Made by a program: the position numbers and the translations under genes. Shown here piece by piece: positions 1-64,000 of a DNA stretch of 64,000 nucleotides. This DNA is from an uncultured Pirellulales bacterium (GTDB taxonomy: Bacteria > Planctomycetota > Planctomycetia > Pirellulales > CAYNRE01), in assembly GCA_964399535.1 (NCBI GenBank), contig CAYNRE010000070.1:402252-466251 (forward strand), in the 5' to 3' direction. Under the pieces are notes generated by a model. It did no database searches and had not been told where the DNA came from. It saw nothing but the letters and a program-made list of their open reading frames with translations. Positions within the stretch are counted from its first letter, which is position 1; every line of letters begins with the position of its first letter.

Positions 1-321
1 ACTTCCACTCGCGGTTTTCGTTGCTCAGCGCGCAAATGGTGTGGCGGCGACCGAGTGAATTCGTCGCGGCAAAGGAAGTACCACAGATTCTTCCGGCGTG
101 CATCGTTCCTTCACCACGCTGCCTAATAATCTTGCAGCGCGAGGATCCGCTGCCCGGTCCCGACCAGCCATTCCTAGCTGGTTAGCTACCCCAGCTTGTT
201 CGGGCACCACCCTCGCACCGGTTCGATCCCCCCTAAAGCAGCGTACCAGCCACTTCCGGCGCGCTATTTGCATAACCGATTCCTCGCCAGGCGGTACCGA
301 GGTCCGCGGAGATTTTCCACG

Positions 322-1143
322 ATGAGTCACGGATTCTTGATCGACATGGATGGTGTGATTTACCGAGGCTCGGAGTTAATTCCGGGAGCCGATCGCTTCA
401 TCGCCCTGCTCAGACAGCACGAGATTCCCTTTCTGTTTCTCACCAACAACAGCCAGCGCACCCGGCGCGACGTTGTCACCCGGTTGCGGCGGATGCAGAT
501 CGACGTCGAAGAGCAGCATATATTCACCTGTGCCATGGCCACGGCCCGTTTTCTGGCAACCCAGAAACCCTCGGGCACGGCCTTTGTCATTGGCGAAGGT
601 GGCCTGCTCAACGCGCTGCATAGCAACGGGTACTCGATCGTCGACCACGACCCGGACTACGTCGTGGTGGGCGAAGGCCGCACGCTAACGTTTGAAACCA
701 TGGAGGCCGCCGTCCGTATGATTTCCGCCGGCGCCAAGCTGATCGCCACGAACCTGGATCCCAATTGCCCCACGCAAAGCGGGCTGCGGCCCGGCTGCGG
801 AGCCATTGTGGCCATGCTCGAGATCGCCACGGGCATCAGGGCCTTTAGCGTCGGCAAACCAAGCCCGGTGATGATGCGCACCGCCCGCAAGGAACTAGGC
901 CTGTCGACGGCCGAAACCACGATGATCGGCGACACGATGGAAACCGACATCTTGGGGGGCGCTCAGATGGGTTACCGGACGGTGCTGGCGCTCTCCGGAG
1001 GAACTCACCGCGACGATCTGGCCCGATTCGCCTATCGGCCCGACATCGTGGTGGAAAGCATTGCCGATCTGGCCAATCCCGAGTTTGTCCTCACGCCCCC
1101 CGCCGCTTGCCTGAGCCTGTTGGCCCACTCGGCCGCGGGCTGA
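322..1143 (+). CDS. HAD-superfamily hydrolase, subfamily IIA (NagD/p-nitrophenylphosphatase-like sugar phosphatase)
   Basis: Translation from the internal ATG at 322 gives MSHGFLIDMDGVIYRG... with the DxDGV motif I. A later ...GDTMETDILGG motif III and the overall length fit HAD-IIA. The track ORF at 196 extends upstream with no support. Confidence 0.8.
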   Translation: MSHGFLIDMDGVIYRGSELIPGADRFIALLRQHEIPFLFLTNNSQRTRRDVVTRLRRMQIDVEEQHIFTCAMATARFLATQKPSGTAFVIGEGGLLNALHSNGYSIVDHDPDYVVVGEGRTLTFETMEAAVRMISAGAKLIATNLDPNCPTQSGLRPGCGAIVAMLEIATGIRAFSVGKPSPVMMRTARKELGLSTAETTMIGDTMETDILGGAQMGYRTVLALSGGTHRDDLARFAYRPDIVVESIADLANPEFVLTPPAACLSLLAHSAAG

Positions 1144-1308
1144 CCTGCGGCCAAGTCTTTCTGCCGGCGCCCACCCCCTTGGGGCCGCTTCCTCTGGGCA
1201 ACAAAAAAAGCCGCGGGGCCGATGCGCTCGGCCTCGCGGCTGTTTTTCGTGAACGTGGTCTTTGCTAGGGGTAGCCGCCGCGTCGGTCGACGGGGGCCAC
1301 CGCAGAGG

Positions 1309-2316
1309 CTATTGCGTGACGGTCCCGCTTCCGGCGCCTTCGTACACCACCGGGGCCACACCGCTGTCCGCAGGAACCGCGTTGAGCCGCGTGGCACCCG
1401 GTACATAGTCGCCCGTGCTGCCCGGCCGATAGGTGCGAGGCGGCGAGGTAGTTGCCGGCGTCGCGGTGGGCACGGCGCCCGCCGTGGCCGGGGCCTCATA
1501 AACCGGAGCCGTTTGGTAGGCCGGCGGAGTATAGCCCGTGGCGCCCGGCACGTAACCCGTGGCACCCGGTTCGTATTGCCCCGGCGTCACGGCCCCCACG
1601 TCGCTGGTCTGAGGAGGCCAGGCCGGTTGTCCGGGGGGCAGCGCCGAGCGGGCATCGGCCTGGTACACGGCCGCGCCCCCCGTATCGGCGCCGGCGGCCG
1701 TCGCCACCGGGTATTGGCCCTGCGGTACCTGGGCGGCCGGATAGCCCGGAGCCATTGCGTTCGGGGTTTGCGGATACGGAGCCTGGGGATACTCGGCCGT
1801 CGGATACGCAGCCGGGTAGCCACCCGCCGCAACATCGGCCGGCATGGCTTCGCCGGGCGCGGTGGCGTACGGCGGAGCGGTCGGGTAGCCGGCGGGCACT
1901 CCGCCCGCGGCCGGATCGACCGGGTAGTAGCCTTGCTGCGGTGCCATCGAGTACTGGCCGGCCGCGGCTGTGGGGTCATACGGCGCGCCCGTGGCCGCAT
2001 ACGGCGGGGGCGTGGCCATCGACGGATCGGTCATGGCGCCGGGGGCACCACCCGGATAGGCCATTTCGGTCTGCGCGATGGCCGGCGGGGCGCTGGTCGT
2101 GGGGAAGCCTGGCGTGGCGGTCGGAGGCACTTGGGCCATGTCGGCAGGCAACTGGGGCATGCCCGTCGAGGAGCCGGCCAGCTGAGTTTCGCCGGCGCCG
2201 CCACCGCTCCAGGGCCACCAGCGGCTCGCCAGCCGCGTCGAGCCTCCGCCTCGGCAGCCCACCAAGAAGATCAGGCCAACGGCCACTAACGTGGTTCGGG
2301 CTAGGGTCGCTCGCAT
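1309..2316 (-). CDS. Pro/Tyr/Ala-rich low-complexity secreted lipoprotein (hypothetical)
   Basis: N-terminus MRATLARTTLVAVGLIFLVGC has a signal peptide and a lipobox-like LVGC. The body is degenerate YP/PGYP/TAPPY repeats. Start is uncertain (2352 or 2316). Several long overlapping ORFs here are GC-driven shadows. Confidence 0.45.
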   Translation of the reverse strand: MRATLARTTLVAVGLIFLVGCRGGGSTRLASRWWPWSGGGAGETQLAGSSTGMPQLPADMAQVPPTATPGFPTTSAPPAIAQTEMAYPGGAPGAMTDPSMATPPPYAATGAPYDPTAAAGQYSMAPQQGYYPVDPAAGGVPAGYPTAPPYATAPGEAMPADVAAGGYPAAYPTAEYPQAPYPQTPNAMAPGYPAAQVPQGQYPVATAAGADTGGAAVYQADARSALPPGQPAWPPQTSDVGAVTPGQYEPGATGYVPGATGYTPPAYQTAPVYEAPATAGAVPTATPATTSPPRTYRPGSTGDYVPGATRLNAVPADSGVAPVVYEGAGSGTVTQ

Positions 2317-2780
2317 CGTGTTCCCATCCTGGCGGACCGCTGCTGGGGACACCGCGCTTCGCGCGGACTCACCTTCCCGGGCTCAGCGTCTCGCGCCTGA
2401 GTGAATTGGCTCTCTCTGAGGGGCACCAAGGGCGGCCATAAGCTGGGCCGATGGCTCCGACTATTCCACGTATTTCGGATGTCGGGGCGCTCAAAGCCAC
2501 ACAATCCGAAAAAGTTGCCAGTTTTTCCGCCCGAGTGGGCCGCTCTCGATGAGCCAAGCGCGGGGCGGATCATAGGCGCGGCCCCAGCGGCGGTCAACGC
2601 CAAGCCGGCCAAGGCCGCGGAGCATGCTAGCAGCGACAGCAACGCCGGGCGCGCGCCAAACACCCACGCGCGTGCTCGGCCGCCCCCCTTCCCCCAGAAA
2701 CGCCCACAGCCCGCCGGCTAAGGAACCGACGGGCTGGGCGGTGGGTTTCAACAGAACAGAATCGGAGAGCCAACGGGCAG

Positions 2781-3392
2781 TTAGCCCTTGGCCTCGGCGT
2801 AGCGCCGCGCGACTTCCGCCCAGTTAATCACGTTGAAAAACGAGGCAATGTAGTCGGGCCGGCGATTCTGGTACTTCAGGTAATAGGCGTGTTCCCAAAC
2901 GTCCATGCCCAGAATCGGCTTGTGGCCATGCATCAGCGGGCTGTCTTGATTGGGGGTGCTTTCGACAATCAGCTTGCCTTGGGGATTCAGGCTGAGCCAG
3001 GCCCAGCCGCTACCGAATCGGGTGGCGCCAGCCTTGGAGAACTCTTCCTTGAACTTGGCAAAGCCCCCCAGCTCGGCGGAAATGGCCGCGGCCAGGTCGC
3101 CGGCGGGCTCGCCCCCCGCATTGGGCCCCATGATCGTCCAGAACAACGAGTGGTTGGCGTGGCCGCCGCCGTTGTTGCGCACCGCGGTGCGAATCTTCTC
3201 GGGAACCTGGTCCACGTGGGCCACGAGCTGTTCGATGCTCTGTTCGCCCAGGTTAGTTCCCTCGAGCGCGGTGTTCAAATTGTTGATATAGGCCTGGTGA
3301 TGCTTGCCGTGGTGGATCTGCATCGTCAGCGTGTCGATATGGGGTTCGAGCGCATCGAACGCGTAGGGCAAAGCCGGCAGGGTATACGGCAT
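2781..3392 (-). CDS. sod: Fe/Mn-family superoxide dismutase
   Basis: [40 protein letters not shown] ... [18 protein letters not shown] are hallmark Fe/Mn SOD motifs (metal-ligand His residues and the DVWEHAYY signature). Confidence 0.9.
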
Positions 3393-4073
3393 TGTTGACA
3401 CTCCTTCTTTTTTTAGTCGCCTCGCGCGGTGGGCAATCCGCCAACGCGGCCGCTCGATTCATGGACCGCCAGACCCGAGCGCCGAAGGGCCCAGGGGCGG
3501 CTGCCACAGAAAGCCCCCCGGCCCGAAGACGGCGAATGCCCTGATTTTCGTCCCGTCAACTCTGGCCGAAAGATACCCGAAAGGCCCGTGCCTCGCAATC
3601 GGCCCCGGCGAGTGGGTCCAGCTCGCTCAACGGTCATTAGCCGAGCCCGGCCAGTTGCTCAAACCAGGGCCACGATGCGGGCCCGCTGCTGCTGCAATTT
3701 GGCCAGGCCGGCCACGGTGTTGTCTGCCAGCGACTGATAGTGGGCAATCGTGCTCGCTTCTTCCGTGTCGTCGACTCCGTCCGCCGTGCGCAAGGCGTCG
3801 TCGAGATCGGCTCGCCAACCGTTTGGCAGATTAGTCGAGGCGTCGAGCGCGCTGGAGGCAGCGCCAACGACCAACCCATCGACCGCGGTCCACCTTCCCA
3901 AGGCCTCGTCGACGATTCGCACGGCCCGGGCCGTGTTCGGGCCGAGCCCGATGCCGCTTGCTCGGCGGGGTTGTGCGAAAAAACAATGGCGGGCCGACCT
4001 TTGGCCCGTTACTGCCCAGAGGTCGATTGGGCGCGGAGTAAACGACCGCCGAGATCCTCGCCGCGCCAAGCGG

Positions 4074-4787
4074 CTAACGGCGAGCAGAGCGTCGAAACCG
4101 CCGGCCGGCCAGACCGAGCAGCCCCGCGCCGGCCACGACGAGGGTCGCACCACTCGGCTCGGGAACCACCACCAGCGAGAATTGAGCGCGGCCGATGCCG
4201 TCGACGACGCCGTCGTTTACATTGCCAGAGGCACTGCACGAGACGATCAGCAGGTAACGCCCGGCGGGCATGTGGATCGCCCCGCTGAAATCGAGCGATC
4301 CGAACGAGTCGAGTTCGACGAAATAGTTGAGCGCGTCGCGCAGGGCCAGGTAGGCGTAGCCGTTGTTTGAAGAGCCGACGCTGGCCTCGACCCATACCGA
4401 CTGCGACCGGTCCAGATCGAATTCCAGCTCCAAGCCAGAGGCCGAGCCCGCCTCGGCGGTCTGGTCCACCTGGAGCGTGCTCACAAAGGCGTCGGCCGCC
4501 AATTCGGCCGTGATCGAGGTGGGCCCGAACGACGATCGCTGCGACGCGAACCCGTCGGCCGTGGCTGGACTAACCCGAATGGCCACGCCGACCAGTTCGT
4601 CAAACGCGGCGAAATCTGGGGCGTCTTCCCGCCGATAGTCGTTGTCGAACTGGTCGGGGGGGACGCTCGCCGAGCCAAAACTAACGACGCCACGGGCCTG
4701 AGCAACCGGAACGATCGCGCCCCGGGCCGCCGGACCGACCCAGATCAGAAGCGCCAGGCCGAAAAAACACCGTCGCGCGGCGGGCAT
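4074..4787 (-). CDS. PEP-CTERM sorting-domain secreted protein (hypothetical)
   Basis: N-terminal signal peptide MPAARRCFFGLALLIWVGPAARGA. The C-terminus VPEPSGATLVVAGAGLLGLAGRRFRRSARR is a PEP motif plus hydrophobic helix plus Arg-rich tail. Confidence 0.6.
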   Translation of the reverse strand: MPAARRCFFGLALLIWVGPAARGAIVPVAQARGVVSFGSASVPPDQFDNDYRREDAPDFAAFDELVGVAIRVSPATADGFASQRSSFGPTSITAELAADAFVSTLQVDQTAEAGSASGLELEFDLDRSQSVWVEASVGSSNNGYAYLALRDALNYFVELDSFGSLDFSGAIHMPAGRYLLIVSCSASGNVNDGVVDGIGRAQFSLVVVPEPSGATLVVAGAGLLGLAGRRFRRSARR

Positions 4788-4967
4788 CTTCCGGTCCTCA
4801 TAGGGTGCCTTCGTCTGAGCAGCAGGATGCGAGTGTAATCGAAAGCAATTCGCGGTCCCAGCCCGAGTGTGGGTTGGCGCCGAGGGAAAAGCGATTCTCC
4901 GGACGCGGGCCTAATCAGACTGCTGTGGGTCAAGTAAGGTCAGCCGCCAATTCCAGCAATGCTTGGC

Positions 4968-5375
4968 TCAGGCCCCCGGCGACCGGTAGGGATTCGACGT
5001 AGGCCGGTCGGGAACCTGAAACGGGCTTTGGGGCGTTTTGTCGGGCACACCCTGTTCGGCGAGTCGCTCAACGGTGTTCCAGTCGATTACGGCTTCGAGG
5101 AAAGGCCAAATCTGCACAAAGCGGATTTGCATGGCGATTCGATTCAGGAGCGCCCCGACGAAAACGCCGATGTTCAGCGGCAGGAAAACATCGCCAATCG
5201 GGCCAAGCCGCTGCAAGACCCAGACCAGCATCGCGGCCAAGACCGCGACCAACGCGATCGTACGCAGCCACTGCCAGGTGAGCAGCATACCTAGTTGGGT
5301 TGGCGGTCTCTGGTGGAACTGCCGGTACTGAACAACGAGCAATCGCTCGAGTCTCGTTAGCGGGCGCGACGTCAT
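4968..5375 (-). CDS. small integral membrane protein (hypothetical)
   Basis: Two to three hydrophobic helices (LRTIALVAVLAAMLVWVL; LPLNIGVFVGALL). No recognisable domain. Start chosen at MTSRPL. Confidence 0.3.
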   Translation of the reverse strand: MTSRPLTRLERLLVVQYRQFHQRPPTQLGMLLTWQWLRTIALVAVLAAMLVWVLQRLGPIGDVFLPLNIGVFVGALLNRIAMQIRFVQIWPFLEAVIDWNTVERLAEQGVPDKTPQSPFQVPDRPTSNPYRSPGA

Positions 5376-5640
5376 CTCACAGGCCCCTTCGAGGTTGAGA
5401 CACCGACCCAAGACGGGGGATGCGGTGCGCCGGTGGGTATTCCTTGCCGCGTTCCATGAACCAGCATGCCGATCCCGAGGATTCAGTCAGATCGGTTGGC
5501 CGCCGCGGCTTGTCCGACAAGGCGAAGCCTACCCGGGCATCCTACGCCCGGTTCGGCGCGGTGAACACTCGGCGCCGCAAGCTGGTAAAATCCGAGCCAT
5601 CGGTGCCTCGATCGTTCTGTTGCCCAGGGGAACCATCCGC

Positions 5641-8145
5641 ATGCTCGGCCGCCGTCGAATTCACACTCTGTTGCGATGGACGCTTCTGTTGGGTTGGGGA
5701 TCGCTCGGTTCGGCGTACCTGGGTTCGGCCCGGGCGGCCGCGCAGCTCGACCTGACCGAGGCCACGGTGGTGGCCGACACCGAGCTTACGCCGCTGGAAA
5801 AAACCGCCCTGAAAATGCTGCTCGACGAGGTCGCGGCCCGTAGCGGGGGCGACTGGACGCAAAGCGTCCGCTGGCCCGCCGATCGCGCGCCAACCGTGGT
5901 GGTGGGGTCCAGGCGCCACTTGCCGGCAGTGGCGGGGCGGTTTGCCGCGCAGTTGGGCGAAGTTCCGGCGGAACTGCCGGCCGAGGGCTATCACATTCAA
6001 GTGCTGAGCGACGAGCAGGGCTCGGCCGTTTTCGTGCTGGGCAACGACCCCCGGGGAACGCTCTATGGCGTGGGGCGATTGCTGCGGGCGCTGAACCTGT
6101 ACCCTGATCGCGTGACACTTGCTGCCGATTTTGAGCTGACCAGCGCCCCGGCCTATTCGCTCCGCGGTCATCAGTTGGGCTACCGCCCCAAAACCAACAG
6201 CTACGACGCCTGGGATCTGCCCGTCTGGGAGCAGTACTACCGCGACCTGGTGGTGTTCGGGGCCAACGCCGTCGAGCTGGTTCCTCCCCGCACCGACGAC
6301 GACGCCACGAGCCCCCACTTTCCTCGCCCCCAACTCGAAATGATCGAGGGGATGTCGGCTTTGGCCGATCGCTACGGGCTGGACGTTTGGATCTGGTTTC
6401 CGGCGCTCGATGCAGATTACGAAGACGACCGGACCATGAGGGCGTCGCTCAAAGAGTGGGGCCAGGTCTTCCAGGCGCTGCCGCGGATCGACGCCGTGTT
6501 CGTGCCCGGCGGCGATCCTGGCCACACCCACCCCCGGGTGCTGCTCGATCTGCTGGCCAAGCAAACCGAGAACCTGCACCGATACCACCCCCAGGCCCAA
6601 ATGTGGGTCTCGCCTCAGAGCTTTAACGAGACTTGGATGGCCGAGTTTCTCGGCATTCTGCGCGACCAGTCGCCCGAGTGGCTCTCGGGCGTGGTGTTTG
6701 GTCCCCAGGTGCGGCTGAGCTTGCCGAAATTGCGCGAGGCGGTGCCCGAGCGTTATCCGATTCGCCATTACCCCGACATCACCCACAGCCGCCAGTGCCA
6801 GTATCCGGTGCCCGATTGGGATGTGGCCCACGCCGTTACCTCGGCCCGCGAGTGCATCAACCCTCGGCCACTGGGCGAGGCGACGATTTTCCGCCTGCTC
6901 GAGCCCTACACGGTCGGCTTTCTGACCTATTCGGAAGGGTGCAACGACGACGTCAACAAGGCGGTTTGGTCGGCCTTGGGGTGGCAACCCGACCAGGATG
7001 TGGAAACGATCTTGCGCGAGTACGCCGGCTACTTCATCGGAGCCGACTATCGAGAGGGTTTCGCCCAAGGGCTGCTGGCGCTGGAGCGCAATTGGCGTGG
7101 GCCGCTCTTAACCAACTGGAACGTGGAGACCACGCTCGAGCAGTTCCAATCGCTCGAGCGGCAGGCCGACAGCCAAACCCGGGGCAACTGGCGCTTCCAG
7201 CAGGCGCTCTACCGGGCCTACTACGATGCCTATGTTCGCGCCCGGCTGCTCAACGAGACGGCGCTCGAGATGCGAGCCCTGGAGCGTCTGGACCGGGCCC
7301 GGCCGGGGATCACTCGCGCGGCGCTCGACGAGGCGGAGGCCATTCTCGATTCGGCCGACGCGGCGCCGGTGGCGACCCGGCTGCGCGAGCGGCTCGACGA
7401 ACTGGCCGAGGACTTGTTCCAGAGCATTAAGATGCAGACCAGCGTGAAGCGCTACCAGGCCATCGACGTGGATCGGGGCGCGACGCTCGACACGGCCGAT
7501 TTCCCCCTCAACAACCGGTACTGGCTCAAACAGCGCCTCGCCCAGTTGCGCCAAACCGATGACGAGGCGGCCCGGGTCAGGGGCATTCGCGAGATCGTCG
7601 AATGGACCAACCCGGGGCCCGGCGGCTTTTACGACGACCTGGGTAACCCGGCCCGCCAGCCACACTTGGTGGTGGGGCCAGGCTTCGACCACGACCCGGC
7701 CTTCCTGGTTTCGGCCCACGGCGGGTTCGCGGGCCCCGAGACCATCGAGCAGGCCCAGACCCAACCCTGGCGCATGGCCTGGATGGATCACGCCGAGGCA
7801 ATGCTCGAGGCGCCGCTGGTGGTGCGCTACACGGGGCTCGACCCGGACGGCCGCTATCGGTTGCGAATCGTGTACGCGGGCGACGGTCCGCAAAAGAAAA
7901 TTCGCCTGGCGACCGTCGACGGCATCGAAATCCACCCGATGCAGGCCAAGCCAATGCCGATCCGGCCCTTGGAATTCGAGGTGCCGCTCGAGGCCACGCG
8001 TTCGGGCACGCTCGAACTGCATTGGACCCGAGAGTCGGGGCTGGGCGACAACGGCCGCGGCTGCCAGGTAAGCGAACTATGGCTGCTGCGCGGCGAGCCG
8101 GTCGAAGCCGCGGAGGTAAATTCAGGCGGAAAGGCCGGCCAGTAG
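5641..8145 (+). CDS. secreted glycoside-hydrolase-like protein (N-terminal alpha/beta domain of the GH67/GH20/GH89 type plus TIM-barrel region; possible alpha-glucuronidase/NAGLU-like)
   Basis: Signal peptide MLGRRRIHTLLRWTLLLGWGSLGSAYLGSARA from ATG 5641. The N-domain motif VFVLGNDPRGTLYGVGRLLR is followed by GHQLGYRPKTNSYDAWD...VFVPGGDPG. Family assignment is from motif memory only. Confidence 0.5.
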   Translation: MLGRRRIHTLLRWTLLLGWGSLGSAYLGSARAAAQLDLTEATVVADTELTPLEKTALKMLLDEVAARSGGDWTQSVRWPADRAPTVVVGSRRHLPAVAGRFAAQLGEVPAELPAEGYHIQVLSDEQGSAVFVLGNDPRGTLYGVGRLLRALNLYPDRVTLAADFELTSAPAYSLRGHQLGYRPKTNSYDAWDLPVWEQYYRDLVVFGANAVELVPPRTDDDATSPHFPRPQLEMIEGMSALADRYGLDVWIWFPALDADYEDDRTMRASLKEWGQVFQALPRIDAVFVPGGDPGHTHPRVLLDLLAKQTENLHRYHPQAQMWVSPQSFNETWMAEFLGILRDQSPEWLSGVVFGPQVRLSLPKLREAVPERYPIRHYPDITHSRQCQYPVPDWDVAHAVTSARECINPRPLGEATIFRLLEPYTVGFLTYSEGCNDDVNKAVWSALGWQPDQDVETILREYAGYFIGADYREGFAQGLLALERNWRGPLLTNWNVETTLEQFQSLERQADSQTRGNWRFQQALYRAYYDAYVRARLLNETALEMRALERLDRARPGITRAALDEAEAILDSADAAPVATRLRERLDELAEDLFQSIKMQTSVKRYQAIDVDRGATLDTADFPLNNRYWLKQRLAQLRQTDDEAARVRGIREIVEWTNPGPGGFYDDLGNPARQPHLVVGPGFDHDPAFLVSAHGGFAGPETIEQAQTQPWRMAWMDHAEAMLEAPLVVRYTGLDPDGRYRLRIVYAGDGPQKKIRLATVDGIEIHPMQAKPMPIRPLEFEVPLEATRSGTLELHWTRESGLGDNGRGCQVSELWLLRGEPVEAAEVNSGGKAGQ

Positions 8146-8216
8146 CCCGGGGCGCGTGACAGAGCACGGGCCGGGCCCTCGGCGACGAACACGCATTCGC
8201 CGCCGCCCCCCCCGGT

Positions 8217-9716
8217 TCAGGCCACCACCTCGCCAATGACCCGGCCATGCACGTCGGTCAGCCGCCGATCGAGCCCGTTGTGGTACCAGGTGAGCCGGGT
8301 GTGATCGTAGCCCAACAGGTGCAGCACCGTGGCGTAAAAATCCCACACGGTCGAAATCCGTTCCACGGCCCGCCGCCCCAGTTCGTCGGTGGCGCCATAG
8401 CTGGTGCCCGGTCGCACTCCGGCTCCAAGCATCCAAGCGGTGAAGGCGTCGGGATTGTGGTCTCGGCCCGTGGTCCCCTGTTGATGCGTCGGCATCCGGC
8501 CAAACTCCGTGGTCCACAGCACCAGCGTGTCTGCCAGCAGCCCGCGCTGTTTCAAATCGGTAAGCAGCGCGGCGGTAGGCTGATCGAAGATCGGGCAGTG
8601 GCGCTCGTAATCGGCCTGGAGCGTTTTGTGGGCATCCCAATTCAAGAGCCCGTCGACCCCCGAGGCCCGCGACGCGCAGAACAGGTGCACATAGCGCACC
8701 CCGCGTTCCAGCAGCCGGCGGGCCAAGAGGCAGTTGCGAGCGTAGGCCGCCTTGAGCCGGTTCGAGTCGCCCGTGCCGTAGGCGGCGTGGGTCGTGGCCG
8801 ATTCCTGGTCGAGGGCCATTACCTCGGGGGCGGAAAGCTGCATCCGGCCGGCCAGTTCGTAGGCCGCCATCCGGGCCGCCAGCTCGCTATTGCCGGGCCG
8901 CGCGGCGGCGTGGGCCTGGTCGAGCCGGGCCGCCAGTTCGAGCGTGGCCTGTTCTTCCTCGCTTGTAATCTCGGTCGGGCGCGACAGATTGCGGATCGGC
9001 CGGCCCGCGCCGAGCACGATGCCCTGTTCGGCGGCCGGCAAGAACCCGCTCGACCAGTTGGCTTTGCCGTTGGGGGGCTCGCCCCGCACGTCGGGCAAGG
9101 CCACGTAAGTGGGCAGGTTCTCGTTGGCGCTCCCCAGGGCGTAGCTCACCCAGGCCCCCGCGCTGGGAAACCCCTCGGCCGCCTGGCCGGTGTTCATCAT
9201 CACGCAGCCCGGTCCATGGGTGTTGGTCTTCGAGGTGAGCGAGTGAATGAACGCCATGCCATCGACGTGGCGGGCCAGGTGCGGCAACATGCTGGTGATC
9301 GGTTTTCCCGACTGGCCAGCAGGCACGAACGGCCAGGGGCTCTTCATCAAGTTGCCGTTCGCCCCCTGGAACGAAAGGAAATTGGCCTCGCCCGGCGGCG
9401 GCTGTCCGTGGCGCCGCTCGAGCTCGGGCTTGTAGTCCCACAGGTCCAGGTGCGAGGCGGCCCCGGGGCAAAAAATCTGCAGCACCCGCTTTGCCCGCGC
9501 CGGAAAGTGGGTTTGCCCCCGCCCGGGGCTCCAGGGCGGCGGGGCAACCGGCGACTCGCCGGCGGCGGCTCGGGTGTCGGCAGCCAGCAGGTGGGCCAGG
9601 CCGATGGTGCCCAGCCCCGTGGCCACGTGCTCCAACAGCCGCCGCCGAGTGAGCAATTGTTCGGCCACCGATCGTGGGCCGGCTGCGCCGCCGACCGGGT
9701 CAGGCTTAATCGACAT
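8217..9716 (-). CDS. DUF1501 domain protein (sulfatase/phosphatase-like, Tat signal)
   Basis: RRRLLEHVATGLGTIGLAHLLA is a twin-arginine signal. The sequence shows the conserved DUF1501 core of Planctomycetes and overlaps the end of the upstream PSD1 gene by 11 bp. Confidence 0.85.
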   Translation of the reverse strand: MSIKPDPVGGAAGPRSVAEQLLTRRRLLEHVATGLGTIGLAHLLAADTRAAAGESPVAPPPWSPGRGQTHFPARAKRVLQIFCPGAASHLDLWDYKPELERRHGQPPPGEANFLSFQGANGNLMKSPWPFVPAGQSGKPITSMLPHLARHVDGMAFIHSLTSKTNTHGPGCVMMNTGQAAEGFPSAGAWVSYALGSANENLPTYVALPDVRGEPPNGKANWSSGFLPAAEQGIVLGAGRPIRNLSRPTEITSEEEQATLELAARLDQAHAAARPGNSELAARMAAYELAGRMQLSAPEVMALDQESATTHAAYGTGDSNRLKAAYARNCLLARRLLERGVRYVHLFCASRASGVDGLLNWDAHKTLQADYERHCPIFDQPTAALLTDLKQRGLLADTLVLWTTEFGRMPTHQQGTTGRDHNPDAFTAWMLGAGVRPGTSYGATDELGRRAVERISTVWDFYATVLHLLGYDHTRLTWYHNGLDRRLTDVHGRVIGEVVA

Positions 9717-12700
9717 AGATCAACTCGTTGGAATTGAGCAGGGCCCGGGCCACCGCCGTCATGCCAAAGCGGCTTGCCACGTTGGCGGCCCCCGCGGTTT
9801 CCTCGGCGGTGGGGGGCCGGCAGTAACACAGCCGAAACGCCAGGTCGACCTGGGCCGCCGAGTCGCCCGGATGGGCCGCTTCGAGCCGCGCCGCCAGGGC
9901 CCGGGCCATGTCCCAGGTAAATCGGTGGTTCAGCAGCGTCAGTGCCTGGAGCGGCGTGGTGGTCTGCGCGCGGCGCGGTGCGGAGAAAGCCGGGTCGGGG
10001 CAATCAAAATCGCTCAGCACGTCGACTTCGGCCGCTCGCGCATTCTGGTGATAGACCGCGCGGCGATACGTCTCCGGACCGTGCTCATCGAGCGGAACGT
10101 AGGTAGCCACGTTGTCTTCCAGGTACTGGTAAAGCCGATAGCCCGGGCCCCCCATCGTGGGATCGAGCTTGCCGGCCACCGAGAGCAGCGTGTCGCGCAC
10201 CTGTTCGGCCGTCAGGCGCCGCGGCGGGTAGCGCCACAACAAGCGGCTTTCGGCGTCGGCGGCGAGCGCCTCGCCACGCGCATTGCCGGCTTGGCGATAA
10301 GTCTGCGAGGTGACAATCAAGCGGTGCAGTGGCTTGAGCCGGGTGCCGTGGACCAGCACCTGCCGGGCCAGCCAATCCAAAAGGGCAGGGTGCGTCGGGC
10401 GCCCCCCCATATATCCCAGGTCGCTCGGCGTATCCACGATGCCGCGTCCGAAGTGGTAATGCCAGAGCCGGTTGGCCAGCACACGCGGCGGAAGCGGGTT
10501 GTCGGGCGACGTAATCCACTGGGCCAAGGCCAGCCGGCGCTGCGACTCGGGTGCCTCGGCCGGCTGCTCGTAGCCGCAGGCCAGGTCGCCCAGCACCTCG
10601 AGCCCGTGCGGCGAAACCGCGATTCCGGCGCGCTGGGGGTCGCCCCCCAGAAAAACGGTAAAGGGCCCCGGTGCATCGCGAAACTGCCCGACCCACCAGT
10701 GCGCCAGCGGAGGTACCGCGCGAATCTGGGCATCGAGCTCGGCGATTTGCGCGCCGAGCGCGTCGAGCCGCACTTGGTCGTCCGACGTGGTGGCCCGCTG
10801 GGTCAAACGCCACTGGCGCAGGGCTTCGGTCACGGGCTTGCGATCGTGGCTGTTGGCCACTTCGGTCCAAACCTGGCCGTCGCTGGAAACTTCGATCCGA
10901 TAATCGCCCACGAACAGCGTGTTGGGGTCCTGTGCCCCCAGTCCGCGCGGGCGATCGCTGGAAAACACGATTCGGTCGATCGTCGCCGGCTCGGCCAGCG
11001 TTACAGTCAGCGTTGGGCCCGCCGCCAACCAGCGAGCCCCGTAAACGCCGTCGATGGCCAGCTTCGGGTCGTAGGCCTCGGCGAAGTCGCCGGCCACCCG
11101 GCTGGCCCCCTCGGCCCGCGCCCCCCGCGAAGCCAGGGCCACGTTCTTGGGCTCGGGCCCAGCGGTCCAAATCTCGAATTCGTCGAGTCGAAAGTTGGCC
11201 GCCATGGTTGGCACCGTATCGGTCGACTCGACCACCAGCCGGACCTGTCGCACCAGGGTGGGTGAAAACGGCTCCTCGGTTCCATACCGATCGACTGGCG
11301 GGCGAACCCAGCCGGCCTGGGCCTCGGCGGCCAACCCGTCGGCGCGGTCTTGAATGGCCCGCCGCACCGCGTCGATTTCTCGCGCCAATGCGCCGCGCCG
11401 CGATTCCAGCGGGGCCAGCCGCTCCTGGCGCGCCGCACGCTCGGCCGGAGTTGCCACGTCGCGGGCCCCGTGATGCACTCCGGCCAAGGCGGCGTAGAGC
11501 CCGTAGTAATCGCGCTGGGTTATCGGGTCGAACTTGTGGTCGTGGCACCGGGCGCACCCCACGGTCAGCCCGAGAAAGGCTTCGCTGGTGGTGCGAATGA
11601 TCTCGTCGAGCGTGTTGGCCCGAATCAGCGCGGCTTGCACGGGGTCTTGATTGCCCACGTCGTCATAGGTTCCCGCGACCAAAAACGTGGTGCCCACTTC
11701 GATTGCCGGGTTGCCGGGACCCACCACGTCGCCCGCCAGGTGTTCGGTGATCAGGCGGCTGATGGGTCGGTCTTCGTTCAGGGCGCGAATCACGTAGTCG
11801 CGAAACGGCCAGGCGTTGTTCACCAGGGTATTTCGCTCGAAGCCGGTGCTTTCGCCGAAGCGGACCACGTCGAGCCAATGGCGGCCCCATTGCTCGCCGT
11901 AATGCGGCGAATCCAGGAGCCGGTCGACCAACCGCTCGTAGGCATCGGGGGCCGGGTCGTTCTCGAACTGCCGCACTTCTTCGGGGCTGGGGGGCAGGCC
12001 GGTCAGGTCGTAGCTCAACCGCCGAATCAATACCTGGCGCGGGGCAGGGGGGTTGGCCGCCAACCCGTGGGCCGCCAGCTCGGCCCCCACGAAGCGGTCG
12101 ATGGGGTGCTGGCCCCATTCGGCCGGCAGCAGCCCGCCCAGCCAGCTTTCGACCGAGGGAATCTGGACGTCAGCCAAAGGGGCCAGCGACCACCAATCGC
12201 GCCCGGCGCGCGACCGTTCGCGCAGTTCGACCCCCTCGGGCCAGGCCGCGCCGGCTTCGATCCAGCGGCGCACCAGCGCTATCTGTTGCGCGGAAAGCGG
12301 GGCCCCCTCCTTGGGCATCCGCGGCACACCCTCCTCGCCCGGGCCGACCACCTGGAGCAGGTGGCTCTCGTCCGGTTGCCCAGGCACCACGTAGCCCAGC
12401 TCCCTCAGGTCGTCGGGCGAGGCCAGCGAGAGCTCTCCCTCGCGGCGCGAGGCCTGGTGACACCGCAGGCAATGGGCCGTGAGCAGCGGGGCCACGTCGC
12501 GTTCAAAGTCGACCGGCGCCGGCGTCGGGCTGCCCGCCTCGCCGGCCCGCGACGACCGGTGGATGAGCCCGGGGGCTATCGAAGCGAGCACGGCGGCGAC
12601 CAGGACTGCGGCCCGCGCCAGGCCCAGGCCCGATCGCAGGCTGGCTCGCCCCGGCCGCGGCGCTCGACCGCCGCGCGCCGTCGGCACCCGGCCGCGAAGA

Positions 12701-12786
12701 CCCCTGTTTGGCAAAAAGCGAGGCACGCGCTTCACCCCCACACCGCTCGCCCGCTCGGTTTGCACCCCAAGCGGCCAAGGCCGCAC
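9706..12786 (-). CDS. DUF1549/DUF1553 protein with Planctomycete cytochrome-c-like (PSCyt) domain and F5/8-type-C-like region
   Basis: CLRCHQASRREGELSLASPDDL is the PSCyt1 heme-like motif. At 1026 aa with a signal-like N-region, it is the canonical operon partner of DUF1501. Exact start is uncertain. Confidence 0.85.
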   Translation of the reverse strand: MRPWPLGVQTERASGVGVKRVPRFLPNRGLRGRVPTARGGRAPRPGRASLRSGLGLARAAVLVAAVLASIAPGLIHRSSRAGEAGSPTPAPVDFERDVAPLLTAHCLRCHQASRREGELSLASPDDLRELGYVVPGQPDESHLLQVVGPGEEGVPRMPKEGAPLSAQQIALVRRWIEAGAAWPEGVELRERSRAGRDWWSLAPLADVQIPSVESWLGGLLPAEWGQHPIDRFVGAELAAHGLAANPPAPRQVLIRRLSYDLTGLPPSPEEVRQFENDPAPDAYERLVDRLLDSPHYGEQWGRHWLDVVRFGESTGFERNTLVNNAWPFRDYVIRALNEDRPISRLITEHLAGDVVGPGNPAIEVGTTFLVAGTYDDVGNQDPVQAALIRANTLDEIIRTTSEAFLGLTVGCARCHDHKFDPITQRDYYGLYAALAGVHHGARDVATPAERAARQERLAPLESRRGALAREIDAVRRAIQDRADGLAAEAQAGWVRPPVDRYGTEEPFSPTLVRQVRLVVESTDTVPTMAANFRLDEFEIWTAGPEPKNVALASRGARAEGASRVAGDFAEAYDPKLAIDGVYGARWLAAGPTLTVTLAEPATIDRIVFSSDRPRGLGAQDPNTLFVGDYRIEVSSDGQVWTEVANSHDRKPVTEALRQWRLTQRATTSDDQVRLDALGAQIAELDAQIRAVPPLAHWWVGQFRDAPGPFTVFLGGDPQRAGIAVSPHGLEVLGDLACGYEQPAEAPESQRRLALAQWITSPDNPLPPRVLANRLWHYHFGRGIVDTPSDLGYMGGRPTHPALLDWLARQVLVHGTRLKPLHRLIVTSQTYRQAGNARGEALAADAESRLLWRYPPRRLTAEQVRDTLLSVAGKLDPTMGGPGYRLYQYLEDNVATYVPLDEHGPETYRRAVYHQNARAAEVDVLSDFDCPDPAFSAPRRAQTTTPLQALTLLNHRFTWDMARALAARLEAAHPGDSAAQVDLAFRLCYCRPPTAEETAGAANVASRFGMTAVARALLNSNELIYVD

Positions 12787-12981
12787 CGAGCTCGCCGGCC
12801 AGCGTCCGATCGCCGTGGCCGGAGACCTTGGGCTATTCTACTCGGCCAAACGTCGCCTGTTGACGGTTAAGTTGACCACCACGGCCAGCCGGGATAGAAA
12901 GCGGTGGCACCCGGCCGGAAACGCAAATCGGAGCCCGCCGGAACCGCCTTGGCATACCCCCCTCCGAGGAGCCCGAAATCC

Positions 12982-14223
12982 ATGTGGTCCAACGGTCACC
13001 GCCGAACTTTGGCGGGCATGGCGGTCGGCGGAGCGCTGTCCGTGGCGGTGTTGGGCTGCCGACCTCAGGGCGCGCCGCCCGAGCCCCCCGTTCCCAAAGT
13101 AACCGTGGCGCACCCCGTTTCGCGCGAGCTAATCGACTACGACTATTACAACGGTTGGCTTCAGGCCAGCGAAAGCGTCGAGGTGCGAGCCCGGGTCAAC
13201 GGCTACTTGACTGAAATCTACTTTCGCGACGGCGAAGAAGTGGAACAAGGCGCCAAGCTGTTTGAAATCGACCCGCGCCCCTTTCAGGCCGAGGTCGACC
13301 GGGCCCAGGCCGAGCGGGCCAGGGCCGAAGCCGAACTGGCCCGCACAACCGCCAACCTGGCGCGGGCCGACAAGCTGCAACCCAGCCGGGCGATTTCGCA
13401 AGAAGAGTACGACCGCACCGTGGCCGAAAAGGCCGTGGCCGACGCCGAGGTGAAATCGGCCCAGGCGGCGCTCGAGCGTGCCGAGCTCGATCTGGAGTTT
13501 ACCCAAGTCACCGCACCGATCGCGGGACGCATTAGCCGCAACCTGATCACCGTGGGCAATCTGGTCCAGGCCGACACAACGCTGCTGACCAGCGTGGTAT
13601 CGATCTCGCCTTACTTTTGCTACTTCTATGTCGACGAACGTTCGCTACAGGGCTATCAACGCCGCAATCGCGAGCGCATTCCCGATGCACCCCGCCTGGC
13701 CCTTTCCGAGTTGAAGATTCCCTTCGAGTTCGGCCTGGAAACCGAAGAGGGCTACCCGCACCAGGGGATGCTCGATTTTTCCGATAACCGGGTCGACCCC
13801 GCCACGGGGACGATCCAAATCCGCGGCGTGATCGACAACCAGAAGCGGCTTTTCGTCTCGGGCGAGCGCGTGCGGATGCGGTGCGGCAACCGAGACCCTT
13901 ACCAGGCGCTGCTGGTTCCGGAAACGGCCATTTTGGCCGACCAAGACAAGCGCTATGTCTTGGCCCTGACCAGCGACCACGTCGTCCGCCGCCAAGATGT
14001 TCGGCTCGGCCGGCTGCAAGACGATGGAATGCGGGCGGTAGTTCCGCTCGGCCAGGAGGCCGAATCGCTTGGCGACCAGGCCTGGATCGTGGTGCAGGGG
14101 CTGCAAGCTGCCCGAATCAACTACCCTGTCGAAGCGCTCGACGCCGCCGGCAAACCGATTGCACCGCCGGGAAAACCGAAAGCCAGCGCCACCGCCTCGA
14201 CCCCGTTGCCGGTCCGCTCGTAG
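12982..14223 (+). CDS. RND efflux membrane fusion (periplasmic adaptor) protein
   Basis: Signal/lipobox MAVGGALSVAVLGC. Coiled-coil and beta-barrel adaptor regions (QAEVDRAQAERARAEAELARTTANLARADKL). It sits immediately upstream of an AcrB-type pump. Confidence 0.8.
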   Translation: MWSNGHRRTLAGMAVGGALSVAVLGCRPQGAPPEPPVPKVTVAHPVSRELIDYDYYNGWLQASESVEVRARVNGYLTEIYFRDGEEVEQGAKLFEIDPRPFQAEVDRAQAERARAEAELARTTANLARADKLQPSRAISQEEYDRTVAEKAVADAEVKSAQAALERAELDLEFTQVTAPIAGRISRNLITVGNLVQADTTLLTSVVSISPYFCYFYVDERSLQGYQRRNRERIPDAPRLALSELKIPFEFGLETEEGYPHQGMLDFSDNRVDPATGTIQIRGVIDNQKRLFVSGERVRMRCGNRDPYQALLVPETAILADQDKRYVLALTSDHVVRRQDVRLGRLQDDGMRAVVPLGQEAESLGDQAWIVVQGLQAARINYPVEALDAAGKPIAPPGKPKASATASTPLPVRS

Positions 14224-14286
14224 CGCCGCGCGGCTTAAGCCCCGGCGCCCGCCGGGGCGCCGCGGGCCGTTCGCCAAGGGCACACC

Positions 14287-17200
14287 ATGTTCGCACGCTT
14301 TTTTGTCGACCGCCCGGTCCTGGCCACGGTGCTGTCGCTGGTCATCGTGATCGTGGGGGGGGTCGCCTTCACGCGGCTGTCCGTGGCCCAGTTTCCCGAC
14401 GTTACGCCCCCCACCATCTCGGTTACGGCCAGTTACCCGGGGGCCGACGCCAAAACTGTGGCCGACACCGTGGCCATGCCGATCGAGCAGGAAATCAACG
14501 GCGTGGAGCGGATGCTCTACATGAGCTCGCGCTCGACCAACGACGGCCAGGTTACGATCGACGTTACTTTCGAGCTGGGCACCAACCTCGACACGGCCCA
14601 GGTGCTGGTGCAAAACCGGGTGGCAATCGCGCTGCCCCGCTTGCCTGAAGAGGTGCGCCGCATCGGCGTCACCACCAAGAAGCGCTCGCCCAACATTCTC
14701 TTGGCCATCAACCTGGTCTCGGCCAAACGGCCCGACGGCAGCTTTTATTACGACCAGCTTTATCTCAGCAATTTCGCCACGCTCAACGTGAAAGACGACC
14801 TGGCCCGCATTCGCGGCGTGGGCGACGTCAGCTTTCTGGGCGGCCGCGACTACAGCATGCGGGTTTGGCTCGATCCCAACAAGCTGGCCTCGCTGCAGAT
14901 GACCGTGAGCGACGTCATCCGCGCCATCCAGGAACAAAATGTGCAGGTGGCCGCCGGACGGCTCGGCCAGCCCCCCGTGCCGCCCGGCACCAACATCGCC
15001 TTTCAATTGCCTGTGCGGGCCCAGGGCCGCTTGAGCGACCAGGCGCAATTCGAGAAGATCGTCGTCCGCCGGGGCGACCGCGGGCAATTGGTTTACCTTC
15101 GCGACCTGGTGGCCGACCCCGCCTACAACGCCGACGGAACTCAGCAAAGCCAGGGCGTGGAGCTGGGGGCCAAGAATTACGACGTCACCAGCTACCTGGA
15201 TGGCGAACCATCGGCCACGCTGGCCCTGTTTCAGTTACCCGGTTCCAACGCCCTGGAAACCGCCGAGGCCATCAAGGCCAAGATGCGGGAACTACGAAGC
15301 CGGTTTCCCCAGCAAACGGTCGACGGCAAGCTGGTACACACCGTCGACTACAAAATCGTTTACGACACCACGGTCTTCATCGAGGAATCGATCAACGAGG
15401 TTTACAAAACCCTGTTCGAGGCCTTCGTCCTGGTGTTCATCGTGGTGCTGGTCTTCCTGCAAGATTGGCGGGCCACGCTGCTGCCGATGATCGACGTGCC
15501 CGTGTCGCTGGTGGGTACCTTCGCCGTGATGGCCGCGCTGGGCTTCTCGCTCAACAACCTGACGCTGTTCGGGTTGGTGCTGGCCATCGGTATCGTGGTC
15601 GACGACGCGATCGTGGTGGTCGAAAACGTGGAACGCTGGATGGCCAAGGGGCTGCCTCCGCGCGAGGCGACGCTCAAGGCCATGGCCGAAATTACCGGCC
15701 CCGTGATCGCCATCACCTTGGTACTCAGCTCGGTATTCATTCCAACCGCGTTTCTGGCGGGAATTACCGGCCAGTTCTATCGCCAATTCGCCCTGACCAT
15801 CGCCGCCTCGACGATCATCTCGGCCATCAACGCCATGACCATGGCCCCCGCCCGGGCCGTTTCGCTCATCCGGCCCCACGATCCGCACCACGGTGTCCGC
15901 GAGGTACTGCCCCGGCCCGGGGTGGCAATTCTGATCGGCCTGGCGGCGCTGCGGCTGGCGGCGGGCTGGCTGCCCGGCGCCGGCCACCAGGGGGCCGAAG
16001 CCGGCGAGGCGGGCGCGACGGGGGAATCGACCCTTTGGTACTGGGGGCTGCGGCTGGGGGTTTTTGCCGTCGGCGCCGCGGCCGGGTGGTTGGCATACCG
16101 CGTCCTCAACGGCTTGCTGGCCGGATTCCTGACCGGGTTCAATCGGCTATTCGATCGCCTCAGCGCCGGCTACGGGCTGGCGGTTCGGGGCCTGCTGCGC
16201 ACCAGCCTGGTGGTCTTGGTGCTTTACGTCGGGCTGTTGGCCGCCACCGGGGTCGGCTTTCAGGTGGTGCCCCGCGGGTTCATTCCCGAACAAGATAAGG
16301 GTTACCTGGTTTTCCAGGCCACGCTGCCCGATGGGGCCAGCCTGGCCCGCACCGAGGAGGTGATCCGCCAGGCGGCCGACCTGATTCGCCAGGTTCCGGG
16401 GGTGGCTCACACGGTCGAGGTGCCCGGCTACTCGATCTTTCTGGGAACCAACCTCAGCAACGTCGGCGGCATGTTCGTGGTGCTCGAACCGTTTGAAGAG
16501 CGGGCTGGCGATCCCACGCGCTCGGCCCGGGCCGTGCTGACCGAGCTGAACCGCCGCTTGGCACCGCTGCGCAGCGCCACGTTTGCCGTATTCAACGCCC
16601 CGCCGGTCGAGGGAATCGGCAGCACGGGGGGCGTTAAAATGCAAGTGCAAGATCGCCGCGCCGCCGGGCTGCGCGAGCTGGACGGTGCCGTGCAAAACCT
16701 GGCTCAGGTGGGCCGCGGCCAAGCGGGGTTCGCCGCCATGTTCAGCACCTTCAGCGTGAATCAGCCCCAGGTGTACCTGGAAATCGACCGCGAGAAGGCC
16801 AAGGCCCAGGGGGTGCCGCTCGACGAGATTCACCTCACGCTGCAGGCCTGTTTAGGCTCGTTCTACGTGAACGATTTCTTCTTTCAGAACCGCAACTGGC
16901 AAGTCAATGTGCAGGCCGATCCCGAGTTTCGACTCCACACCGAGGATATCGGCCGGCTCGAGGTGCGCAACGCCGCGGGCATTCGCGTGCCACTGCGCAG
17001 CGTGGTCAACATTCGCGATACGGCCGGCCCCGCCGTGGTGAATCACTTCAATCTTTATCCCTCGGCCGACCTGAACGCCATGACTTTTCCTGGCGTTAGC
17101 TCGGGCCAGGCGATCGCCGCGATGGAGACCATGGCGGGTCAGCAATTGCCGCAAACCATGGGCTTCGAATGGACCGAGTTGGCCCTGCAAGAGGTACTGG

Positions 17201-17799
17201 CAGCCGCCGACGTGCTCAGCAAGCTTATCTTCCCGCTTTCCGTCGTCTTCGTGTTTATGGTGTTGGCCTCGCAGTACGAAAGCTGGACACTGCCCATGGC
17301 CATCTTGTTGATTGTGCCCATGTGCTTGTTCTCGGCTCTCTTGGGTGTGTATGCCGTGGGGCTGGACAACAACATTTTCGTTCAGATCGGCCTGGTGGTG
17401 CTGATTGGCCTGGCCGCCAAGAACGCCATTCTGGTCGTTGAGTTTTCCAAACAACTGGAAGATGAGGGGCGCGACCGGGTCGAGGCCGTGGTCGAGGCCT
17501 GCCGGGTGCGGTTGAGGCCCATCCTGATGACCTCGTTCGCCTTCATCCTGGGCGTGGTGCCGCTGGTAATGGCAAAAGGGGCCGGGGCCGAAATGCGTTT
17601 CGCCCTGGGCGTGGCGGTGTTGAGCGGGATGATCGGCGTGACCCTCTTCGGACTCGCCTTCACTCCGGTGTTCTACTATGTCGTGCGACGGCTCTTCGCC
17701 GGGAGATCGGGACCAGCGGCCCCCAGCGCCGCCCACGGCGCGCCAGCCCGGGCCGACGAGCAAGCGGCTACGCCGGCCCCCGCCTCGCCGGCGCCGTAG
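14287..17799 (+). CDS. RND efflux transporter permease (AcrB/HAE1 family)
   Basis: MFARFFVDRPVLATVLSLVIVIVGGVAF is the canonical AcrB N-terminus. At 1170 aa it has 12-TM architecture with two large periplasmic loops. Confidence 0.9.
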   Translation: MFARFFVDRPVLATVLSLVIVIVGGVAFTRLSVAQFPDVTPPTISVTASYPGADAKTVADTVAMPIEQEINGVERMLYMSSRSTNDGQVTIDVTFELGTNLDTAQVLVQNRVAIALPRLPEEVRRIGVTTKKRSPNILLAINLVSAKRPDGSFYYDQLYLSNFATLNVKDDLARIRGVGDVSFLGGRDYSMRVWLDPNKLASLQMTVSDVIRAIQEQNVQVAAGRLGQPPVPPGTNIAFQLPVRAQGRLSDQAQFEKIVVRRGDRGQLVYLRDLVADPAYNADGTQQSQGVELGAKNYDVTSYLDGEPSATLALFQLPGSNALETAEAIKAKMRELRSRFPQQTVDGKLVHTVDYKIVYDTTVFIEESINEVYKTLFEAFVLVFIVVLVFLQDWRATLLPMIDVPVSLVGTFAVMAALGFSLNNLTLFGLVLAIGIVVDDAIVVVENVERWMAKGLPPREATLKAMAEITGPVIAITLVLSSVFIPTAFLAGITGQFYRQFALTIAASTIISAINAMTMAPARAVSLIRPHDPHHGVREVLPRPGVAILIGLAALRLAAGWLPGAGHQGAEAGEAGATGESTLWYWGLRLGVFAVGAAAGWLAYRVLNGLLAGFLTGFNRLFDRLSAGYGLAVRGLLRTSLVVLVLYVGLLAATGVGFQVVPRGFIPEQDKGYLVFQATLPDGASLARTEEVIRQAADLIRQVPGVAHTVEVPGYSIFLGTNLSNVGGMFVVLEPFEERAGDPTRSARAVLTELNRRLAPLRSATFAVFNAPPVEGIGSTGGVKMQVQDRRAAGLRELDGAVQNLAQVGRGQAGFAAMFSTFSVNQPQVYLEIDREKAKAQGVPLDEIHLTLQACLGSFYVNDFFFQNRNWQVNVQADPEFRLHTEDIGRLEVRNAAGIRVPLRSVVNIRDTAGPAVVNHFNLYPSADLNAMTFPGVSSGQAIAAMETMAGQQLPQTMGFEWTELALQEVLAAADVLSKLIFPLSVVFVFMVLASQYESWTLPMAILLIVPMCLFSALLGVYAVGLDNNIFVQIGLVVLIGLAAKNAILVVEFSKQLEDEGRDRVEAVVEACRVRLRPILMTSFAFILGVVPLVMAKGAGAEMRFALGVAVLSGMIGVTLFGLAFTPVFYYVVRRLFAGRSGPAAPSAAHGAPARADEQAATPAPASPAP

Positions 17800-18157
17800 C
17801 TGAGCCGAGAGGGCGGCGCCCCCCGGGGCATGGTCTGGCAGGCAATCGCATTCCGGACAGCCGGCCGCCTCGCGCGGCGATTCCCCGGGGATTGTCCGCC
17901 GGACGGCGCGGGCGGTTGGCGAACAAGCCTGGAGTACCCCCGAATGCAACTTTCAACTCGGTGACCCGTTCCAACCGGGCTGCCCGTGCTAGCGGGGCTC
18001 GAGAAAACCCGCGCGGCGGCCGTTCCAGATTCCCTGCCGATTTTGTCGTCGTTCGAGAATGCGGGCCAATCGGCGCGCGAGAGAAACTCTCGCGCAAGTG
18101 GCAGCCATCCAGCCCTGAATCTAGGTCAAAGCCCAGGCTCGAATCGAAAGGTCAATC

Positions 18158-18907
18158 ATGAAAATCCTAGTCATCGGCGGCACCGGCCTGATCGGGAAAA
18201 AGCTGGTGACAATCTTGCGCGAAAGCGGTCATGAGGCCGTTTCGGCGTCGCCCTCTTCGGGTGTCAATACGATCACCGGCGAGGGGCTGATGAAGGCGCT
18301 GGGCGGCGCCAAGGTCGTCGTCGACGTCGCCAACGCTCCCTCGTTCGAGGACCAGGCGGTGCTCGAGTTCTTCGAAACCTCAGGGCAAAACCTGTTAGCC
18401 GCGGAAGCGGCCGTGGGCGTGGAACATCATGTGGCCCTCTCGGTCGTGGGGGCCGACCGCTTGCCAGACAGCGGCTACATGCGGGCCAAGGTCGCCCAGG
18501 AATCGCTTATCAAAGCCTCGTCGATTCCCTATACGATCGTCCGCGCTACGCAGTTTTTCGAATTCGTCCGCGGCATTGCCGACTCGGCGACCGAGGGAAA
18601 CATCGTTCGGCTCCCCTCGGCGATGATGCAGCCTATCGTTTCCGACGACGTCGCGGCGGCGCTGGCCAAGGTAGCCCTCGCCAAACCCGTCGGCGGCACG
18701 ATCGAACTCGCCGGTCCGGAACCCATTGCCATGGATGAGTTGGCGCGGCGGTTCCTAAGCGCCGTCGGCGACGCGCGCCAGGTAGTGACCGATCCCCGGG
18801 CCCGCTATTTCGGGGCCCTGGTTGACGACGTCAGCCTGATGCCAGGCGAGCAGCCGCGCCTGGGAACCACTTCGTTCGCCGAGTGGCTCGGCAAATCGAC
18901 TGCCTAG
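18158..18907 (+). CDS. NmrA-like/SDR-family NAD(P)H-binding protein
   Basis: MKILVIGGTGLIGKKLV Rossmann GxxGxxG motif. Length of 249 aa fits NmrA-type atypical SDRs. Confidence 0.75.
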   Translation: MKILVIGGTGLIGKKLVTILRESGHEAVSASPSSGVNTITGEGLMKALGGAKVVVDVANAPSFEDQAVLEFFETSGQNLLAAEAAVGVEHHVALSVVGADRLPDSGYMRAKVAQESLIKASSIPYTIVRATQFFEFVRGIADSATEGNIVRLPSAMMQPIVSDDVAAALAKVALAKPVGGTIELAGPEPIAMDELARRFLSAVGDARQVVTDPRARYFGALVDDVSLMPGEQPRLGTTSFAEWLGKSTA

Positions 18908-18968
18908 CGGCCACCGCCGCAGCCGGTCCGCGTCCTGGAAAAGGCTGCCCCGATGCTTGCGCGGCCGG

Positions 18969-19625
18969 CTAGGCGCGGATCATCGCCAGCATCAGGTAAG
19001 CGGCAACCGAACTACCGCCCGTCACAAGCAGGACCGTGGCAATCCGAGTCCACGGCGGCAGCCGGGCCAGCAGCCAGGTCATCGCAACCAGGCCGGCGGC
19101 TGAGACAAAAAACGCCGAGGTGAACCAGAGTTGCTCGACCGGGTTCGAAAGACGCAACAGCCGGACGACCAGTCCCACCGGAATCAATCCGGGACCACAG
19201 GGAAGGAGAGACCAGGTCGTTTCCTTACAGTGGTCACAGGGAACGTAAAGAAGCGTGAATACCGCCGTGACCACAAACGGCAGGTAAAGCGCGCTCCAGG
19301 CCAGCCCGTAGCCGCGGCGCCAGGTCGCTCGGCGCCAGGCAAACGGCACGATCGACGCAGCGAAGAAAGCAATGGTCAGGCCGATGCCAAACCCGATCGT
19401 TCGGCCGATCCCGAACAAGACGGCGACCAGGCTGATCGCAACCACCAGCATCCGGAGCGAGTATTGTCGGGTGCTCCGCGCGGCCCCAGGCCCGCCCGCG
19501 GCGCCAGGCGGCTCGTTGTTCGCTCGGCTGCCTTGATCAAGCCCCGGGCCAGCCACCACGATGAACCGACCTCGTTTCCAGTTGTTGCCGGCGCCGGCTG
19601 CGCTGGAATGGACTGCGTTTACCAC
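18969..19625 (-). CDS. integral membrane protein (hypothetical)
   Basis: Four or more predicted helices. A CDHCKETTWSLLPCGPG Cys/His cluster sits in one loop. Start is uncertain. Confidence 0.3.
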   Translation of the reverse strand: MVNAVHSSAAGAGNNWKRGRFIVVAGPGLDQGSRANNEPPGAAGGPGAARSTRQYSLRMLVVAISLVAVLFGIGRTIGFGIGLTIAFFAASIVPFAWRRATWRRGYGLAWSALYLPFVVTAVFTLLYVPCDHCKETTWSLLPCGPGLIPVGLVVRLLRLSNPVEQLWFTSAFFVSAAGLVAMTWLLARLPPWTRIATVLLVTGGSSVAAYLMLAMIRA

Positions 19626-19643
19626 CCTCGGCAGGGAAGCGAC

Positions 19644-21053
19644 TCAGCGAGTCTTTTTCACCGCGGGTGGCGACCACGACCCGTCCAGAATCGAGGGAGC
19701 GGTCTCTTTGGGGCCATACATCCGCAGCATCAGGATAAACGGCCCCTTGGGAGCCGGTAACCAGTTCGCCTCTTTGCCCTCGCCCGGCGACTCGTTTTGA
19801 AAGTACAGCGTCAGCGAGCCATCGTCGTTGTAAGTCGGGTTGTTTCGCGGGCTCACGGTGAACTTATTCAGTCGATTCGGGACAAACCACCACCCCTGGT
19901 CGATCTCGTACATTGTGATCGACCAAAACCCATGGACGGGGGGCGTCTGGCCCTTGGGGAAAGTGAGGGTATAGCGGTGGGCGCCCGAGAGCGGCTCCCC
20001 GTCGCCGTCGACCTCGGCATAGGGGTAGACCGCGTCCTTCTCGCGGTTCGCCGGCCAGCCGAACGCCGCCACCACGGCCCGCTTCAAGTAATCAGTACCG
20101 TAGACGCCCAGGCCCTTGGTAATCAGCCAACCGTTTTCGACCCTGCCCAGGCTGTTCTTGTTGGCTTCGATTTTTCGCAGCGCGATCTCGGGGATGTCTT
20201 TCAGAGCCTGTTGCACCTGGGCATCGAGCTTCGACATTTCGAAGGGCTTGCCGGGCACGATCCCGATCTTGGCCATCCGCGCCAGAATGGCCTGGTCCGC
20301 CTTCGGCGGCACCGCCGGCCCGCCCATGAGCCTGGCCATCAGGTTGAAGTAACCTTCGGTCCCCAGGTCAAGAATGGCCTTCTGCGGCTTATCGGTCATG
20401 CTGAAGCCCGGCCGCGGATCCACCGGGGGCGCCTGGTAGGCAAACGGTTTTCCCCAGGCCGACAGCGGCGTGATCTTGTACTGTGCCTGAAGCGCGTTGA
20501 CGGCCTGGTAGTCTTCGTCGGTGCCGTCGGCATACGTGCGGCCGAGGATGGTCATATACCGCGTCGCTACGGGAATGTGCTTCATTCCAGCGGGCACCTC
20601 ACCGCGCCAACCGGGACCCGTGAACAGGTAGTTGGCCGCCGCGCCGCCTTGAACGCGGCTGCCCGGCGAATCGAACACGGTCATCCAGAGATCGACGAGC
20701 TCGAACAGGTAGAACCGCTTACCCATATCGGGGTGGCTGAACACCTGCGGCTCGGCCAGATCGAGCCAGGCGACCGAATACAGCGTGTCGGCGTTGGGGG
20801 CGGAAACTCCCCGGTACTCGGCCGGCGGATATCGCTTGACGTTGACGAACTGCCCCATCGGCCCGGTGAAGCCCTCGGCCTCGGAGACGTTCGACATTTG
20901 CACCCGGGTCACCTCGGTGGTAATCAGCGAATATCCGTATACATAGGCGTCGGTCGCAATCTCCACGGCTTCGCTCGGGCTCGGCTTTTCCTGAGCCTGG
21001 CCGGCAACCGTCAGCAGGGTACACGCCGCGAGGGCGAGAAAAACGGACTTCAT
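19644..21053 (-). CDS. secreted DUF1254/DUF1214 domain protein
   Basis: Signal peptide MKSVFLALAACTLLTVAGQAQE. The C-terminal ANWLPAPKGPFILMLRMYGP is the DUF1214 signature. Confidence 0.75.
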   Translation of the reverse strand: MKSVFLALAACTLLTVAGQAQEKPSPSEAVEIATDAYVYGYSLITTEVTRVQMSNVSEAEGFTGPMGQFVNVKRYPPAEYRGVSAPNADTLYSVAWLDLAEPQVFSHPDMGKRFYLFELVDLWMTVFDSPGSRVQGGAAANYLFTGPGWRGEVPAGMKHIPVATRYMTILGRTYADGTDEDYQAVNALQAQYKITPLSAWGKPFAYQAPPVDPRPGFSMTDKPQKAILDLGTEGYFNLMARLMGGPAVPPKADQAILARMAKIGIVPGKPFEMSKLDAQVQQALKDIPEIALRKIEANKNSLGRVENGWLITKGLGVYGTDYLKRAVVAAFGWPANREKDAVYPYAEVDGDGEPLSGAHRYTLTFPKGQTPPVHGFWSITMYEIDQGWWFVPNRLNKFTVSPRNNPTYNDDGSLTLYFQNESPGEGKEANWLPAPKGPFILMLRMYGPKETAPSILDGSWSPPAVKKTR

Positions 21054-21943
21054 CGGATGTCGCTCCTAGGCCAAGGCAATTTCACGAAAAAACCACGGGG
21101 ACCGCGATAACGCCGAGCTGGAACAAGGTACCGACTGACCCTAATCGGGTAAAGGCGCGGCGAGCGGCTTGCTGCCGGATTCGACTGGCCGCGTCATCGC
21201 GGGGACGCGGTCGCGAGAATAAGGATGGAAGTCGTTTTTCGGCGCTTTCGTGAACCGCGCGGCCGCGGGCCTGGTGCTGGTTGATATAGCCGGCGATGGC
21301 TTGTTTTGAACTGGCCGCCCAGGCAAGCCGCCGGCAGCCGACCAGGCCGCGGGAGGCGAAGGGCTGGATCGGCTCGCCCACCCCCAAGCCGCACCGGCGC
21401 TCGGCAAGGCGCGCCGCCAGTAGCTTGAAAGCCCCCCTCTTTCGACGGCACGCCCGGACCGTCCAGGCACCAGGCAGCAGTTGCCGCGAGCCCTACGCTC
21501 CCGCGACCCGAACCGACCCAGAGGGTTTCACGAAGTACCTTGGATCGGGAAACGCTCGCCGTCGTCCAAGTCCATCACGCAACTCCGTACCTTGTCAGTA
21601 CCACGCTGAAAGCAATCCAGGATCCAGATTCTGGGATTACCCTTGCTTCCCAGTTACATTCATTCCGCGAGCCGCTCGCCCTTCCGCGGTTTTGGCGTTG
21701 CCGGGTCGGGGGAGCCCTAGCACCAAAGGGGGCAGGGCGGAAGCATTCCCGCCGCCAAGCGGGCTTCACACGTTCAGGGGCCGGCCGCGAGCGCGTCGTC
21801 GATGAAATCGGCGGCCGCGCATCGTATTGGGTTTCCGGGCGGCCAGCTAGGCGCTGGAGAACGCGGGCATCCGGCTACCTCGGCGGTCGGCGCCGAGCCA
21901 TGACCAGCTTGAACAAACCACTTCCCAAGAACGGGCGCCGAGC

Positions 21944-23119
21944 ATGAGGCGACGAGAGTTTCTTTTGAGCGGACTGGGGGGCGCTGTCGCCATCGCGGGC
22001 CAGGCGCGTGCCGCCCAGCTCGACAAGCTCTCAGAGCACAAGATCGCGGCGGTCGAGTCACGGAGAGTTCCGCTCCTTTGGCCGCGCCTGGTCGGCCGAA
22101 ATGCCAAGCTGGGCGTCCATGGCCAGGGGCCGACGATCACCGCGGTTCAGGTCCACACCGACCGTGGCGCGTCGGGCTGGGGCGAACTGCTCGGCAGCGT
22201 CAAAGAACTTGACGGAATCAAAGAAACCGTCAAAGGGGAGGCGGTCTCCGCGCTGTTCGAGGTTGACCAGGGAATTCGCCGGCCGGAAATTCGCCCGCTC
22301 GATGTCGCCTTGCACGACCTGGCGGGCGTAATCCTCGAAGAGCCCGTCTGGAAGCTGCTGGGAGCCTCCGAGCCGCGGCGGTTTCCCGTTTACTCGGGCA
22401 TGATCTATTTCGACGATCTGGCGCCCGACGGTGGGGATGCCGGCATTGACCGGGTGCTTGAAAACTGCGCTGCCGATCGCGCGCAGGGCTACCGGCAGTT
22501 CAAGGTCAAGATCGGGCGGGGGAACAAGTGGATGCCGCCCGCCCAAGGGCTGCGGCGCGACATCGAGGTTGTCCGCGAAATCGCCCGAGCGTTCCCCGAT
22601 TGCGAGCTATTGGTCGACGGCAACGATGGTTTCAGCGTCGACGGAATTATCGAGTTTCTGCGGGGCATCGAGGGCATTCCCTTGGTTTGGATCGAAGAGC
22701 CGTTTGTCGAAGACGACCAAAAGTGGCGGCAGCTCTTTCATTGGACCCGAGCCAACGGCCGGGCGACGACACTCCTCGCCGACGGCGAGCAGCACAACGA
22801 TCTTCCCGTGCTGGAACGGCTCGAAGCCGACGGCATCGTGCAGGTGCGGCTCTCCGACATACTCGACCTGGGCTTTACCCGTTGGCGAGCACTCATGCCC
22901 CGGCTGTTGGCAACCGGCACGCTGGCTTCGCCACACTGCTGGGGTTCTGGCCTCAAGACCGTTTACACCGCCCATCTGCTCGCGGCGACCGGCAATGCGC
23001 CGACGATCGAAGGGGTAAGCTGCCGCCACGACCACGTCGATTTTGGCCAGAACGTAATCCAGGACGGTAAGCAGCAAGTATCGACCGAGCCCGGCTTCGG
23101 CCTGCGGCTGACGATGTGA
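21944..23119 (+). CDS. enolase-superfamily enzyme (mandelate racemase/muconate lactonizing enzyme family) with Tat signal
   Basis: MRRREFLLSGLGGAVAIAGQARA is a Tat signal. KVKIGRG...DGNDGFS...IEEP fits the MR/MLE metal-binding triad pattern. Confidence 0.7.
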   Translation: MRRREFLLSGLGGAVAIAGQARAAQLDKLSEHKIAAVESRRVPLLWPRLVGRNAKLGVHGQGPTITAVQVHTDRGASGWGELLGSVKELDGIKETVKGEAVSALFEVDQGIRRPEIRPLDVALHDLAGVILEEPVWKLLGASEPRRFPVYSGMIYFDDLAPDGGDAGIDRVLENCAADRAQGYRQFKVKIGRGNKWMPPAQGLRRDIEVVREIARAFPDCELLVDGNDGFSVDGIIEFLRGIEGIPLVWIEEPFVEDDQKWRQLFHWTRANGRATTLLADGEQHNDLPVLERLEADGIVQVRLSDILDLGFTRWRALMPRLLATGTLASPHCWGSGLKTVYTAHLLAATGNAPTIEGVSCRHDHVDFGQNVIQDGKQQVSTEPGFGLRLTM

Positions 23120-23379
23120 CGCGCGGCGGAAGACCTTTTCGGAAACGGTGTCGAGGCGTATCCCCATTCGGAAACGGACCTCGTGAGATTTCGTGGGTGA
23201 CTTGGCCCGCCGGGCACCGCAGGACGAGGTTCGCTTGCCCACCGCCTGAGCGAGCAGCCTGAGCACGTCGAACCGGATGGCGCGCGATTTCATTCAGCCG
23301 CGCTGAAATCCGTCGAAGCCCGTCGTTCGAAGCGGCCAAACCCCCCCGGGCCGATCTGGCCGAATTCGTGCTTGACACG

Positions 23380-23436
23380 GCCGGGGAAAACACTACGATA
23401 AAACCAAATCTAATAAACCAAACTATAGGACCCGCC
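23380..23436 (+). promoter_or_regulatory. AT-rich direct repeats (AAACCAAAT/CTA x2) immediately upstream of blaI-like repressor; candidate operator/promoter
   Basis: aaaccaaatctaataaaccaaactatagga directly precedes the ATG of the BlaI-family gene. It is unusually AT-rich for this genome. Confidence 0.35.
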
Positions 23437-23820
23437 ATGGCCCGACCCAAAGCCAAAGAGCTCACCCCCCGCGAGCTGGAAATCATGCACTACTTTTGGA
23501 GCCACGGCCCGGCCACGGCCGTCGAGGTCCGCGACGGCCTGGCCTCCGCGGGGCTGGACCGGGCCTATACCACCATCGCCACGCTGATTCGCATCCTCAC
23601 CGAGAAGGGGGCTCTCGAGCAATCCGGCGAGCAGCGGCCGTTCACCTACCGGCCGGTTCGACCCTACCACGAAGTGGCCAGCAGCCTGTTGGCCGATCTC
23701 ACGCAGCGGGTGTTTCACGGCTCGCGTGAGCAACTCTTGGTGCATTTATTCGGCAAGCAAAAGCTGACCGCTCAAGAGCGCGCCGCGCTCGAGGCGCTGC
23801 TTAAGGAGAGCCGGTCATGA
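23437..23820 (+). CDS. BlaI/MecI/CopY-family transcriptional repressor
   Basis: MARPKAKELTPRELEIMHYFWSHGPATAVEVRD...TIATLIRILTEKG is a winged-helix penicillinase-repressor fold. ATGA overlap with the downstream M56 gene. Confidence 0.8.
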   Translation: MARPKAKELTPRELEIMHYFWSHGPATAVEVRDGLASAGLDRAYTTIATLIRILTEKGALEQSGEQRPFTYRPVRPYHEVASSLLADLTQRVFHGSREQLLVHLFGKQKLTAQERAALEALLKESRS

Positions 23821-26435
23821 CCCTGGCGGCCGCCTCCCTGGTCTGGTGCCTGCTACAAGTGACGCTGTTCGCCCTGCTCGCCCTGGTCGCGAGTTGGTTC
23901 GCACGGCGCTCTGGCCCTCGGGCCATGGCGTCGATGATCGCAACCGCTCTGGCATTGCTGCTGGTGGTAACGGGACTGTCGTTCCTGCCCTGGCCCTCCA
24001 TGCTGCGCGTGCCGTTCGCACGGGCCGCTGCGCCCCAACCGCCAACCACGGCGCGTGGCGATTCGGCATCGCCAATGGCCTCCTTTGCCCTCTCGCTACT
24101 TACGGCCGATGGTTCCTCGCCCTCCGCAGAGCCTTCGCTCGATGCCGATACCGGGCCGGCGGCGGATGCTCGCAGTCTGCCCACTAAATCCTCGTTCGCA
24201 CTGCTCGTGTGGCTCGTTCCCTTGGCGTCGATCGTGGCCGTAGGGCGATGGTGTCACGCGGTCGTCTCGTTGCGGAACTACCGGCGACAATCCGCCCCGA
24301 TCGATGACCCACGCCTCGTCGCGATCGCCCGCTCGCTAAGGGGGGCGCTGCAGTGCCCTCGCGGAGTCGAACTGCGGGCAACCAGCGCGGTCGCCGCGCC
24401 CGCCACGATTGGTTGGCGCGAGCCGGTCGTGCTGCTGCCGATCGATTGGCCAACCTGGTCCGAGGGGCAACTGCGCGCGGTGCTGGCGCACGAGTTCGCG
24501 CACATCGCCCGGGGCGACTATGCCGCTTGGGTCGCTGCCCGGTTCGTGCAGGCCCTGCACTGCTACCACCCGCTGGTCCGTTGGCTCGTCGCCCGGATGC
24601 AACTGGCCCAGGAGCTGGCGGCCGACGCGCTTGCTGCCCCCTTGGCCGGCGGGCGCGAACCCTATCTCCAAGCGCTGGCCGCCATCGCCCTGGCCGACGG
24701 AAACCAACCCAAAGCCGGGCATGCCCGGGCATTTCTTTCCCGCGAAACCGACCTACTCAGGAGAATCGCCATGTTGCGAGACCAGGATCGTCGTTCGGAT
24801 GGGGGAACCAGGGCCTCTGGGCGACAGCTCACGCTGGTCGCGATGTTGGTCGCGGGCGCACTTTTCGTCTTGGGCCTGCGGCCAGCGCCGCGCGTCGTCC
24901 TGGCGGCGGCCGACTCACCGCCGAGCGCTCAGGGCGCCACCTCGGGGGCCGGCGTCGCCATCGCCCAGGCAGAGCCGTCCGACGAACTCTCGCTTCGTCT
25001 CGCCGGCGAACCGCAACTGAGCGCCAATCTGAACCTCAGCGGCCCGCGAGGACTTTCGACCACGGGCAACTGGCTCATGAAAGTCAGCCACCCGAAAGCA
25101 GTCGTTCGCGCCTTTGTCGCGCGAACGCTGAAGCAGCACGGGCTCGATTCCTCGAGTGGCCTACCGCTCGACGACATCGCCTCGCTGTGGCAAGCCATGC
25201 AGCTTGCCGGCGGCTCGCGCGGTCCGAGTCAGGAGCCCCTGACGTTGCTGGAGTTTGCCGCGACGCACGACTGGAACAAGGTCGCGGAACAGGCCCAATG
25301 GCAAGCCGATCGGCAGGACGAGATCACCGTTTACCACTCAGGCGACAGCGCCTGGTGGTTTCCCGACGAACAGTCGGTGGTTATCGGTTCCCGTAACGCC
25401 GTGGCTGCCCAGGTGCGCGATGTCGCCACCGATTCCGGCACGAACTGGCGCGGTCGCGTCGGTCTTTGGGCCAAGCGGTCGAACCTTCTGGCCATGGATT
25501 CGCGGAGCATCTCCGAGTATATCGGCAGCAGCCCCGGGAACTGGCCTTCGATCCTGAACGACGCCGTCGGCACCGCCTGGCTGGCGGTCTGGTCCTCGAG
25601 CTCCGAATCTCCTTCCGGCACGGAAATCTCGCTGGTTTATCCCAACCAGACCGAAGCGGCCCGCAGCCTGCCGAAAATCAAGAACCTGCTGGCGCTATGC
25701 AAGCGCGAAGGGGTACCGCCGCATCTGGCCGCGCTCGGTTTCGCCACGGCCGGCGAACCCCGGCAAGAAATCGATCGCGTCGTACTCGAGACCCAGTTGC
25801 CTTCGACGGCGCTGAGCCAGGGGTTGAACGCGGCGAACACGGCCGCCTCGCGCTCCGAGGCGATGAACCATCTCAAGCTGATTGCCCTGGCCTGGCACAA
25901 CTACCACGACACGTACCGCGCATTCCCGGCGCCCGCCATGCTGAGTGCCGACGGCAATCCGCTCTTGAGCTGGCGGGTCGCGATCTTACCCTTCCTCGAT
26001 GCCAAGCCGCTTTACGAGAAATTCAAGCTCGACGAGCCCTGGGACAGCCCGCACAACCTCGAACTGCTCAAAGAAATGCCCGCGGTCTACGGGCATCCGG
26101 GCACGCAAACCCAGTTCACCTCGATCGTGGCCCCCAGCGGCCAGCACTGCATGCTTCACGGGCCAGCGGGCACCAAGATTCAAGAGATCATCGACGGAAC
26201 TTCCAATACGATCATGCTGATCGAAACCAAGACCGAGATTCCCTGGACCAAGCCGGAGGACTTCGAAGTCACGGCCGATCTTTCGCCCGAAACGCTGACC
26301 ACTTATTTCGAGGAGGGTTTCGTCACGGCTTTTGGCGATGGCTCGGCCCATTTCATCAGCAAGGCGGTCGACAAGGATCTGCTGCAGCGGCTGTTGACCA
26401 TCGACGGTCGGGAGGTGGTCGAGCTACCCCGCTAG
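23817..26435 (+). CDS. BlaR1-type M56 peptidase signal transducer fused to C-terminal DUF1559 domain
   Basis: N-terminal TM helices plus LAHEFAHIARGD (HEXXH zinc motif). The C-terminus LIALAWHNYHDTYRAFP...IIDGTSNTIMLIE...AFGDGSAHFISKAVD matches the DUF1559 module found after Planctomycete prepilin N-termini. Confidence 0.7.
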   Translation: MTLAAASLVWCLLQVTLFALLALVASWFARRSGPRAMASMIATALALLLVVTGLSFLPWPSMLRVPFARAAAPQPPTTARGDSASPMASFALSLLTADGSSPSAEPSLDADTGPAADARSLPTKSSFALLVWLVPLASIVAVGRWCHAVVSLRNYRRQSAPIDDPRLVAIARSLRGALQCPRGVELRATSAVAAPATIGWREPVVLLPIDWPTWSEGQLRAVLAHEFAHIARGDYAAWVAARFVQALHCYHPLVRWLVARMQLAQELAADALAAPLAGGREPYLQALAAIALADGNQPKAGHARAFLSRETDLLRRIAMLRDQDRRSDGGTRASGRQLTLVAMLVAGALFVLGLRPAPRVVLAAADSPPSAQGATSGAGVAIAQAEPSDELSLRLAGEPQLSANLNLSGPRGLSTTGNWLMKVSHPKAVVRAFVARTLKQHGLDSSSGLPLDDIASLWQAMQLAGGSRGPSQEPLTLLEFAATHDWNKVAEQAQWQADRQDEITVYHSGDSAWWFPDEQSVVIGSRNAVAAQVRDVATDSGTNWRGRVGLWAKRSNLLAMDSRSISEYIGSSPGNWPSILNDAVGTAWLAVWSSSSESPSGTEISLVYPNQTEAARSLPKIKNLLALCKREGVPPHLAALGFATAGEPRQEIDRVVLETQLPSTALSQGLNAANTAASRSEAMNHLKLIALAWHNYHDTYRAFPAPAMLSADGNPLLSWRVAILPFLDAKPLYEKFKLDEPWDSPHNLELLKEMPAVYGHPGTQTQFTSIVAPSGQHCMLHGPAGTKIQEIIDGTSNTIMLIETKTEIPWTKPEDFEVTADLSPETLTTYFEEGFVTAFGDGSAHFISKAVDKDLLQRLLTIDGREVVELPR

Positions 26436-26719
26436 CCGCCGCTGGCTACGATGGAGCGTTATCCGAGCGGCCCGGGGCGCCCCGCACTTCCTTGCCCGGG
26501 GGCGAACCCCAATCCGCGACCGACCGTCCTGGCCGCGCTGGCACGAACCAGCGCGGCCGTTTTTTATGAGCGCCGCGCCGCTCATGGTCGAATTGGCCGA
26601 CCAACCCTAGTGATTAACCGATTCCCACTGCCTGGCCGTTCGCGCCCAGTTCGGTCGATCACGCAGCTCGCTTGGCCGGGCCAAGCACCAACGCCACCCC
26701 GCCGCGGCGTAGGCACTCG

Positions 26720-27484
26720 CTAGTGCGCGTTCAGCATTCCGCCGTCGACCACCAGCACCTGGCCGGTCACCATCCGGCTGCCCGTAATCAGGCTCACGAT
26801 CGCCGCGGCTACGTCGGCCGGGTCCGAAACCTTGCCCAGCGGGGTCTTCTGGGCGATGTTTTCTTTGACCATCTCGTAGGCCGGGCCCAGGCCGTTTTGC
26901 AGCCAGCGGCCGGTGATAAACCCCGGGGCCACGGCGTTCACGCGAATCTCGGGCGCCAGCGCCTTGGCCAGGGTAATCGTTAGGTTATTCAAGGCCGCCT
27001 TCGAGGCCGCGTAGGGAATCGAGCTGCCGATGCCCGCGATTCCGGCGATGCTCGAAACGTTGATAATCACGCCGCCGCCCCCGGAGCGCATCGGCTGGGC
27101 CGCCGCCCGGGCGCAGTAAAACGGCCCCTTCAAGTTCACCGACAAAATGCGGTCCCAGTCGGCGTCGGTCACGCGCTCCAGGTCGCCATGGGCGATAAAG
27201 GTGGTGGTGCCGGCGCAATTGACGAGCAGGTCGAGCCGGCCCAACCGCCGCACGGTTTCGGCCACCATGGCCCGGCACTGGGCGTCGTCGGCCACGTCGG
27301 CCTGAAACGTGGAGGCCTTCACCCCCAGTTCGGCCGCTTCCCGAGCGGTTTGTTCGGCTTCAGCCGCCGAGCGGCTGTAGTTCACCACCACGTTGGCGCC
27401 CAAGCGGGCCAATTGCAGCGTAGTTTCCCGCCCCACGCCCGTGCCACCGCCGGTAACGAGCGCTCCCTGGCCAGCAAGATTCAC
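26720..27484 (-). CDS. SDR-family oxidoreductase (3-oxoacyl-ACP reductase FabG-like)
   Basis: TGGGTGVGRE Rossmann motif. NCAG and the catalytic S...YAASKAA (YxxxK) motif are present. Confidence 0.85.
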   Translation of the reverse strand: MNLAGQGALVTGGGTGVGRETTLQLARLGANVVVNYSRSAAEAEQTAREAAELGVKASTFQADVADDAQCRAMVAETVRRLGRLDLLVNCAGTTTFIAHGDLERVTDADWDRILSVNLKGPFYCARAAAQPMRSGGGGVIINVSSIAGIAGIGSSIPYAASKAALNNLTITLAKALAPEIRVNAVAPGFITGRWLQNGLGPAYEMVKENIAQKTPLGKVSDPADVAAAIVSLITGSRMVTGQVLVVDGGMLNAH

Positions 27485-27605
27485 GCGATGCTCCTCCGCA
27501 ACGAGTACAAGGAAAGGTGTGCGATGCCGGGCAGCCCGACCGCGCCCAATTTAAGTTTCGCCCAGCCGCCTGCCCGGGGGCCGGGCAACCCACTGGCGGA
27601 GAAGT

Positions 27606-28208
27606 TTACTTGCCGGGCTCGGGCGAGGCGAGCAGGTCGGCCGCCGCGATCATGGCCCGAGCCAACTCGACCAGTTTTAGATTCCGGTCGCTGGCGGCCC
27701 GCTGCAAGCGGCGAAACGCCTCGGGTTCGCTCAGCCCGGTCTGCTGCATCAAGATTCCCTTGGCTCGTTCGATGAGCTTGCGATCTTCGAGCGATTGGCG
27801 GAGCGTGCTGGCCTCGCGGAGGGCGCTTTCCAATTGCTCGAAGCGGCGGGTCGAAACGGCGATCGCGGCCTCCAAATCGGCCCGCTCGATCGGCTTGACC
27901 AGGTAGGCCATCACCGGCGCGTCGGAGGCCTGGCGAATCAGATCCGGATCGTGGTAGGCCGACACCAAAATGGTGGGCACCGGCCGCTCGCTGCTGAGCC
28001 GCCGGGCCGCCTCGATGCCGTTGATGTCGGGCATGCGAATATCGCTGATCACCAGGTCGGGCGCGGCGGCGCGGCAGCCGTCGATCAGCTCTTGCCCCGT
28101 GGCGGCGTCGACCACGACCTGGTGCCCCAGATCGGTCAGCACCTCGTGGAAGTACTGCCGAATCAGCGGCTCGTCGTCGGCGATGGCGATGGATAAGGAG
28201 CGGGTCAT
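27606..28208 (-). CDS. response regulator with receiver + ANTAR RNA-binding output domain (AmiR/NasR-like)
   Basis: IAIADDEPLIR...DLVISDIRMPDINGIE is the REC domain. The C-terminal LIERAKGILMQQTGLSEPEAFRRLQRAASDRNLKLVELARAMI is the ANTAR signature. Confidence 0.8.
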   Translation of the reverse strand: MTRSLSIAIADDEPLIRQYFHEVLTDLGHQVVVDAATGQELIDGCRAAAPDLVISDIRMPDINGIEAARRLSSERPVPTILVSAYHDPDLIRQASDAPVMAYLVKPIERADLEAAIAVSTRRFEQLESALREASTLRQSLEDRKLIERAKGILMQQTGLSEPEAFRRLQRAASDRNLKLVELARAMIAAADLLASPEPGK

Positions 28209-28212
28209 GCGA

Positions 28213-30129
28213 TTAACCGGTTTGTGGTAAGAATATCAGGAATCGGGCTCCCCGGCCATCGCCGTTCTGGTAGCGAATGACGCCGCCCTGGGCGGCCACC
28301 AGCCGGCGGGTCAGCGCTAGCCCCAACCCCGTGCCGCGGGCCTTGGTGGAAACGAACGGCTCGAAGACCCGCTGCACTTCGGCCGGAGCGATGCCGGGCC
28401 CCTGGTCGGCCACGCTCAGCAGCCAGCCCGGGCGCCCTTGCTGCACGTCGGGGCGAATCTCGACCTCGACAGCCGCTTCGGGCGGCGACGCGTCGATGGC
28501 GTTCTCCAACAGGTTTCGCAACACCTGTTCCATCCCCAGCGGATCGCAACGGCATACGGCCTGGTCAGCACCCCGCAGTTCCAACCGCAGCCGGCGGGCT
28601 GGCCAGCGATCGGCCAGTTGCTGCCAGGCTTGCCGGGTCAACTCGGCCAAGTCGGTCTCGGCCAGGTGCACTTGAATCGGGGCCGCGTACTGGCGGGTTC
28701 GTTCATACAGCTGGTGCAAATGGTGCTGTGCCTGTTGAATTTCGCCCAGCAGGCTCAGTGCCTCGTCGTTGCCCGAGAGGCGCTTGGCCAATAGTTCCAG
28801 CCCGGCCTGGCTACGCTGCAGCGCATTGCGGCTTTCGTGGGCCAGCCCCGTCATCGCCTCGCCAATCGCGGCCAGCCGGGCCGACTGCACGATCTGCCGC
28901 TGGGCCGTGTGCAGGGCCTGGCGGGCCAGTTCGTGGCGCACCCGGGCGCGGGCCAGCAGCCATCCCCCCAGCGCAATCGGCGGGGTAAGCGTCAGGCAGA
29001 ACAGCGCCAACGCGGTGCGCAGGCCCGCCAGGCGGGCCGAGAGCCGCTCGCGCGAGACGTAGGAAATCAGCCTCCAACTTTCGCGCGAGCGAACCGCTGG
29101 CCCGCGCGGGCCGGCGGCCTCGCGAGGAATCGCCTCCAGGTCGAGCTCGTCGCCCGGGTCGATGGTCAGGTACGTGAACAGCCCCTCGGGGGTCAGTACC
29201 TGGCCGGCCGGCTCTTGCTCAATGGCTCGCCAAGCGCGAGGGTACGTGGCGTTCATCGTAAAGGCCTGGCGCCCCGCCAACTGAAAACCCCATTCCCATT
29301 CCGCTCGGGGTCCATGCAGCCAAAACCCTTCCGAGTTGGCCAACAGCAGCCGGCCCGCGGCGTACTGGCCCGCCTGCCGCAATTGGTTAATAAGCGCCGC
29401 CCCCAGGTAATTCAAAACCAAAATGCCCCGGGCTCGGCCCTGGTCGTCGACCACCTGAGTGGCAAAGCGAATCGTGGGCTTGAGGGGCCTTTCGATGCGT
29501 CCGTCTTCCACGTTCAGATCCAGGGGCGAGACGAAGATCTCCCCCGGTCGAAGCGCCATGGTTTCTTGAAAATAGTAGCGCTGGCCCTTGGTCTGCAGCG
29601 CCTCGTCGGGCACGATCACCGCCTGCCGCCGCTGCCGGTTTACCCGCACCAGCTCTTGGCCGTCGTCGCCCAGTAGCCGCACCTGGTCGTACACCCGGTG
29701 CGTCTCCGAGAACCGGACCAGCTCTTCAGCCAGCGAGCGGCGGTCGGAAGCCTGGCCGCCGCGCAGCAGTTGTCGCACCGCTTCGCAGCGGGCCAGGTAC
29801 AAAAGGTCGGCCGCCACGGCCCGAAACTCGCCCCGCAGAATCTCGCGCTCCAGGCTCAGTTGCTCGCGCTCCGTCGCCTCGACGATCCGCCGATCGCCTC
29901 GGCCCGAGATCCAGGCCACCGAAGCCGCGGCCAGGCCAAGCAGCGCCAGCGTCGGCAGCACGAGCTGGGCGAACCGAGGCAGCACCTGTCGCCAGGTAAG
30001 CGGCTGGCTCCCCTCCGGCGCAGGCGCGGACAAGGGCACGGCGCTAAGCGCGGGCTGAAGGTCGATGGTGGAAGTGTCCTGGGTCATGCTCGGGCCAATG
30101 CCCATCCGGCTCTGGTCGACGTGCCCCAC
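28213..30129 (-). CDS. sensor histidine kinase with large periplasmic sensor domain
   Basis: Two TM segments flank a ~300-aa extracytoplasmic region. HisKA MTGLAHESRNALQ and HATPase DQGPGIAPAEVQRVFEPF...GTGLGL are present. Stop is 5 bp from the ANTAR RR start. Confidence 0.8.
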   Translation of the reverse strand: MGHVDQSRMGIGPSMTQDTSTIDLQPALSAVPLSAPAPEGSQPLTWRQVLPRFAQLVLPTLALLGLAAASVAWISGRGDRRIVEATEREQLSLEREILRGEFRAVAADLLYLARCEAVRQLLRGGQASDRRSLAEELVRFSETHRVYDQVRLLGDDGQELVRVNRQRRQAVIVPDEALQTKGQRYYFQETMALRPGEIFVSPLDLNVEDGRIERPLKPTIRFATQVVDDQGRARGILVLNYLGAALINQLRQAGQYAAGRLLLANSEGFWLHGPRAEWEWGFQLAGRQAFTMNATYPRAWRAIEQEPAGQVLTPEGLFTYLTIDPGDELDLEAIPREAAGPRGPAVRSRESWRLISYVSRERLSARLAGLRTALALFCLTLTPPIALGGWLLARARVRHELARQALHTAQRQIVQSARLAAIGEAMTGLAHESRNALQRSQAGLELLAKRLSGNDEALSLLGEIQQAQHHLHQLYERTRQYAAPIQVHLAETDLAELTRQAWQQLADRWPARRLRLELRGADQAVCRCDPLGMEQVLRNLLENAIDASPPEAAVEVEIRPDVQQGRPGWLLSVADQGPGIAPAEVQRVFEPFVSTKARGTGLGLALTRRLVAAQGGVIRYQNGDGRGARFLIFLPQTG

Positions 30130-30502
30130 CAGGCGGGTGGCGCACGCCGATTCAGTATGACCGGCCCCGCACGGGAGGGGAAACCGCTCGCCCGGCGAGG
30201 GGCGAGCCCGCCCCCCGCCCGACGGCGGCGCGGCGGCGATCGGCCCCTACGGGCGGCGCAATCCCTACAAACTCCGCTGCTGCGTGCGGTTTGACGACCG
30301 GCCCCCGGGCGGCGAACCAAAGTTCGAACCCCGAGAGCGACCAACTCTCCGGCCGGACCGCACTTTCCACGGCATTAAGACCTAGAGTTGACAGCCCTCA
30401 CCCAGCGGCGCGAGATTGAACGCGCCGCCGGAGAAACAACGAGTTGCGGGCGGACCAAGACTCGCCAGTGCGCCGGCGCAATTGGCCTACGGGGTGCCCA
30501 TC

Positions 30503-31141
30503 ATGACCACCATGTTCGCCTTGTGTTCGGTGATCGGCGGTACGGTGCTCTTGTTTCAGTTGGTGCTGTCGCTGGTTGGTTTGAGCCACGATTTGGAATC
30601 GGGCGATTCGCTCGGGCACCTGGATCACGACCTGGGCCACGACCCGGGGCACGGCGACACCGGGCCAAGCGACGCCGGGCCAGGCGACGCGCACCATGAA
30701 CCCGGTTCGCACGCGGTCGAACACAGCTCGAACTGGTTCTTCAGCGTGGTCAGCTTTCGCTCGGTGGTGGCGGCGACCACGTTTTTCGGGCTGGGGGGCC
30801 TGGCCGCGCTTTCCGCGAAGCTGCCCGGCGAAGCGGCCCTGCTCGTCGCCCTGGGCAGCGGCCTGGCTGCCATGTACGGGGTCTACTGGCTGATGCTCAA
30901 CCTGGCCCGGCTGCGCGCCGACGGCACCGCCCGGGTGGAACGCGCCTTGGGCCAGCGAGGCACGGTTTACCAGCGCGTGCCCGGGCGCCGCGCGGGTAAG
31001 GGCAAGGTGCAACTCAATTTGCAAAACCGCACGGTGGAATACCTGGCGGTAACCGATCAAGACGAATTACCCACGGGCTCGCCGATCGTCGTCACGTCGC
31101 TCGTTTCGTCCGACGTGGTCGAGGTTGAGCGGGCCACTTGA
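30503..31141 (+). CDS. NfeD-like membrane protein with C-terminal OB-fold (flotillin-associated)
   Basis: TM helices, a His/Asp/Gly-rich loop and a C-terminal beta-rich domain GKGKVQLNLQNRTVEYLAVTDQDELPTGSPIVVTSLVSSDVVEVE. It lies directly upstream of the flotillin gene. Confidence 0.6.
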   Translation: MTTMFALCSVIGGTVLLFQLVLSLVGLSHDLESGDSLGHLDHDLGHDPGHGDTGPSDAGPGDAHHEPGSHAVEHSSNWFFSVVSFRSVVAATTFFGLGGLAALSAKLPGEAALLVALGSGLAAMYGVYWLMLNLARLRADGTARVERALGQRGTVYQRVPGRRAGKGKVQLNLQNRTVEYLAVTDQDELPTGSPIVVTSLVSSDVVEVERAT

Positions 31142-31211
31142 ACCCTTACGGCGCCGCGAACCTCGCTGTGCGCCCGAACACTTCGACAACCTGCAACGCT
31201 TGGGGGCAACC

Positions 31212-32789
31212 ATGGCCGATTCGTTTCCCACTGAAACCCTGCTGATTTTGGGCGTGGCGGCCTTTTTCGTGGTCGTCATCCTCTTTTCCCTCCTGGTGCT
31301 GCTCAATCAGCGCTACAAGCGCTGTCCGAGCAACCGGGTGCTGGTGATCTACGGCAAGGTGGGCCGCGGCGACTCGGCCCGCTGCGTGCACGGCGGGGCC
31401 TCGTTCGTGTGGCCGTTGATTCAGGATTACGCCTATCTGAGCCTGGAGCCGATGCAGATCGAGGTGCCGCTGCGAGGCGCGCTGTCGATGGAAAACATCC
31501 GCGTCAACGTGCCCAGCGTGTTCACCGTGGCCGTCGGCACCACGCCCGAGGTCATGCAAAACGCGGCGATTCGCCTGTTGGGGCTCGATTTCGAACAGAT
31601 CAAGCAGCAGGCTTCGGACATTATCTTCGGCCAATTGCGTCAGGTGATCGCCTCGATGCGAATCGAGGAAATCAACCGCGACCGCGAGGCCTTCCTGCAA
31701 AACATTACCCAGAGCCTCGAGCCCGAGCTGAAGAAAATCGGCCTGGTGCTCATCAACGTCAACATCACCGACATTACCGACGAGTCGGGCTACATCGAGG
31801 CCATCGGCCAGAAGGCCGCCTCGCAGGCCATTCAACAGGCCCGCGGCGACGTGGCCGAGCAAGAGAAGTTGGGCGAAACCCGCGTGGCCGAGGCCGACCG
31901 CGACAAGACCATTCAAGTGGCCAACGCTACCAAGCTGCGCGAGATCGGCACCCGCGAGGCGGTGCGCGAACAGGCCGTGCGGCTGGCCGAGTTGGCCAAA
32001 GAGCAGGCCATTGGCGAACAGGTATCCGCCTTCGAGCGCGATGCCCAGGTGAAAGACGCCGAGCGGCAAATGCGCGTCCGCCTGGCCGAGGCCAATGCCC
32101 AGGCCGTGGTGGGCGAAAATGCCTCGCAGGCCATGATCGCTTCGAGCCAGGCCGAGCTGCAGGTGAAAAAGTCGGAAGCCTACCAGCTTGCCGAAACCAA
32201 GAAGCGCGAGGCCGAGGCCGCCGTGCTCGAAGCCCAAAACGTGGCCATGACCCGGGCCGCCCTGGCCGAGGCGGGCCGCGTCGAGGCCGAACGCCGTGCC
32301 GCCTTGGAAGCCCCCGCCAAGGCCGAAAAGGCCAAGGCCATTGTCGAGGCTGAAGCCGACGCCGAGCGCCTACGGATTCAGGCCATCGGCGAGGCCGGAG
32401 CCATTTACGCCAAGCTCGAAGCCGAGGCCAAAGGCCAGTACGAAATCCTGGCCAAGAAGGGGGATGGCTTGCAGCGCATTATTCAAGCCTGCGGCGGCGC
32501 CCAGCCGGCCTTCCAACTGCTGATGCTCGAACACCTGGACAACCTGGCCGCGGCCAGTGCCCAGGCCATTTCCAACGTGAAATTCGACAAGGTCGTGGTC
32601 TGGGACGGAGGCGGCTCCAACGGCAGTTCGGCCACGGCCAGCTTCCTGCAGGGAATTGCCCGCAGCCTGCCCCCCATGATGCAGGTGATGAAAGACGTGG
32701 GCGGCGTGGAACTGCCCGAAACGCTCTTCAAACTTCGCGAAGACGCGGCGGCCAGCCAAGGCGATTCGGGCAGCAAATCGACCGGCTAG
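31212..32789 (+). CDS. flotillin-like SPFH/Band-7 protein (FloT/YqiK-like)
   Basis: N-terminal TM LLILGVAAFFVVVILFSLLVLL. The SPFH domain is followed by a long Ala/Glu-rich coiled coil (EAQRQ.../AEAEAK...), the classic flotillin architecture. Confidence 0.8.
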   Translation: MADSFPTETLLILGVAAFFVVVILFSLLVLLNQRYKRCPSNRVLVIYGKVGRGDSARCVHGGASFVWPLIQDYAYLSLEPMQIEVPLRGALSMENIRVNVPSVFTVAVGTTPEVMQNAAIRLLGLDFEQIKQQASDIIFGQLRQVIASMRIEEINRDREAFLQNITQSLEPELKKIGLVLINVNITDITDESGYIEAIGQKAASQAIQQARGDVAEQEKLGETRVAEADRDKTIQVANATKLREIGTREAVREQAVRLAELAKEQAIGEQVSAFERDAQVKDAERQMRVRLAEANAQAVVGENASQAMIASSQAELQVKKSEAYQLAETKKREAEAAVLEAQNVAMTRAALAEAGRVEAERRAALEAPAKAEKAKAIVEAEADAERLRIQAIGEAGAIYAKLEAEAKGQYEILAKKGDGLQRIIQACGGAQPAFQLLMLEHLDNLAAASAQAISNVKFDKVVVWDGGGSNGSSATASFLQGIARSLPPMMQVMKDVGGVELPETLFKLREDAAASQGDSGSKSTG

Positions 32790-32856
32790 TGCTGTGTCAC
32801 ACGTAGAACTACGGGTGACACAGCACGACCGCCGAACACGTAAGTGGTTCGGCGGC
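32789..32856. terminator. tandem hairpins after flotillin stop (12-bp IR GTGCTGTGTCAC/GTGACACAGCAC; 9-bp IR CCGCCGAAC/GTTCGGCGG)
   Basis: Perfect inverted repeats sit in the convergent intergenic region between flotillin (+) and the H1-like gene (-). No U-tract, as expected for a high-GC organism. Confidence 0.5.
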
Positions 32857-33059
32857 AAGCAAATACCTAGTGCTCCGTGATACGCCCGGACCCGAAATCC
32901 AAGTTGTGACAGAGCACTAGTGCCCTTGTCGGCACGGGAGGAGGCGGCCAGGCTCGCCTTCCTCCCGCAACCATTGCGCCGATCCCCGACTCGGTCGTTT
33001 CGGCCGACGCGGGTGGCCCGTCGATCACGGCGCCGTATCGTTAAACCAGCTGGCTCGCG

Positions 33060-33836
33060 TTACGCGTTGCGAGCATCGCGCTTGCCCTGGGCTCGCCGGC
33101 CGCGCGACGACACGTGGCCGCGCATCCGCGTGGTCAGCCCGCTTCGCGTGATGCGCGACTTCTTCGCCGCCGCGTTTGCCGTTACTTCTCGGGCAGGACT
33201 TAGCAGCGGTTGGGCCCGCCCAACTACCACCGGTTTCCCCAATCGCTTCTTCGGTTTGGCCGGCGCGACGGGCACCGTGGGGGCATCGGGGCCGACGACC
33301 AGCGACACCGCCGGGGCGGCATTTGCCGAGGATGCGGCTGCCTTAGCCGTGCCCCTGGGAGCGGCGCTTGTGGGCTTCGGCTTGGCCGCGGCGCTGGCCT
33401 TGCGGGTCGTGGCCCGCTTGGCGTTGAGCATTGTTTCTTTCTCGGCCAACTGGCCGCGAACGGCCGCCCGAGTCGCCCGGTGTTTGGCCGAGCGAACTTT
33501 CTTCGGCGTGCTACTGGCGGCCTGGGAGGGGGCCGACTTGCCCTTGCGCTCCAGGTGAGCAACACGCGCCTCGAATCGCTGGAGCGCTTCCTGAAAGATC
33601 TCGACTTTCTTGGTCGTCCGGTTGTCGACTTCCCCCACGCCCGCCCGACGGCTGCGCGTTCGCGCTTGGCTGCGGTCCAGATCCTGCCACTTGTCAAACT
33701 GCTTGCGGGCAAGCCGGGCCGACTTGGTTGCCTCGGCCAGCGTCAACTTCTCGAGCCGCGGTTTGCGGCTGTCGCGGACCAACTCCAATTCGCTTGCAGT
33801 ACAAACGGCCTTCACTTCCGACAACGCGATCGTCAT
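33060..33836 (-). CDS. histone H1-like Lys/Ala/Pro-rich DNA-binding protein (hypothetical)
   Basis: A ~100-aa structured N-region is followed by a basic low-complexity tail (AKPKPTSAAPRGTAKAAASS, PAKPKKRLGKP). It resembles Hc1/BpH1-type bacterial H1-like proteins. Confidence 0.45.
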   Translation of the reverse strand: MTIALSEVKAVCTASELELVRDSRKPRLEKLTLAEATKSARLARKQFDKWQDLDRSQARTRSRRAGVGEVDNRTTKKVEIFQEALQRFEARVAHLERKGKSAPSQAASSTPKKVRSAKHRATRAAVRGQLAEKETMLNAKRATTRKASAAAKPKPTSAAPRGTAKAAASSANAAPAVSLVVGPDAPTVPVAPAKPKKRLGKPVVVGRAQPLLSPAREVTANAAAKKSRITRSGLTTRMRGHVSSRGRRAQGKRDARNA

Positions 33837-34117
33837 AGTGCCAGACTCCAGAGGTTCGCAGAGGCTGCTTTATTGTGTCCGTCGAGGGCGCCTCGCCAAG
33901 CGATCGGCCGATTCGCCCGACCGGCGGCCAGCGGCTGGTAGTTTATCATCCGCGAGCTGCCCCATGGGCCCGAAAATGAGGGAAAGCGGTGCCTGGTTGA
34001 CAGCTATAGGAAGTCCCTTGTCAAGGCAGACCTCGAGCGGTGGCCCGATTCTTCTTCTTGCAAGGGGGGGTGACCTGTTTCACCCGCTCTGAGACATTTT
34101 CGGCTTGCCGCTAGCAA

Positions 34118-34219
34118 CGACGTCAACAACGCCGAAGGGGAGGATGATCGGCACGCCGGCAAGCTGACTCACTCCCTCTTCGACCGCCGTATCGGCCAAT
34201 TCGGTGAGCACAACCGGGG
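34118..34219. repeat. ~102-bp direct repeat, copy 2 (near-identical to 35043-35144)
   Basis: acgacgtcaacaacgccgaagggga[g/c]gatgatcggcacgccggcaagctgactcactccctcttcgaccgccgtatcggccaattcggtgagcacaaccgggg is present twice with 1 mismatch. On the minus strand it encodes PVVLTELADTAVEEGVSQLAGVPI(M/I)LPFGVVDVV. Confidence 0.85.
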
Positions 34220-34320
34220 TTGCCGCCGCGGCCGCTACCGGGGGGGCGCTTCGACCTGTGTCGGTGATCCGAACAGAGCACTGCTGGACAAGCCAGCAGT
34301 GGCAGCCGACGAGACTTCGC

Positions 34321-34680
34321 TTATTCACGAATGGGAAACTTGTCGCAGCCTTCTGTATTCCACCAATTCTGTACTGCATGTCGTCCACTTGGTTCGAGGT
34401 GAAACCACAGCGCGTCAAACGAGAATCGTGGAACCTGTTCCGCGGCTATTGGGCTAACATCACCAGAAGGCGGTTGCTCCGCGCATGGTGTTACCAGTCC
34501 AAGAGCCATTAACTGTTCAAGCGCGTTGATAATTTCTGACGACGTGAACGCACTTCCACGGGCCGCTCGCCAACTGGAATCGTGCTCGTTATTAAGCATC
34601 CGAATAATTGAGTCGACGTTTTCAATTTCGTCATCCTGCATGACGTCGGCCACACACATCCGCACTTCTTCTGGTGTCAT
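34321..34680 (-). CDS. small acidic protein, candidate immunity protein
   Basis: 119 aa, acidic, no signal peptide. It sits 2 bp downstream of the toxin-like gene inside the low-GC cassette. Confidence 0.4.
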   Translation of the reverse strand: MTPEEVRMCVADVMQDDEIENVDSIIRMLNNEHDSSWRAARGSAFTSSEIINALEQLMALGLVTPCAEQPPSGDVSPIAAEQVPRFSFDALWFHLEPSGRHAVQNWWNTEGCDKFPIRE

Positions 34681-34682
34681 TG

Positions 34683-35651
34683 TCAGTCCACCTCGCCAAT
34701 TCGTGGCTTATACGTTGGTCGAAAATGATCGTCCAGGATTCTGCCAGCAGCGTCAGTAACGCGGTGTCGGACGATTGATTCGCCCGTCTGCGGATTGCGG
34801 TAGATGATTTGTTCGCTTACGCCGCCTCGCGCCCTCATTGACGTTGCCGGTTCAGCATGAATCGATTGCGGCACCCAGTCGCTCGGCTTCTTAGTGATGT
34901 CAGCGAGCTTGTCGGTGAACGTGCGACCAGCATTCCTACTTGCCGCTCCCGCCGCGTCGCCCGATCGCCCCCCCTTCGAGGCGACCGATTCGGCGACTTC
35001 CTCCAGACCCTCCTGGGCGAGCTTCTTGACGCCTAGTTTGGCAGCGTCCTGGACGACGTCAACAACGCCGAAGGGGAGCATGATCGGCACGCCGGCAAGC
35101 TGACTCACTCCCTCTTCGACCGCCGTATCGGCCAATTCGGTGAGCACAACCGGGGCGGCTGCCGCGCCGGCAGCGCCGGCGGTCACGGCTCCCAGGCCGG
35201 CGGCAGTCAGCGCGGCCGCGCCGCCGAGCGCCGCCGCCGAAGTGCCCAGCGCCAGCTTCTGCGCCGTTTGCAGATCGGCGTCCATCTCTGAGGGATGGAT
35301 CAGAAAGTGCCAATAGTCGCCCAGGCTCGGCCAATCCCACGAGGCGTCGCTCGCCGTGCCCGGCCTCTCGGCCATCCGCTCGCGCAGCGCCAATTCGTGC
35401 AGCGCTTCCAGGCTGCGCGGGTCAGGCCGAGTGCTGAGCGGGTCGAAGCTACGTATGCGCTCTTCGGCTTCGGCCAAGAACGCTGCGTGTGCGGCGCGGC
35501 GAGCGGCCGCGGCGCGCTCGGCCTGCTGGACGCGGGCAGCGGAAAGCGCCGCAAGCTCGTCGAGCCGCCGAGCGATTTCGAGCAGCTTTTCGCGGCGTTC
35601 CCAGTTGTAAATCGGCTCGGCCAAGCGCACTGCCCCCGTGTGCGCGGCCAA
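34683..35651 (-). CDS. membrane-associated protein with Gly/Ala-zipper helix and variable C-terminal domain (candidate polymorphic toxin)
   Basis: Coiled-coil N-region, then LALGTSAAALGGAAALTAAGLGAVTAGAAGAAAA (glycine-zipper TM-like), then the repeat-encoded PVVLTELADTAVEEGVSQLAGVPIMLPFGVVDVV, then a low-GC C-terminal ~120 aa (...EQIIYRNPQTGESIVRHRVTDAAGRILDDHFRPTYKPRIGEVD). No family recognised. Confidence 0.45.
   Translation of the reverse strand: MAAHTGAVRLAEPIYNWERREKLLEIARRLDELAALSAARVQQAERAAAARRAAHAAFLAEAEERIRSFDPLSTRPDPRSLEALHELALRERMAERPGTASDASWDWPSLGDYWHFLIHPSEMDADLQTAQKLALGTSAAALGGAAALTAAGLGAVTAGAAGAAAAPVVLTELADTAVEEGVSQLAGVPIMLPFGVVDVVQDAAKLGVKKLAQEGLEEVAESVASKGGRSGDAAGAASRNAGRTFTDKLADITKKPSDWVPQSIHAEPATSMRARGGVSEQIIYRNPQTGESIVRHRVTDAAGRILDDHFRPTYKPRIGEVD
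35043..35144. repeat. ~102-bp direct repeat, copy 1 (within toxin-like CDS)
   Basis: Same sequence as 34118-34219. Sequence between the copies (about 34220-35042) is ~50% GC versus ~67% flanking. Confidence 0.85.
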
Positions 35652-35902
35652 ATCGAATTACCGATCGGCCCCGAATCGGGCTGGCCCGCCACGCACGGCC
35701 AACGCTACGAGGAGCCGTGGCCGGAATTCAAGCCGCGACGCGGCCTGCGGATGAATTGGGCCGAGTGGCCCCAGCGCGCAAGGTGCGTCGGGGGCTTTCC
35801 CCGCTCTGGCACCCTACGATCCGCTCCGCCAGGCACGCCACAGGCCAAGTAAATTGAAGAACTCAAACCATTACCAAATAACCAGTTGCGGAATACCCCT
35901 TG

Positions 35903-35957
35903 CCACAAACCGACCAGTCGGTATAGTTGAACCGACCAGCCAGTCGGTTTTACTCCC
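35903..35957. promoter_or_regulatory. two palindromic candidate TetR operators upstream of tetR-devBCA operon
   Basis: ACCGACCAGTCGGT is a perfect 14-bp palindrome. AACCGAC-CAGCCA-GTCGGTT is a 7-bp IR with a 6-bp spacer. Both lie 20-70 bp upstream of the TetR GTG start. Confidence 0.55.
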
Positions 35958-35975
35958 GCCAAGGGGGAGGTCGTC

Positions 35976-36596
35976 GTGTCTCAAGATGCCCGGCAACGAA
36001 TCTTCGACGCCGCCTTTACCGTCGCTGCCCGCGACGGACTGCTCTCGATGACCCTCGACAACGTGGCCAAAGAGGCGGGCATCAGCAAGGGTGGACTCAC
36101 CTACCACTTTCCCTCGAAGGATGTGCTGATTCGCCAAATGCTCGAAGCATTCGGCGACCGGGTGGTTCAACAACTTTCGGTCCGCGTGGCTGCCGACCCC
36201 CAGCCCCGCATGCGCTGGGTTCGCAACCTGTTGGCCTGTGCCCTGGCCGACCCCATCGAGGGCAACCAGGCGCTGGAGCCCATCGACGCCGAGATGACCG
36301 AACGGTTCATGCTCACCGCCCTGGCGGCCGCCATCTATTCGCCCGGGCTGTTCGAGCCGCTGCTGCGGATGGGGCTCGAACTGAAGCAACAGGTGCTCGC
36401 CGAACAGGAAGGGGGCATGGACCAACTCCTGCTTTGGCTGGCGGTCGATGGCCTGTTCCTGTGGCGGTTTATCGGCATGATTCGCCGCGACGACCCGCTC
36501 TTTGATCAAATCGTGGCGGCCCTCAGGCGACAAGTTGCGCCGGACCCAGCCGAGGCGAGCGCCTCGACGGCCTGCGAGGAAGGTGCCGTGCGATGA
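35976..36596 (+). CDS. TetR/AcrR-family transcriptional regulator
   Basis: GTG start. RIFDAAFTVAARDGLLSMTLDNVAKEAGISKGGLTYHFPSKDVL is the TetR HTH signature. The long ORF on the opposite strand (35871-36812) is a shadow. Confidence 0.8.
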   Translation: MSQDARQRIFDAAFTVAARDGLLSMTLDNVAKEAGISKGGLTYHFPSKDVLIRQMLEAFGDRVVQQLSVRVAADPQPRMRWVRNLLACALADPIEGNQALEPIDAEMTERFMLTALAAAIYSPGLFEPLLRMGLELKQQVLAEQEGGMDQLLLWLAVDGLFLWRFIGMIRRDDPLFDQIVAALRRQVAPDPAEASASTACEEGAVR

Positions 36597-37732
36597 GCCT
36601 TTCCCGCTGGCCCCGACTCGCCTGGCTGTTGGCCGCCATGGCGGGCATTTCCTGTCTGGCTGCTCTGGTGGCCGGCTACGCGCTGCTGGTCGCGGGCCGC
36701 CAATCTGCGGTGGCCACCGAAGCCGCCGCCCAGGCCGGCAGTTTGCCGCGCCGGGTACACGCCCTGGGGCGGCTGGAGCCGGCCGGCCGCATTCGCCAGG
36801 TAGGCCCCTCATCGGGCAGCGATTTCGCCCGCGTCGAAAAACTGCTCGTGACCGAGGGAGACAACGTCGAGGCGGGCGCCCTGCTGGCCCTGTTAGACCA
36901 TCACCCTCGCCGACAAGCCGCCCTGGCCGAGGCCCAGGCCAAGCTCGACGAAGCCCGCGCGCGGCTCGCCCAGATTCAGGCTGGCAGCAAGCAGGGTGAT
37001 ATCGAGGCCCAGCGCCAAGCAGTTGCTTTGCTCACCGCACAGCAAGACTACGCCGCCCGCGAATTGGCTCGGGCCAAGCAACTGCATGGCCGCCAGGTGC
37101 TGCCGGTGGAAGAGCTCGATCAGAAGCAGTGGGCCTGGGAAAAACTTTCGATCGAGAAGCGCCGAGCCGAGCAGACCTTGGCCAGCCTGGAAGAGGTGCG
37201 CCCGGTCGATCTGGAGGTCGGCCGCCAACAGGTAGCCGCCGCCCAGGCCAGCTTGGCCCGCGCCCAAGCCGAGCTCGAAGCCGCCGAGGTGCGCGCCCCA
37301 GTCGCCGGGCGCGTTCTGAAAATTCATACCTGGCCCGGCGAGCGGCTCGGCAACGACGGTTTGTTGGAAATGGGCGACGTGGCCCAAATGGAGGCCGTGG
37401 CCGAAGTATTCGAGGCCGACCTGGCCGGCCTGGCCTTGGGCCAGCGGGCCGAGTTAACGCTCGATTCCTCCGGCCAGGTGCTCACCGGCCAGATTAGCGA
37501 ACTGGGCCACCTGGTGGCCCGCAAGGCGATACTCTCCAACGACCCGGTAAGCGATACCGATGCCCGCGTGGTCGAAGTGCGCATCCGGCTCGATGCCGCG
37601 GGCGATTCGCAGGTAGCCCGCTTGTCGAACGCCCGGGTCGAGGTGACGATCGAGCTCGATGCCGGCTCGCCTCCACCGGAAAGCAGCGACCAACCGCCGG
37701 GCTCGCTGGCCGGCCGCCCGACCAGGCCCTGA
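36593..37732 (+). CDS. HlyD/DevB-family periplasmic adaptor for ABC exporter
   Basis: Single N-terminal TM, long coiled coil, and a C-terminal beta-domain (VRAPVAGRVLKIHTWPGERL). ATGA overlap with the TetR stop. Confidence 0.75.
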   Translation: MSLSRWPRLAWLLAAMAGISCLAALVAGYALLVAGRQSAVATEAAAQAGSLPRRVHALGRLEPAGRIRQVGPSSGSDFARVEKLLVTEGDNVEAGALLALLDHHPRRQAALAEAQAKLDEARARLAQIQAGSKQGDIEAQRQAVALLTAQQDYAARELARAKQLHGRQVLPVEELDQKQWAWEKLSIEKRRAEQTLASLEEVRPVDLEVGRQQVAAAQASLARAQAELEAAEVRAPVAGRVLKIHTWPGERLGNDGLLEMGDVAQMEAVAEVFEADLAGLALGQRAELTLDSSGQVLTGQISELGHLVARKAILSNDPVSDTDARVVEVRIRLDAAGDSQVARLSNARVEVTIELDAGSPPPESSDQPPGSLAGRPTRP

Positions 37733-37735
37733 TCC

Positions 37736-38890
37736 ATGCGCGGCAGCCTGACGATTGCCTGGCGGCAATTGAGCCATCAGCGAATGAAGCTGGCCGTGGC
37801 CGCGGCCGGCGTGGTGGTGGCCGTAATGCTGATGCTGGTGCAGCTTGGCATTCGCCAGGGAGCGCTGGATAGCTCGGTCGCCTTCGCCCAGCGCATCGAC
37901 TCCGACCTGGTCGTGGTCAGCCCCCGCACCCGCACCATCTTTCAGCCCACCCCCTTGCCACGGCGGCTGTTGTTTCGCCTGCCGGCACATCGCCAGGTTC
38001 AGGCGGTGGAAGAGGTATACATCAGCCAGGGGCGCTTCCGGAATCCCTACGATTTACAAGAGTACCCGGTCACCATTTACGGCCTCGACCCGCGGCGCAG
38101 CCTGTTACGGCTGCCGGGGCTGAGCGAGTTTGCCCGCCCGCTCGAACTGCCCGACCGGGGCATCCTCGACGGCTTGTGCCGAAACTCCTACAGCAAGGTA
38201 GTAGCCGACTTGGGCACGCGAAACCGCTTGCCAGTCGAGGTGAACCATCGCCGCATCGACCTCTTGGGCACCATTCGCGTGGGGGTGCCGATCAGCGTCG
38301 ACGGCGCGCTTTACACCACCAACAGCAACTTCTTGCGCATGTTTCCCGGCCGCCACGCCGGGGCGATCGACCTGGGCCTGGTGCAGCTGGCTCCCGGGGC
38401 CGATGCCGCCGCGGTGCGCGACGAGCTGCGCGGGCTCGTGGGGCGCGAAGCCCGGGTGCTAACCCGCCAAGAGCTGGTCGAGGCCGAGGTGCGCCATGTG
38501 CGCGTGACCGCGCCCATCGACTTTATCTTTGGCATGGGCGTGGTCGTGGGCTTCTTCATCGGTTTTGTCGTGGTCTACCAGATTCTGTACACCGAGGTGG
38601 TCAACCATCTGCCGCAATTCGCCACGCTCAAGGCCATGGGCTTTACCAACGGCTACCTGCTGCGCGTGGTGCTGGGCCAGGCCGCAATCTTGTCGATGCT
38701 GGGCTACTTTCCCGGGGCCATCCTGGCCATGGTGGTGTACCAGATCACCACCACCGCCATTCAAATGCCCGTGAGCATGACCGCCGGCCGGGCCCTGGGC
38801 GTGCTGTTTACCACCTTGGCCATGTGTGGGCTTTCGGCCATGGTGGCCGTGCGCAAGGCTCGAACCGCGGACCCCGCCGATGTCTTCTAA
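37736..38890 (+). CDS. ABC transporter permease, DevC/MacB (FtsX-like) family
   Basis: N-terminal TM, large periplasmic domain, and C-terminal 3-TM FtsX-like bundle (FIGFVVVYQILYTEVVNHLPQFATLKAMGF). Confidence 0.8.
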   Translation: MRGSLTIAWRQLSHQRMKLAVAAAGVVVAVMLMLVQLGIRQGALDSSVAFAQRIDSDLVVVSPRTRTIFQPTPLPRRLLFRLPAHRQVQAVEEVYISQGRFRNPYDLQEYPVTIYGLDPRRSLLRLPGLSEFARPLELPDRGILDGLCRNSYSKVVADLGTRNRLPVEVNHRRIDLLGTIRVGVPISVDGALYTTNSNFLRMFPGRHAGAIDLGLVQLAPGADAAAVRDELRGLVGREARVLTRQELVEAEVRHVRVTAPIDFIFGMGVVVGFFIGFVVVYQILYTEVVNHLPQFATLKAMGFTNGYLLRVVLGQAAILSMLGYFPGAILAMVVYQITTTAIQMPVSMTAGRALGVLFTTLAMCGLSAMVAVRKARTADPADVF

Positions 38891-39602
38891 CTGCCCCGCC
38901 CCCAGCGCCAGCCCCACCCGCCCCGCCGAACCCGTGGTTTCGGCCGAAGGAGTGAATTTCAGCTTCGGCACGGGCGAACTAGCCAAACAGATTCTCTTCG
39001 ATGTCTCGCTGGAGATCGCCCCGGGCGAAATCGTGCTGCTCACCGGGCCCAGCGGCAGCGGCAAGACCACGCTGCTCACCTTGATCGGCGCCCTGCGCCA
39101 TGTGCGCCAGGGGCGGTTGCGGGTGCTTTCACACCAGCTCGATCAGGCCGGCGCCGACGAACTGGTGGTGGTCCGCCGGCAGATTGGTTTTATCTTTCAG
39201 CAGCACAACCTGCTGCCGTTCCTCACGGCCCGGCAAAACGTGGAACTGATGTTCCAACTTCGCCCCGAGGCCCACGGCCAGGCCCGCGCCCGCACCGAGC
39301 AGCTACTGGCCAGCGTGGGGCTGGCGGACCGGCTCGATTACTACCCCGACAAGCTCTCGGGCGGGCAGCGTCAGCGGGTGGCCATTGCCCGAGCGCTGGC
39401 CCTTACGCCCGATTTGATTCTGGCCGATGAGCCCACGGCGGCGCTCGACAGCCAGTCGGGCCGCGACGTGGTGAACCTGCTGCAAGACCTGGCCCGGCGA
39501 CAGGGTAGCCCGATCTTGTTGGTCACCCACGACAGCCGGATTCTGGACATCGCCGACCGCATCATCCACATGGAAGACGGCCGCGTCTCTCAGGAGCGGT
39601 AG
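38880..39602 (+). CDS. ABC transporter ATP-binding protein (DevA/MacB-ATPase-like)
   Basis: Walker A GPSGSGKTT, signature LSGGQRQRVAIARAL, Walker B ILADEPTAALD. Overlaps the permease by 11 bp. Confidence 0.85.
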   Translation: MSSNCPAPSASPTRPAEPVVSAEGVNFSFGTGELAKQILFDVSLEIAPGEIVLLTGPSGSGKTTLLTLIGALRHVRQGRLRVLSHQLDQAGADELVVVRRQIGFIFQQHNLLPFLTARQNVELMFQLRPEAHGQARARTEQLLASVGLADRLDYYPDKLSGGQRQRVAIARALALTPDLILADEPTAALDSQSGRDVVNLLQDLARRQGSPILLVTHDSRILDIADRIIHMEDGRVSQER

Positions 39603-39786
39603 CGAGGGCGGCTCAAGATAGCAGAGACCAACGTCCACTGCCGGCTTGCCGCGCCTCTCTTCGCCCGCGGAAACCCATACTCCCCCACAAAAACGGGCGA
39701 GGAACCGGAATTCTCTTGCGTTTCACGATCACTTGCTATAAAGACCATCTTAGTCCGCACCACATCTTGCAGCAAAGGGGGCTCGA

Positions 39787-40131
39787 ATGCAGACGTCTAC
39801 TAAAACCGCCATGTTCATCGTCGCCATGCTTATGGTCGTCTCATCGCGCGCAGCGCACGCTGTTTGGACTGACGCACAAGGAATGCAGGTCGTCCCGATG
39901 GCAACTTCGGCTGGTTTAATTGGTGGAAAACCAAACTGTCCGAAGTTTACGCCAACCGACACTGCTGAGGTCTATTGTTGTTATGAAGGCCCCGAGAGCC
40001 AATGTGACGGGAGTTATAATTTCGAGTTTTACGATCACACCGACCCTGTAGGTGCCGCAAAAAAGGTAGTGCCATGTACCACGCTGACCACCTGTGGAAA
40101 ACCGAGTGCGACAGGTTGCAGCGGAAGTTAG
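39787..40131 (+). CDS. small secreted Cys-rich protein (7 Cys in ~90-aa mature part)
   Basis: Signal peptide MQTSTKTAMFIVAMLMVVSSRAAHA. Mature region contains NCP, YCCYEG, QCDG, PCTT, TCGK and GCSGS. Local GC is ~50%. Confidence 0.45.
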   Translation: MQTSTKTAMFIVAMLMVVSSRAAHAVWTDAQGMQVVPMATSAGLIGGKPNCPKFTPTDTAEVYCCYEGPESQCDGSYNFEFYDHTDPVGAAKKVVPCTTLTTCGKPSATGCSGS

Positions 40132-40218
40132 TTTAGGACTCGATCCATGGTGGTCGCCAAAAGCGCTCGTGGGATCGTGCGATGGTGCCTCCGGCCAAGC
40201 GCGACTTTACGCTTGGCC

Positions 40219-40953
40219 ATGGGCGAGAAGGTGAGCGCCACGAACGGGGTGTCTCTAAAGCGAGCAAGGTGCATTGCATTAAGTCTATGCGCAATCCTTG
40301 TGTTGAGCTGCCTTCGAGCCCATGCAAGCGATCAGACGGCGAACCTATCTGAAGTCGACCTTGAATCGCTTCGATCGGCCCAAGCAATTGATTCTTCCGA
40401 ATCATTGCCGCTTGCCGACGAACATGCGGCACGGAGGTTTCTCGCGAACCACCCGCTGCCGACTCGCGCGGTCCTGCCGGAATGTGGGCCGAATGCGCTA
40501 TTTTTTTTGCTGAATCTCTGTCAAGCGCCGGCAACTCTCGACCAAGTTCGATCCCTGGTCGAGCTCGGCCAGCACGGCGCAAGCCTGGAGGAACTCAGAC
40601 GAGTCGCGGTCCAGCTGGGGCTTGCGGTACGGGTCATGAAGTGCAGTCCCGTGGCACTTAGCGGGCGCGAACCGCTCATTGCCCTGCAGGGTGACCCATC
40701 ACCCGGTGGTGGTGGACATTACGTAGTCGTGCTCCGACGGGGTGATCAGGGGCGTGCAACCACCATCGATGGCACCACGGGAGAGCTCCGCCGACTACCG
40801 CCCGGGTCGTTCGACCGCGATTTCTCCGGTTTTGCACTAATCCCTGCCGATCATGGGCCGACGGCGCTTGAGTCTGGCTGGGTAACGATCGCCCTGATGG
40901 GCGTGGTCGTTGGGGAGTGTGCTCTGCTCATCCGATTTTGGCGGCGAGCATGA
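40219..40953 (+). CDS. secreted/membrane-anchored peptidase C39-like (papain-fold Cys protease) domain protein
   Basis: Signal peptide, then LPECGPNALFFLLNLCQ (catalytic Cys in a CGxxA context) and GGGHYVVVLRRGD (catalytic His of the C39/'HYVV' type), then a C-terminal TM WVTIALMGVVVGECALLI. Confidence 0.55.
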   Translation: MGEKVSATNGVSLKRARCIALSLCAILVLSCLRAHASDQTANLSEVDLESLRSAQAIDSSESLPLADEHAARRFLANHPLPTRAVLPECGPNALFFLLNLCQAPATLDQVRSLVELGQHGASLEELRRVAVQLGLAVRVMKCSPVALSGREPLIALQGDPSPGGGGHYVVVLRRGDQGRATTIDGTTGELRRLPPGSFDRDFSGFALIPADHGPTALESGWVTIALMGVVVGECALLIRFWRRA

Positions 40954-41041
40954 GCTCACACTTAAGCCCGCTATATCCGCTGCGAGTAGGTTCTGTCGCA
41001 CGGGGTTGCTGCCTGGAGCTGTTGTCGCATGAACTCCCGCT

Positions 41042-42394
41042 GTGATTTGCCCATCCCAAGCTACTGAGTTGCATCCCCGCTTTGACAAGTCTTCGCTCGC
41101 CGCATCATCAAAGCTGAAAGCCGTCCCTGTGCAACTTCATTCGTCGCGACTCTACTGGATCGTGCTGTTGGCACTTACCGGAGTTGCCGCAACCCCCTGG
41201 CTGCGCAGTACCGCCAATGCGCGACGTGATTCACTGAAGTCCTTCGATCCACGAGCCAACACAAGGCAAGCGGACTCGCGCTTAGACGAGGGCAATCGGC
41301 GCTCTCGATCGTACCGAAATGCCCCCTTGTCAATCGCGCCAAGGCCTGGTTTCGAGCGCTGCGTTGGTTCGGCGCAACTCGCTACCGTAGCCGGACGCGT
41401 TGTCCCGACCTGGGATACGTTGAAGATCGGCAGCCTGGTGCACGCCCTTCGAGTTTGGGGCGCCGACCCCGGTGTGCCTTGCCACGAAGGACTCGCCCCG
41501 TATCCCTCGGCGCTCCGCTTTTCGCCGATTGAATTATACGAAGTGCTGTTAGACCATCGCCAGTTCCGTGCTGTGTTTCCCGGGGAAGCTCCACTGCTCT
41601 GGAAGACCCCTTATGGCATCCGAGTTCGTGTATGGCCATCGTGGTCGGGAGATTTCGCAGGGCAATCTGGGCATATCGACGATCTACTGTCGGCGTGCGC
41701 AGAAATCGGACTTCCACTTTCTTCGCCCGTGAAGGCAGCCGATTGTGACGGCACGATTCTCGACCTGCTGCATGATTCGGTGCTGCGATTTCAATGGGAC
41801 CAAGAGTTGGAATGGACGCTCGATGCTTTCGCCCGATACCTACCACCGAACCGAACTTGGGTGAATCGGTTCGGCGAACGGTTTTCTTTTGACAAGTGTT
41901 GCCGCCGCTTACTGGAACAGCCGATTGGCCGTGGGGCATGTTACGGCACTCACACGCCTTACACCTTGGCGGTGGTGCTTGCCTGCGACGAACAAATTCG
42001 GATTCTTTCCGAAGAATGCCGAATGGCTGTGCAGCAGCGACTCGAACAGGTCGCAACGATGCTGCATAACTCCCAGCGACCAAACGGCGCTTGGGATTCC
42101 AGTTGGGCATCGGGGATGCGAGCGCAAAACTCGCACGAGGATTCTCAGTGGGTAGAATTGACGGTCACTGGACACATGCTCGAGTGGCTGGCCTACGCAC
42201 CAGCTTCTTGCTGTTTTACCCCTGATGACGTACGTCGCGCGGTGGAATACTTGCATCACCACATTCAATCATGTTCTGACCACGCGCAGTCGCTTTACTA
42301 TCTACCCCATTCCCACGCCGTTCGCGGCATGCTGCTCTTGTCTGGAAACTGCATGTCGCGCGTCGTGCCGCCTCCGCGTCAGGGAGAGAACTGA
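41042..42394 (+). CDS. N-terminally anchored hypothetical protein, possibly alpha/alpha-toroid (prenyltransferase/terpene-cyclase-like repeat)
   Basis: TM LYWIVLLALTGVAA. SQRPNGAWDSSW resembles a QxxDGxW toroid repeat. Several Cys/His clusters are present. The LanC motif order is not satisfied. Start is uncertain. Confidence 0.3.
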   Translation: MICPSQATELHPRFDKSSLAASSKLKAVPVQLHSSRLYWIVLLALTGVAATPWLRSTANARRDSLKSFDPRANTRQADSRLDEGNRRSRSYRNAPLSIAPRPGFERCVGSAQLATVAGRVVPTWDTLKIGSLVHALRVWGADPGVPCHEGLAPYPSALRFSPIELYEVLLDHRQFRAVFPGEAPLLWKTPYGIRVRVWPSWSGDFAGQSGHIDDLLSACAEIGLPLSSPVKAADCDGTILDLLHDSVLRFQWDQELEWTLDAFARYLPPNRTWVNRFGERFSFDKCCRRLLEQPIGRGACYGTHTPYTLAVVLACDEQIRILSEECRMAVQQRLEQVATMLHNSQRPNGAWDSSWASGMRAQNSHEDSQWVELTVTGHMLEWLAYAPASCCFTPDDVRRAVEYLHHHIQSCSDHAQSLYYLPHSHAVRGMLLLSGNCMSRVVPPPRQGEN

Positions 42395-42509
42395 TTGACT
42401 GCACCTGGCAAACTGTCTCAAGGGGGTGCCACAGGCGCACTCGTTGCGGAAACCGCCTTCCCCGCTCCATCGGGTAGGTTCGCCGATGACCCTTAGGCCG
42501 GAGCGATCC

Positions 42510-43688
42510 ATGCTCACCGCGCGACTCAACCGCCGCCCTACCCAAAGCGGCAACCGGCCGCGGTTCGCGCTTCGGGCGATTGCCGTTGCGCTTGTTGCGA
42601 GCACCCTCTCGAACTTGCAAGCCCAGGTGCCGGTCGGCGGTATCAAGGCTAGTTCCCTCGCCCCTGGCGGGATGAGCTGGCCCGAGGCCATCGAATCGGC
42701 TCCTCCGGATCTGCGTGAGCTCGCCGTTGCAATGCGGCAATCGCAGCAAGCGCTTCTGGAATGGCCGGAAGGTTTGTCGCTTAGCTATACGCTGCGAGTT
42801 GAACAAGACCCTCGATCCGGTCCCATGGCCTTTGAATCGGGAGTGGGAGAGATACGCGTCCGCTGGCCAAACCTCTATAGTCGATTCGGAGCATTGCTCC
42901 GCGCTTCCGACGGGTCGCTCGTCGATACGGTCCGAGAAGCAAGTCACGATTTTTCGCTTGGCTGCGGGACCGCGCTCGACACGGCCAAGCAAGGGTATCT
43001 GGTGCCCTACCGGCACGCCTGGTCGTGCCATTACCTGTTTCCCTTACGGCTGCTTTTCTGGCCCGTTTCCGAACAGCGATATCGATCCGAGCGATGCCTC
43101 GGGGGAGACTATTGGCTGCCCGACGCCCTGGTCGCCCGGGGAGCAGAATTCGCAATCGAAGGCCAGGAATCGGTCAACGGAATCGAGTGTCGCGTGGTTC
43201 GGCGAGGCCGCGCCGATGCGATTTGGGTAGCCACAGGACACGGAATGCTGGTTTGCCGCCGGGAACTTCGCTCGCCCGATACCGGCGCCCTCTGGGAAAC
43301 GCAGCTTGCCGAACAACTGCGTGAATGGGCCCCCGGCGTTTGGTTGCCGTCGCGGTTACAACAAACCGTGTACTCGCGCCAAGACGGCCGCCCGGTATAT
43401 GCCATAACCTGCCAGCTCGGCCAGGTCGTGGCGGGCCAAACCACCGTGGAACAAACCCAGCTTCGCATTCCACCGGGAACCCTGGAGGTTCAGGACCAGA
43501 TTCGCAATTTGGTCCTTCGCAATCCCGAAGGACCGGACCCAATCCTTGCCGCGCTGGGCGAGGCTCGCCAGGAACTGGCCAGCCGCCCCGCCGCGCGCCC
43601 CCCGTTGTTGACTTGGGCCCTGACCGGCCTGGCGGGGGCGCTCGGTCTTTTGATCGTGGTGTTGGCTTGGTTTCGCCGCGTGGGCTAA
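42510..43688 (+). CDS. secreted protein with C-terminal membrane anchor (hypothetical)
   Basis: Signal peptide MLTARLNRRPTQSGNRPRFALRAIAVALVAS. C-terminal LLTWALTGLAGALGLLIVVLAWFRRVG. No recognisable domain. Confidence 0.4.
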   Translation: MLTARLNRRPTQSGNRPRFALRAIAVALVASTLSNLQAQVPVGGIKASSLAPGGMSWPEAIESAPPDLRELAVAMRQSQQALLEWPEGLSLSYTLRVEQDPRSGPMAFESGVGEIRVRWPNLYSRFGALLRASDGSLVDTVREASHDFSLGCGTALDTAKQGYLVPYRHAWSCHYLFPLRLLFWPVSEQRYRSERCLGGDYWLPDALVARGAEFAIEGQESVNGIECRVVRRGRADAIWVATGHGMLVCRRELRSPDTGALWETQLAEQLREWAPGVWLPSRLQQTVYSRQDGRPVYAITCQLGQVVAGQTTVEQTQLRIPPGTLEVQDQIRNLVLRNPEGPDPILAALGEARQELASRPAARPPLLTWALTGLAGALGLLIVVLAWFRRVG

Positions 43689-43712
43689 CTTTGACAACTT
43701 GGAGAGCGCTGG

Positions 43713-45347
43713 ATGTTGCAGCGCGGTTTCGCAAGGCAAGCCTGGCTAGCCTACGCGGTCATCGTCGCGGGTGCCTGGGCGCTCGCCGAGGCTCTGCTTC
43801 CCCATGGCTGGAGCGGCTGGGCCTGGTTCGCACTGGCGCCGTTGGCAGCGCTGGTTCGAAGACCAATGCATCGATATCTCGACTATGCTTGCGCGTACGG
43901 CGCCGGCTGTTTGTTTCATTTGCGGGCACTCGACTGGGTTCGCACTTCCTATGCCCACGAAGGCTACTTCACCTCCTGGGCCCTTTGGTGGATCACGCTC
44001 GGCGGATTGCTGGCCCTGTTGTGGCCCACGGCGCTGGTTATCGCTCGACAATTGGCCCTCGCGCCGGTGTTGCCCTTAGCCCTCGTGTGGCCCGCGGCCT
44101 GGGGCCTGGCCGAATGGCTGCGCGACGCGATCTTCACCGCGAGTCTAGGCCAGCCCTATCCGTTAGTCCACCTGGGAATTACTCAGGTCGATCGCAGCGG
44201 CCTGGCACCGGCTGTGCAACTCGGCGGTGGTGAAATGGTGGTCGCGGTCTTGATGTTCGCCAACGGGGCGCTGGCCGATCTAGCTACGGTGAGTAGCCGC
44301 CGAGCACTCGGTAACCTCATGGTCGCGCCTGCCGCTTTCGGATTGGCCGTGTGGGCGATGGGAGCGGTAGCGTATCCATTGCCACAACCACTAACCGGTA
44401 CGGCCCTCGTGGCCCTAATCCACACCGATACGGTTTATCAGCTCGTTGCCACGCGCCATCGAGCGCTCGCCCACCAACTGGGCCTACCATTGGCTCCAAA
44501 ACCATGGCTCGCTCCGGACTGGTTTCAGGCAGCGAATCCCCCGTTGATCCTGACCACGGAGCGAGCCCTGCCTGGGTTGGTAGAGGTTCCCCTGGCTTCG
44601 GCAAGCAGGACCTCGCCGCCCCTGGTCGGGCGGACGAGCATCCCCGATTACAACCCCTGGCCGGCGCTTTGCCAGTTTGCGCAATGCCACCGCGCCACGC
44701 TGATGCTGGGCCTTACACGCAGGCTCGCTCGCCCCAACGCGGCAAGCGCCAACGCACTGGTTGGGATTTCGCCCGCTGGCGAGATTGGCCCGATTTACGA
44801 CAAGGCCTTCCTGGTACTGGGCACGGAACAGGATTATCCCTTGCTTCGTCGCTTGGGCAGACTGCCCGAGGTTCCCTTCACGCCTGGAACCCAGTGGCCG
44901 CGATTCGTCTGCGACGGGCGAGGGAAACGGCCGTTGTCGGTCGCGCCGCTGATTTGTTACGACGTGTGCTTTAGCCGGCCGTTCGACGCTCAAACCAACT
45001 CGCAACGATCCGACCACGCTGAGCCCGTCAGTTTTTGGATCGCCTCGGGCGATGAGACGGCCGACGATACCGGTCAGCTTGCCGACCGAATGCTCCGATT
45101 CACGCGGCTTCGCTCCATGGAATACCAAAGAGCCATTGTTCGGGCCGTTGCTGGCGGCTATTGCGGAGTCGCCTGGCCCGACGGTCGCTGGTCACCGGCG
45201 GCCGAGCCCCTTGCTTCCAAGCCGGCTTTGTGCCAAGTACCGAGCTTCGACGAATCGCCGGTGGGCCGACCACGCCGATGGCTGTCGCTGGCATTCTGCT
45301 GCGCGATCGCGCTCGCGGCGCTACTGGCCCGTTGGCAGGGCCGCTGA
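43713..45347 (+). CDS. apolipoprotein N-acyltransferase (Lnt)-like protein: polytopic N-domain + CN-hydrolase domain
   Basis: Multiple N-terminal TM helices. The C-terminal nitrilase-fold carries PLICYDVCFSRP (catalytic Cys, as in the ICYE motif of Lnt). No Glu/Lys triad was verified. Confidence 0.55.
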   Translation: MLQRGFARQAWLAYAVIVAGAWALAEALLPHGWSGWAWFALAPLAALVRRPMHRYLDYACAYGAGCLFHLRALDWVRTSYAHEGYFTSWALWWITLGGLLALLWPTALVIARQLALAPVLPLALVWPAAWGLAEWLRDAIFTASLGQPYPLVHLGITQVDRSGLAPAVQLGGGEMVVAVLMFANGALADLATVSSRRALGNLMVAPAAFGLAVWAMGAVAYPLPQPLTGTALVALIHTDTVYQLVATRHRALAHQLGLPLAPKPWLAPDWFQAANPPLILTTERALPGLVEVPLASASRTSPPLVGRTSIPDYNPWPALCQFAQCHRATLMLGLTRRLARPNAASANALVGISPAGEIGPIYDKAFLVLGTEQDYPLLRRLGRLPEVPFTPGTQWPRFVCDGRGKRPLSVAPLICYDVCFSRPFDAQTNSQRSDHAEPVSFWIASGDETADDTGQLADRMLRFTRLRSMEYQRAIVRAVAGGYCGVAWPDGRWSPAAEPLASKPALCQVPSFDESPVGRPRRWLSLAFCCAIALAALLARWQGR

Positions 45348-45423
45348 AGTACTCCGAAACGGCCATGGTTGAGCAGCCTGTTGAAGTATTCAACGGGCTG
45401 CGTCATCGCAGGGATTCGATGCC

Positions 45424-45449
45424 AGAATAACGACGTAAGTCGTTATTCT
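45424..45449. repeat. perfect palindrome AGAATAACGAC-GTAA-GTCGTTATTCT in AT-richer intergenic DNA
   Basis: 11-bp arms. A partial inverted copy (GTAAGTCGTTATT) recurs at about 51068-51094. Confidence 0.6.
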
Positions 45450-45673
45450 GCGAGCCGCGACGAGCTTTGCTCGGCGCTTGGCGCTTATTGAAATAGGCCA
45501 CGAGGGAATATTCCATCAGACTGTTAGCCCCTCGCCCCGGCCCCAGGGCGCGTAGGCTACACGGCACCAGACATGTGCGTTCCGCCGTCGCGTGAATATG
45601 CCGCCTGGCCGCTTTGTTGCGGAGGGTTTTAGGGCGAGCTATTATCGAACGTCGATGAGCGAAGTCACCGAAA

Positions 45674-45928
45674 TCATCGGCGCGATGGAAGACGGCGACC
45701 CCGTGGCGGCCGAGCGACCGAATTGCGGCGCTTGCCGCGGCGGGGGGCGGGCGAGCGCGGTGCCGAGCCAGGTGCGGGCGCACCCTCCAATTCGCCCCGA
45801 AGAATCCGATCGTCGCGCGGAGCATCAATGCCGATGCAAACCCGTTGACCGTCGACTCGAACGATGGTGACCTGAATCCGGTCCCCGATCTGAATGGTCT
45901 GACCTCCCTTGCGCGCCAATACCAGCAT
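45674..45928 (-). CDS. csrA: CsrA/RsmA-family carbon storage regulator paralog with extended basic C-tail
   Basis: MLVLARKGGQTIQIGDRIQVTIVRVDGQRVCIGIDAPRDDRILRGEL aligns with the CsrA consensus (MLILTRRVGETLMIGDEV.V.VLGV.G.QVRIGI.AP...I.REE). A ~35-aa Pro/Arg-rich tail is unusual. Confidence 0.6.
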   Translation of the reverse strand: MLVLARKGGQTIQIGDRIQVTIVRVDGQRVCIGIDAPRDDRILRGELEGAPAPGSAPRSPAPRRGKRRNSVARPPRGRRLPSRR

Positions 45929-46257
45929 GGGGCGCCTCCTTGGCGAATGACTGCCAGACTTACGAATGCCGCTCAGCCCGGGGAACCGCTCGGCTCTGCC
46001 AGCTCGAGCGCTCACGTGGAATCACGGCCCGATCCAAGGGGCCCCACCCACCAGGCACAACAGGTGCATAGCATACTATGCAGTTTCTCGATCGGTCAAG
46101 CCGATCCCAGTGGCCAAAATCCATTTTCCATTTAGAATTTGCAACCGAATCGCTGCGCGTTGACAAATCTCGGCCGAATCATTTCCATGCTGTGGTATGC
46201 TCTTGGCTCGCTTTGACCGGCGGAGCGGCGCGGACTTGGTAAGAGGGGTGACCTGGC

Positions 46258-46863
46258 GTGCTTTCGATCGAAGACCAGATTGTGCTGGCTCTGCGCCGGA
46301 CGAGTCAGGCCATCGACCAATACTCCCGGCAATTGCTCCGCGACTTCGGTGTGACCGCCCCGCAGCTCGCGACGCTGCGCGAAATCGTGTCGGGCCGCCA
46401 CACCTCTCCGATGGCGCTGGCCGACGTTTTGCATGTAAGCCAGCCCACGGTCACCGGCATTCTCTGCCGTCTCGAGCAACAGGGCCTGATCCAGCGTCAG
46501 AAATCGGCGACCGACCGGCGCAGCATCACGGCGTTGGCCACCGAAAAGGGGCGCTCGCTGGCCGCCTCGGCGCCCCCGTTGTTGCGGGACCAATTTCGCC
46601 AGGAGCTGGCGCGACTTCCCAATTGGCAGCAGACCGAGCTATTGGCCGCCCTGCAGCGCGTGGCCGCGATGATGCACGCGCCGGAGCTGACCGAGGCGCC
46701 CTTTCTGTTCCACGAATCGGGCGAGGCCGAGGCTCGGCCGGCGCCCAGGCGGCGGACACGTCGCGCAACCGCGCCACCGGCGGCCAGCGAAGCTTGCCCC
46801 TCGTCCGAAGCGGCCGGCCGCGAAACCCGCCAGGCCGCTCCGCGTGAACCTTCGACCCGTTGA
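46258..46863 (+). CDS. MarR-family transcriptional regulator
   Basis: GVTAPQLATLREIVSG...LADVLHVSQPTVTGILCRLEQQGLIQRQKSATDRRS is the wHTH MarR signature. GTG start. Acidic/Pro-rich C-tail. Confidence 0.75.
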   Translation: MLSIEDQIVLALRRTSQAIDQYSRQLLRDFGVTAPQLATLREIVSGRHTSPMALADVLHVSQPTVTGILCRLEQQGLIQRQKSATDRRSITALATEKGRSLAASAPPLLRDQFRQELARLPNWQQTELLAALQRVAAMMHAPELTEAPFLFHESGEAEARPAPRRRTRRATAPPAASEACPSSEAAGRETRQAAPREPSTR

Positions 46864-46892
46864 AAGCCCTCTCCCTCCCAGCCCAAGACAGA

Positions 46893-48737
46893 ATGTTCCG
46901 CAAACTACTTTTTTACGTCACACCCTGGCGGGCGTCTGCCAAATGGCTTGTTCTTTCGATCCTGGTCGGAATCGTCGCTGGCAGTGGCGGAATCGTCTTT
47001 CAAATCACCGAGCAAGTGATTTTCCGATTCGCCTCGCAGGGGCTGGCCGGGTTTTCTCCCTCCGAGGCCGCTGGCGAGCGGCGGTTGTTTGAAGATCCCG
47101 GCGTTCCGCTCTCGCCCGTTACGCTGTTGGCCGTGTTGGCGGTCGGCGGGCTGGCCTCGGGCGTGCTGCTGCAAACGCTGGCGCCAGAAGCCGAGGGGCA
47201 TGGCACCGATGCCGTGATCGAGGCCTTTCACCATCGCCGCGGCTACATCCGGCCCATCGTGCCGATTGTGAAGCTGTTTGCCTCGGCCATCACGATTGGC
47301 ACTGGCGGCTCGGGCGGGCGCGAGGGCCCCATTGCCCAGATCGGGGCCGGATTCGGCTCGATGCTCGGAAGCTGGATGCGACTCTCGGCCCGCGATCGCC
47401 GCATCCTGTTGGCCGCGGGAATGGGGGCCGGCATCGGGGCCATCTTTCGCGCTCCCCTGGCCGGGGCCCTGTTTGCCGCCGAAATTCTTTACCGCGACGC
47501 CGACCTGGAAACCGACGTGATCGTGCCCGCCGCGGTGAGCTCGATCGTCGGTTACACCGTATTCTCGTTCTGGCTGCCCCGCCCGGTACGGTTTCTGCCG
47601 CTGTTTGGCAACCATCTCGACCACCACCTCAATTCGCTGTTCGAGCTAGTGCCGATGACCCTGCTGGCCCTGGGCCTGGTTGCGGCCGGCATCGTCTACA
47701 TCAAGACCTTTTATGGCGTGCACCATCTCTCGAAGCGGTTGCCGATTCCGGCCATGCTCCGCCCGATGTTGGGCGCCGTCGTCGCGGGCCTGTTGGGGCT
47801 GGGGTTGTTCTATGCCAGCGGCGAGCGGCCGGCGGCGCTGGCCGTCTTGGGCACCGGCTACGGCACCCTGCAGCGCGCCGCCCTCGACCCCGGCGCGGTA
47901 GGTACCTGGCTGCTGCTCGCGGTGGCGCTGGGAAAGGTGCTGACCACTTCGGCCACGATCGGTTCGGGCGGCTCGGGCGGAGTGTTCGGCCCCTCGATGG
48001 TTATCGGCGGCTGCACCGGGGGGGCCATCGGCCAGTTGCTGCACCAGGTTTGGCCCAATTCCGTGCCCGAACCCGCCATTTACACCGTGGTGGGCATGGC
48101 GGGTTTCTTTGCCGGCTGCGCCCATGCCCCCATTTCGACGATCGTGATGGTGAGCGAATTGACCGGCGACTACAGCCTGCTGGTGCCCACCATGTGGGTA
48201 TCCACGCTTTGCTTCGTGCTCTGTCACCGCTGGACGCTGTACGAAAAGCAGGTGGCCAACCGGCTCGATTCGCCCGCCCACCGCGGCGATTTCTTCGTCA
48301 ACCTTCTGGAGGGCATGCAGGTCGGGGCGGTGCCTTGGATCAAGCGACAACCGGTCGCCGAGGCCATCACGCTGCAACAGATCCTTCAGCTTCTGACCGA
48401 GAGCCGCCAAGATTATTTTCCCGTTGTGGACAAAGACGACCATTTCGTCGGCATCTTTTCCACCAGCGACGTTCGCGGGTACTTGTACAACGATGTCATC
48501 TGGGGCATCGCCAATGCCCGCGACATCATGACCACCCGAATCATCTCGGTCACGCCCGAAGACGATTTGAATACCGCCCTGGCGCGGTTCACCGAATTGA
48601 ACCTCGACGAGCTGCCCGTCGTGGCCAAGGGCCGAAGCAACGAGTTGCTGGGCATGCTTCGCCGCAAAGACGTCATCGCCTTTTACAACCAGCGGCTGCA
48701 CGCCTACCAACGCGACCTGCACGAGCAGTCGGCCTGA
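46893..48737 (+). CDS. ClC-family voltage-gated chloride channel/H+-Cl- antiporter with C-terminal CBS pair
   Basis: GSGGREGP (selectivity-filter GSGIP-type motif), GxFxP-type segments and about 10 TM helices. Two C-terminal CBS domains (…FPVVDKDDHFVGIFSTSDV…, …LPVVAKGRSNELLGMLRRKDV…). Confidence 0.85.
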   Translation: MFRKLLFYVTPWRASAKWLVLSILVGIVAGSGGIVFQITEQVIFRFASQGLAGFSPSEAAGERRLFEDPGVPLSPVTLLAVLAVGGLASGVLLQTLAPEAEGHGTDAVIEAFHHRRGYIRPIVPIVKLFASAITIGTGGSGGREGPIAQIGAGFGSMLGSWMRLSARDRRILLAAGMGAGIGAIFRAPLAGALFAAEILYRDADLETDVIVPAAVSSIVGYTVFSFWLPRPVRFLPLFGNHLDHHLNSLFELVPMTLLALGLVAAGIVYIKTFYGVHHLSKRLPIPAMLRPMLGAVVAGLLGLGLFYASGERPAALAVLGTGYGTLQRAALDPGAVGTWLLLAVALGKVLTTSATIGSGGSGGVFGPSMVIGGCTGGAIGQLLHQVWPNSVPEPAIYTVVGMAGFFAGCAHAPISTIVMVSELTGDYSLLVPTMWVSTLCFVLCHRWTLYEKQVANRLDSPAHRGDFFVNLLEGMQVGAVPWIKRQPVAEAITLQQILQLLTESRQDYFPVVDKDDHFVGIFSTSDVRGYLYNDVIWGIANARDIMTTRIISVTPEDDLNTALARFTELNLDELPVVAKGRSNELLGMLRRKDVIAFYNQRLHAYQRDLHEQSA

Positions 48738-49061
48738 CCCGCAGAGGGGAACACGCCGCCGGCGGGGGGGCCCGTTCGACCGGCGCACCCTGGCTCAACT
48801 GCCGGCGGAGCAACGCGGGTTTCGTCTGCTCTGGTCGCGCGGTTCTTGTGCCGCGCCAGTTTGGCGAGCCAGGTGCCAAGGGTTAGAATCCTCAGGCAGT
48901 AGCGCTGCCCGGGCCGGGTGGTCCGGTTGGCGGCCGACCGGGGGATGCATTTTGTGGGGCCGATCAGGCCTCGCGCAAGTCGCGGCGCGAGCCAGTCGCG
49001 ATGGAGCCACCCGGCCGATGTGCCCCAATTTAATCAACAATCCACGCGGGGAGTGATTGCC

Positions 49062-49877
49062 ATGAAACAGTTCTGCCAAGTCGCCTTGCTGCTGGTCGTG
49101 TCGCTCACCTTCGTTGCCGCGCCGGCGGCGGCCCAGCCGCGTGGCGGCGGTGGTCCCGGCGGCCGGATGGGAGCCCTGGGCCGAATGATCTCGACCAGTG
49201 TAATCCTGCTGGCCATGCCCGAGGTGCGCGAAGAGCTGAAGGCCACGCCGGAGCAGAGTGCCCAGATCGACAAGATTCTGCAGGCGGCTCGCGATCGGTT
49301 GTTCAGCGAGATCGATATCTTCGAACTGCAAAACGCCGAGGGCGAGGAGCGGGAGGAGATTCTCGAGGAGTTGCGCGTATTGGCGGCCGAAATGGCGGCC
49401 GAGGCGAAGAAATCGCTCAGCGAAACGCTCGACGCCACGCAACTGGCCCGCCTGGAAGAACTGTACCTGCAGAGCGAGGGGGCTCGCGGCCTGACGCGGC
49501 CCGAGGTGGTCCAGGCCCTGGGGCTAAGCGACGAACAGGTCAAGAAGATCAACGCCGTGTTCGATGAGGCGGATTCGGCCCCGCCGCCGGCGCGCAATTT
49601 CCGCGAACTCTCCGACGAGCAGCGGCAGCAGTTGTTCGAGGAGATGCGGGCACGCCGCGAGAAGACTCAGGCCGAAGCCTTGGCCGTACTGGACGAGGCG
49701 CAGCAGAAGTCATGGCAAACCATGCAAGGCGCGGCCTTCGAGTTTCCGCGGGGTGGCGGCGGGATCGGCGCCTTTTTCGGCTTCGGCGGCCGCGGACAGG
49801 GTGGACCCGGCCAAGGCGGACCTGGCCGCGGCGGCGCGGGGCAGGGGGGTCCGGGCGGCTCGGGCCGCGGACGCTAG
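49062..49877 (+). CDS. secreted Spy/CpxP-like (LTXXQ-motif) periplasmic protein with Gly-rich C-tail (hypothetical)
   Basis: Signal peptide [24 protein letters not shown]. There are three (T/S)xEQ helix-capping repeats ([37 protein letters not shown]). C-terminal [17 protein letters not shown]. Confidence 0.4.
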
Positions 49878-49999
49878 CCGGCAGCCCTAAGCAAGCGCAC
49901 CCGAACCCGCGGCGTCTCGATCAGCCCGAGCGCCGCGGGAAACCACTGGAACCCCGGCTCAGATTCAACAAGCCAGTATGCACCCGGAGTCGGCACGAG

Positions 50000-51001
50000 A
50001 TGTCCAGGCGAATGCAGCGGACCCCGCGTCGCGGTTTTACCTTGGTCGAGTTGCTGGTGGTGATAGCCGTCATCGGCCTCTTGATTGCGCTCTTGCTGCC
50101 CGCGGTGCAGGCGGCTCGCGAAGCGGCGCGGCGCACGCAGTGTCGAAACAACCTGAAACAGATTGGGTTGGCCCTGCATAATTACCTAGCCGCGGTCGGC
50201 ACCTTTCCGCCGGTGTCGGTGCTGCCCAAGGGGATGACGTTCGAACCTTGGTCGGGACAGGCCCGATTGCTCGACTACTTGGAGCAATCGAACCTTGTGC
50301 GATTGATCGACTGGAGCGCCAGCCCCGAATTCACGGGCAGCCCGGTCGTGGCTCGCACCCGGGTTTCAACCTATCTCTGCCCGAGCGAACTGAACGACCG
50401 TGCTCGCCTTACGCCCACCCTGACTCACTACCCACTCAACTACGGATTGAACGAGGGCACCTGGTTCATTTATCACCCGGTGACCGGCCAGACGGGCGAC
50501 GGCGGATTCGCACCGAACCGTGCCTTTCGCCCGGCCGAGATCTCCGACGGTTTTTCGAACACGCTGGCAGCCGCCGAGGTCAAGGCCTTTCAGCCCAATC
50601 TGTGGGACACCATGATGCCGGCGGTCGAGAACGTGTCTGCCCCGCTCGACCCCGCCGAGCTAGTGCCCTACCTGGGCGGCACCTTCGACACCAATGGCCA
50701 CACGGAATGGGTCGAGGGCGACGTTCACGAAAGCGGCTTTACGACCACCTTCACGCCGAACAAGCCAATTCCCTACGCCTTCTCCGGGCAGACCTACGAC
50801 ATTGACCTGACCTCGATGCGCGACGGTGAATCGCTCACGCTGCCGACCTATGCGGCGATAACCGCACGCAGCTACCACCCGCTCTTGGTCCACGCGCTGT
50901 ACTTTGATGGTTCCGTACGGGCCATGTCGGAAAACGTGGAACTACGCGTCTGGCGATCGTTGGGCACACGCGCCGGGGGTGAACCCGTCGTGGGGCCGTA
51001 A
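50000..51001 (+). CDS. DUF1559 protein with prepilin-type N-terminal cleavage/methylation domain (Planctomycete pseudopilin-like family)
   Basis: [52 protein letters not shown] is the class-III signal peptide plus conserved DUF1559 start. Upstream in-frame ORF extension is spurious. Confidence 0.8.
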
Positions 51002-51004
51002 TAC

Positions 51005-51094
51005 GTTGTTGAAATAGGTCGTCGTGGTGTATTTCAACAATCGCCGAGTTCGTAGCAGGACTGCTCGCGGAATCGCACAATAACGACTTACGCT
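51005..51094. repeat. intergenic inverted repeat GTTGTTGAAATA...TATTTCAACAA plus degenerate copy of the 45.4-kb palindrome core
   Basis: Shares TTGAAATAGG and GTAAGTCGTTATT (inverted) with 45424-45490. Confidence 0.5.
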
Positions 51095-51154
51095 GCTATT
51101 CTCGCGATCGCGTTCAGGCAATCCCCCGGCCTGCTGAGTGCTTCAAAGGTTGGC

Positions 51155-51646
51155 TTGACCGACGAGACCGAAATGGAGCGAATGCTCGATCATCGTCGCG
51201 CCTGGTGCTTTCCGAGCGAGACCGGCGGCCTACGGCTCGTCTCGGCGAACCCTCGTTGGTCCCGAGCAAGTGTCCTAGGGCTGTTGCTTGCGGTGGCCGC
51301 GCTGGCCGGCTGCGGCCGTTCTTCAGCCCAACCGAGTACGGAAGAAGCGACGGCCGTCGGCACTCTGTTTCTAGAGAGAATCCGTCATGGCTCGGCGGCC
51401 GAGGCTTGGCAGTCGACCACCGCCGAATTCAAGAGCGCCCTGGGCCAGGACCGCTTCGTGCGTTATGTCGCCGATCGGCCCGTGCTTGGGCAACCGCTGA
51501 CGTTTCGCGATGCGCAAACCGTGGTGATCAACGAACAACCTCGGGTCGAGTGCGCGTTTCGCCACGCCGAGACCGGGGCGGTGGTGAAGTTGCTGATTGG
51601 CCGAGAGCACGACACCTGGCGGGTCGATCGGCTCACCATTGAGTAG
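51155..51646 (+). CDS. lipoprotein (hypothetical)
   Basis: VLGLLLAVAALAGCG is a lipobox. No domain recognised. Start is uncertain. Confidence 0.4.
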   Translation: MTDETEMERMLDHRRAWCFPSETGGLRLVSANPRWSRASVLGLLLAVAALAGCGRSSAQPSTEEATAVGTLFLERIRHGSAAEAWQSTTAEFKSALGQDRFVRYVADRPVLGQPLTFRDAQTVVINEQPRVECAFRHAETGAVVKLLIGREHDTWRVDRLTIE

Positions 51647-51745
51647 CTGAACCGGGTCGCCCATGCGCCGCACGGAACATCCGCGGCGTGCCCGTACCCC
51701 TGAACGCGAACTAACTCGAGCGGCGGTGGTTCTGCTGGCCGGCGG

Positions 51746-53188
51746 TTAGAGGGTTTCCTCGCCAGGGGTGTCGGTGCCCTCCGGACGGGTCGCCGCGATC
51801 TGCCCCAACCCCTCGACCGCTTGAACCAAGAGCAGGTCTTGCCGGGGGAACACCGAACGCAGATCGAGCAGCAACCGGTCGCGCTGCACGCGCCCCACCA
51901 CCGCGGGCTGGCCCGACCGTAGCTCGGCGGCCATGCGATCGACTCCGCCCTGCGCCGGCTTGATCGCCACGCACCAGGTCGGAATCTGTTGATTGGGCAC
52001 CGAACCGCCACCCAGATAGGTCACGTCTTCCACGGCTTCGGCACTGGCCACCGCACCAAGCGCCGCAAGTTGAGGAGCGATGCGGCCGGCGCGGTGCCGG
52101 AGGTTTTCCAGCGGGGTGGTCAGCAACTGCAGCAGCGGAATCTGCTCTTCCGCCTGCTGGGGCGAGCGATACAGCTTGAGTGTGGCATACAGCGCGGCCA
52201 GCGTTAGCTTGTCGACTCGCAGGGCCCGCGCCAGCGGGTGCGCATGCACCTGATCGACGAGCTCGCGGCGGCCGGCCAGAATTCCGCACTGGGGCCCACC
52301 GAGTAGCTTGTCGCCGCTGAACAGCACCAGGTCGGCTCCGGCGGCCAGGCTCGCCGCGGCACGGGGTTCGTCGGGGCAGCCATACGCGTCGAAATCGACC
52401 AGCGCCCCGGACCCCAAATCGTGGATCACCGTTAGCCGGTGCTGCCGGCCCAGCGCGACCAACTCTTCCAGGGCAGGGGTCTCGCTAAACCCGACCACGC
52501 GGTAATTGCTGGGGTGCACCTGCATCAGGGCGGCCGTTTCGGGGCCGATGGCCCGGCGGTAGTCTTCCAGCCGAGTTTTGTTCGTGGTTCCCACCTCGCG
52601 CAGCCGAGCGCCGCTGGCGCTCATGACGTCGGGCAGGCGGTAGCTGCCACCGATTTCGATCAGTTCTCCGCGCGACACAATCACCTCGCGCCCGGCGGCC
52701 AGGGCCGCCAGCGCCAGCAGCGTGGCCCCCGCGTTGTTGTTCACTACCGCGGCCGCCTCGGCCCCGGTCAACTGGCAAATCAGCGGCTCGACCGCGGCGA
52801 CCCGCTGGCTCCGCTTGCCCGAGGCCAGGTCGATCTCGACGCTGGCATAGTCGCGGGCCACCTCGACCATGGCGGCAATCGCCGCATCGGCAAGTGGGGC
52901 CCGACCCAAACCCGTGTGCAGCAAGATGCCCGTGGCGTTGATCACCGGGCGCAGGCTTGGCTCTTCGCCCTGCAAGATGCGCCGAGCGATGCGCTCGGCC
53001 AACTCGCCCACGTGGGGCAGCGAACGCTCGCTGGCCGCCATTTGCAGTTCGCCCCGCACTTCGTCCAGAAACGATCGCACGCCGCTGACCACCACGTTGC
53101 GGCTTAACCGATCGCTCAGCGATTTAAGCTGGGGGCTCTCCAACAACTCGCTCACGCTCGGCAAGTTTCGCAGCAGACTATTGGCCAT
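51746..53188 (-). CDS. selA: L-seryl-tRNA(Sec) selenium transferase
   Basis: The sequence has the full-length SelA pattern. Examples are NATGILLHTGLGRAPL and GATLLALAALAAGREVIVSRGELIEIGGSYRLPDVM. The PLP-Lys motif FSGDKLLGGPQCG is present. Confidence 0.85.
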   Translation of the reverse strand: MANSLLRNLPSVSELLESPQLKSLSDRLSRNVVVSGVRSFLDEVRGELQMAASERSLPHVGELAERIARRILQGEEPSLRPVINATGILLHTGLGRAPLADAAIAAMVEVARDYASVEIDLASGKRSQRVAAVEPLICQLTGAEAAAVVNNNAGATLLALAALAAGREVIVSRGELIEIGGSYRLPDVMSASGARLREVGTTNKTRLEDYRRAIGPETAALMQVHPSNYRVVGFSETPALEELVALGRQHRLTVIHDLGSGALVDFDAYGCPDEPRAAASLAAGADLVLFSGDKLLGGPQCGILAGRRELVDQVHAHPLARALRVDKLTLAALYATLKLYRSPQQAEEQIPLLQLLTTPLENLRHRAGRIAPQLAALGAVASAEAVEDVTYLGGGSVPNQQIPTWCVAIKPAQGGVDRMAAELRSGQPAVVGRVQRDRLLLDLRSVFPRQDLLLVQAVEGLGQIAATRPEGTDTPGEETL

Positions 53189-53452
53189 GGCTGGCGTTGC
53201 TCCTCATCGCCCTCGGGTCGGGCGGCTCGATGAATGGCGCATACCCGACTGCCGGAAAATGCTACCCGGGCGGGCCAATCCGTTGCGGGCGTAAGGGGCC
53301 CGCGCGGGCGTTTCGGCAATTGCCGATTCTGTCAGTATACCCCAGGCGGGGCAGGGCGGGGCGCGCACTCCCCATTGGCTCGCGGCCGCGCCGCAGCGCA
53401 ACCTGGCCCGCGCGGGGGCGTGGGCGCGGACGGACAAGCTCCGTCAAACCAC

Positions 53453-54694
53453 TCAACCCTCGACCGGCGGCTTGGGTTCGCCTCGGGCCACGGCCTCGGC
53501 CGAGCGCAAAATGCGCAGCAGGTTCCCGCCCAGCACCTTGCGAATCTCGTCTGGCGAGTAGCCTCGCCGGAGCAAGGCTTCCGTCAGGCGCGGATAGCAC
53601 GACACGTCCTCGAGGCCAACGGGCAGCTTGTCGACCCCGTCGAAATCGGACCCGAGCCCGACGTGGTCGATGCCAGCCACGCGGACGATGTGATCGATGT
53701 GATCGGCCACGGTGGCAACGCTTCCGGCGGCCATTTGTTCGGCCAACCGCTGGTAGGCCGCCCGGGCCTCGGTGTCGGCCCGGTCTCCCTCGGTTTCCCG
53801 CCGCCTGAGGCGCTCGGCCTGCAGCTCGGCTAGTTGCCGCGCGGCCCCCGCAACCACGTAGCCGGAATAAAAGTTGACCATCACCAGGCCGTCGTGGTCC
53901 CGAATCATCTTCAAGATTTCGTCGGGCACATTGCGGGGGTGCGGGGCCAGGGCAAACGCGGACGAGTGCGAAGCCACGACCGGGGCCAGGCTGGTCTGAA
54001 TGGCATCGCGCATGGTATCGACCGAAACGTGCGAGATGTCGACCAACATGCCCAGCCGATTCAGCGTTCGCACCACTTCTCTGCCAAAATCGCTTAGCCC
54101 TTGGTGTCGCGGCGCGTCGGTCGCCGAATCGGCCCAATCGGTGTTTCGCGAGTGGGTCAGGGTCAGGTAGCGAGCTCCGCGCTGGCCAAACCGCTCAAGC
54201 GTGGCCAGGCTGTTTTCGATCGAGTGCCCCCCCTCGATACCGATCAGGGCGCCAATTCTTCCCTGCTCGTGAATTCGTTCGAGGTCCGCTGCCGAGCGGG
54301 CCAACTCGAAACTGTCGGGATAACGGGCCACGAGCTGTTCGATGAGTTCGATCTGTTGAAAGGTTTGCAGGGCCGCCTCGCCAGCCAGCCCGGCTTCGAC
54401 CGGCACATAGGCCGAGAAAAACAGCGCCCCCACGCCGCCGCGCCGCAAGCGGGGAATATCGGTATGCAGGCTGAGTTGCTCCACGCCCACGTCGAGCTGG
54501 TCAAGCCGGCCAGCCGCCTGCTCGCGCAGTTGCCAGGGCAGATCGTTATGGCCGTCGACCACCAAGGAGCTGGTGTGAATCGCCTGGGCCTGGGGGCCGG
54601 GGTCGAACTCGCCCGGTGTGGCCGGCGGCTGGTCGGCCGACGCCAACCCCGTGGCCAAAGCGGCTCCCACCGCCAGATAGCAACCGAGCCGCAT
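53453..54694 (-). CDS. membrane dipeptidase, peptidase family M19 (renal dipeptidase-like)
   Basis: LVVDGHNDLPWQLRE is the M19 hallmark. HVGLGSDFDG is the metal site. Signal peptide MRLGCYLAVGAALATGLASA. Confidence 0.8.
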   Translation of the reverse strand: MRLGCYLAVGAALATGLASADQPPATPGEFDPGPQAQAIHTSSLVVDGHNDLPWQLREQAAGRLDQLDVGVEQLSLHTDIPRLRRGGVGALFFSAYVPVEAGLAGEAALQTFQQIELIEQLVARYPDSFELARSAADLERIHEQGRIGALIGIEGGHSIENSLATLERFGQRGARYLTLTHSRNTDWADSATDAPRHQGLSDFGREVVRTLNRLGMLVDISHVSVDTMRDAIQTSLAPVVASHSSAFALAPHPRNVPDEILKMIRDHDGLVMVNFYSGYVVAGAARQLAELQAERLRRRETEGDRADTEARAAYQRLAEQMAAGSVATVADHIDHIVRVAGIDHVGLGSDFDGVDKLPVGLEDVSCYPRLTEALLRRGYSPDEIRKVLGGNLLRILRSAEAVARGEPKPPVEG

Positions 54695-54829
54695 CGCGGT
54701 CCGAGTAATCACGCTTTTCCTGTCAAGACGAAGGCACCAGGTCGGTCGCTCGAAGTTCGGCGTCCGCGCGGCGAAGTTTCGCACCTGCCCGGTTCGAGGG
54801 GACCACGGCCGGCAACCGCTTGGGTAAGT

Positions 54830-56260
54830 CTATTCCAACACCGCCGCGGGAGCGAGCAGATTGGCGCGCCGTAGCGTCACCTCGAAGCAGGCTCCCTGCC
54901 CCTGGCTGCTGTGAACCGTGATCTCGCCGCCGTGGGCCCGCACAATCGCCGAACAAATGCTCAACCCCAGGCCGGTGCCCGCGGTCGGCCCCTCGCGGTG
55001 CCTCGACTTGTCGCCCCGATAGAACCGATCGAACACGTGAGGCAAGTCCTCGGGCGGTATGCCCGCGCCGCTGTCTTGAACCCGCAGTAGAATCTGCGAC
55101 GGGTCTTGAGGCGAATCGACCAGCTCGACTAAAACCCATCCCCCGGCCGGAGTGAACTTCAAGGCGTTGTCGACCAGGTTGTTGATCACTTGCCGCAACC
55201 GGTACGTGTCTCCCGCCACCGGGTCGCGGCAGAGCAGCGAGGCCCGCAGATCGATGTCCCGCTCATCGGCGATTCCCTGAAACATCGCCACGGCCTTGGC
55301 GGCGAGTTGGTCGAGCATCACGGGCCGCAACAGGTTGCTCCTTGGCTCCGATTCCACTTCGGCCAGAGTCAACAGTTGATTGACAAGCCCCGTTAGCGCC
55401 GAACACTCTTCGACTAGCGAGTTGAGCAGCTCTTTGTATTCCTCGGTCGAGCGATCGGAGTTCAGGGCAACTTCCACGGCGTTTTGAATCGCCGCCAGCG
55501 GCGAACGCATTTCGTGGGCCGCATTCGCCACAAATTCGCGGTTCTGTTGCAAATAAGCGCCGATCCGGTCGAGCAGGCCGTTGACCGTCAGGGCGATGCG
55601 GTCGAGCTCGTCGCCGGTGCCCCGGGTGGGCAATCGCTCGGTCAGCCAATCGGGCCGCAAGCGGCGAGCCGTGTCGATGATTTGCGCCACCGGCTCGGTG
55701 GCTCGGCGCGCCAGCCAGAAGCCGCTAAACGGCGCCAGCACCAACAACAACAGCCCCACCGAGAGCATGATTTGCGAAATCCGCAACACATCGGCGTGCA
55801 CCGGGTCGAGCGAGGCGCCCACCCGAACGGTTAACCGCCGCCCGTCGGGCAGTTCGACCGAGCGGCTTGCCAAGCGATATCCCTGAATCGTACGCACGAT
55901 GTCGCGCTGGGTCGGCGCCATGATAAACGCGCCCAATTCGGGCGCGCCGCGGCTGGCCAGCTGAACCTTGCCCTGCTCGTCGAGAAGCTGGACGAACAAA
56001 TGCCGATGGGTGTGCGCCGAAGCCTGGCGGTCGATCTCTCGCTGGATCGTTTCCCAGTGCGGAAAGAGTTCCACCACGGTCAGCCGATTAGCCTGGGCGT
56101 CGTCGAATAGTTCGCTGTCTGCCTCTTGCAGGAGCCGAAGCCGCAGCCCCTCGCGTACCGCCACCAGCGAAACGCCGACCGTCAGCAGAACCACCAGCGT
56201 ATTCCAGAGCATCAGCCGGGCTTGGAGCGATCGGAAGAAATTAGCTCGCCCGGAGGGCAT
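54830..56260 (-). CDS. sensor histidine kinase (HAMP-HisKA-HATPase; BaeS/CpxA-like)
   Basis: Two TM helices, ANAAHEMRSPLAAIQ H-box, and DSGAGIPPEDLPHVFDRFYRGD...GTGLGLSIC ATPase motifs. Confidence 0.85.
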   Translation of the reverse strand: MPSGRANFFRSLQARLMLWNTLVVLLTVGVSLVAVREGLRLRLLQEADSELFDDAQANRLTVVELFPHWETIQREIDRQASAHTHRHLFVQLLDEQGKVQLASRGAPELGAFIMAPTQRDIVRTIQGYRLASRSVELPDGRRLTVRVGASLDPVHADVLRISQIMLSVGLLLLVLAPFSGFWLARRATEPVAQIIDTARRLRPDWLTERLPTRGTGDELDRIALTVNGLLDRIGAYLQQNREFVANAAHEMRSPLAAIQNAVEVALNSDRSTEEYKELLNSLVEECSALTGLVNQLLTLAEVESEPRSNLLRPVMLDQLAAKAVAMFQGIADERDIDLRASLLCRDPVAGDTYRLRQVINNLVDNALKFTPAGGWVLVELVDSPQDPSQILLRVQDSGAGIPPEDLPHVFDRFYRGDKSRHREGPTAGTGLGLSICSAIVRAHGGEITVHSSQGQGACFEVTLRRANLLAPAAVLE

Positions 56261-56924
56261 ACCCTCGTCCCCGCACGGTCTGAATCAGCGAATCCGCTTC
56301 GCCACGATCGAGCTTACCTCGAATGCGGTTGATATGCACCTCGATCACGTTGGTCGTCCCCTCCCAGTCCGAGTCCCAGAGGTGTTCGCACAGCATCCGC
56401 CGGGTCACGACCTGCCCGGCGTAGCGCATCAGCAGCTCCAACAGGCTGAACTCGGTGGGGGTCAGGTCGATTTCTCGCCCGCCGCGCGAGACCCGGCGAT
56501 TGGTCAGGTCGAGTGTCAATTCCCCCGTCTTGAGCATCGGCGAGGGCCGGCTGGCCGAACGCCGGCAGAGGGCGTTGAGCCGGGCGATCAGTTCGGCAAT
56601 GTCGAACGGCTTGACCAAATAGTCGTCGGCGCCGGCATCGAGCCCCGTTACCCGGCTTTCGACCGAACCCAGGGCGGTGAGCACTAAAATGGGCGTATTG
56701 ATCCCGAACTGGCGCACCTCGCGAATCAGCTCCAATCCCGAACGCCCCGGCAACATCAGGTCGAGCACGATCGCGTCGTATTGCAGGGTTTTGGCCAGCG
56801 TCAACCCCTTGTTGCCTTCGCGCACCCAGGTGCAGTTCATGCCCGACTCGCTCAGCCCCTGACGCAATGCCCGGCCGATAACCGCATCGTCTTCGACGAA
56901 TAGAATCTCGATCGGCTGAGTCAT
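56241..56924 (-). CDS. OmpR/PhoB-family response regulator
   Basis: ILFVEDDAVIGRAL...DAIVLDLMLPGRSG is the REC domain. The C-terminal winged helix RVSRGGREIDLTPTEFSLLELLMRYAGQVVTRRML...NVIEVHINRIRGKL. Overlaps the HK start. Confidence 0.85.
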   Translation of the reverse strand: MTQPIEILFVEDDAVIGRALRQGLSESGMNCTWVREGNKGLTLAKTLQYDAIVLDLMLPGRSGLELIREVRQFGINTPILVLTALGSVESRVTGLDAGADDYLVKPFDIAELIARLNALCRRSASRPSPMLKTGELTLDLTNRRVSRGGREIDLTPTEFSLLELLMRYAGQVVTRRMLCEHLWDSDWEGTTNVIEVHINRIRGKLDRGEADSLIQTVRGRGYALRAS

Positions 56925-57228
56925 CGCCAGTGGCTCCTCGGCCAGCAACTTGTTACCCCCCAACACCCCACAGTTGGCCGGCACCGCAGTGGCCGGGGGG
57001 GAGGGTCCTCCAGTCGGGCCGAAACAATCTTTGTCCGGCAACCGCAACCTGGCCAGGGCCTTAGGCTTACCAATTCGTAAGCTACTGGTTTTTCCACCGC
57101 GAGACGGCCAGCTCCCCAAGAACTGGCAATCTCAGGCCAGCGGACGACCAAGGCCCGGCGATGGTTGTTAAACCCTAATCTGATTTCCGGTTGCCGATTT
57201 CCTGCGGGCCCAGCTATCCTAACCCTAC

Positions 57229-58155
57229 TTGGGGGTTTGTGCTGCGAATTCAGGGTTGTTGGGTTTCGCCCTCCCAATTTCAAAACGGTTGCCAAGGGGA
57301 ATCGGCTTGCTTCGTGAACTTGCGCGGTCACTGCTGCCACCCGCGACCTATGCCCGGCTCTCGGCTGCCAAAGAACAGCGGCAGCTCGACCGGGTCGCCA
57401 AGTCGGTCGCCCAAACCACTCACCTTCGGCAAGGTCTCGATGCCCAGGCTCTGGCAGGCCTTCTAGCCAATCCGCACCTCGAGACCCAGTGGAGCGAGTC
57501 GGCCCGCGCTATCGCGGACTTGGGCATTACCCCCCTGGCCGGCGGAGTAAACCCGGGCGACCGTCGGGCGCTGTACTACCTGGTGCGGGGGCTGGGCTGT
57601 CGCCGGGTCCTCGAGGTGGGTACCCACATCGGCGCGTCGACCGTGCACCTGGCCGCCGCCTTGCGGCATAATGCCGGCGAGTCCGGCCAGCCGGTGGCCC
57701 TGACCACGGTCGACATCGAAGATTGCAACCATCCCGAGCAGGGGGCCTGGCGCCGCGCCGGTTGCCCGCACTCCCCCCGGGCTTTGATGGAACATCTCCG
57801 GGCCGGAGCCTGGGTAAACTTCGAAACCCAGCCGTCGCTCGAGTTTCTGGCAGGGTGCGTCGATCATTACGACCTGATCTTTCTGGATGGCGACCACACG
57901 GCCGCCACGGTTTACCAGGAGCTGACGGCCGCCCTGCCACGGTTGGACCCCGGCGGCGTGGTTCTGTTGCACGATTATTTTCCGAAACTGCAAGCGCTTT
58001 GGCCCGACGGAACGATCAAGCCTGGCCCCTGGCTGGCGGTCGAGCGATTGCGCCGCGAAGGTGCGGCCCTCTCAGTGCTTCCGCTGGGCCACTTGCCATG
58101 GCCGACGAAAATGGGAACGCACATCACCAGCCTGGCGCTGGTGGTGGGTTGCTAA
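57229..58155 (+). CDS. class I SAM-dependent methyltransferase (O-methyltransferase family 3-like)
   Basis: VLEVGTHIGASTVHLA is the SAM motif I (E/DxGxxxG). DLIFLDGDH resembles motif II/III of CmcI/OMT3-type enzymes. Start is uncertain. Confidence 0.6.
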   Translation: MGVCAANSGLLGFALPISKRLPRGIGLLRELARSLLPPATYARLSAAKEQRQLDRVAKSVAQTTHLRQGLDAQALAGLLANPHLETQWSESARAIADLGITPLAGGVNPGDRRALYYLVRGLGCRRVLEVGTHIGASTVHLAAALRHNAGESGQPVALTTVDIEDCNHPEQGAWRRAGCPHSPRALMEHLRAGAWVNFETQPSLEFLAGCVDHYDLIFLDGDHTAATVYQELTAALPRLDPGGVVLLHDYFPKLQALWPDGTIKPGPWLAVERLRREGAALSVLPLGHLPWPTKMGTHITSLALVVGC

Positions 58156-58279
58156 CAGGCTCACCCAGCGTTGTTGGTCCACCGATCGCCCCGCCGCGCG
58201 GGGCCCGCTTGCCGGGCCGGCCACCCGTCTTGCCGGGGCGAGGTCCGCTGGTTAGATTCAGCGTTGGTTGCCCGAGCCC

Positions 58280-58361
58280 GGAGGGTATGCGAATGGCTAG
58301 CGGCCTGACTCGAAATCAGGTGCCGGGAAACCGGTTGAGGGTTCGAATCCCTTGCCCTCCG
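58280..58361 (+). tRNA. class-II (long variable arm) tRNA, anticodon CGA (tRNA-Ser)
   Basis: Acceptor GGAGGGT/GCCCTCC, anticodon stem CCTGA/TCAGG with loop CTCGAAA, and a long variable arm. The T-arm is GAGGG-TTCGAAT-CCCTT. CCA is not encoded. The D-arm could not be folded cleanly by eye. Confidence 0.55.
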
Positions 58362-58365
58362 CTTT

Positions 58366-58395
58366 CAGGCTTGCAACTCGCAAGCCTTTTCTTTT
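58366..58395 (+). terminator. hairpin AGGCTTGC-AACT-CGCAAGCCT followed by T-rich tract
   Basis: A perfect 8-bp stem immediately 3' of the tRNA, followed by TTTTCTTTTCC. Intrinsic-terminator-like. Confidence 0.6.
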
Positions 58396-59048
58396 CCACT
58401 GGTTACGGCAAGCGTTCGAGCACCAAAACAGCACCGCTTTTCGCCTCGATTTGGGGTGCCGAAAAAGGGCCACACCCAACGAACACGCAACGCGAGTCTC
58501 GGGATAGCCGCCGATCGCTTTCGCCGCCAAGAACTGGGGCACAGAGACCTTCTCGCTGGCTACCTTCATCCTGTCGGCCAGGCCAATACACCGCTGCGTG
58601 GTTGTGAAGCTGCGGGGTCGCATCTTGCGTTGCAGCACCGGCGCCGGCCGGGTGTCCGCGTTCAGGGTAGCATAGGCCCGCCGAATCGCCTGGAACCCTT
58701 AGAAACCGCAACTGGGGGTGCAGGTGCGCCGCTCGGCATCCCGACAGTCTAGGTTAATCCCCGCCGCCGACGTAAACGCCCGGCCTGAACCCTGGCCGGG
58801 GAGGCACCGCCTGACCTCCAGTGAAGATTCGCTAAACCAACATCGTCCCGCGACCCGACGCCCAGAGACTCCTTCCCCGAACCAGCGCCCCCAATTTCGA
58901 CCGCCCCGCGCCACCGTTTTCGACCGCCGTCAACCATCGTGGCTACGCTACTGGCGAATCTTCGCTGCCTGGTGTTTCGAGGGCTCGCCAAGCGCTTGGG
59001 ACGGCGGATCGGGTCGAACAATCCGAACAGGAAGGAGAGCGGTAAATC

Positions 59049-59450
59049 GTGGCGGAAGAGTTACCAGGCAAGCCGACTCCGGTAGCCGATCCGGTGAAAC
59101 TGGCCCTGGAGCGCACATTCCTCGCCTACGAACGGACACTGATGGCCTGGAATCGGACGGCGATATCCATGATTACGTTCGGCTTCGTTCTTTACAAATT
59201 CTTCTTCTATTTGCACCAGGAAAAGCCACCGACGCTTGGGGAGCAGATCTTCGGAGCGCGCACCTATGGCCTGTGCATCATAGGCATCGGGGTGCTTACG
59301 CTCGTGCTCGCGACCTGGCAGCATCGACAACAAATGCGGGCATTGCGGGAGATGTTCCCAGAAGCTCCCATGTCGCTATCGTTTGTTCTGGCGGCCTTGA
59401 TGGGAAGCCTTGGAGTGCTTGCGTTCACCGTCGGGCTATTTCGACTATAG
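59049..59450 (+). CDS. DUF202 (YidH-like) small membrane protein
   Basis: LALERTFLAYERTLMAWNRTAISM is the DUF202 signature. Three TM helices. Confidence 0.65.
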   Translation: MAEELPGKPTPVADPVKLALERTFLAYERTLMAWNRTAISMITFGFVLYKFFFYLHQEKPPTLGEQIFGARTYGLCIIGIGVLTLVLATWQHRQQMRALREMFPEAPMSLSFVLAALMGSLGVLAFTVGLFRL

Positions 59451-59487
59451 ACGGTAGATCACTCTTAACCCTTTACAGAGACTGACC

Positions 59488-60657
59488 ATGTACTTCACCG
59501 ACGACTCGCTGTTGCCTGAAAACATGCCGCCCCTGATGATCACGGCCGCACCGTATGGCCCGATGTGGATGCCGGAGGATTGCACGCCCGAGCAAAAGCT
59601 TCCGGTTACCTGGGATGAGCAGGTCCAGGCCGCCGTGGACTGCTACAACGCCGGCGCCACGCTGCTGCATATTCATGTTCGCGACCCGAAGACGGGGCAC
59701 ATTTCCAAGGATTTCCAGCAGTACAACGACCAGGTCGCACGATTGCGTCAGGCCGTACCCAAGATGATCCTGCAGTTGGGCGGTTCGATCTCGTTTGCCC
59801 CGGCACCTGGTGAGGAAGCTCACGCCGCAAATTACGACACCCGGCACAAGCTCTGTACCGTCAAACCCGCACCGGACCAGATCACGGTCATGTGCGGCTC
59901 CACTCTCTATGATCAAACCGCGATTCACCCGCTGGATGCTTTCGAGGGAACGCGCTTCACCGACCCCGCGATGGCCCACGCGATGGCCAATCTGGTGATG
60001 GATGCCACGCCCGATTTCTATCTGGAGAACATCAAGCGCTGCGTGGAAAACGGCATTCAGCCATACTTCGCGCTCCCCCACGTCCACGGCCTGGAGCTGG
60101 TGGAACGTCTGATCCGCAGGGGCTACTACATGGGGCCGGTGAACGGCTTCTTCAGCACCGGTGCCGCCGGCGTGTGCGGCGTCAATCCGTTCGACCTGTT
60201 GGAGCTTGTCCGTCGCACCCCGCACGGTTCGTGTTTCACCTACCAGAGTACCTTCCGGCTAACCTACCCGATATCCATGATGATGATCGCCCTCGGGCAA
60301 CACACCCGTGCAGGCATCGAGGAGAATCTGTGGGACACCAAGAAGGGTGTCCGCGCGACGACGATGCAGATGATCGAGAAACAGGTCGCCATGGCCAAGC
60401 TGATCGGCCGCCCGATCGCCACGCCGGAGCAAGCGCGGCAGATGCTGAAGATCGGCGTGAGCTACAAGACCACCGAGGAAACCCTCGCCAACCTCGGCCT
60501 GCCGCCAAACCGCGAGAAGGGGAGCATGGGCTTCCTGGTGCATAAGACCGATGGGTGCATCCATCCGGCGGCGCAGGGCGGCTGCGGGCACATACACGCG
60601 GGCGAGTGGGAAACCCAAGCCATGAAGGTCCGAACCGACGCCTTGAAGATCCAGTGA
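59488..60657 (+). CDS. BKACE-family beta-keto-acid cleavage enzyme (DUF849; 3-keto-5-aminohexanoate cleavage enzyme-like)
   Basis: PLMITAAPYGPMW...GATLLHIHVRDPKTG...KMILQLGG are conserved Kce/DUF849 TIM-barrel motifs. About 80-aa C-terminal extension. Confidence 0.7.
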   Translation: MYFTDDSLLPENMPPLMITAAPYGPMWMPEDCTPEQKLPVTWDEQVQAAVDCYNAGATLLHIHVRDPKTGHISKDFQQYNDQVARLRQAVPKMILQLGGSISFAPAPGEEAHAANYDTRHKLCTVKPAPDQITVMCGSTLYDQTAIHPLDAFEGTRFTDPAMAHAMANLVMDATPDFYLENIKRCVENGIQPYFALPHVHGLELVERLIRRGYYMGPVNGFFSTGAAGVCGVNPFDLLELVRRTPHGSCFTYQSTFRLTYPISMMMIALGQHTRAGIEENLWDTKKGVRATTMQMIEKQVAMAKLIGRPIATPEQARQMLKIGVSYKTTEETLANLGLPPNREKGSMGFLVHKTDGCIHPAAQGGCGHIHAGEWETQAMKVRTDALKIQ

Positions 60658-60706
60658 GCTGGCCTGCACGCGATGATGCCTTCTGCAACAAGACGCGCGG
60701 AGTTTT

Positions 60707-61423
60707 ATGTCGAACGAACCTCCAGAACTTGGCCCCTGGGAGTCGGGGGCCTTTGAGAAGCTACGCGGCCTGGACCCCTCGTGGGCCGGGCAGTGCCTCA
60801 CCATGTCGACGAACCCGTGGACCGGCGGCGTCTTGCCACGCAAGACCGTCGAACTGGTGGCCCTGGCCTGGTGTTCCGCCTGCACCAACCTCTATGCCGA
60901 GGGCACCCGGCGGCACATCCGCGGCGCGTTCGATGCCGGCGCGACCCGCGAAGAGGTCTTGATGGTTCTCAAGATGGCATCGCTCCTATCGATTCACACC
61001 TGTAGCCTGGCAGCACCTATCCTCTTGGAGGAAGCGCACGCGGCCGGCGTTCAGCCGACGCCCAAGCCGGCCGTGCCGACGCCCATCTGCGACAAGATGA
61101 AAGCCGCGGGGCAATGGAACGCGGCCTGGGAGCCGTTCTTCGCACTAGACCCGGCGTGGACGGAGGCCTTCATCGCCACGGGTGCGCCGGTCTACATCGG
61201 CAACGTCTTTTCGCCCAAACTGGCCGAGCTTTTGAGCATCGCATTCGACGCATCCATCACGCACATGTACGGACCAGGCACGCGCCGGCACATCAAGGCG
61301 GCCTTGGAGCACGGGGCCACGATGGAGGAGATCATGGAGGTGCTGAAGGTCTGCGTCGCCGAGGGCGTGCAGGCGTGCAACATGGGCGTACCGATCGTGG
61401 CCGAGGAACTCAATCCTCGTTAA
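60707..61423 (+). CDS. carboxymuconolactone decarboxylase (CMD)/AhpD-like family protein, tandem two-domain
   Basis: Two repeats, each ending with a (Y/M)AEG/YGPGTRRHI(R/K)xA(F/L)(D/E)xGAT...EE(V/I)(L/M)(M/E)VLK pattern, typical of duplicated CMD domains. Confidence 0.65.
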   Translation: MSNEPPELGPWESGAFEKLRGLDPSWAGQCLTMSTNPWTGGVLPRKTVELVALAWCSACTNLYAEGTRRHIRGAFDAGATREEVLMVLKMASLLSIHTCSLAAPILLEEAHAAGVQPTPKPAVPTPICDKMKAAGQWNAAWEPFFALDPAWTEAFIATGAPVYIGNVFSPKLAELLSIAFDASITHMYGPGTRRHIKAALEHGATMEEIMEVLKVCVAEGVQACNMGVPIVAEELNPR

Positions 61424-61715
61424 GCAGGTCGAGCAGTTTTGTCATTCGCTTTAGTTAGGTAATCCGCGCAGGGCTCACACCAGCATAGCGGTCCAAAGCC
61501 CCGTACCCGGAGGTACGAGCGACCAGGGAGGACGGCCTTTCACCTGCCGCCGCAGGGGGCTTCTCGGCCCCGAACCCCGGCGATGAAAAGTTCAACGGGC
61601 GTCCTGTCCGCTCCGCTTTGAAACCTGGCTTTTCGCTCGCCGAAACGGCCGCGCGGCCGGCCAGCCGCTGAGCGCAATCCAACCAGCGGCTTCGAGCCTT
61701 TACCTGCCGGGCGAT

Positions 61716-62783
61716 TTACTCCGCCGTCGCCCCCGTCCAAGGGCCAAACTTTTCGGTCACCCAGCCGCGGAACTCGGCTACCCAGGCCCGGTCGATCGGG
61801 GCCTCGTGGGCAATGCCGTACCACAGGCCGGCCTGGCGCACGAAGCTGCGCAGATTCACCAGCGCGTGCTCCACGTCGTCCCAGGCGAGCCCCATGGCCT
61901 CGGGACGAATGTCGACCCCCACCCGGTGAATGGCGTCGAGCATTTCGTCGGGCCGGTCCTGGTGCAAGCGCGAGCCCACGGCAATTCCCAGGCACACGGG
62001 TTGCCCGTGAATGAACTTCCGCCCGGTGAAGTACTCCAGGGCATAGAACACGAAATGGTCGATCCCCTCGATATGCCGAGGGTTCCAACCGGCGTTGTGA
62101 AAGGTGGCGCCGCCCCAGCGGTTGGCCGTCATCAGGGCGCGAATGCCCGCTTCGTTCACGTCGCGAATGTCGTCCAGGTGTTGCCACACCTCGGCCAAAA
62201 CGGCCTGGGCCTGGTTCACCAAGCGCTCGTCGTAGCGCCATTTCGGCTCGACCAACCCCCGGTCCTGGGCCAACCGCCAATCGGCATGGGCCGTGTGGTA
62301 GCAAAACACCTCGCACACGCCGCTACGGTTGAGCAGCGGCGGGGCGGCCTGGATCACGTCGAAATCGACGTAAACCGCCTCGGGCACGGCCCAACCCACA
62401 TAGCGCACCTGTTGCCCGTAGCGCAGCCCCGCGCGGTGCCCGAACGGCGCGTTCACCGTCATCGAGGTGGGCACCTGAAACAGCGGCAGCCGCTTGCGCC
62501 AGGCAAAGAACTTGGCCACGTCCACGGCCTGGCCCCCGCCCAAGCCGACCACCGACTGGCATTCGGGCAGCCGCTCCAGCTCGCCTTCCAACAGGTCGCC
62601 GTCGATCGTGTGCACCAGGTAGGGGCCGGCCAGGTGCCGATCGAAGTGCTGGGCATATTTGGGCCAAAGATCGTCCATGGTCACTACCAGGTACGGTCGA
62701 TGCACGAAGGCGGGCAACTCGGCCAGCAGATCGCGGCCAAAGATGGTTGTGAACTCGTGCCCGGTTGCGGTGATAGCGCTCAT
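61716..62783 (-). CDS. dehydroquinate-synthase-like/iron-containing alcohol dehydrogenase superfamily protein (glycerol-1-phosphate dehydrogenase-like)
   Basis: VVGLGGGQAVDVAKF is the NAD-binding GGGxxxD motif. His-rich metal site HxxxH region (…FHNAGWNPRHIEGIDH…). Confidence 0.6.
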   Translation of the reverse strand: MSAITATGHEFTTIFGRDLLAELPAFVHRPYLVVTMDDLWPKYAQHFDRHLAGPYLVHTIDGDLLEGELERLPECQSVVGLGGGQAVDVAKFFAWRKRLPLFQVPTSMTVNAPFGHRAGLRYGQQVRYVGWAVPEAVYVDFDVIQAAPPLLNRSGVCEVFCYHTAHADWRLAQDRGLVEPKWRYDERLVNQAQAVLAEVWQHLDDIRDVNEAGIRALMTANRWGGATFHNAGWNPRHIEGIDHFVFYALEYFTGRKFIHGQPVCLGIAVGSRLHQDRPDEMLDAIHRVGVDIRPEAMGLAWDDVEHALVNLRSFVRQAGLWYGIAHEAPIDRAWVAEFRGWVTEKFGPWTGATAE

Positions 62784-63012
62784 GCGGCGGTTCCCTGATG
62801 CTCGCGCGGGGCGGTGGCGCTGCCCAATCGACCCTTGAGACGCTCAACGGGCCGAATACACGCTGGTATGCCGCACTAGAATAGCGAGGAACCGGCCCAT
62901 TTCGCGAGCGGCAGGCAGCGACTCGCGCGAAGTCGACTCGCGGCGACGGTAGCCCCTCACTCCGGCTCTCTCCGGCTTGGCACGGGAGAGGGAAGTCGAA
63001 AGAGCGCCGCCG

Positions 63013-64000
63013 CTAGAAGTCGCTCAGCGTTTCGCCCGGTTCATCGTCTTCGGACACGTCTTGCAGGATGCGGAGCACCAGCCAGTCGAGTTCGGTGCCG
63101 CCCCAAAGGTGATCGACCGCGCCGTCGTCGGTTACCTCCTGGCCCGGGCGAAGCAGCCAGTTGCCGTTGGCTCGCGGGCCGGTGCCGGTACCCAAAATAT
63201 TCGCCACCCGCTCGGCATAGCTTCGCCCCGACCGCCACTCGCTTTGCACCGCGTATATTGCCGTGGGGTAGTTCGACCAGTGGACCGCGCCCCCCACCAG
63301 CAGGTCTTCGCCCGCTCCGCCCAGCAGTGAGTCGGCACCCCGGTGGCCGATGAGCAGATCGCGTCCCTCGCCGCCGCTGAGCCAGTCGCCGCCGTCGGTG
63401 GCCTGCGTACCACCGATCAACAGGTCGTCTCCCTCGCCCCCTTCGAGCACGTCGCCCAGGAACCCGCCCACCAGCGTGTCGTTACCCGGCCCGCCGTCGA
63501 ATATTGCCACCCGGCTGGTGAGGAACTCGGCCACCAGGGCGTCGGCCCCTTCGTAGCCCCAGGCCAGCACCCGGCCGGTTACCCCGGAAACCTGGCTCAC
63601 CTTGTTGACCAGGGTCAGGTTCTCGAGTTGGGCGAAGATGGTCACCCGGCCCGCGGTGCCGGTGTAGAAGTACACGCCGTCGATGCCCGGGGTGCCGCCC
63701 CACCAAAGATCGGTTTGGCCCTGGCCATCGTCGCGCAGGGCCCAGTCGGTGGTGGTGATTGGAAAGCTCCGCGTGTCGACCACGACCGTGCCCGACGTAA
63801 CGCGAACCCCCACGCTGGCCGTACCGCTTTGGGAGAAGCGGTGCGACACGTTCACGCCGGTCCGGGGGCCGGTCAGCGATTCGTCGTAGCTGCCGTCGCC
63901 GTTCCAGTCGATGTCGTAGGTCACGTTGCCCGAAGGCATCACGTCGTCGCCGGGGTCGAGAAACTGAAGGGTGAAGCTGCGCAGCTCGCCGCGAATGCCG
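63013..64000 (-). CDS. secreted Ca2+-binding RTX/hemolysin-type repeat protein (partial; N-terminus beyond window end)
   Basis: Repeated GGxGxDxL nonapeptides (GGPGNDTLVGG, GGEGDDLLIGG, GGEGRDLLIGHRGADSLLGGAGEDLLVGG). The ORF continues in frame to the window edge. Confidence 0.55.
   Translation of the reverse strand, partial: GIRGELRSFTLQFLDPGDDVMPSGNVTYDIDWNGDGSYDESLTGPRTGVNVSHRFSQSGTASVGVRVTSGTVVVDTRSFPITTTDWALRDDGQGQTDLWWGGTPGIDGVYFYTGTAGRVTIFAQLENLTLVNKVSQVSGVTGRVLAWGYEGADALVAEFLTSRVAIFDGGPGNDTLVGGFLGDVLEGGEGDDLLIGGTQATDGGDWLSGGEGRDLLIGHRGADSLLGGAGEDLLVGGAVHWSNYPTAIYAVQSEWRSGRSYAERVANILGTGTGPRANGNWLLRPGQEVTDDGAVDHLWGGTELDWLVLRILQDVSEDDEPGETLSDF

Follow-up and report, generated by a model that had tools for sequence, protein, structure and literature searches.

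A putative polymorphic-toxin tip and immunity module flanked by short coding repeats in a Pirellulales bacterium

Introduction

How did two nearly identical copies of a short coding segment come to bracket the 3′ end of one gene and the small gene behind it, and what do these genes encode? The question is raised by a locus within a 64,000-nucleotide stretch of DNA from an uncultured Pirellulales bacterium (hereafter the window), for which a preliminary description had proposed the Campbell-type acquisition of a polymorphic-toxin/immunity-like module. The locus raises the further question of how a toxin bearing the pre-toxin module described below, without Rhs or any known export domain, would be delivered. 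Our analysis indicates, with a probability of roughly 0.8, that the cassette encodes a toxin tip with its immunity protein and that the repeat is both a scar of recombination and a substrate for it.

Results

Organization of the locus

The features of the locus are listed in Table 1. The direct repeat had been described as 102 bp in length with a single mismatch; the mismatch was recovered (34143 G vs 35079 C), and the length was found to be 103 bp, with a spacing of 936 bp between the copies. The position given for copy 2 was about right, whereas copy 1 had been placed at 35043-35144, about 10 bp off; its in-frame location within the 322-aa ORF was confirmed. The flanks beyond the 103 bp had no significant similarity, and the homology borders of copy 2 were sharp on both sides. 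A 59-nt core probe matched exactly two sites in the 64 kb, where shuffles gave an expectation of zero. The repeated segment is the best-conserved stretch of the pre-toxin module, and copy 1 carries a derived ATG codon (Met191). No further copies of the module, of Rhs sequences, or of the tip were detected in the window.

For the toxin gene, a GTG at 35630, which coincides with the start of the homologue P0051, is as likely a start as the TTG, which has an in-frame stop two codons 5′ of it. GC contents at the three codon positions of the N-terminal part were 0.77, 0.58, and 0.81, consistent with a genuine coding frame. The immunity gene begins 2 nt past the toxin stop codon, and a Shine-Dalgarno-like motif, GAGGTGG, precedes it within the last toxin codons, in line with the acidic ORF 2 bp downstream of the toxin noted earlier. 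The spacer between the immunity gene and copy 2 contains a hairpin with a perfect 9-bp stem and a 5-nt loop (34279-34301) and is conserved in the sister strain L010. A search of the minus strand gave no convincing candidate for a promoter or an intrinsic terminator. Copy 2 is followed, as previously described, by 11 codons and a stop; beyond the stop, an intergenic stretch of 240 bp leads to an unrelated gene, with no remnant of a tip or immunity gene.

Table 1. Features of the putative toxin/immunity locus, in window coordinates
Feature	Coordinates	Strand	Remarks
Putative toxin gene	34683..35651	-	322 aa from TTG at 35651
N-terminal region (U)	35340..35651	-	~104 aa, helical, Ala/Arg/Glu-rich; shared with P0001 and P0051 only
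Pre-toxin module	34941..35339	-	Residues 105-237; no Pfam/NCBIfam model matches
Direct repeat copy 1 (H)	35053..35155	-	In frame, toxin residues 167-200, PVVLTELADTAVEEGVSQLAGVPIMLPFGVVDVV
Native linker	34941..35052	-	QDAAKLGVKKLAQEGLEEVAESVASKGGRSGDAAGAAS, 38 aa; ~89% identical to P0001 and P0052; GC 69%, GC3 0.76
Putative toxin tip	34686..34940	-	~85 aa, basic (pI 9.7); GC 56%, GC3 0.59
Putative immunity gene	34321..34680	-	119 aa, pI 4.4; GC 51%, GC3 0.48; predicted PadR-like winged helix
Spacer (S)	34220..34320	-	68% GC; between immunity gene and copy 2
Direct repeat copy 2 (H)	34117..34219	-	Ancestral ATC (Ile), as in P0001, P0052, and L010
Tail (T)	34080..34116	-	After copy 2; 11 codons (ASGKPKMSQSG) and stop at 34080-34082

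Base composition and extent of the foreign DNA

The preliminary description had assigned about 50% GC to some 820 bp of DNA in a genome of about 67% GC. The anomaly itself was significant, and the figures were overstated: the 833 bp between the repeats have a GC content of 56.9%, compared to 65.0% for the window, and the low-GC part extends over about 620 bp. This part, the tip together with the immunity gene (34321-34940, 620 bp), has a GC content of 52.7% and is the lowest 620-bp stretch in the window (z = -3.6). GC3 was 0.81 in the N-terminal region, 0.74 in the repeat, 0.76 in the linker, 0.59 in the tip, and 0.48 in the immunity gene, which places the compositional break at about 34940 (residue ~238) and not at the end of the repeat. 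The homology to the relative P0001 stops at the same point, about 34940, coinciding with the step in GC3 and lying 112 bp past the repeat. Accordingly, of the last ~120 aa that had been ascribed to low-GC DNA, about 85 are foreign, and the 38-aa linker is native. Because the foreign unit and the divergence from P0001 both begin about 38 codons past the repeat, the repeat is not the junction at which tips were exchanged between lineages, as had been supposed.

Relatives with exchanged tips and a travelling tip/immunity pair

P0001 is 83% identical to the window protein over residues 1-237 and then continues into a GH-E nuclease tip (PF14410, E 4e-19). P0052, a 164-aa ORF in an 829-kb NCBI contig, begins at VTELADTAVEE, within about 3 codons of the position corresponding to the 5′ border of copy 2, and shares the repeat and linker before a DUF4951-like tip. 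Thus, alternative tips follow the conserved segment elsewhere, as the preliminary description had anticipated. The window tip in turn was found in other settings. In L001, the end of an Rhs core is followed by the tip and a 123-aa ORF that is 59% identical to the window immunity ORF, and in L007 the tip/immunity pair lies within an Isosphaeraceae Rhs orphan array; in both, the tip is fused in frame behind an Rhs core after DPxGL, in classical orphan arrays. In L002/L003 the tip stands behind a non-Rhs protein of 484 aa, and L004, L011, and L012 are stand-alone or orphan tip/immunity pairs. A homologue of the 119-aa ORF directly follows the tip in eight loci (L001, L002, L003, L004, L007, L010, L011, and L012). 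In L008, the immunity homologue follows just a 22-aa C-terminal fragment of the tip, whereas L009 has a short immunity fragment behind the tip and the main immunity match about 1.6 kb downstream. With varied tips on one body and one pair recurring behind Rhs cores and other N-termini, these sequence comparisons strongly support the reading of the locus as a polymorphic toxin tip with its immunity module.

Properties of the putative toxin tip

Homologues of the tip form a family restricted to Planctomycetota and absent from Pfam. The tip was confidently modelled as one helix and a four-stranded antiparallel sheet (α+β4), and no significant fold or sequence relative was found beyond this family. 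Neither the tip and immunity protein nor the module matched anything in Pfam, NCBIfam, PADLOC, and PHROGs, and the 258-aa protein encoded next to the locus likewise had no match; the earlier statement that no known toxin or immunity family was recognised for either product stands. Conserved His, Glu, Arg, and Lys residues lie on one face of the sheet of the tip. From these residues and the pairing of a basic tip with an acidic immunity protein, our best guess is that the tip is a putative nucleic-acid-targeting enzyme; its toxicity and activity are presumed from context. Compared to L010, the tip and immunity genes have 7 synonymous and 2 non-synonymous differences, a ratio that suggests purifying selection on the two taken together.

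N-terminal region and pre-toxin module

Neither Pfam nor NCBIfam contains a domain matching toxin residues 1-237. For the N-terminal region, only P0051 matches profile positions 22-127, with P0001 being 83% identical, and no relatives of the N-terminal body were found in genome contigs (185k species) or JGI metagenome contigs; querying the metagenomes again, this time with the repeat region, likewise yielded none. The region has no signal peptide, no recognised trafficking domain, and no N-terminal hydrophobic signal. The window toxin also lacks an RHS_repeat match and DPxGL, the sequence before the module being ...GTASDASWDWPSLGDYW; tblastn with Rhs relatives gave a match restricted to the module. 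The sole possible trace of Rhs is IYNWERREKLLEI, which weakly resembles YxWDxRNRL. We considered whether the N-terminal region is a frameshifted Rhs core and rejected this, since the other frames contain nothing Rhs-like and there is just this short motif. No secretion-system genes were found within the 64-kb window. The lack of an export or trafficking domain, a signal peptide, an Rhs core, or DPxGL that would explain delivery speaks against a toxin reading.

The pre-toxin module consists, in order, of WxDYWHxLxHPxxMDxDL, an Ala/Gly-rich hydrophobic segment, an acidic TELADTAVEE helix, VPI(M/I)LP...D..QD, and the KLGVKK linker. The toxin had been called membrane-associated; the only basis for this is the Ala/Gly-rich segment, which is moderately hydrophobic (mean Kyte-Doolittle 1.28), and we do not retain the term. 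The module family comprises 63 representatives at E<=1e-3, at least 30 of which have DPxGL within 40 aa upstream of the module, and the tips that it carries include Tox-REase-7, Ntox24, Tox-URI2, GH-E, and PT-HINT. The module usually follows the Rhs DPxGL site. Since the relatives have it directly after this self-cleavage site, the module would be the leading part of the released cargo.

Alternative explanations and origin of the duplication

An assembly artefact, in which the second copy or the integrated arrangement stems from a mis-resolved short repeat common to strains or paralogues, is extremely improbable. Short-read graphs with k < 103 cannot separate an integrated unit from a chromosome plus a circle, and Logan contigs of the source samples break at 34145 and 35611, which shows that these samples contain the ATC variant of the repeat, and likewise the 5′ end of the gene, in further copies. 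However, the junction of the ATC repeat with the tail was 100% identical in three separate Logan sample assemblies (L013-L015), and the spacer-repeat and repeat-linker junctions were present in L010, a different strain from a different project. Moreover, the mismatch ties the ATG variant (copy 1) to the linker and the ATC variant (copy 2) to the tail, and ordinary 150-nt reads span the 103-bp repeat. We also consider it very unlikely that the pair is a non-secreted toxin-antitoxin or addiction module fused by chance to an unrelated protein and taking no part in interbacterial antagonism. Many homologues are indeed stand-alone ORFs of about 75-105 aa followed by a 120-aa gene, the partner has a winged-helix fold like many antitoxin DNA-binding domains, and the window protein carries no export signal. 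On the other hand, the toxin gene comes first and its partner follows after 2 nt, the strongly acidic character of the partner (pI 4.4) is unlike that of a DNA-binding antitoxin, and no PADLOC or NCBIfam toxin-antitoxin or defence model matched. The tip also occurs in frame behind Rhs cores after DPxGL within orphan arrays (L001 and L007), and the other tips of the pre-toxin module are catalogued polymorphic-toxin domains. What was found thus departs from a type II toxin-antitoxin pair in the position and charge of the partner, in the model searches, and in the existence of Rhs fusions.

Regarding the duplicated segment, the origin proposed in the preliminary description is that a circle of about 0.94 kb (repeat-linker-tip-immunity-spacer) entered a pre-existing truncated gene, N-terminus-repeat-ASGKPKMSQSG-stop, through a single reciprocal crossover within the 103-bp segment, which was thereby duplicated; we regard this as possible and rather doubtful. 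The map is the exact formal product of such an event, with repeats differing at 1 of 103 positions, sharp homology borders on both sides, and nothing tip-like 3′ of copy 2. In addition, the contig from the sister strain L010 forms an isolated cycle in the de Bruijn graph (k=31, 30-nt terminal overlap). Its length of 935 bp corresponds to one repeat period, it runs spacer-repeat-linker-tip-immunity-spacer, and it has 12 true differences from the window; none of the 11 other loci was cyclic in the terminal overlap test. The integrated arrangement itself, or a tandem amplification, would yield an identical cycle, however, and a 0.9-kb circle that does not replicate would not be expected to exceed the chromosome in copy number. 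The foreign composition and the end of the P0001 homology lie 112 bp past the repeat, so that the foreign DNA does not start at the repeat as a circle integrated there would imply; the spacer-repeat junction of the circle would require an earlier repeat-X-repeat arrangement or illegitimate circularisation; and an empty-site allele (N-terminus-repeat-tail) was not found in any collection searched. A truncated orphan remnant fits the data at least as well. On this reading, which we favour at slightly less than even odds, copy 2 would be what is left of the 5′ end of a repeat-led orphan resembling P0052, after a deletion had removed its linker, tip, and immunity gene. P0052 demonstrates that intact repeat-led orphans occur in the lineage. 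The orphan-stump reading requires one further deletion, because no remnant lies 3′ of copy 2 and the 3′ border is as sharp as the 5′ border.

Two other candidates were rejected. Derivation of the tail from a decayed linker (GVKKLAQEG) was marginal at the protein level (shuffle p = 0.05) and absent at the DNA level (p = 0.4). An integron, insertion sequence, or phage origin was dismissed, as no integrase, transposase, or phage protein lies nearby. The spacer and the region upstream of copy 1 had no significant similarity (p = 0.36).

Discussion

We propose that the toxin consists of a lineage-specific helical N-terminus of about 104 aa, the conserved pre-toxin module, and an exchangeable basic tip of about 85 aa. 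The Ala/Gly-rich segment and acidic helix of the module might aid the passage of the cargo across the target membrane. The tip would have been acquired horizontally together with the adjoining downstream immunity gene, whose translationally coupled, acidic winged-helix product may neutralise the tip by direct binding. Copy 2 would then be a second, truncated pre-toxin segment that a recombination event inside the segment left 3′ of the immunity gene. Irrespective of how copy 2 arose, the two copies are substrates of RecA-type recombination, which can loop out or tandemly amplify the 936-bp linker-tip-immunity unit. That the full period (repeat-linker-tip-immunity-spacer) exists in natural populations as a free minicircle or a high-copy tandem amplification, and is passed from one pre-toxin gene to another by Campbell insertion at the 103-bp segment with the help of RecA, appears improbable. 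Were this so, it would represent the first physical intermediate of polymorphic-toxin tip exchange, and a body without a known secretion domain would point to an undescribed planctomycete delivery route.

With this locus, the known polymorphic toxins of Planctomycetota gain three uncatalogued families: a candidate toxin fold of about 80 aa without structural relatives, an acidic immunity protein with a predicted PadR-like winged helix, and a post-Rhs module with an Ala/Gly-rich segment. It is also a compact locus, defined at the sequence level, where a repeat of just 103 bp would be the substrate on which recombination acts in cassette turnover. If the 935-bp cyclic contig reflects real circles or amplification, the mechanism by which tip and immunity genes are acquired would be directly testable here.

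Comparison with known systems

In CdiA-CT and MafB-CT modules and other pre-toxin domains (VENN, PT-TG, PT-HINT), a short conserved pre-toxin segment is the exchange point, and the C-terminal fragment that is released has an N-terminal sub-domain with a putative role in target-cell entry. The window locus resembles these systems in having a short conserved pre-toxin segment that marks an exchange point, whereas its motif is different (DYWHYL...MDxDL, the Ala/Gly-rich segment, TELADTAVEE, and VPVILP..QD) and it lies in Planctomycetota, without type V secretion or Maf context. Integron cassettes and IS26 translocatable units are known examples of small circles that integrate in the Campbell manner; a unit of about 0.9 kb between direct repeats and a cyclic assembly path of one unit recall these elements. 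In contrast to them, the window has no integrase, attC/attI site, or insertion sequence, and its circle is an assembly path only. Since the homology offered by the repeat is that of a coding sequence, integration, if any, would depend on RecA.

The polymorphic toxin systems described by Zhang, de Souza, Anantharaman, Iyer & Aravind (2012, PMC3482391) share with the window locus a constant 5′ body with a variable C-terminal toxin, an adjoining downstream immunity gene that travels with the tip, the occurrence of one tip on different trafficking bodies and in stand-alone cassettes, and the low GC content of the foreign tip and immunity genes. In those systems, tip and immunity cassettes are replaced through one recombination at the 3′ tip (PMC3482391). 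The window tip, immunity protein, and module differ in matching no Pfam/NCBIfam family of that catalogue, and the window protein has no Rhs, PAAR, LXG/WXG, or filamentous haemagglutinin repeats and no signal peptide.

The Rhs main and orphan loci of Salmonella Typhimurium (STM0291/STM0292; Koskiniemi et al. 2014, PMC3967940) also carry pre-tip coding repeats 3′ of the main immunity gene, and these repeats recombine, deleting or amplifying the intervening unit, as we propose here. There, main and orphan rhs recombine via a 522-bp region of 95% identity (PMC3967940), compared to a repeat of 103 bp in the window, which lies in the post-Rhs pre-toxin module and not in an Rhs core. The main gene of the window has no Rhs core, and its "orphan" has just 11 codons and a stop in place of a tip and immunity gene. 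The Isosphaeraceae locus L007 has a tip/immunity pair of the window type within a main/orphan array with 300-bp repeats. Taken together, the window locus is of interest, yet in essence it is an ordinary representative of an established type of system.

Organization of the repeat-bracketed locus

All genes of the feature lie on the minus strand. The preliminary description had reported two near-identical repeats and this gene layout, both of which were accurate, although its coordinates for copy 1 were about 10 bp too low. The direct repeat is 103 bp long, with a spacing of 936 bp and a single mismatch, 34143 G versus 35079 C on the plus strand, corresponding to ATC (Ile) in copy 2 and ATG (Met) in copy 1 on the coding strand. 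A 59-nt core probe matched only these two sites in the window, where none was expected by chance.

Features of the toxin/immunity locus (window positions)
Feature	Position	Strand	Remarks
Toxin ORF, 322 aa	34683-35651	-	TTG start; alternative GTG at 35630 agrees with the start of homologue P0051
Repeat copy 1	35053-35155	-	inside the toxin ORF
Small ORF (putative immunity), 119 aa	34321-34680	-	begins 2 nt past the toxin stop
Spacer, 101 bp	between the 119-aa ORF and repeat copy 2	-	
Repeat copy 2	34117-34219	-	followed by 11 codons (ASGKPKMSQSG) and a stop at 34080

A Shine-Dalgarno-like motif, GAGGTGG, is located 7–8 nt ahead of the immunity ATG, within the codons for the conserved C-terminal ...GEVD of the toxin tip (GGCGAGGTGGAC; window 34683-34700 / 34680). 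Its position suggests translational coupling of the two genes, and this role may account for the conservation of GEVD across the tip family. Just 3′ of the immunity gene, a hairpin with a perfect 9-bp stem and a 5-nt loop (CACTGCTGG-CTTGT-CCAGCAGTG; 34279-34301), followed by no T-run, is kept in the sister-strain contig L010; it may be a terminator, an mRNA stabiliser, or a recombination feature.

Relatives of the tip/immunity pair

Searches with Pfam, NCBIfam, PADLOC, and PHROG yielded no family for the 322-aa or the 119-aa protein, and scanning their homologues likewise yielded none. The decisive evidence came from the homologues themselves. P0001 (359 aa; 428-kb NCBI contig) is 83% identical to the toxin up to residue 237, a stretch that takes in the repeat segment and the linker QDAAKLGVKKLAQEGLEEVAESVASK..GAAS; beyond it, P0001 carries a GH-E HNH nuclease domain (PF14410, E 4e-19). 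Conversely, P0002, the C terminus of an Rhs protein (…PTILVDPSGL…), has 64% identity over its last ~85 residues to the final 85 of the window protein, and the gene that follows on its contig encodes a product with 59% identity to the 119-aa ORF.

Several contexts, each within Planctomycetota, contain the pair: it follows an Rhs fragment in a classical orphan array whose cassettes are bracketed by direct repeats, 300 bp long, of the Rhs core end (L007, an Isosphaeraceae MAG), it follows a helical/Gly-rich protein of 484 aa that is unrelated (L002/L003), and it is stand-alone or orphan (L004, adjoining IS66 genes, L011, and L012); L005/L006 carry the immunity gene without the tip. Polymorphic toxin systems are defined by variable tips, a tip shared by different bodies, and a travelling downstream gene (PMC3482391). 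The recurrence of the pair on different bodies and the tip switch in P0001 therefore strongly support a polymorphic toxin system, so that the preliminary description was right in this reading and in recognising no known toxin or immunity family.

In the L007 array (KatS3mg108), the repeats lie at 8863-9162, 11100-11399, and 12988-13287 (75–97% identity); a different tip follows each, the first belonging to the family of the window toxin. In L002, a 17-bp unit (GGTSGACASGGCCTCTT) is present in at least seven tandem copies (3437-3601) inside a minus-strand gene converging on the immunity gene.

In the tip model, which is confident (pLDDT 90.3), a single helix packs against a four-stranded antiparallel sheet. 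Invariant residues (positions are tip numbering + 237) were Ser263, His265, Glu267, Ser279-Glu-Gln281, Arg295-His-Arg297, His309, and Lys315-Pro-Arg317. The tip is basic (pI 9.7) and its partner acidic (pI 4.4); together with the conserved His, Glu, and Arg residues, this makes a putative nucleic-acid-targeting enzyme our best guess. The tip and immunity genes differ from those of L010 by 7 synonymous and 2 non-synonymous changes, consistent with purifying selection on both.

Pre-toxin module

A profile of residues 1–238 run against 1.84 billion representatives gave 63 matches, among which only P0051 (106-aa ORF; 279-kb NCBI contig) matched the first ~105 residues; all others cover residues ~105–240. 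The module comprises, in order, W.DYWHYL.HP..MD.DL, an Ala/Gly-rich hydrophobic stretch, TE(L)(A)DTA(V)EE, G.PVI.P.SP.D..QD, and K(L)..KK. Neither Pfam nor NCBIfam has a model for it. The 103-bp repeat encodes its most conserved part and ends just short of the nearly invariant QD. DPxGL, the Rhs self-cleavage site, occurs within 40 residues upstream in at least 30 of the 63 matches and as near variants in about eight more; in nine, the module is the protein start. The tips downstream include Tox-REase-7 (2), Ntox24, Tox-URI2, GH-E, DUF4951, and PT-HINT (3), the majority being unclassified. Given DPxGL just upstream and catalogued toxin tips downstream, we regard it as a conserved pre-toxin module heading Rhs-released cargo. 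The module may help the tip to pass a membrane; the mean Kyte-Doolittle value of the Ala/Gly segment is only 1.28.

Residues 14–26 (IYNWERREKLLEI; window 35574-35612) resemble the Rhs-core motif YxWDxRNRLxxI, found upstream of the module in the Rhs relatives P0061, P0064, and P0098. This statistically weak N-terminal resemblance hints that the toxin gene descended from an Rhs orphan fragment.

Composition and assembly support

The GC content of the window is 65.0%, and that of 34321-34940 (620 bp) is 52.7% (z = -3.6), the lowest among all 620-bp windows (fraction 0.0002). GC3 drops stepwise from 0.81 (residues 1–166) through 0.74 (repeat) and 0.76 (37 residues past the repeat) to 0.59 (last 85 residues) and 0.48 (119-aa ORF), against 0.78–0.82 in adjoining genes. 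Thus, the foreign DNA starts at about residue 238 (~34940) and not at the repeat end (35052). A second low-GC stretch (39471-42400; 620-bp windows below 56% GC) immediately follows the TetR-HlyD-MacB-ABC operon. It encodes a stand-alone Peptidase_C39-domain protein (40147-40953) and a 450-aa ORF that could not be annotated (41042-42394), and may represent a further acquired island or an accessory for bacteriocin-type export.

An NCBI contig of 663 kb and the Logan assemblies of four runs also contain the neighbouring genes. At the level of assembled contigs, an assembly artefact is very improbable, as the repeat(ATC)-tail junction recurs at 100% identity in three of these Logan assemblies (L013-L015). 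The contigs concerned, from three runs of the source project, all end at 34145, just inside copy 2, where the ATC variant should be unique, and those of the opposite side from the three runs (L017-L019) all stop at 35611, which is 40 nt inside the toxin gene. The shared break points indicate extra copies of the Ile-type repeat, with another continuation, and of the 5′ end of the gene in those samples. Either paralogues, for example P0001, P0051, and P0052, or strains living side by side could account for them. The exact 322-aa and 119-aa products were absent from a collection of 15 billion proteins, in which six of the eight neighbouring products looked up were present, both from the 663-kb NCBI contig and from Logan; possible causes are differences in gene calling, pseudogene flags, or variation of the locus between assemblies.

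Origin and possible mobility of the repeat

No significant similarity extended beyond the 103 bp, either between the tail after copy 2 and the linker (p = 0.4 for DNA, p = 0.05 for protein) or between the spacer and the region upstream of copy 1 (p = 0.36). Copy 2, P0001, P0052, and L010 share the Ile state; on sequence grounds, Ile in copy 2 is ancestral and Met in copy 1 derived. P0052, an ORF of 164 aa in the interior of an 829-kb NCBI contig, starts (VTELADTAVEE) about three codons or fewer from the 5′ border of copy 2; it shares the linker, but its tip is a different one. Its start position indicates that this lineage has repeat-led orphan cassettes, and copy 2 has the appearance of a 5′ stump left by such a cassette. 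We assign this truncated-orphan origin a probability of about 0.4.

The preliminary description had proposed acquisition of low-GC DNA as a circular cassette by a single crossover at the repeat. The compositional anomaly is significant and the map is as this mechanism predicts; however, the mechanism is unproven and would require a truncated ancestral gene, the spacer-repeat junction of its circle presupposes an earlier duplication, and the crossover would fall 112 bp upstream of the start of the foreign DNA, so that both the boundary and the role given to the repeat need correction. We consider it possible, though somewhat less likely than the truncated orphan, and leave the remaining weight to other unequal or illegitimate events.

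With either origin, copies 1 and 2 could recombine, by which the 936-bp unit would be excised or amplified, as experiments on the main/orphan repeats of Salmonella rhs have demonstrated (PMC3967940). Excision would leave the cell without tip and without immunity. L010, a 965-bp Logan contig (DRR438495_841098) from the unrelated run DRR438495, matches 34117-35155 plus the spacer at 98.3% identity. The 30 nt at its two ends are identical, giving an isolated cyclic path of 935 bp in the order spacer-repeat-linker-tip-immunity-spacer, exactly one repeat period; none of 11 other loci tested had a cyclic terminal overlap. The cycle would fit a free minicircle or tandem amplification, but it may equally be a graph effect, as the integrated arrangement gives the same cycle at k=31 with flanks possibly pruned. 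We treat the cyclic unit as one suggestive lead.

Genomic setting and comparison with known systems

The window is chromosomal Planctomycetota DNA, encoding two DUF1559/N-methyl proteins, SelA, histidine kinases, a ClC channel, and similar genes, and the toxin gene is divergent from the TetR-HlyD-MacB-ABC operon. The 322-aa protein has no signal peptide, and no secretion genes (Rhs, T6SS, T7SS-like, or other) were found in the window; this lack of a recognisable delivery route is the main gap relative to a complete polymorphic toxin. The gene could be cassette-derived, relying on another route or partner. Judged by homology, the locus belongs to the well-known polymorphic toxin systems, to which it adds three uncatalogued families: the tip, the immunity protein, and the pre-toxin module.

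What the first reader, a model, noticed from the sequence alone, without database searches (positions are those of the whole stretch)
39600..43700. Lower-GC island: 7-Cys small secreted protein + secreted C39-like Cys-peptidase + two membrane-anchored unknowns
GC falls to ~50-60% immediately after the devA stop, and the island carries four co-directional genes. The first is a 114-aa Sec-signal protein whose ~90-aa mature part has 7 Cys, with CC and CxG spacing. The second is a 244-aa protein with a signal peptide, a papain-like C39 catalytic dyad (…ECGPNALFFLLNLCQ… / …GGGHYVVVL…) and a C-terminal TM. The third is a 450-aa N-anchored protein with a possible QxxDGxW-like toroid repeat and Cys/His clusters. 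The fourth is a 393-aa secreted, C-anchored protein. C39 domains normally process double-glycine leader peptides when fused to ABC exporters. Here the domain is free-standing and extracytoplasmic, next to a Cys-rich Sec substrate. That suggests an uncharacterised extracellular peptide-maturation or bacteriocin-like module acquired horizontally. The upstream DevBCA exporter is adjacent but sits in normal-GC DNA.
Basis: partly seen in the sequence, partly recalled or inferred. Interest (0 to 1): 0.7.

Follow-up and report, generated by a model that had tools for sequence, protein, structure and literature searches.

The report
Periplasmic double-glycine peptide-processing module
Four neighbouring genes form an unannotated module, recurrent in Planctomycetota, in which a small cysteine-rich peptide is probably exported by the general secretion pathway and then trimmed at a classic "double-glycine" site by a membrane-tethered protease outside the cytoplasm, a step that normally happens inside the cell on a dedicated ABC exporter.

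Summary
Four co-directional genes at 39787-43688 have atypical composition: GC3 is 0.52-0.68, against about 0.80 for the rest of the window.

- **B** passes Pfam Peptidase_C39. The Cys/His/Asp triad is invariant in 16 relatives. It has a signal peptide and a C-terminal anchor.
- **C** is a membrane-anchored (alpha/alpha)6 toroid.
- **D** has a LolA-superfamily fold and a C-terminal anchor.
- **A** supplies the new evidence. A and 14 small neighbours of B in other loci all have a Sec signal peptide, then a canonical double-glycine leader, then a 48-105 aa core with 6-11 Cys. Leader positions are V-12, E-8, A-7, V/L/I-4, G-2 and G/A-1.

Six natural B-C fusion proteins place both domains on the same, extracytoplasmic side. 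B and/or D lies next to a C-family gene in 21 of 160 Planctomycetota loci, with different flanking genes and no ABC exporter within about 8 kb in the ten genome loci tested. The adjacent DevBCA is therefore probably incidental.

Best reading: Sec-dependent export followed by periplasmic double-glycine processing of Cys-rich peptides. The roles of C and D, and the biological role of the product, remain unknown. The only precedent I found for a periplasmic C39 is FapD, which has no canonical leader substrate. I rate this a new variant of a known kind.

The parts
39603..39786 (+). Intergenic region between the devA stop and gene A. It has the lowest GC in the region and is the presumed promoter/5' region of the module.
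   Evidence: GC is 0.52-0.58 in 300-nt windows. No consensus sigma-70 site was found. The sequence was read.
39787..40131 (+). Gene A: a 114-aa prepropeptide. The Sec-type signal peptide is residues 1-25, the double-glycine pro-region is residues 26-47, and the Cys-rich core is residues 48-114 (7 Cys).
   Evidence: ORF and translation. Hydrophobic N-terminus. Exact public gene call, unnamed. Leader/core dissection and alignment with 14 counterparts.
39892..39927 (+). Double-glycine leader motif VPMATSAGLIGG. The predicted C39 cleavage site is after Gly47, that is, after nt 39927.
   Evidence: It is the only match in the window's six frames to the leader pattern that is followed by a Cys-rich core. 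Position-specific conservation across 15 precursors: -12 V/I/L 14/15, -8 E 10/15, -7 A 13/15, -4 V/L/I 15/15, -2 G 15/15, -1 G/A 14/15. The window copy itself has T at -8 and S at -7.
39928..40128 (+). Predicted mature core peptide: 67 aa, 7 Cys, CCYEGP motif, Cx5C, C-terminal GCSGS.
40147..40953 (+). Gene B: a membrane-tethered periplasmic C39 cysteine peptidase (alternative start at 40219). The signal/anchor is residues 42-60 (nt 40270-40326) and the C-terminal TM is residues 244-262 (nt 40876-40932).
   Evidence: Pfam PF03412 at 39.5 bits against a cut-off of 22. Aligned to LahT150, 6mpz. TM segments.
40480..40776 (+). Catalytic residues of B: Cys113 in ECGPN (40480-40494), His191 in GGHYV (40711-40725), Asp208 in TIDGT (40762-40776).
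   Evidence: Cys, His and Asp columns are invariant in 16 of 16 B-type sequences. They align with the corresponding motifs of 6mpz.
41042..42394 (+). Gene C: an N-terminally anchored periplasmic (alpha/alpha)6-toroid protein. The TM is residues 37-54 (nt 41150-41203). In a 48-sequence alignment the fully invariant residues are H134, G192, H211, W273, C300, G302, G349, E381 and H425. E255, H304 and H378 are conserved in at least 90% of sequences. Conserved motifs are GRGACxGxH (41927-41953), the QW-like QRPNGAWDSSW (42074-42106) and TGHxLEW (42167-42187).
42510..43688 (+). Gene D: a LolA-superfamily-fold periplasmic protein with a signal peptide (residues 19-38) and a C-terminal TM anchor (residues 366-388, nt 43605-43673). 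An alternative GTG start lies at 42426.
43713..45347 (+). Gene E: an Lnt-like polytopic membrane acyltransferase homologue, 24 nt downstream of D. It is a neighbour and possibly co-transcribed, but it is not a conserved part of the module.
   Evidence: Pfam LNT_N at 35.4 bits against 27.1. TIGR00546 at 70.1 bits, below its cut-off of 132.9. GC3 is 0.71. No homologue in the other trio loci.
35976..39602 (+). Upstream context: a TetR regulator plus the DevB, DevC and DevA ABC exporter, with normal composition. Probably not part of the module.
   Evidence: NCBIfam scores against cut-offs: DevB 251.5/129, DevC 342.4/290.35, DevA 328.2/295.8. GC3 is 0.80-0.85. No DevA-like ATPase within about 8 kb of the module in 10 genome loci.

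Best explanation
Genes A to D form a Sec-dependent, periplasmic double-glycine peptide-maturation module.

**Proposed steps.**
1. A is made as a prepropeptide. A Sec signal peptide takes it across the cytoplasmic membrane.
2. The roughly 22-residue pro-region that follows carries the hydrophobic knobs at -12 and -4 and the G-G at -2/-1 that C39 peptidases recognise. Most counterparts also have the E-8/A-7 pair, but the window copy has T and S at those positions.
3. B is an active C39 cysteine peptidase held on the periplasmic face of the membrane by a C-terminal helix. It cleaves after Gly47 and frees a 67-residue core with 7 Cys. In the periplasm the core is expected to be disulfide-bonded.
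4. C (a membrane-anchored (alpha/alpha)6 toroid with an invariant His/Cys/Glu set) and D (a membrane-anchored LolA-fold protein) are obligatory partners on the same membrane face. I take C to bind or modify the peptide and D to chaperone or hand on the product. Alternatively, either may protect the producer.

**Shown here.**
- Gene content and C39 membership with an intact triad.
- Predicted topology.
- Folds of C and D.
- The conserved leader motif.
- Gene fusion and synteny.

**Inferred, not shown.**
- Cleavage at the GG site.
- Co-transcription.
- Disulfide formation.
- Any role for C or D.
- The biological role of the peptide (antimicrobial, signal or envelope component).
- Horizontal acquisition of this copy.
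For: 1. B is a C39 peptidase: Pfam 39.5 bits against a cut-off of 22. Cys, His and Asp are invariant in 16 relatives.
2. B is extracytoplasmic. It has an N-terminal signal and a C-terminal TM with a K/R tail. In six natural B-C fusion proteins, hydropathy resolves two TM helices in five and a K/R-rich loop separates the C39 and toroid domains, so both lie on the same side.
3. Fifteen small ORFs lie next to B in 15 loci. Each has a Sec-type signal, then a leader, then a 48-105 aa core with 6-11 Cys. Leader positions: -12 V/I/L 14/15, -8 E 10/15, -7 A 13/15, -4 V/L/I 15/15, -2 G 15/15, -1 G/A 14/15. The first core Cys is at +2 to +5 in 14/15.
4. This matches the published ComA consensus L-12 x3 E-8 L-7 with GG, GA or GS. 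It also matches the LahT150 co-crystal, where V-4, L-7 and L-12 sit in a hydrophobic groove (PMC6363468).
5. An a-priori pattern is present in 8 of 8 independent precursors. Shuffle frequencies are 0.02-0.08 each, giving a joint probability of about 1e-11.
6. Synteny: B and/or D sits next to C in 21 of 160 C-family loci from Pirellulales, Gemmataceae, Isosphaeraceae and Planctomycetaceae. Gene orders are permuted and flanks differ.
7. Six of nine A-like calls and eight of ten D calls are exact public gene predictions.
8. There is no ABC ATPase within about 8 kb in 10 genome loci, so export does not depend on a linked PCAT.
9. FapD shows that a Sec-exported C39 can be active in the periplasm (PMC5557850).
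Against: - No experiment shows cleavage, and the leader assignment is by sequence only.
- The window's own A lacks Glu at -8 and Ala at -7 (it has T and S).
- The usual oxyanion Gln upstream of the catalytic Cys is Arg or absent in B and several relatives.
- The C family is mostly (125 of 160 loci) paired with an unrelated, roughly 555-aa polytopic membrane protein and no peptidase. C's basic function is therefore probably not specific to peptide maturation.
- In loci L109 and L025 no A-like ORF was found.
- The D model has only moderate confidence (pLDDT 72; the other four models scored 55-60).
- Co-transcription is untested. The promoter and terminator scans were uninformative.
Confidence: 0.7

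Rival explanations
1. The module is an envelope-biogenesis or housekeeping system rather than a bacteriocin- or signal-peptide system. In this reading the toroid and the LolA-fold protein handle a glycan or lipid, and the C39 removes a propeptide from a structural Cys-rich envelope protein. Leader cleavage still happens, but the 'product' is a cell-surface component.
For: - Most C-family genes pair with a conserved polytopic membrane protein and no peptide.
- Polytopic membrane transferases recur beside the module: PMT_2 in L001, L025 and L060, MBOAT in L060, and the Lnt-like gene in the window.
- D has a lipid-carrier fold.
- The L060 precursor has long poly-Ser tracts, which are typical of glycosylated linkers.
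Against: - The module is patchy: 21 of 160 C-family loci. This copy also has atypical codon usage.
- Core sequences are hypervariable apart from the Cys residues, as expected for conflict or signalling peptides.
- The flanking transferases differ from locus to locus.
Confidence: 0.2
2. B processes something other than A, as proposed for FapD. Candidates are D, C, or the DUF1559 pseudopilin-like proteins found next to some modules. In this reading A is an unrelated small secreted protein or a peptidase inhibitor.
For: - FapD's target is unknown, and Fap proteins lack canonical leaders (PMC5557850).
- DUF1559/N_methyl genes directly follow the module in L004 and L011 and follow the C39 in L025.
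- L025 has an in-frame D-B reading frame.
Against: - The canonical leader motif is present in all 15 A-type proteins at a fixed place between signal peptide and core.
- A pattern scan of the window's six frames found no other such leader followed by a Cys-rich core.
- DUF1559 genes are, to my knowledge, very abundant in these genomes, so adjacency may be chance.
Confidence: 0.07
3. This is a split PCAT-like system. A is exported by the adjacent DevBCA ABC exporter, and B is its detached peptidase domain acting on the cytoplasmic side.
For: - DevBCA lies immediately upstream on the same strand.
- The JGI contig that carries a module also has an ABC pair upstream.
Against: - Both A and B have Sec-type N-terminal signals.
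- The B-C fusion topology puts the C39 domain outside the cytoplasm.
- None of 10 genome loci has a DevA-like ATPase within about 8 kb.
- DevBCA has normal GC3 (0.80-0.85), unlike the module.
- A 184-nt low-GC gap separates devA from A.
Confidence: 0.03

Closest known systems
PCAT/AMS transporters (ComA, LahT, SunT, CvaB): C39 peptidase domain fused to an ABC exporter, processing double-glycine leaders of class II bacteriocins, lanthipeptides, glycocins and pheromones
   Same: - The peptidase family is the same, with the same Cys/His/Asp triad.
- The leader grammar is the same: hydrophobic at -12, -7 and -4, Glu at -8, and GG or GA at -2/-1.
- The cores are small and hypervariable, as in these systems. 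Disulfide-rich cores are also seen in glycocins.
   Different: - The peptidase here is not fused to, or linked with, an ABC transporter.
- It carries its own signal peptide and a C-terminal membrane anchor, so it faces the periplasm.
- The substrates carry a Sec signal peptide ahead of the double-glycine leader, so export and cleavage are uncoupled.
- The partners are a toroid protein and a LolA-fold protein.
FapD of the Pseudomonas Fap functional-amyloid system (PMC5557850)
   Same: It is a free-standing C39 peptidase exported by Sec and shown to be active in the periplasm.
   Different: - FapD's substrate is unknown, and Fap proteins lack a canonical double-glycine leader.
- Its partners are amyloid subunits and an outer-membrane channel.
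- Here the neighbouring substrate carries the canonical leader, and the partners are different.
- Sequence relatedness of B to FapD was not tested, because no FapD sequence was available.
LolA/LolB superfamily, including LolA-like 'outer membrane lipoprotein-sorting proteins' (PF17131), DUF1329 and RseB
   Different: - D is tethered by a C-terminal TM helix.
- It matches no LolA Pfam model above threshold.
- It is about twice the size of LolA.
- Its ligand is unknown.
(alpha/alpha)6 toroid proteins: GH105/GH88 hydrolases, class II terpene cyclases, thioester domains, LanC, protein prenyltransferase beta subunits
   Same: C has the toroid fold, and it has a QW-like motif, QxxxGxW.
   Different: - C has no DxDD motif and no CGEQ thioester motif.
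- It has only one invariant Cys, whereas LanC needs Cys-Cys-His.
- The invariant set (five His, one Cys, two Glu, several Trp) matches no family that I can name.

Membership tests
Peptidase family C39 (Pfam PF03412) | Profile match above the curated gathering score | tested here: met
   39.5 bits against 22, E = 6e-10, covering profile positions 12-129 of 133. Relatives score 43.7-51 bits.
Peptidase family C39 (Pfam PF03412) | Catalytic Cys and His, plus the Asp that orients His | tested here: met
   Cys113, His191 and Asp208 are invariant in 16 of 16 aligned B-type sequences. They align with the equivalent motifs of LahT150, 6mpz.
Peptidase family C39 (Pfam PF03412) | Oxyanion-hole Gln a few residues before the catalytic Cys (Gln21 in LahT150, PMC6363468) | tested here: inconclusive
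   Relatives have W-[Q/R] 5-6 residues before the Cys. The window protein has Arg or Ala there. The structural equivalence was not checked.
PCAT/AMS bacteriocin exporters | C39 domain fused to ABC transporter TM and ATPase domains, with cleavage on the cytoplasmic side | tested here: not met
   B is 244-268 aa with no ABC domains. It has a signal peptide and a C-terminal anchor. No ABC ATPase is linked in 10 loci.
Double-glycine leader peptides | Consensus of hydrophobic -12, Glu -8, hydrophobic -7, hydrophobic -4, Gly -2 and Gly/Ala/Ser -1, directly before the core | tested here: met
   Position table for 15 precursors. Shuffle test. Consensus taken from PMC6363468. The window copy matches at -12, -4, -2 and -1 but has T and S at -8 and -7.
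Double-glycine leader peptides | The leader is the N-terminus of the precursor, with no Sec signal, and is cleaved by the cognate C39 | tested here: not met
   All 15 precursors have a hydrophobic Sec-type signal ahead of the leader. Cleavage itself cannot be tested with these tools.
LolA superfamily (D) | Unclosed beta-barrel with helical lid, that is, fold-level similarity to LolA and LolB | tested here: met
   [not shown]
LolA superfamily (D) | Match to a LolA, LolB or LolA_like sequence profile | tested here: not met
   No Pfam or NCBIfam hit for the window protein. One of 14 relatives hits LolA_like at E = 0.05.
(alpha/alpha)6 toroid enzymes (C): class II terpene cyclase, LanC, GH105/GH88 | Toroid fold | tested here: met
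   [not shown]
(alpha/alpha)6 toroid enzymes (C): class II terpene cyclase, LanC, GH105/GH88 | Family-specific catalytic motifs: DxDD for cyclases, Cys-Cys-His zinc ligands for LanC, catalytic Asp pair for GH88/GH105 | tested here: not met
   C has no DxDD. Only one Cys is invariant in the family, and the invariant residues are His, Cys and Glu. There are no Pfam hits, and Foldseek E is at least 0.05. Structural superposition of active sites was not possible, because model coordinates are not exposed.
DevBCA exporter (upstream genes) | NCBIfam DevB, DevC and DevA models above cut-off | tested here: met
   251.5/129, 342.4/290.35 and 328.2/295.8.
Apolipoprotein N-acyltransferase Lnt (gene E) | TIGR00546 above cut-off | tested here: not met
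   70.1 bits against 132.9. Only the Pfam LNT_N domain passes, at 35.4 against 27.1.

The most novel reading that the evidence does not exclude
The module could be a complete periplasmic pathway for ribosomal peptide modification. After Sec export, the toroid protein C would use its invariant His/Cys/Glu pocket to modify Cys residues of the core. Candidate reactions are thiol alkylation, prenylation or glycosylation, in the manner of the toroid enzymes LanC and protein prenyltransferase, possibly at the recurrent C-terminal C-[S/T]-G-[S/T] motif. The LolA-fold protein D would shield and pass on the resulting lipidated or hydrophobic peptide, and B would remove the double-glycine leader last. 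That would be a maturation route working wholly outside the cytoplasm, without ATP or an ABC exporter.
Probability: 0.12. Interest if true: 0.85.

Novelty: new variant of a known kind. Interest (0 to 1): 0.68.

Why it matters
Double-glycine leaders and C39 peptidases are textbook markers of ABC-coupled export of bacteriocins, lanthipeptides and pheromones. Genome-mining tools look for them on that assumption.

This module shows the same recognition grammar used after Sec export, by a membrane-tethered periplasmic peptidase, with two new obligatory partners. All of its components are named hypothetical in public records.

- It gives the poorly understood class of periplasmic C39 peptidases (FapD-like) a clear candidate substrate and cleavage site that can be tested directly.
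- It points to an unmined set of hypervariable Cys-rich secreted peptides in Planctomycetota. This phylum is of interest for natural products, and one cultured, sequenced strain carries the module (Singulisphaera acidiphila DSM 18658, AGA28036-AGA28039).
- It defines a large protein family with no Pfam match: the C toroid, with 2163 representative clusters.

Tried and rejected
**Searches that failed or were limited.**
- A genome scan with C as a single protein found nothing.
- A word-indexed search with D found nothing, not even D itself.
- The word-indexed search with the 48-sequence C profile returned only 3 proteins because of the candidate cap.
- Alignments of C (48 sequences), D and B were too divergent for pattern scans.
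I got round this by looking up exact public copies.
- The afdb50 fold library was unavailable.
- Foldseek of C against the PDB gave no significant hit.

**Ideas tested and rejected.**
- The approximately 555-aa partner (F) of most C-family genes is not related to B, C or D (hhalign probability below 1%). It is not related to window gene E or to the L001 fifth gene. It has no Pfam or PDB sequence match. My impression that it is GT-C-like therefore remains untested.
- Low GC as a family trait is rejected: the L001 module is 69% GC in a 66% contig.
- Mobile-element hallmarks were not found. There is no tRNA near the module and there are no convincing flanking repeats.
- Promoter and terminator scans were at background level.
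- DevBCA as the exporter is rejected on topology, composition and lack of linkage elsewhere.
- LanC, terpene cyclase or GH membership for C is rejected on motifs.

**Literature.** Four searches found no description of the module. They did surface the FapD precedent.

Full report
**1.

The + strand carries four consecutive ORFs after devA:
- A, 39787-40131, 114 aa.
- B, 40147 or 40219 to 40953.
- C, 41042-42394, 450 aa.
- D, 42426 or 42510 to 43688.

An identical Logan contig has the same gene calls, with D at 392 aa.

The genes upstream are a TetR regulator and DevB, DevC and DevA, all above their NCBIfam cut-offs. Downstream is a 544-aa Lnt-like gene, E. It passes Pfam LNT_N but scores below the TIGR00546 cut-off. 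After E comes a CsrA gene on the other strand, then a MarR regulator and a ClC channel.

GC falls from about 0.67 to 0.52 at gene A. It stays at 0.55-0.60 through B and C and returns to about 0.63 in D. Third-position GC is clearer: A 0.52, B 0.60, C 0.60, D 0.68 and E 0.71, against 0.75-0.87 for credible genes elsewhere in the window, including DevBCA at 0.80-0.85. The compositional island is therefore real, and it may extend into E.

**2. What each protein is**

- **B.** It matches Pfam Peptidase_C39 at 39.5 bits (cut-off 22). It aligns with the double-glycine protease LahT150, 6mpz, through the Cys, His and Asp motifs. In an alignment of 16 B-type sequences, Cys113, His191 and Asp208 are invariant. 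B has an N-terminal signal-like segment and a C-terminal helix followed by RFWRRA.

**3. The module recurs, with different neighbours**

The closest relatives of C lie on an ENA contig (L001) and a JGI contig. Both have the order small ORF, C39, C, D-like, with unrelated flanks.

Scans of one genome per species and of metagenome contigs returned 160 loci encoding C relatives. The 80 genome records are all labelled Planctomycetota, apart from one labelled only 'bacterium'.
- B and/or D lies next to C in 21 of the 160 loci. These include Pirellulales, Gemmataceae, Isosphaeraceae (Singulisphaera acidiphila DSM 18658 and Singulisphaera sp. GP187), Rubripirellula and Planctomycetaceae. Gene orders are B-C-D, C-B-D-D or D-B-C-D.
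- In 125 loci C lies next to an unrelated, roughly 555-aa polytopic membrane protein, here called F.
- In the genome set, where this was checked, no B/D locus also has F, and the C proteins of the two contexts fall in separate sequence clusters.

Six C-family representatives are natural fusions of a signal peptide, a C39 domain, membrane-spanning helices with a K/R-rich loop (two helices resolved by hydropathy in five of the six), and the toroid. This links B and C functionally. It also puts both domains on the same, non-cytoplasmic side.

One locus (L025) has D, two TM helices and the C39 in one reading frame.

**4. The substrate**

In nine loci from the genome and first searches, and in six more from the metagenome scan, a small ORF lies next to B. 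It has a Sec-type signal peptide and a Cys-rich C-terminal part. Six of nine such ORFs are exact public gene calls, all named hypothetical.

When the ORFs are aligned on a G-G or G-A pair that lies 36-47 residues from the start, the preceding residues are position-specifically conserved:

| Position | Residue | Count |
|---|---|---|
| -12 | V/I/L | 14/15 |
| -8 | E | 10/15 |
| -7 | A | 13/15 |
| -4 | V/L/I | 15/15 |
| -2 | G | 15/15 |
| -1 | G/A | 14/15 |

The first Cys of the core follows at +2 to +5 in 14 of 15.

This is the known recognition pattern of C39 peptidases. The ComA consensus is L-12 x3 E-8 L-7 before GG, GA or GS, and in the LahT150 complex V-4, L-7 and L-12 sit in a hydrophobic groove (PMC6363468).

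A pattern fixed in advance occurs in 8 of 8 independent precursors. It occurs in 2-8% of shuffles of each, for a joint probability near 1e-11.

In the window the motif is VPMATSAGLIGG at 39892-39927. It is the only such motif followed by a Cys-rich core. It predicts cleavage after Gly47 and a 67-residue core with 7 Cys. The window copy is slightly atypical, with T and S at -8 and -7.

**5. How it most likely works**

- A is exported by Sec.
- Its pro-region docks on the membrane-tethered periplasmic C39, which cuts after the double glycine.
- The Cys-rich core is released and presumably oxidised.

No ABC exporter is needed. None of the ten genome loci has a DevA-like ATPase within about 8 kb. 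DevBCA in the window has normal composition and is separated from A by a 184-nt low-GC gap.

C and D are conserved partners at the same membrane face, and their roles are inferred only. C's conserved pocket and its fusion to B suggest that it binds or modifies the peptide. D's lipid-carrier fold suggests a chaperone, hand-over or self-protection role.

C-family proteins mostly work with a polytopic membrane protein. Polytopic transferases also recur beside the module: PMT_2, MBOAT, and Lnt-like in the window. An envelope- or glycan-related role is therefore a serious rival for the biological purpose, even if the cleavage step is as proposed.

**6. Comparison with known systems**

- **Peptidase and leader.** Both belong to the C39 and double-glycine families by the tests I could run.
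- **PCAT/AMS.** The system is not a member. There is no ABC fusion or linkage, the peptidase is outside the cytoplasm, and a Sec signal precedes the leader.
- **FapD.** The only precedent I found for a periplasmic, Sec-exported, active C39 is FapD of the Pseudomonas amyloid system. Its target is unknown and its partners lack canonical leaders. The authors note that this class of C39 peptidases had yet to be characterised (PMC5557850).
- **Literature.** I found no paper describing the planctomycete module.

**7. Horizontal acquisition**

The atypical GC3, the patchy distribution and the differing flanks all fit horizontal acquisition. However, there is no integrase, no adjacent tRNA and there are no flanking repeats. 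Another copy (L001) is not compositionally deviant. I regard acquisition as likely but unproven.

**8. Verdict**

This is a recurrent, unannotated Planctomycetota module for Sec-dependent, periplasmic double-glycine processing of hypervariable Cys-rich peptides, with a toroid protein and a LolA-fold protein as new partners. It is a new variant of a known kind. The product's function and the roles of C and D are open.

Noticed in passing
Loci L005-L082 and L083-L162, e.g. L068:1642-3309 (+) next to the C-family gene: Most C-family toroid genes (125 of 160 loci) sit beside a conserved polytopic membrane protein of about 555 aa. This protein has an invariant D79/W81/H83 motif in HTDLWGH and no Pfam or PDB sequence match. 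The pair appears to be a widespread, uncharacterised Planctomycetota gene pair, and in the genome set it never shares a locus with the C39/LolA-like context.
   Followed up: partly
L004:3430-4545, L011:8925-9899, L025 about 11300-12317 (all +): DUF1559 proteins with a prepilin N-methylation motif lie directly after the module in three of ten genome loci. This could be chance, given how common these genes are in the phylum, or it could point to another C39 client.
   Followed up: partly
L025:9570-12317 (+): A single 915-aa reading frame contains a D-like domain, two TM helices, a C39 domain, a TM helix and then a DUF1559 pseudopilin. This may be a D-B fusion. The pseudopilin probably has its own start.
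   Followed up: partly
Core peptides; window 40114-40128 (GCSGS): A C-terminal C-[S/T/V]-G-[S/T/R] motif lies within the last 20 residues in 6 of 15 cores. Three residues follow the last Cys in the window, Singulisphaera and L102 copies, which is CaaX-like spacing. Its significance is unknown.
   Followed up: no
L060:9046-9579 (+), flanked by L060:6439-7902 (PMT_2) and L060:12834-14009 (MBOAT): The Rubripirellula precursor has long poly-Ser tracts at both ends of its core. It lies between a GT-C-type mannosyltransferase-like gene and an MBOAT acyltransferase gene, which hints at glycosylation or acylation of the peptide.
   Followed up: no
window 43713-45347 (+): The Lnt-like gene scores well below the Lnt equivalog cut-off (70 against 133 bits). 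It matches only the N-terminal Pfam domain, yet it keeps an LICYD motif resembling the Lnt catalytic-Cys motif (from memory). Its GC3 (0.71) is intermediate, so it may have arrived with the module.
   Followed up: partly
window 58280-58362 (tRNA-Ser) and 58718-59485 (+): The window's only tRNA is followed by a 255-aa ORF with very low GC3 (0.51) and no Pfam match. The region 59-60 kb is also low in GC (0.58). This may be a second foreign insertion at a tRNA.
   Followed up: no
L001:4614-5135 (-): A 173-aa ORF matching only the C-terminal half of the D family (E = 1e-36) lies 4 kb upstream of the L001 module on the opposite strand. It could be a truncated paralogue or a remnant.
   Followed up: no
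window 34001-35000: There is another local GC dip (0.57) about 5 kb upstream of the module. The neighbouring ORF 34683-35651 (-) has no Pfam match.
   Followed up: no
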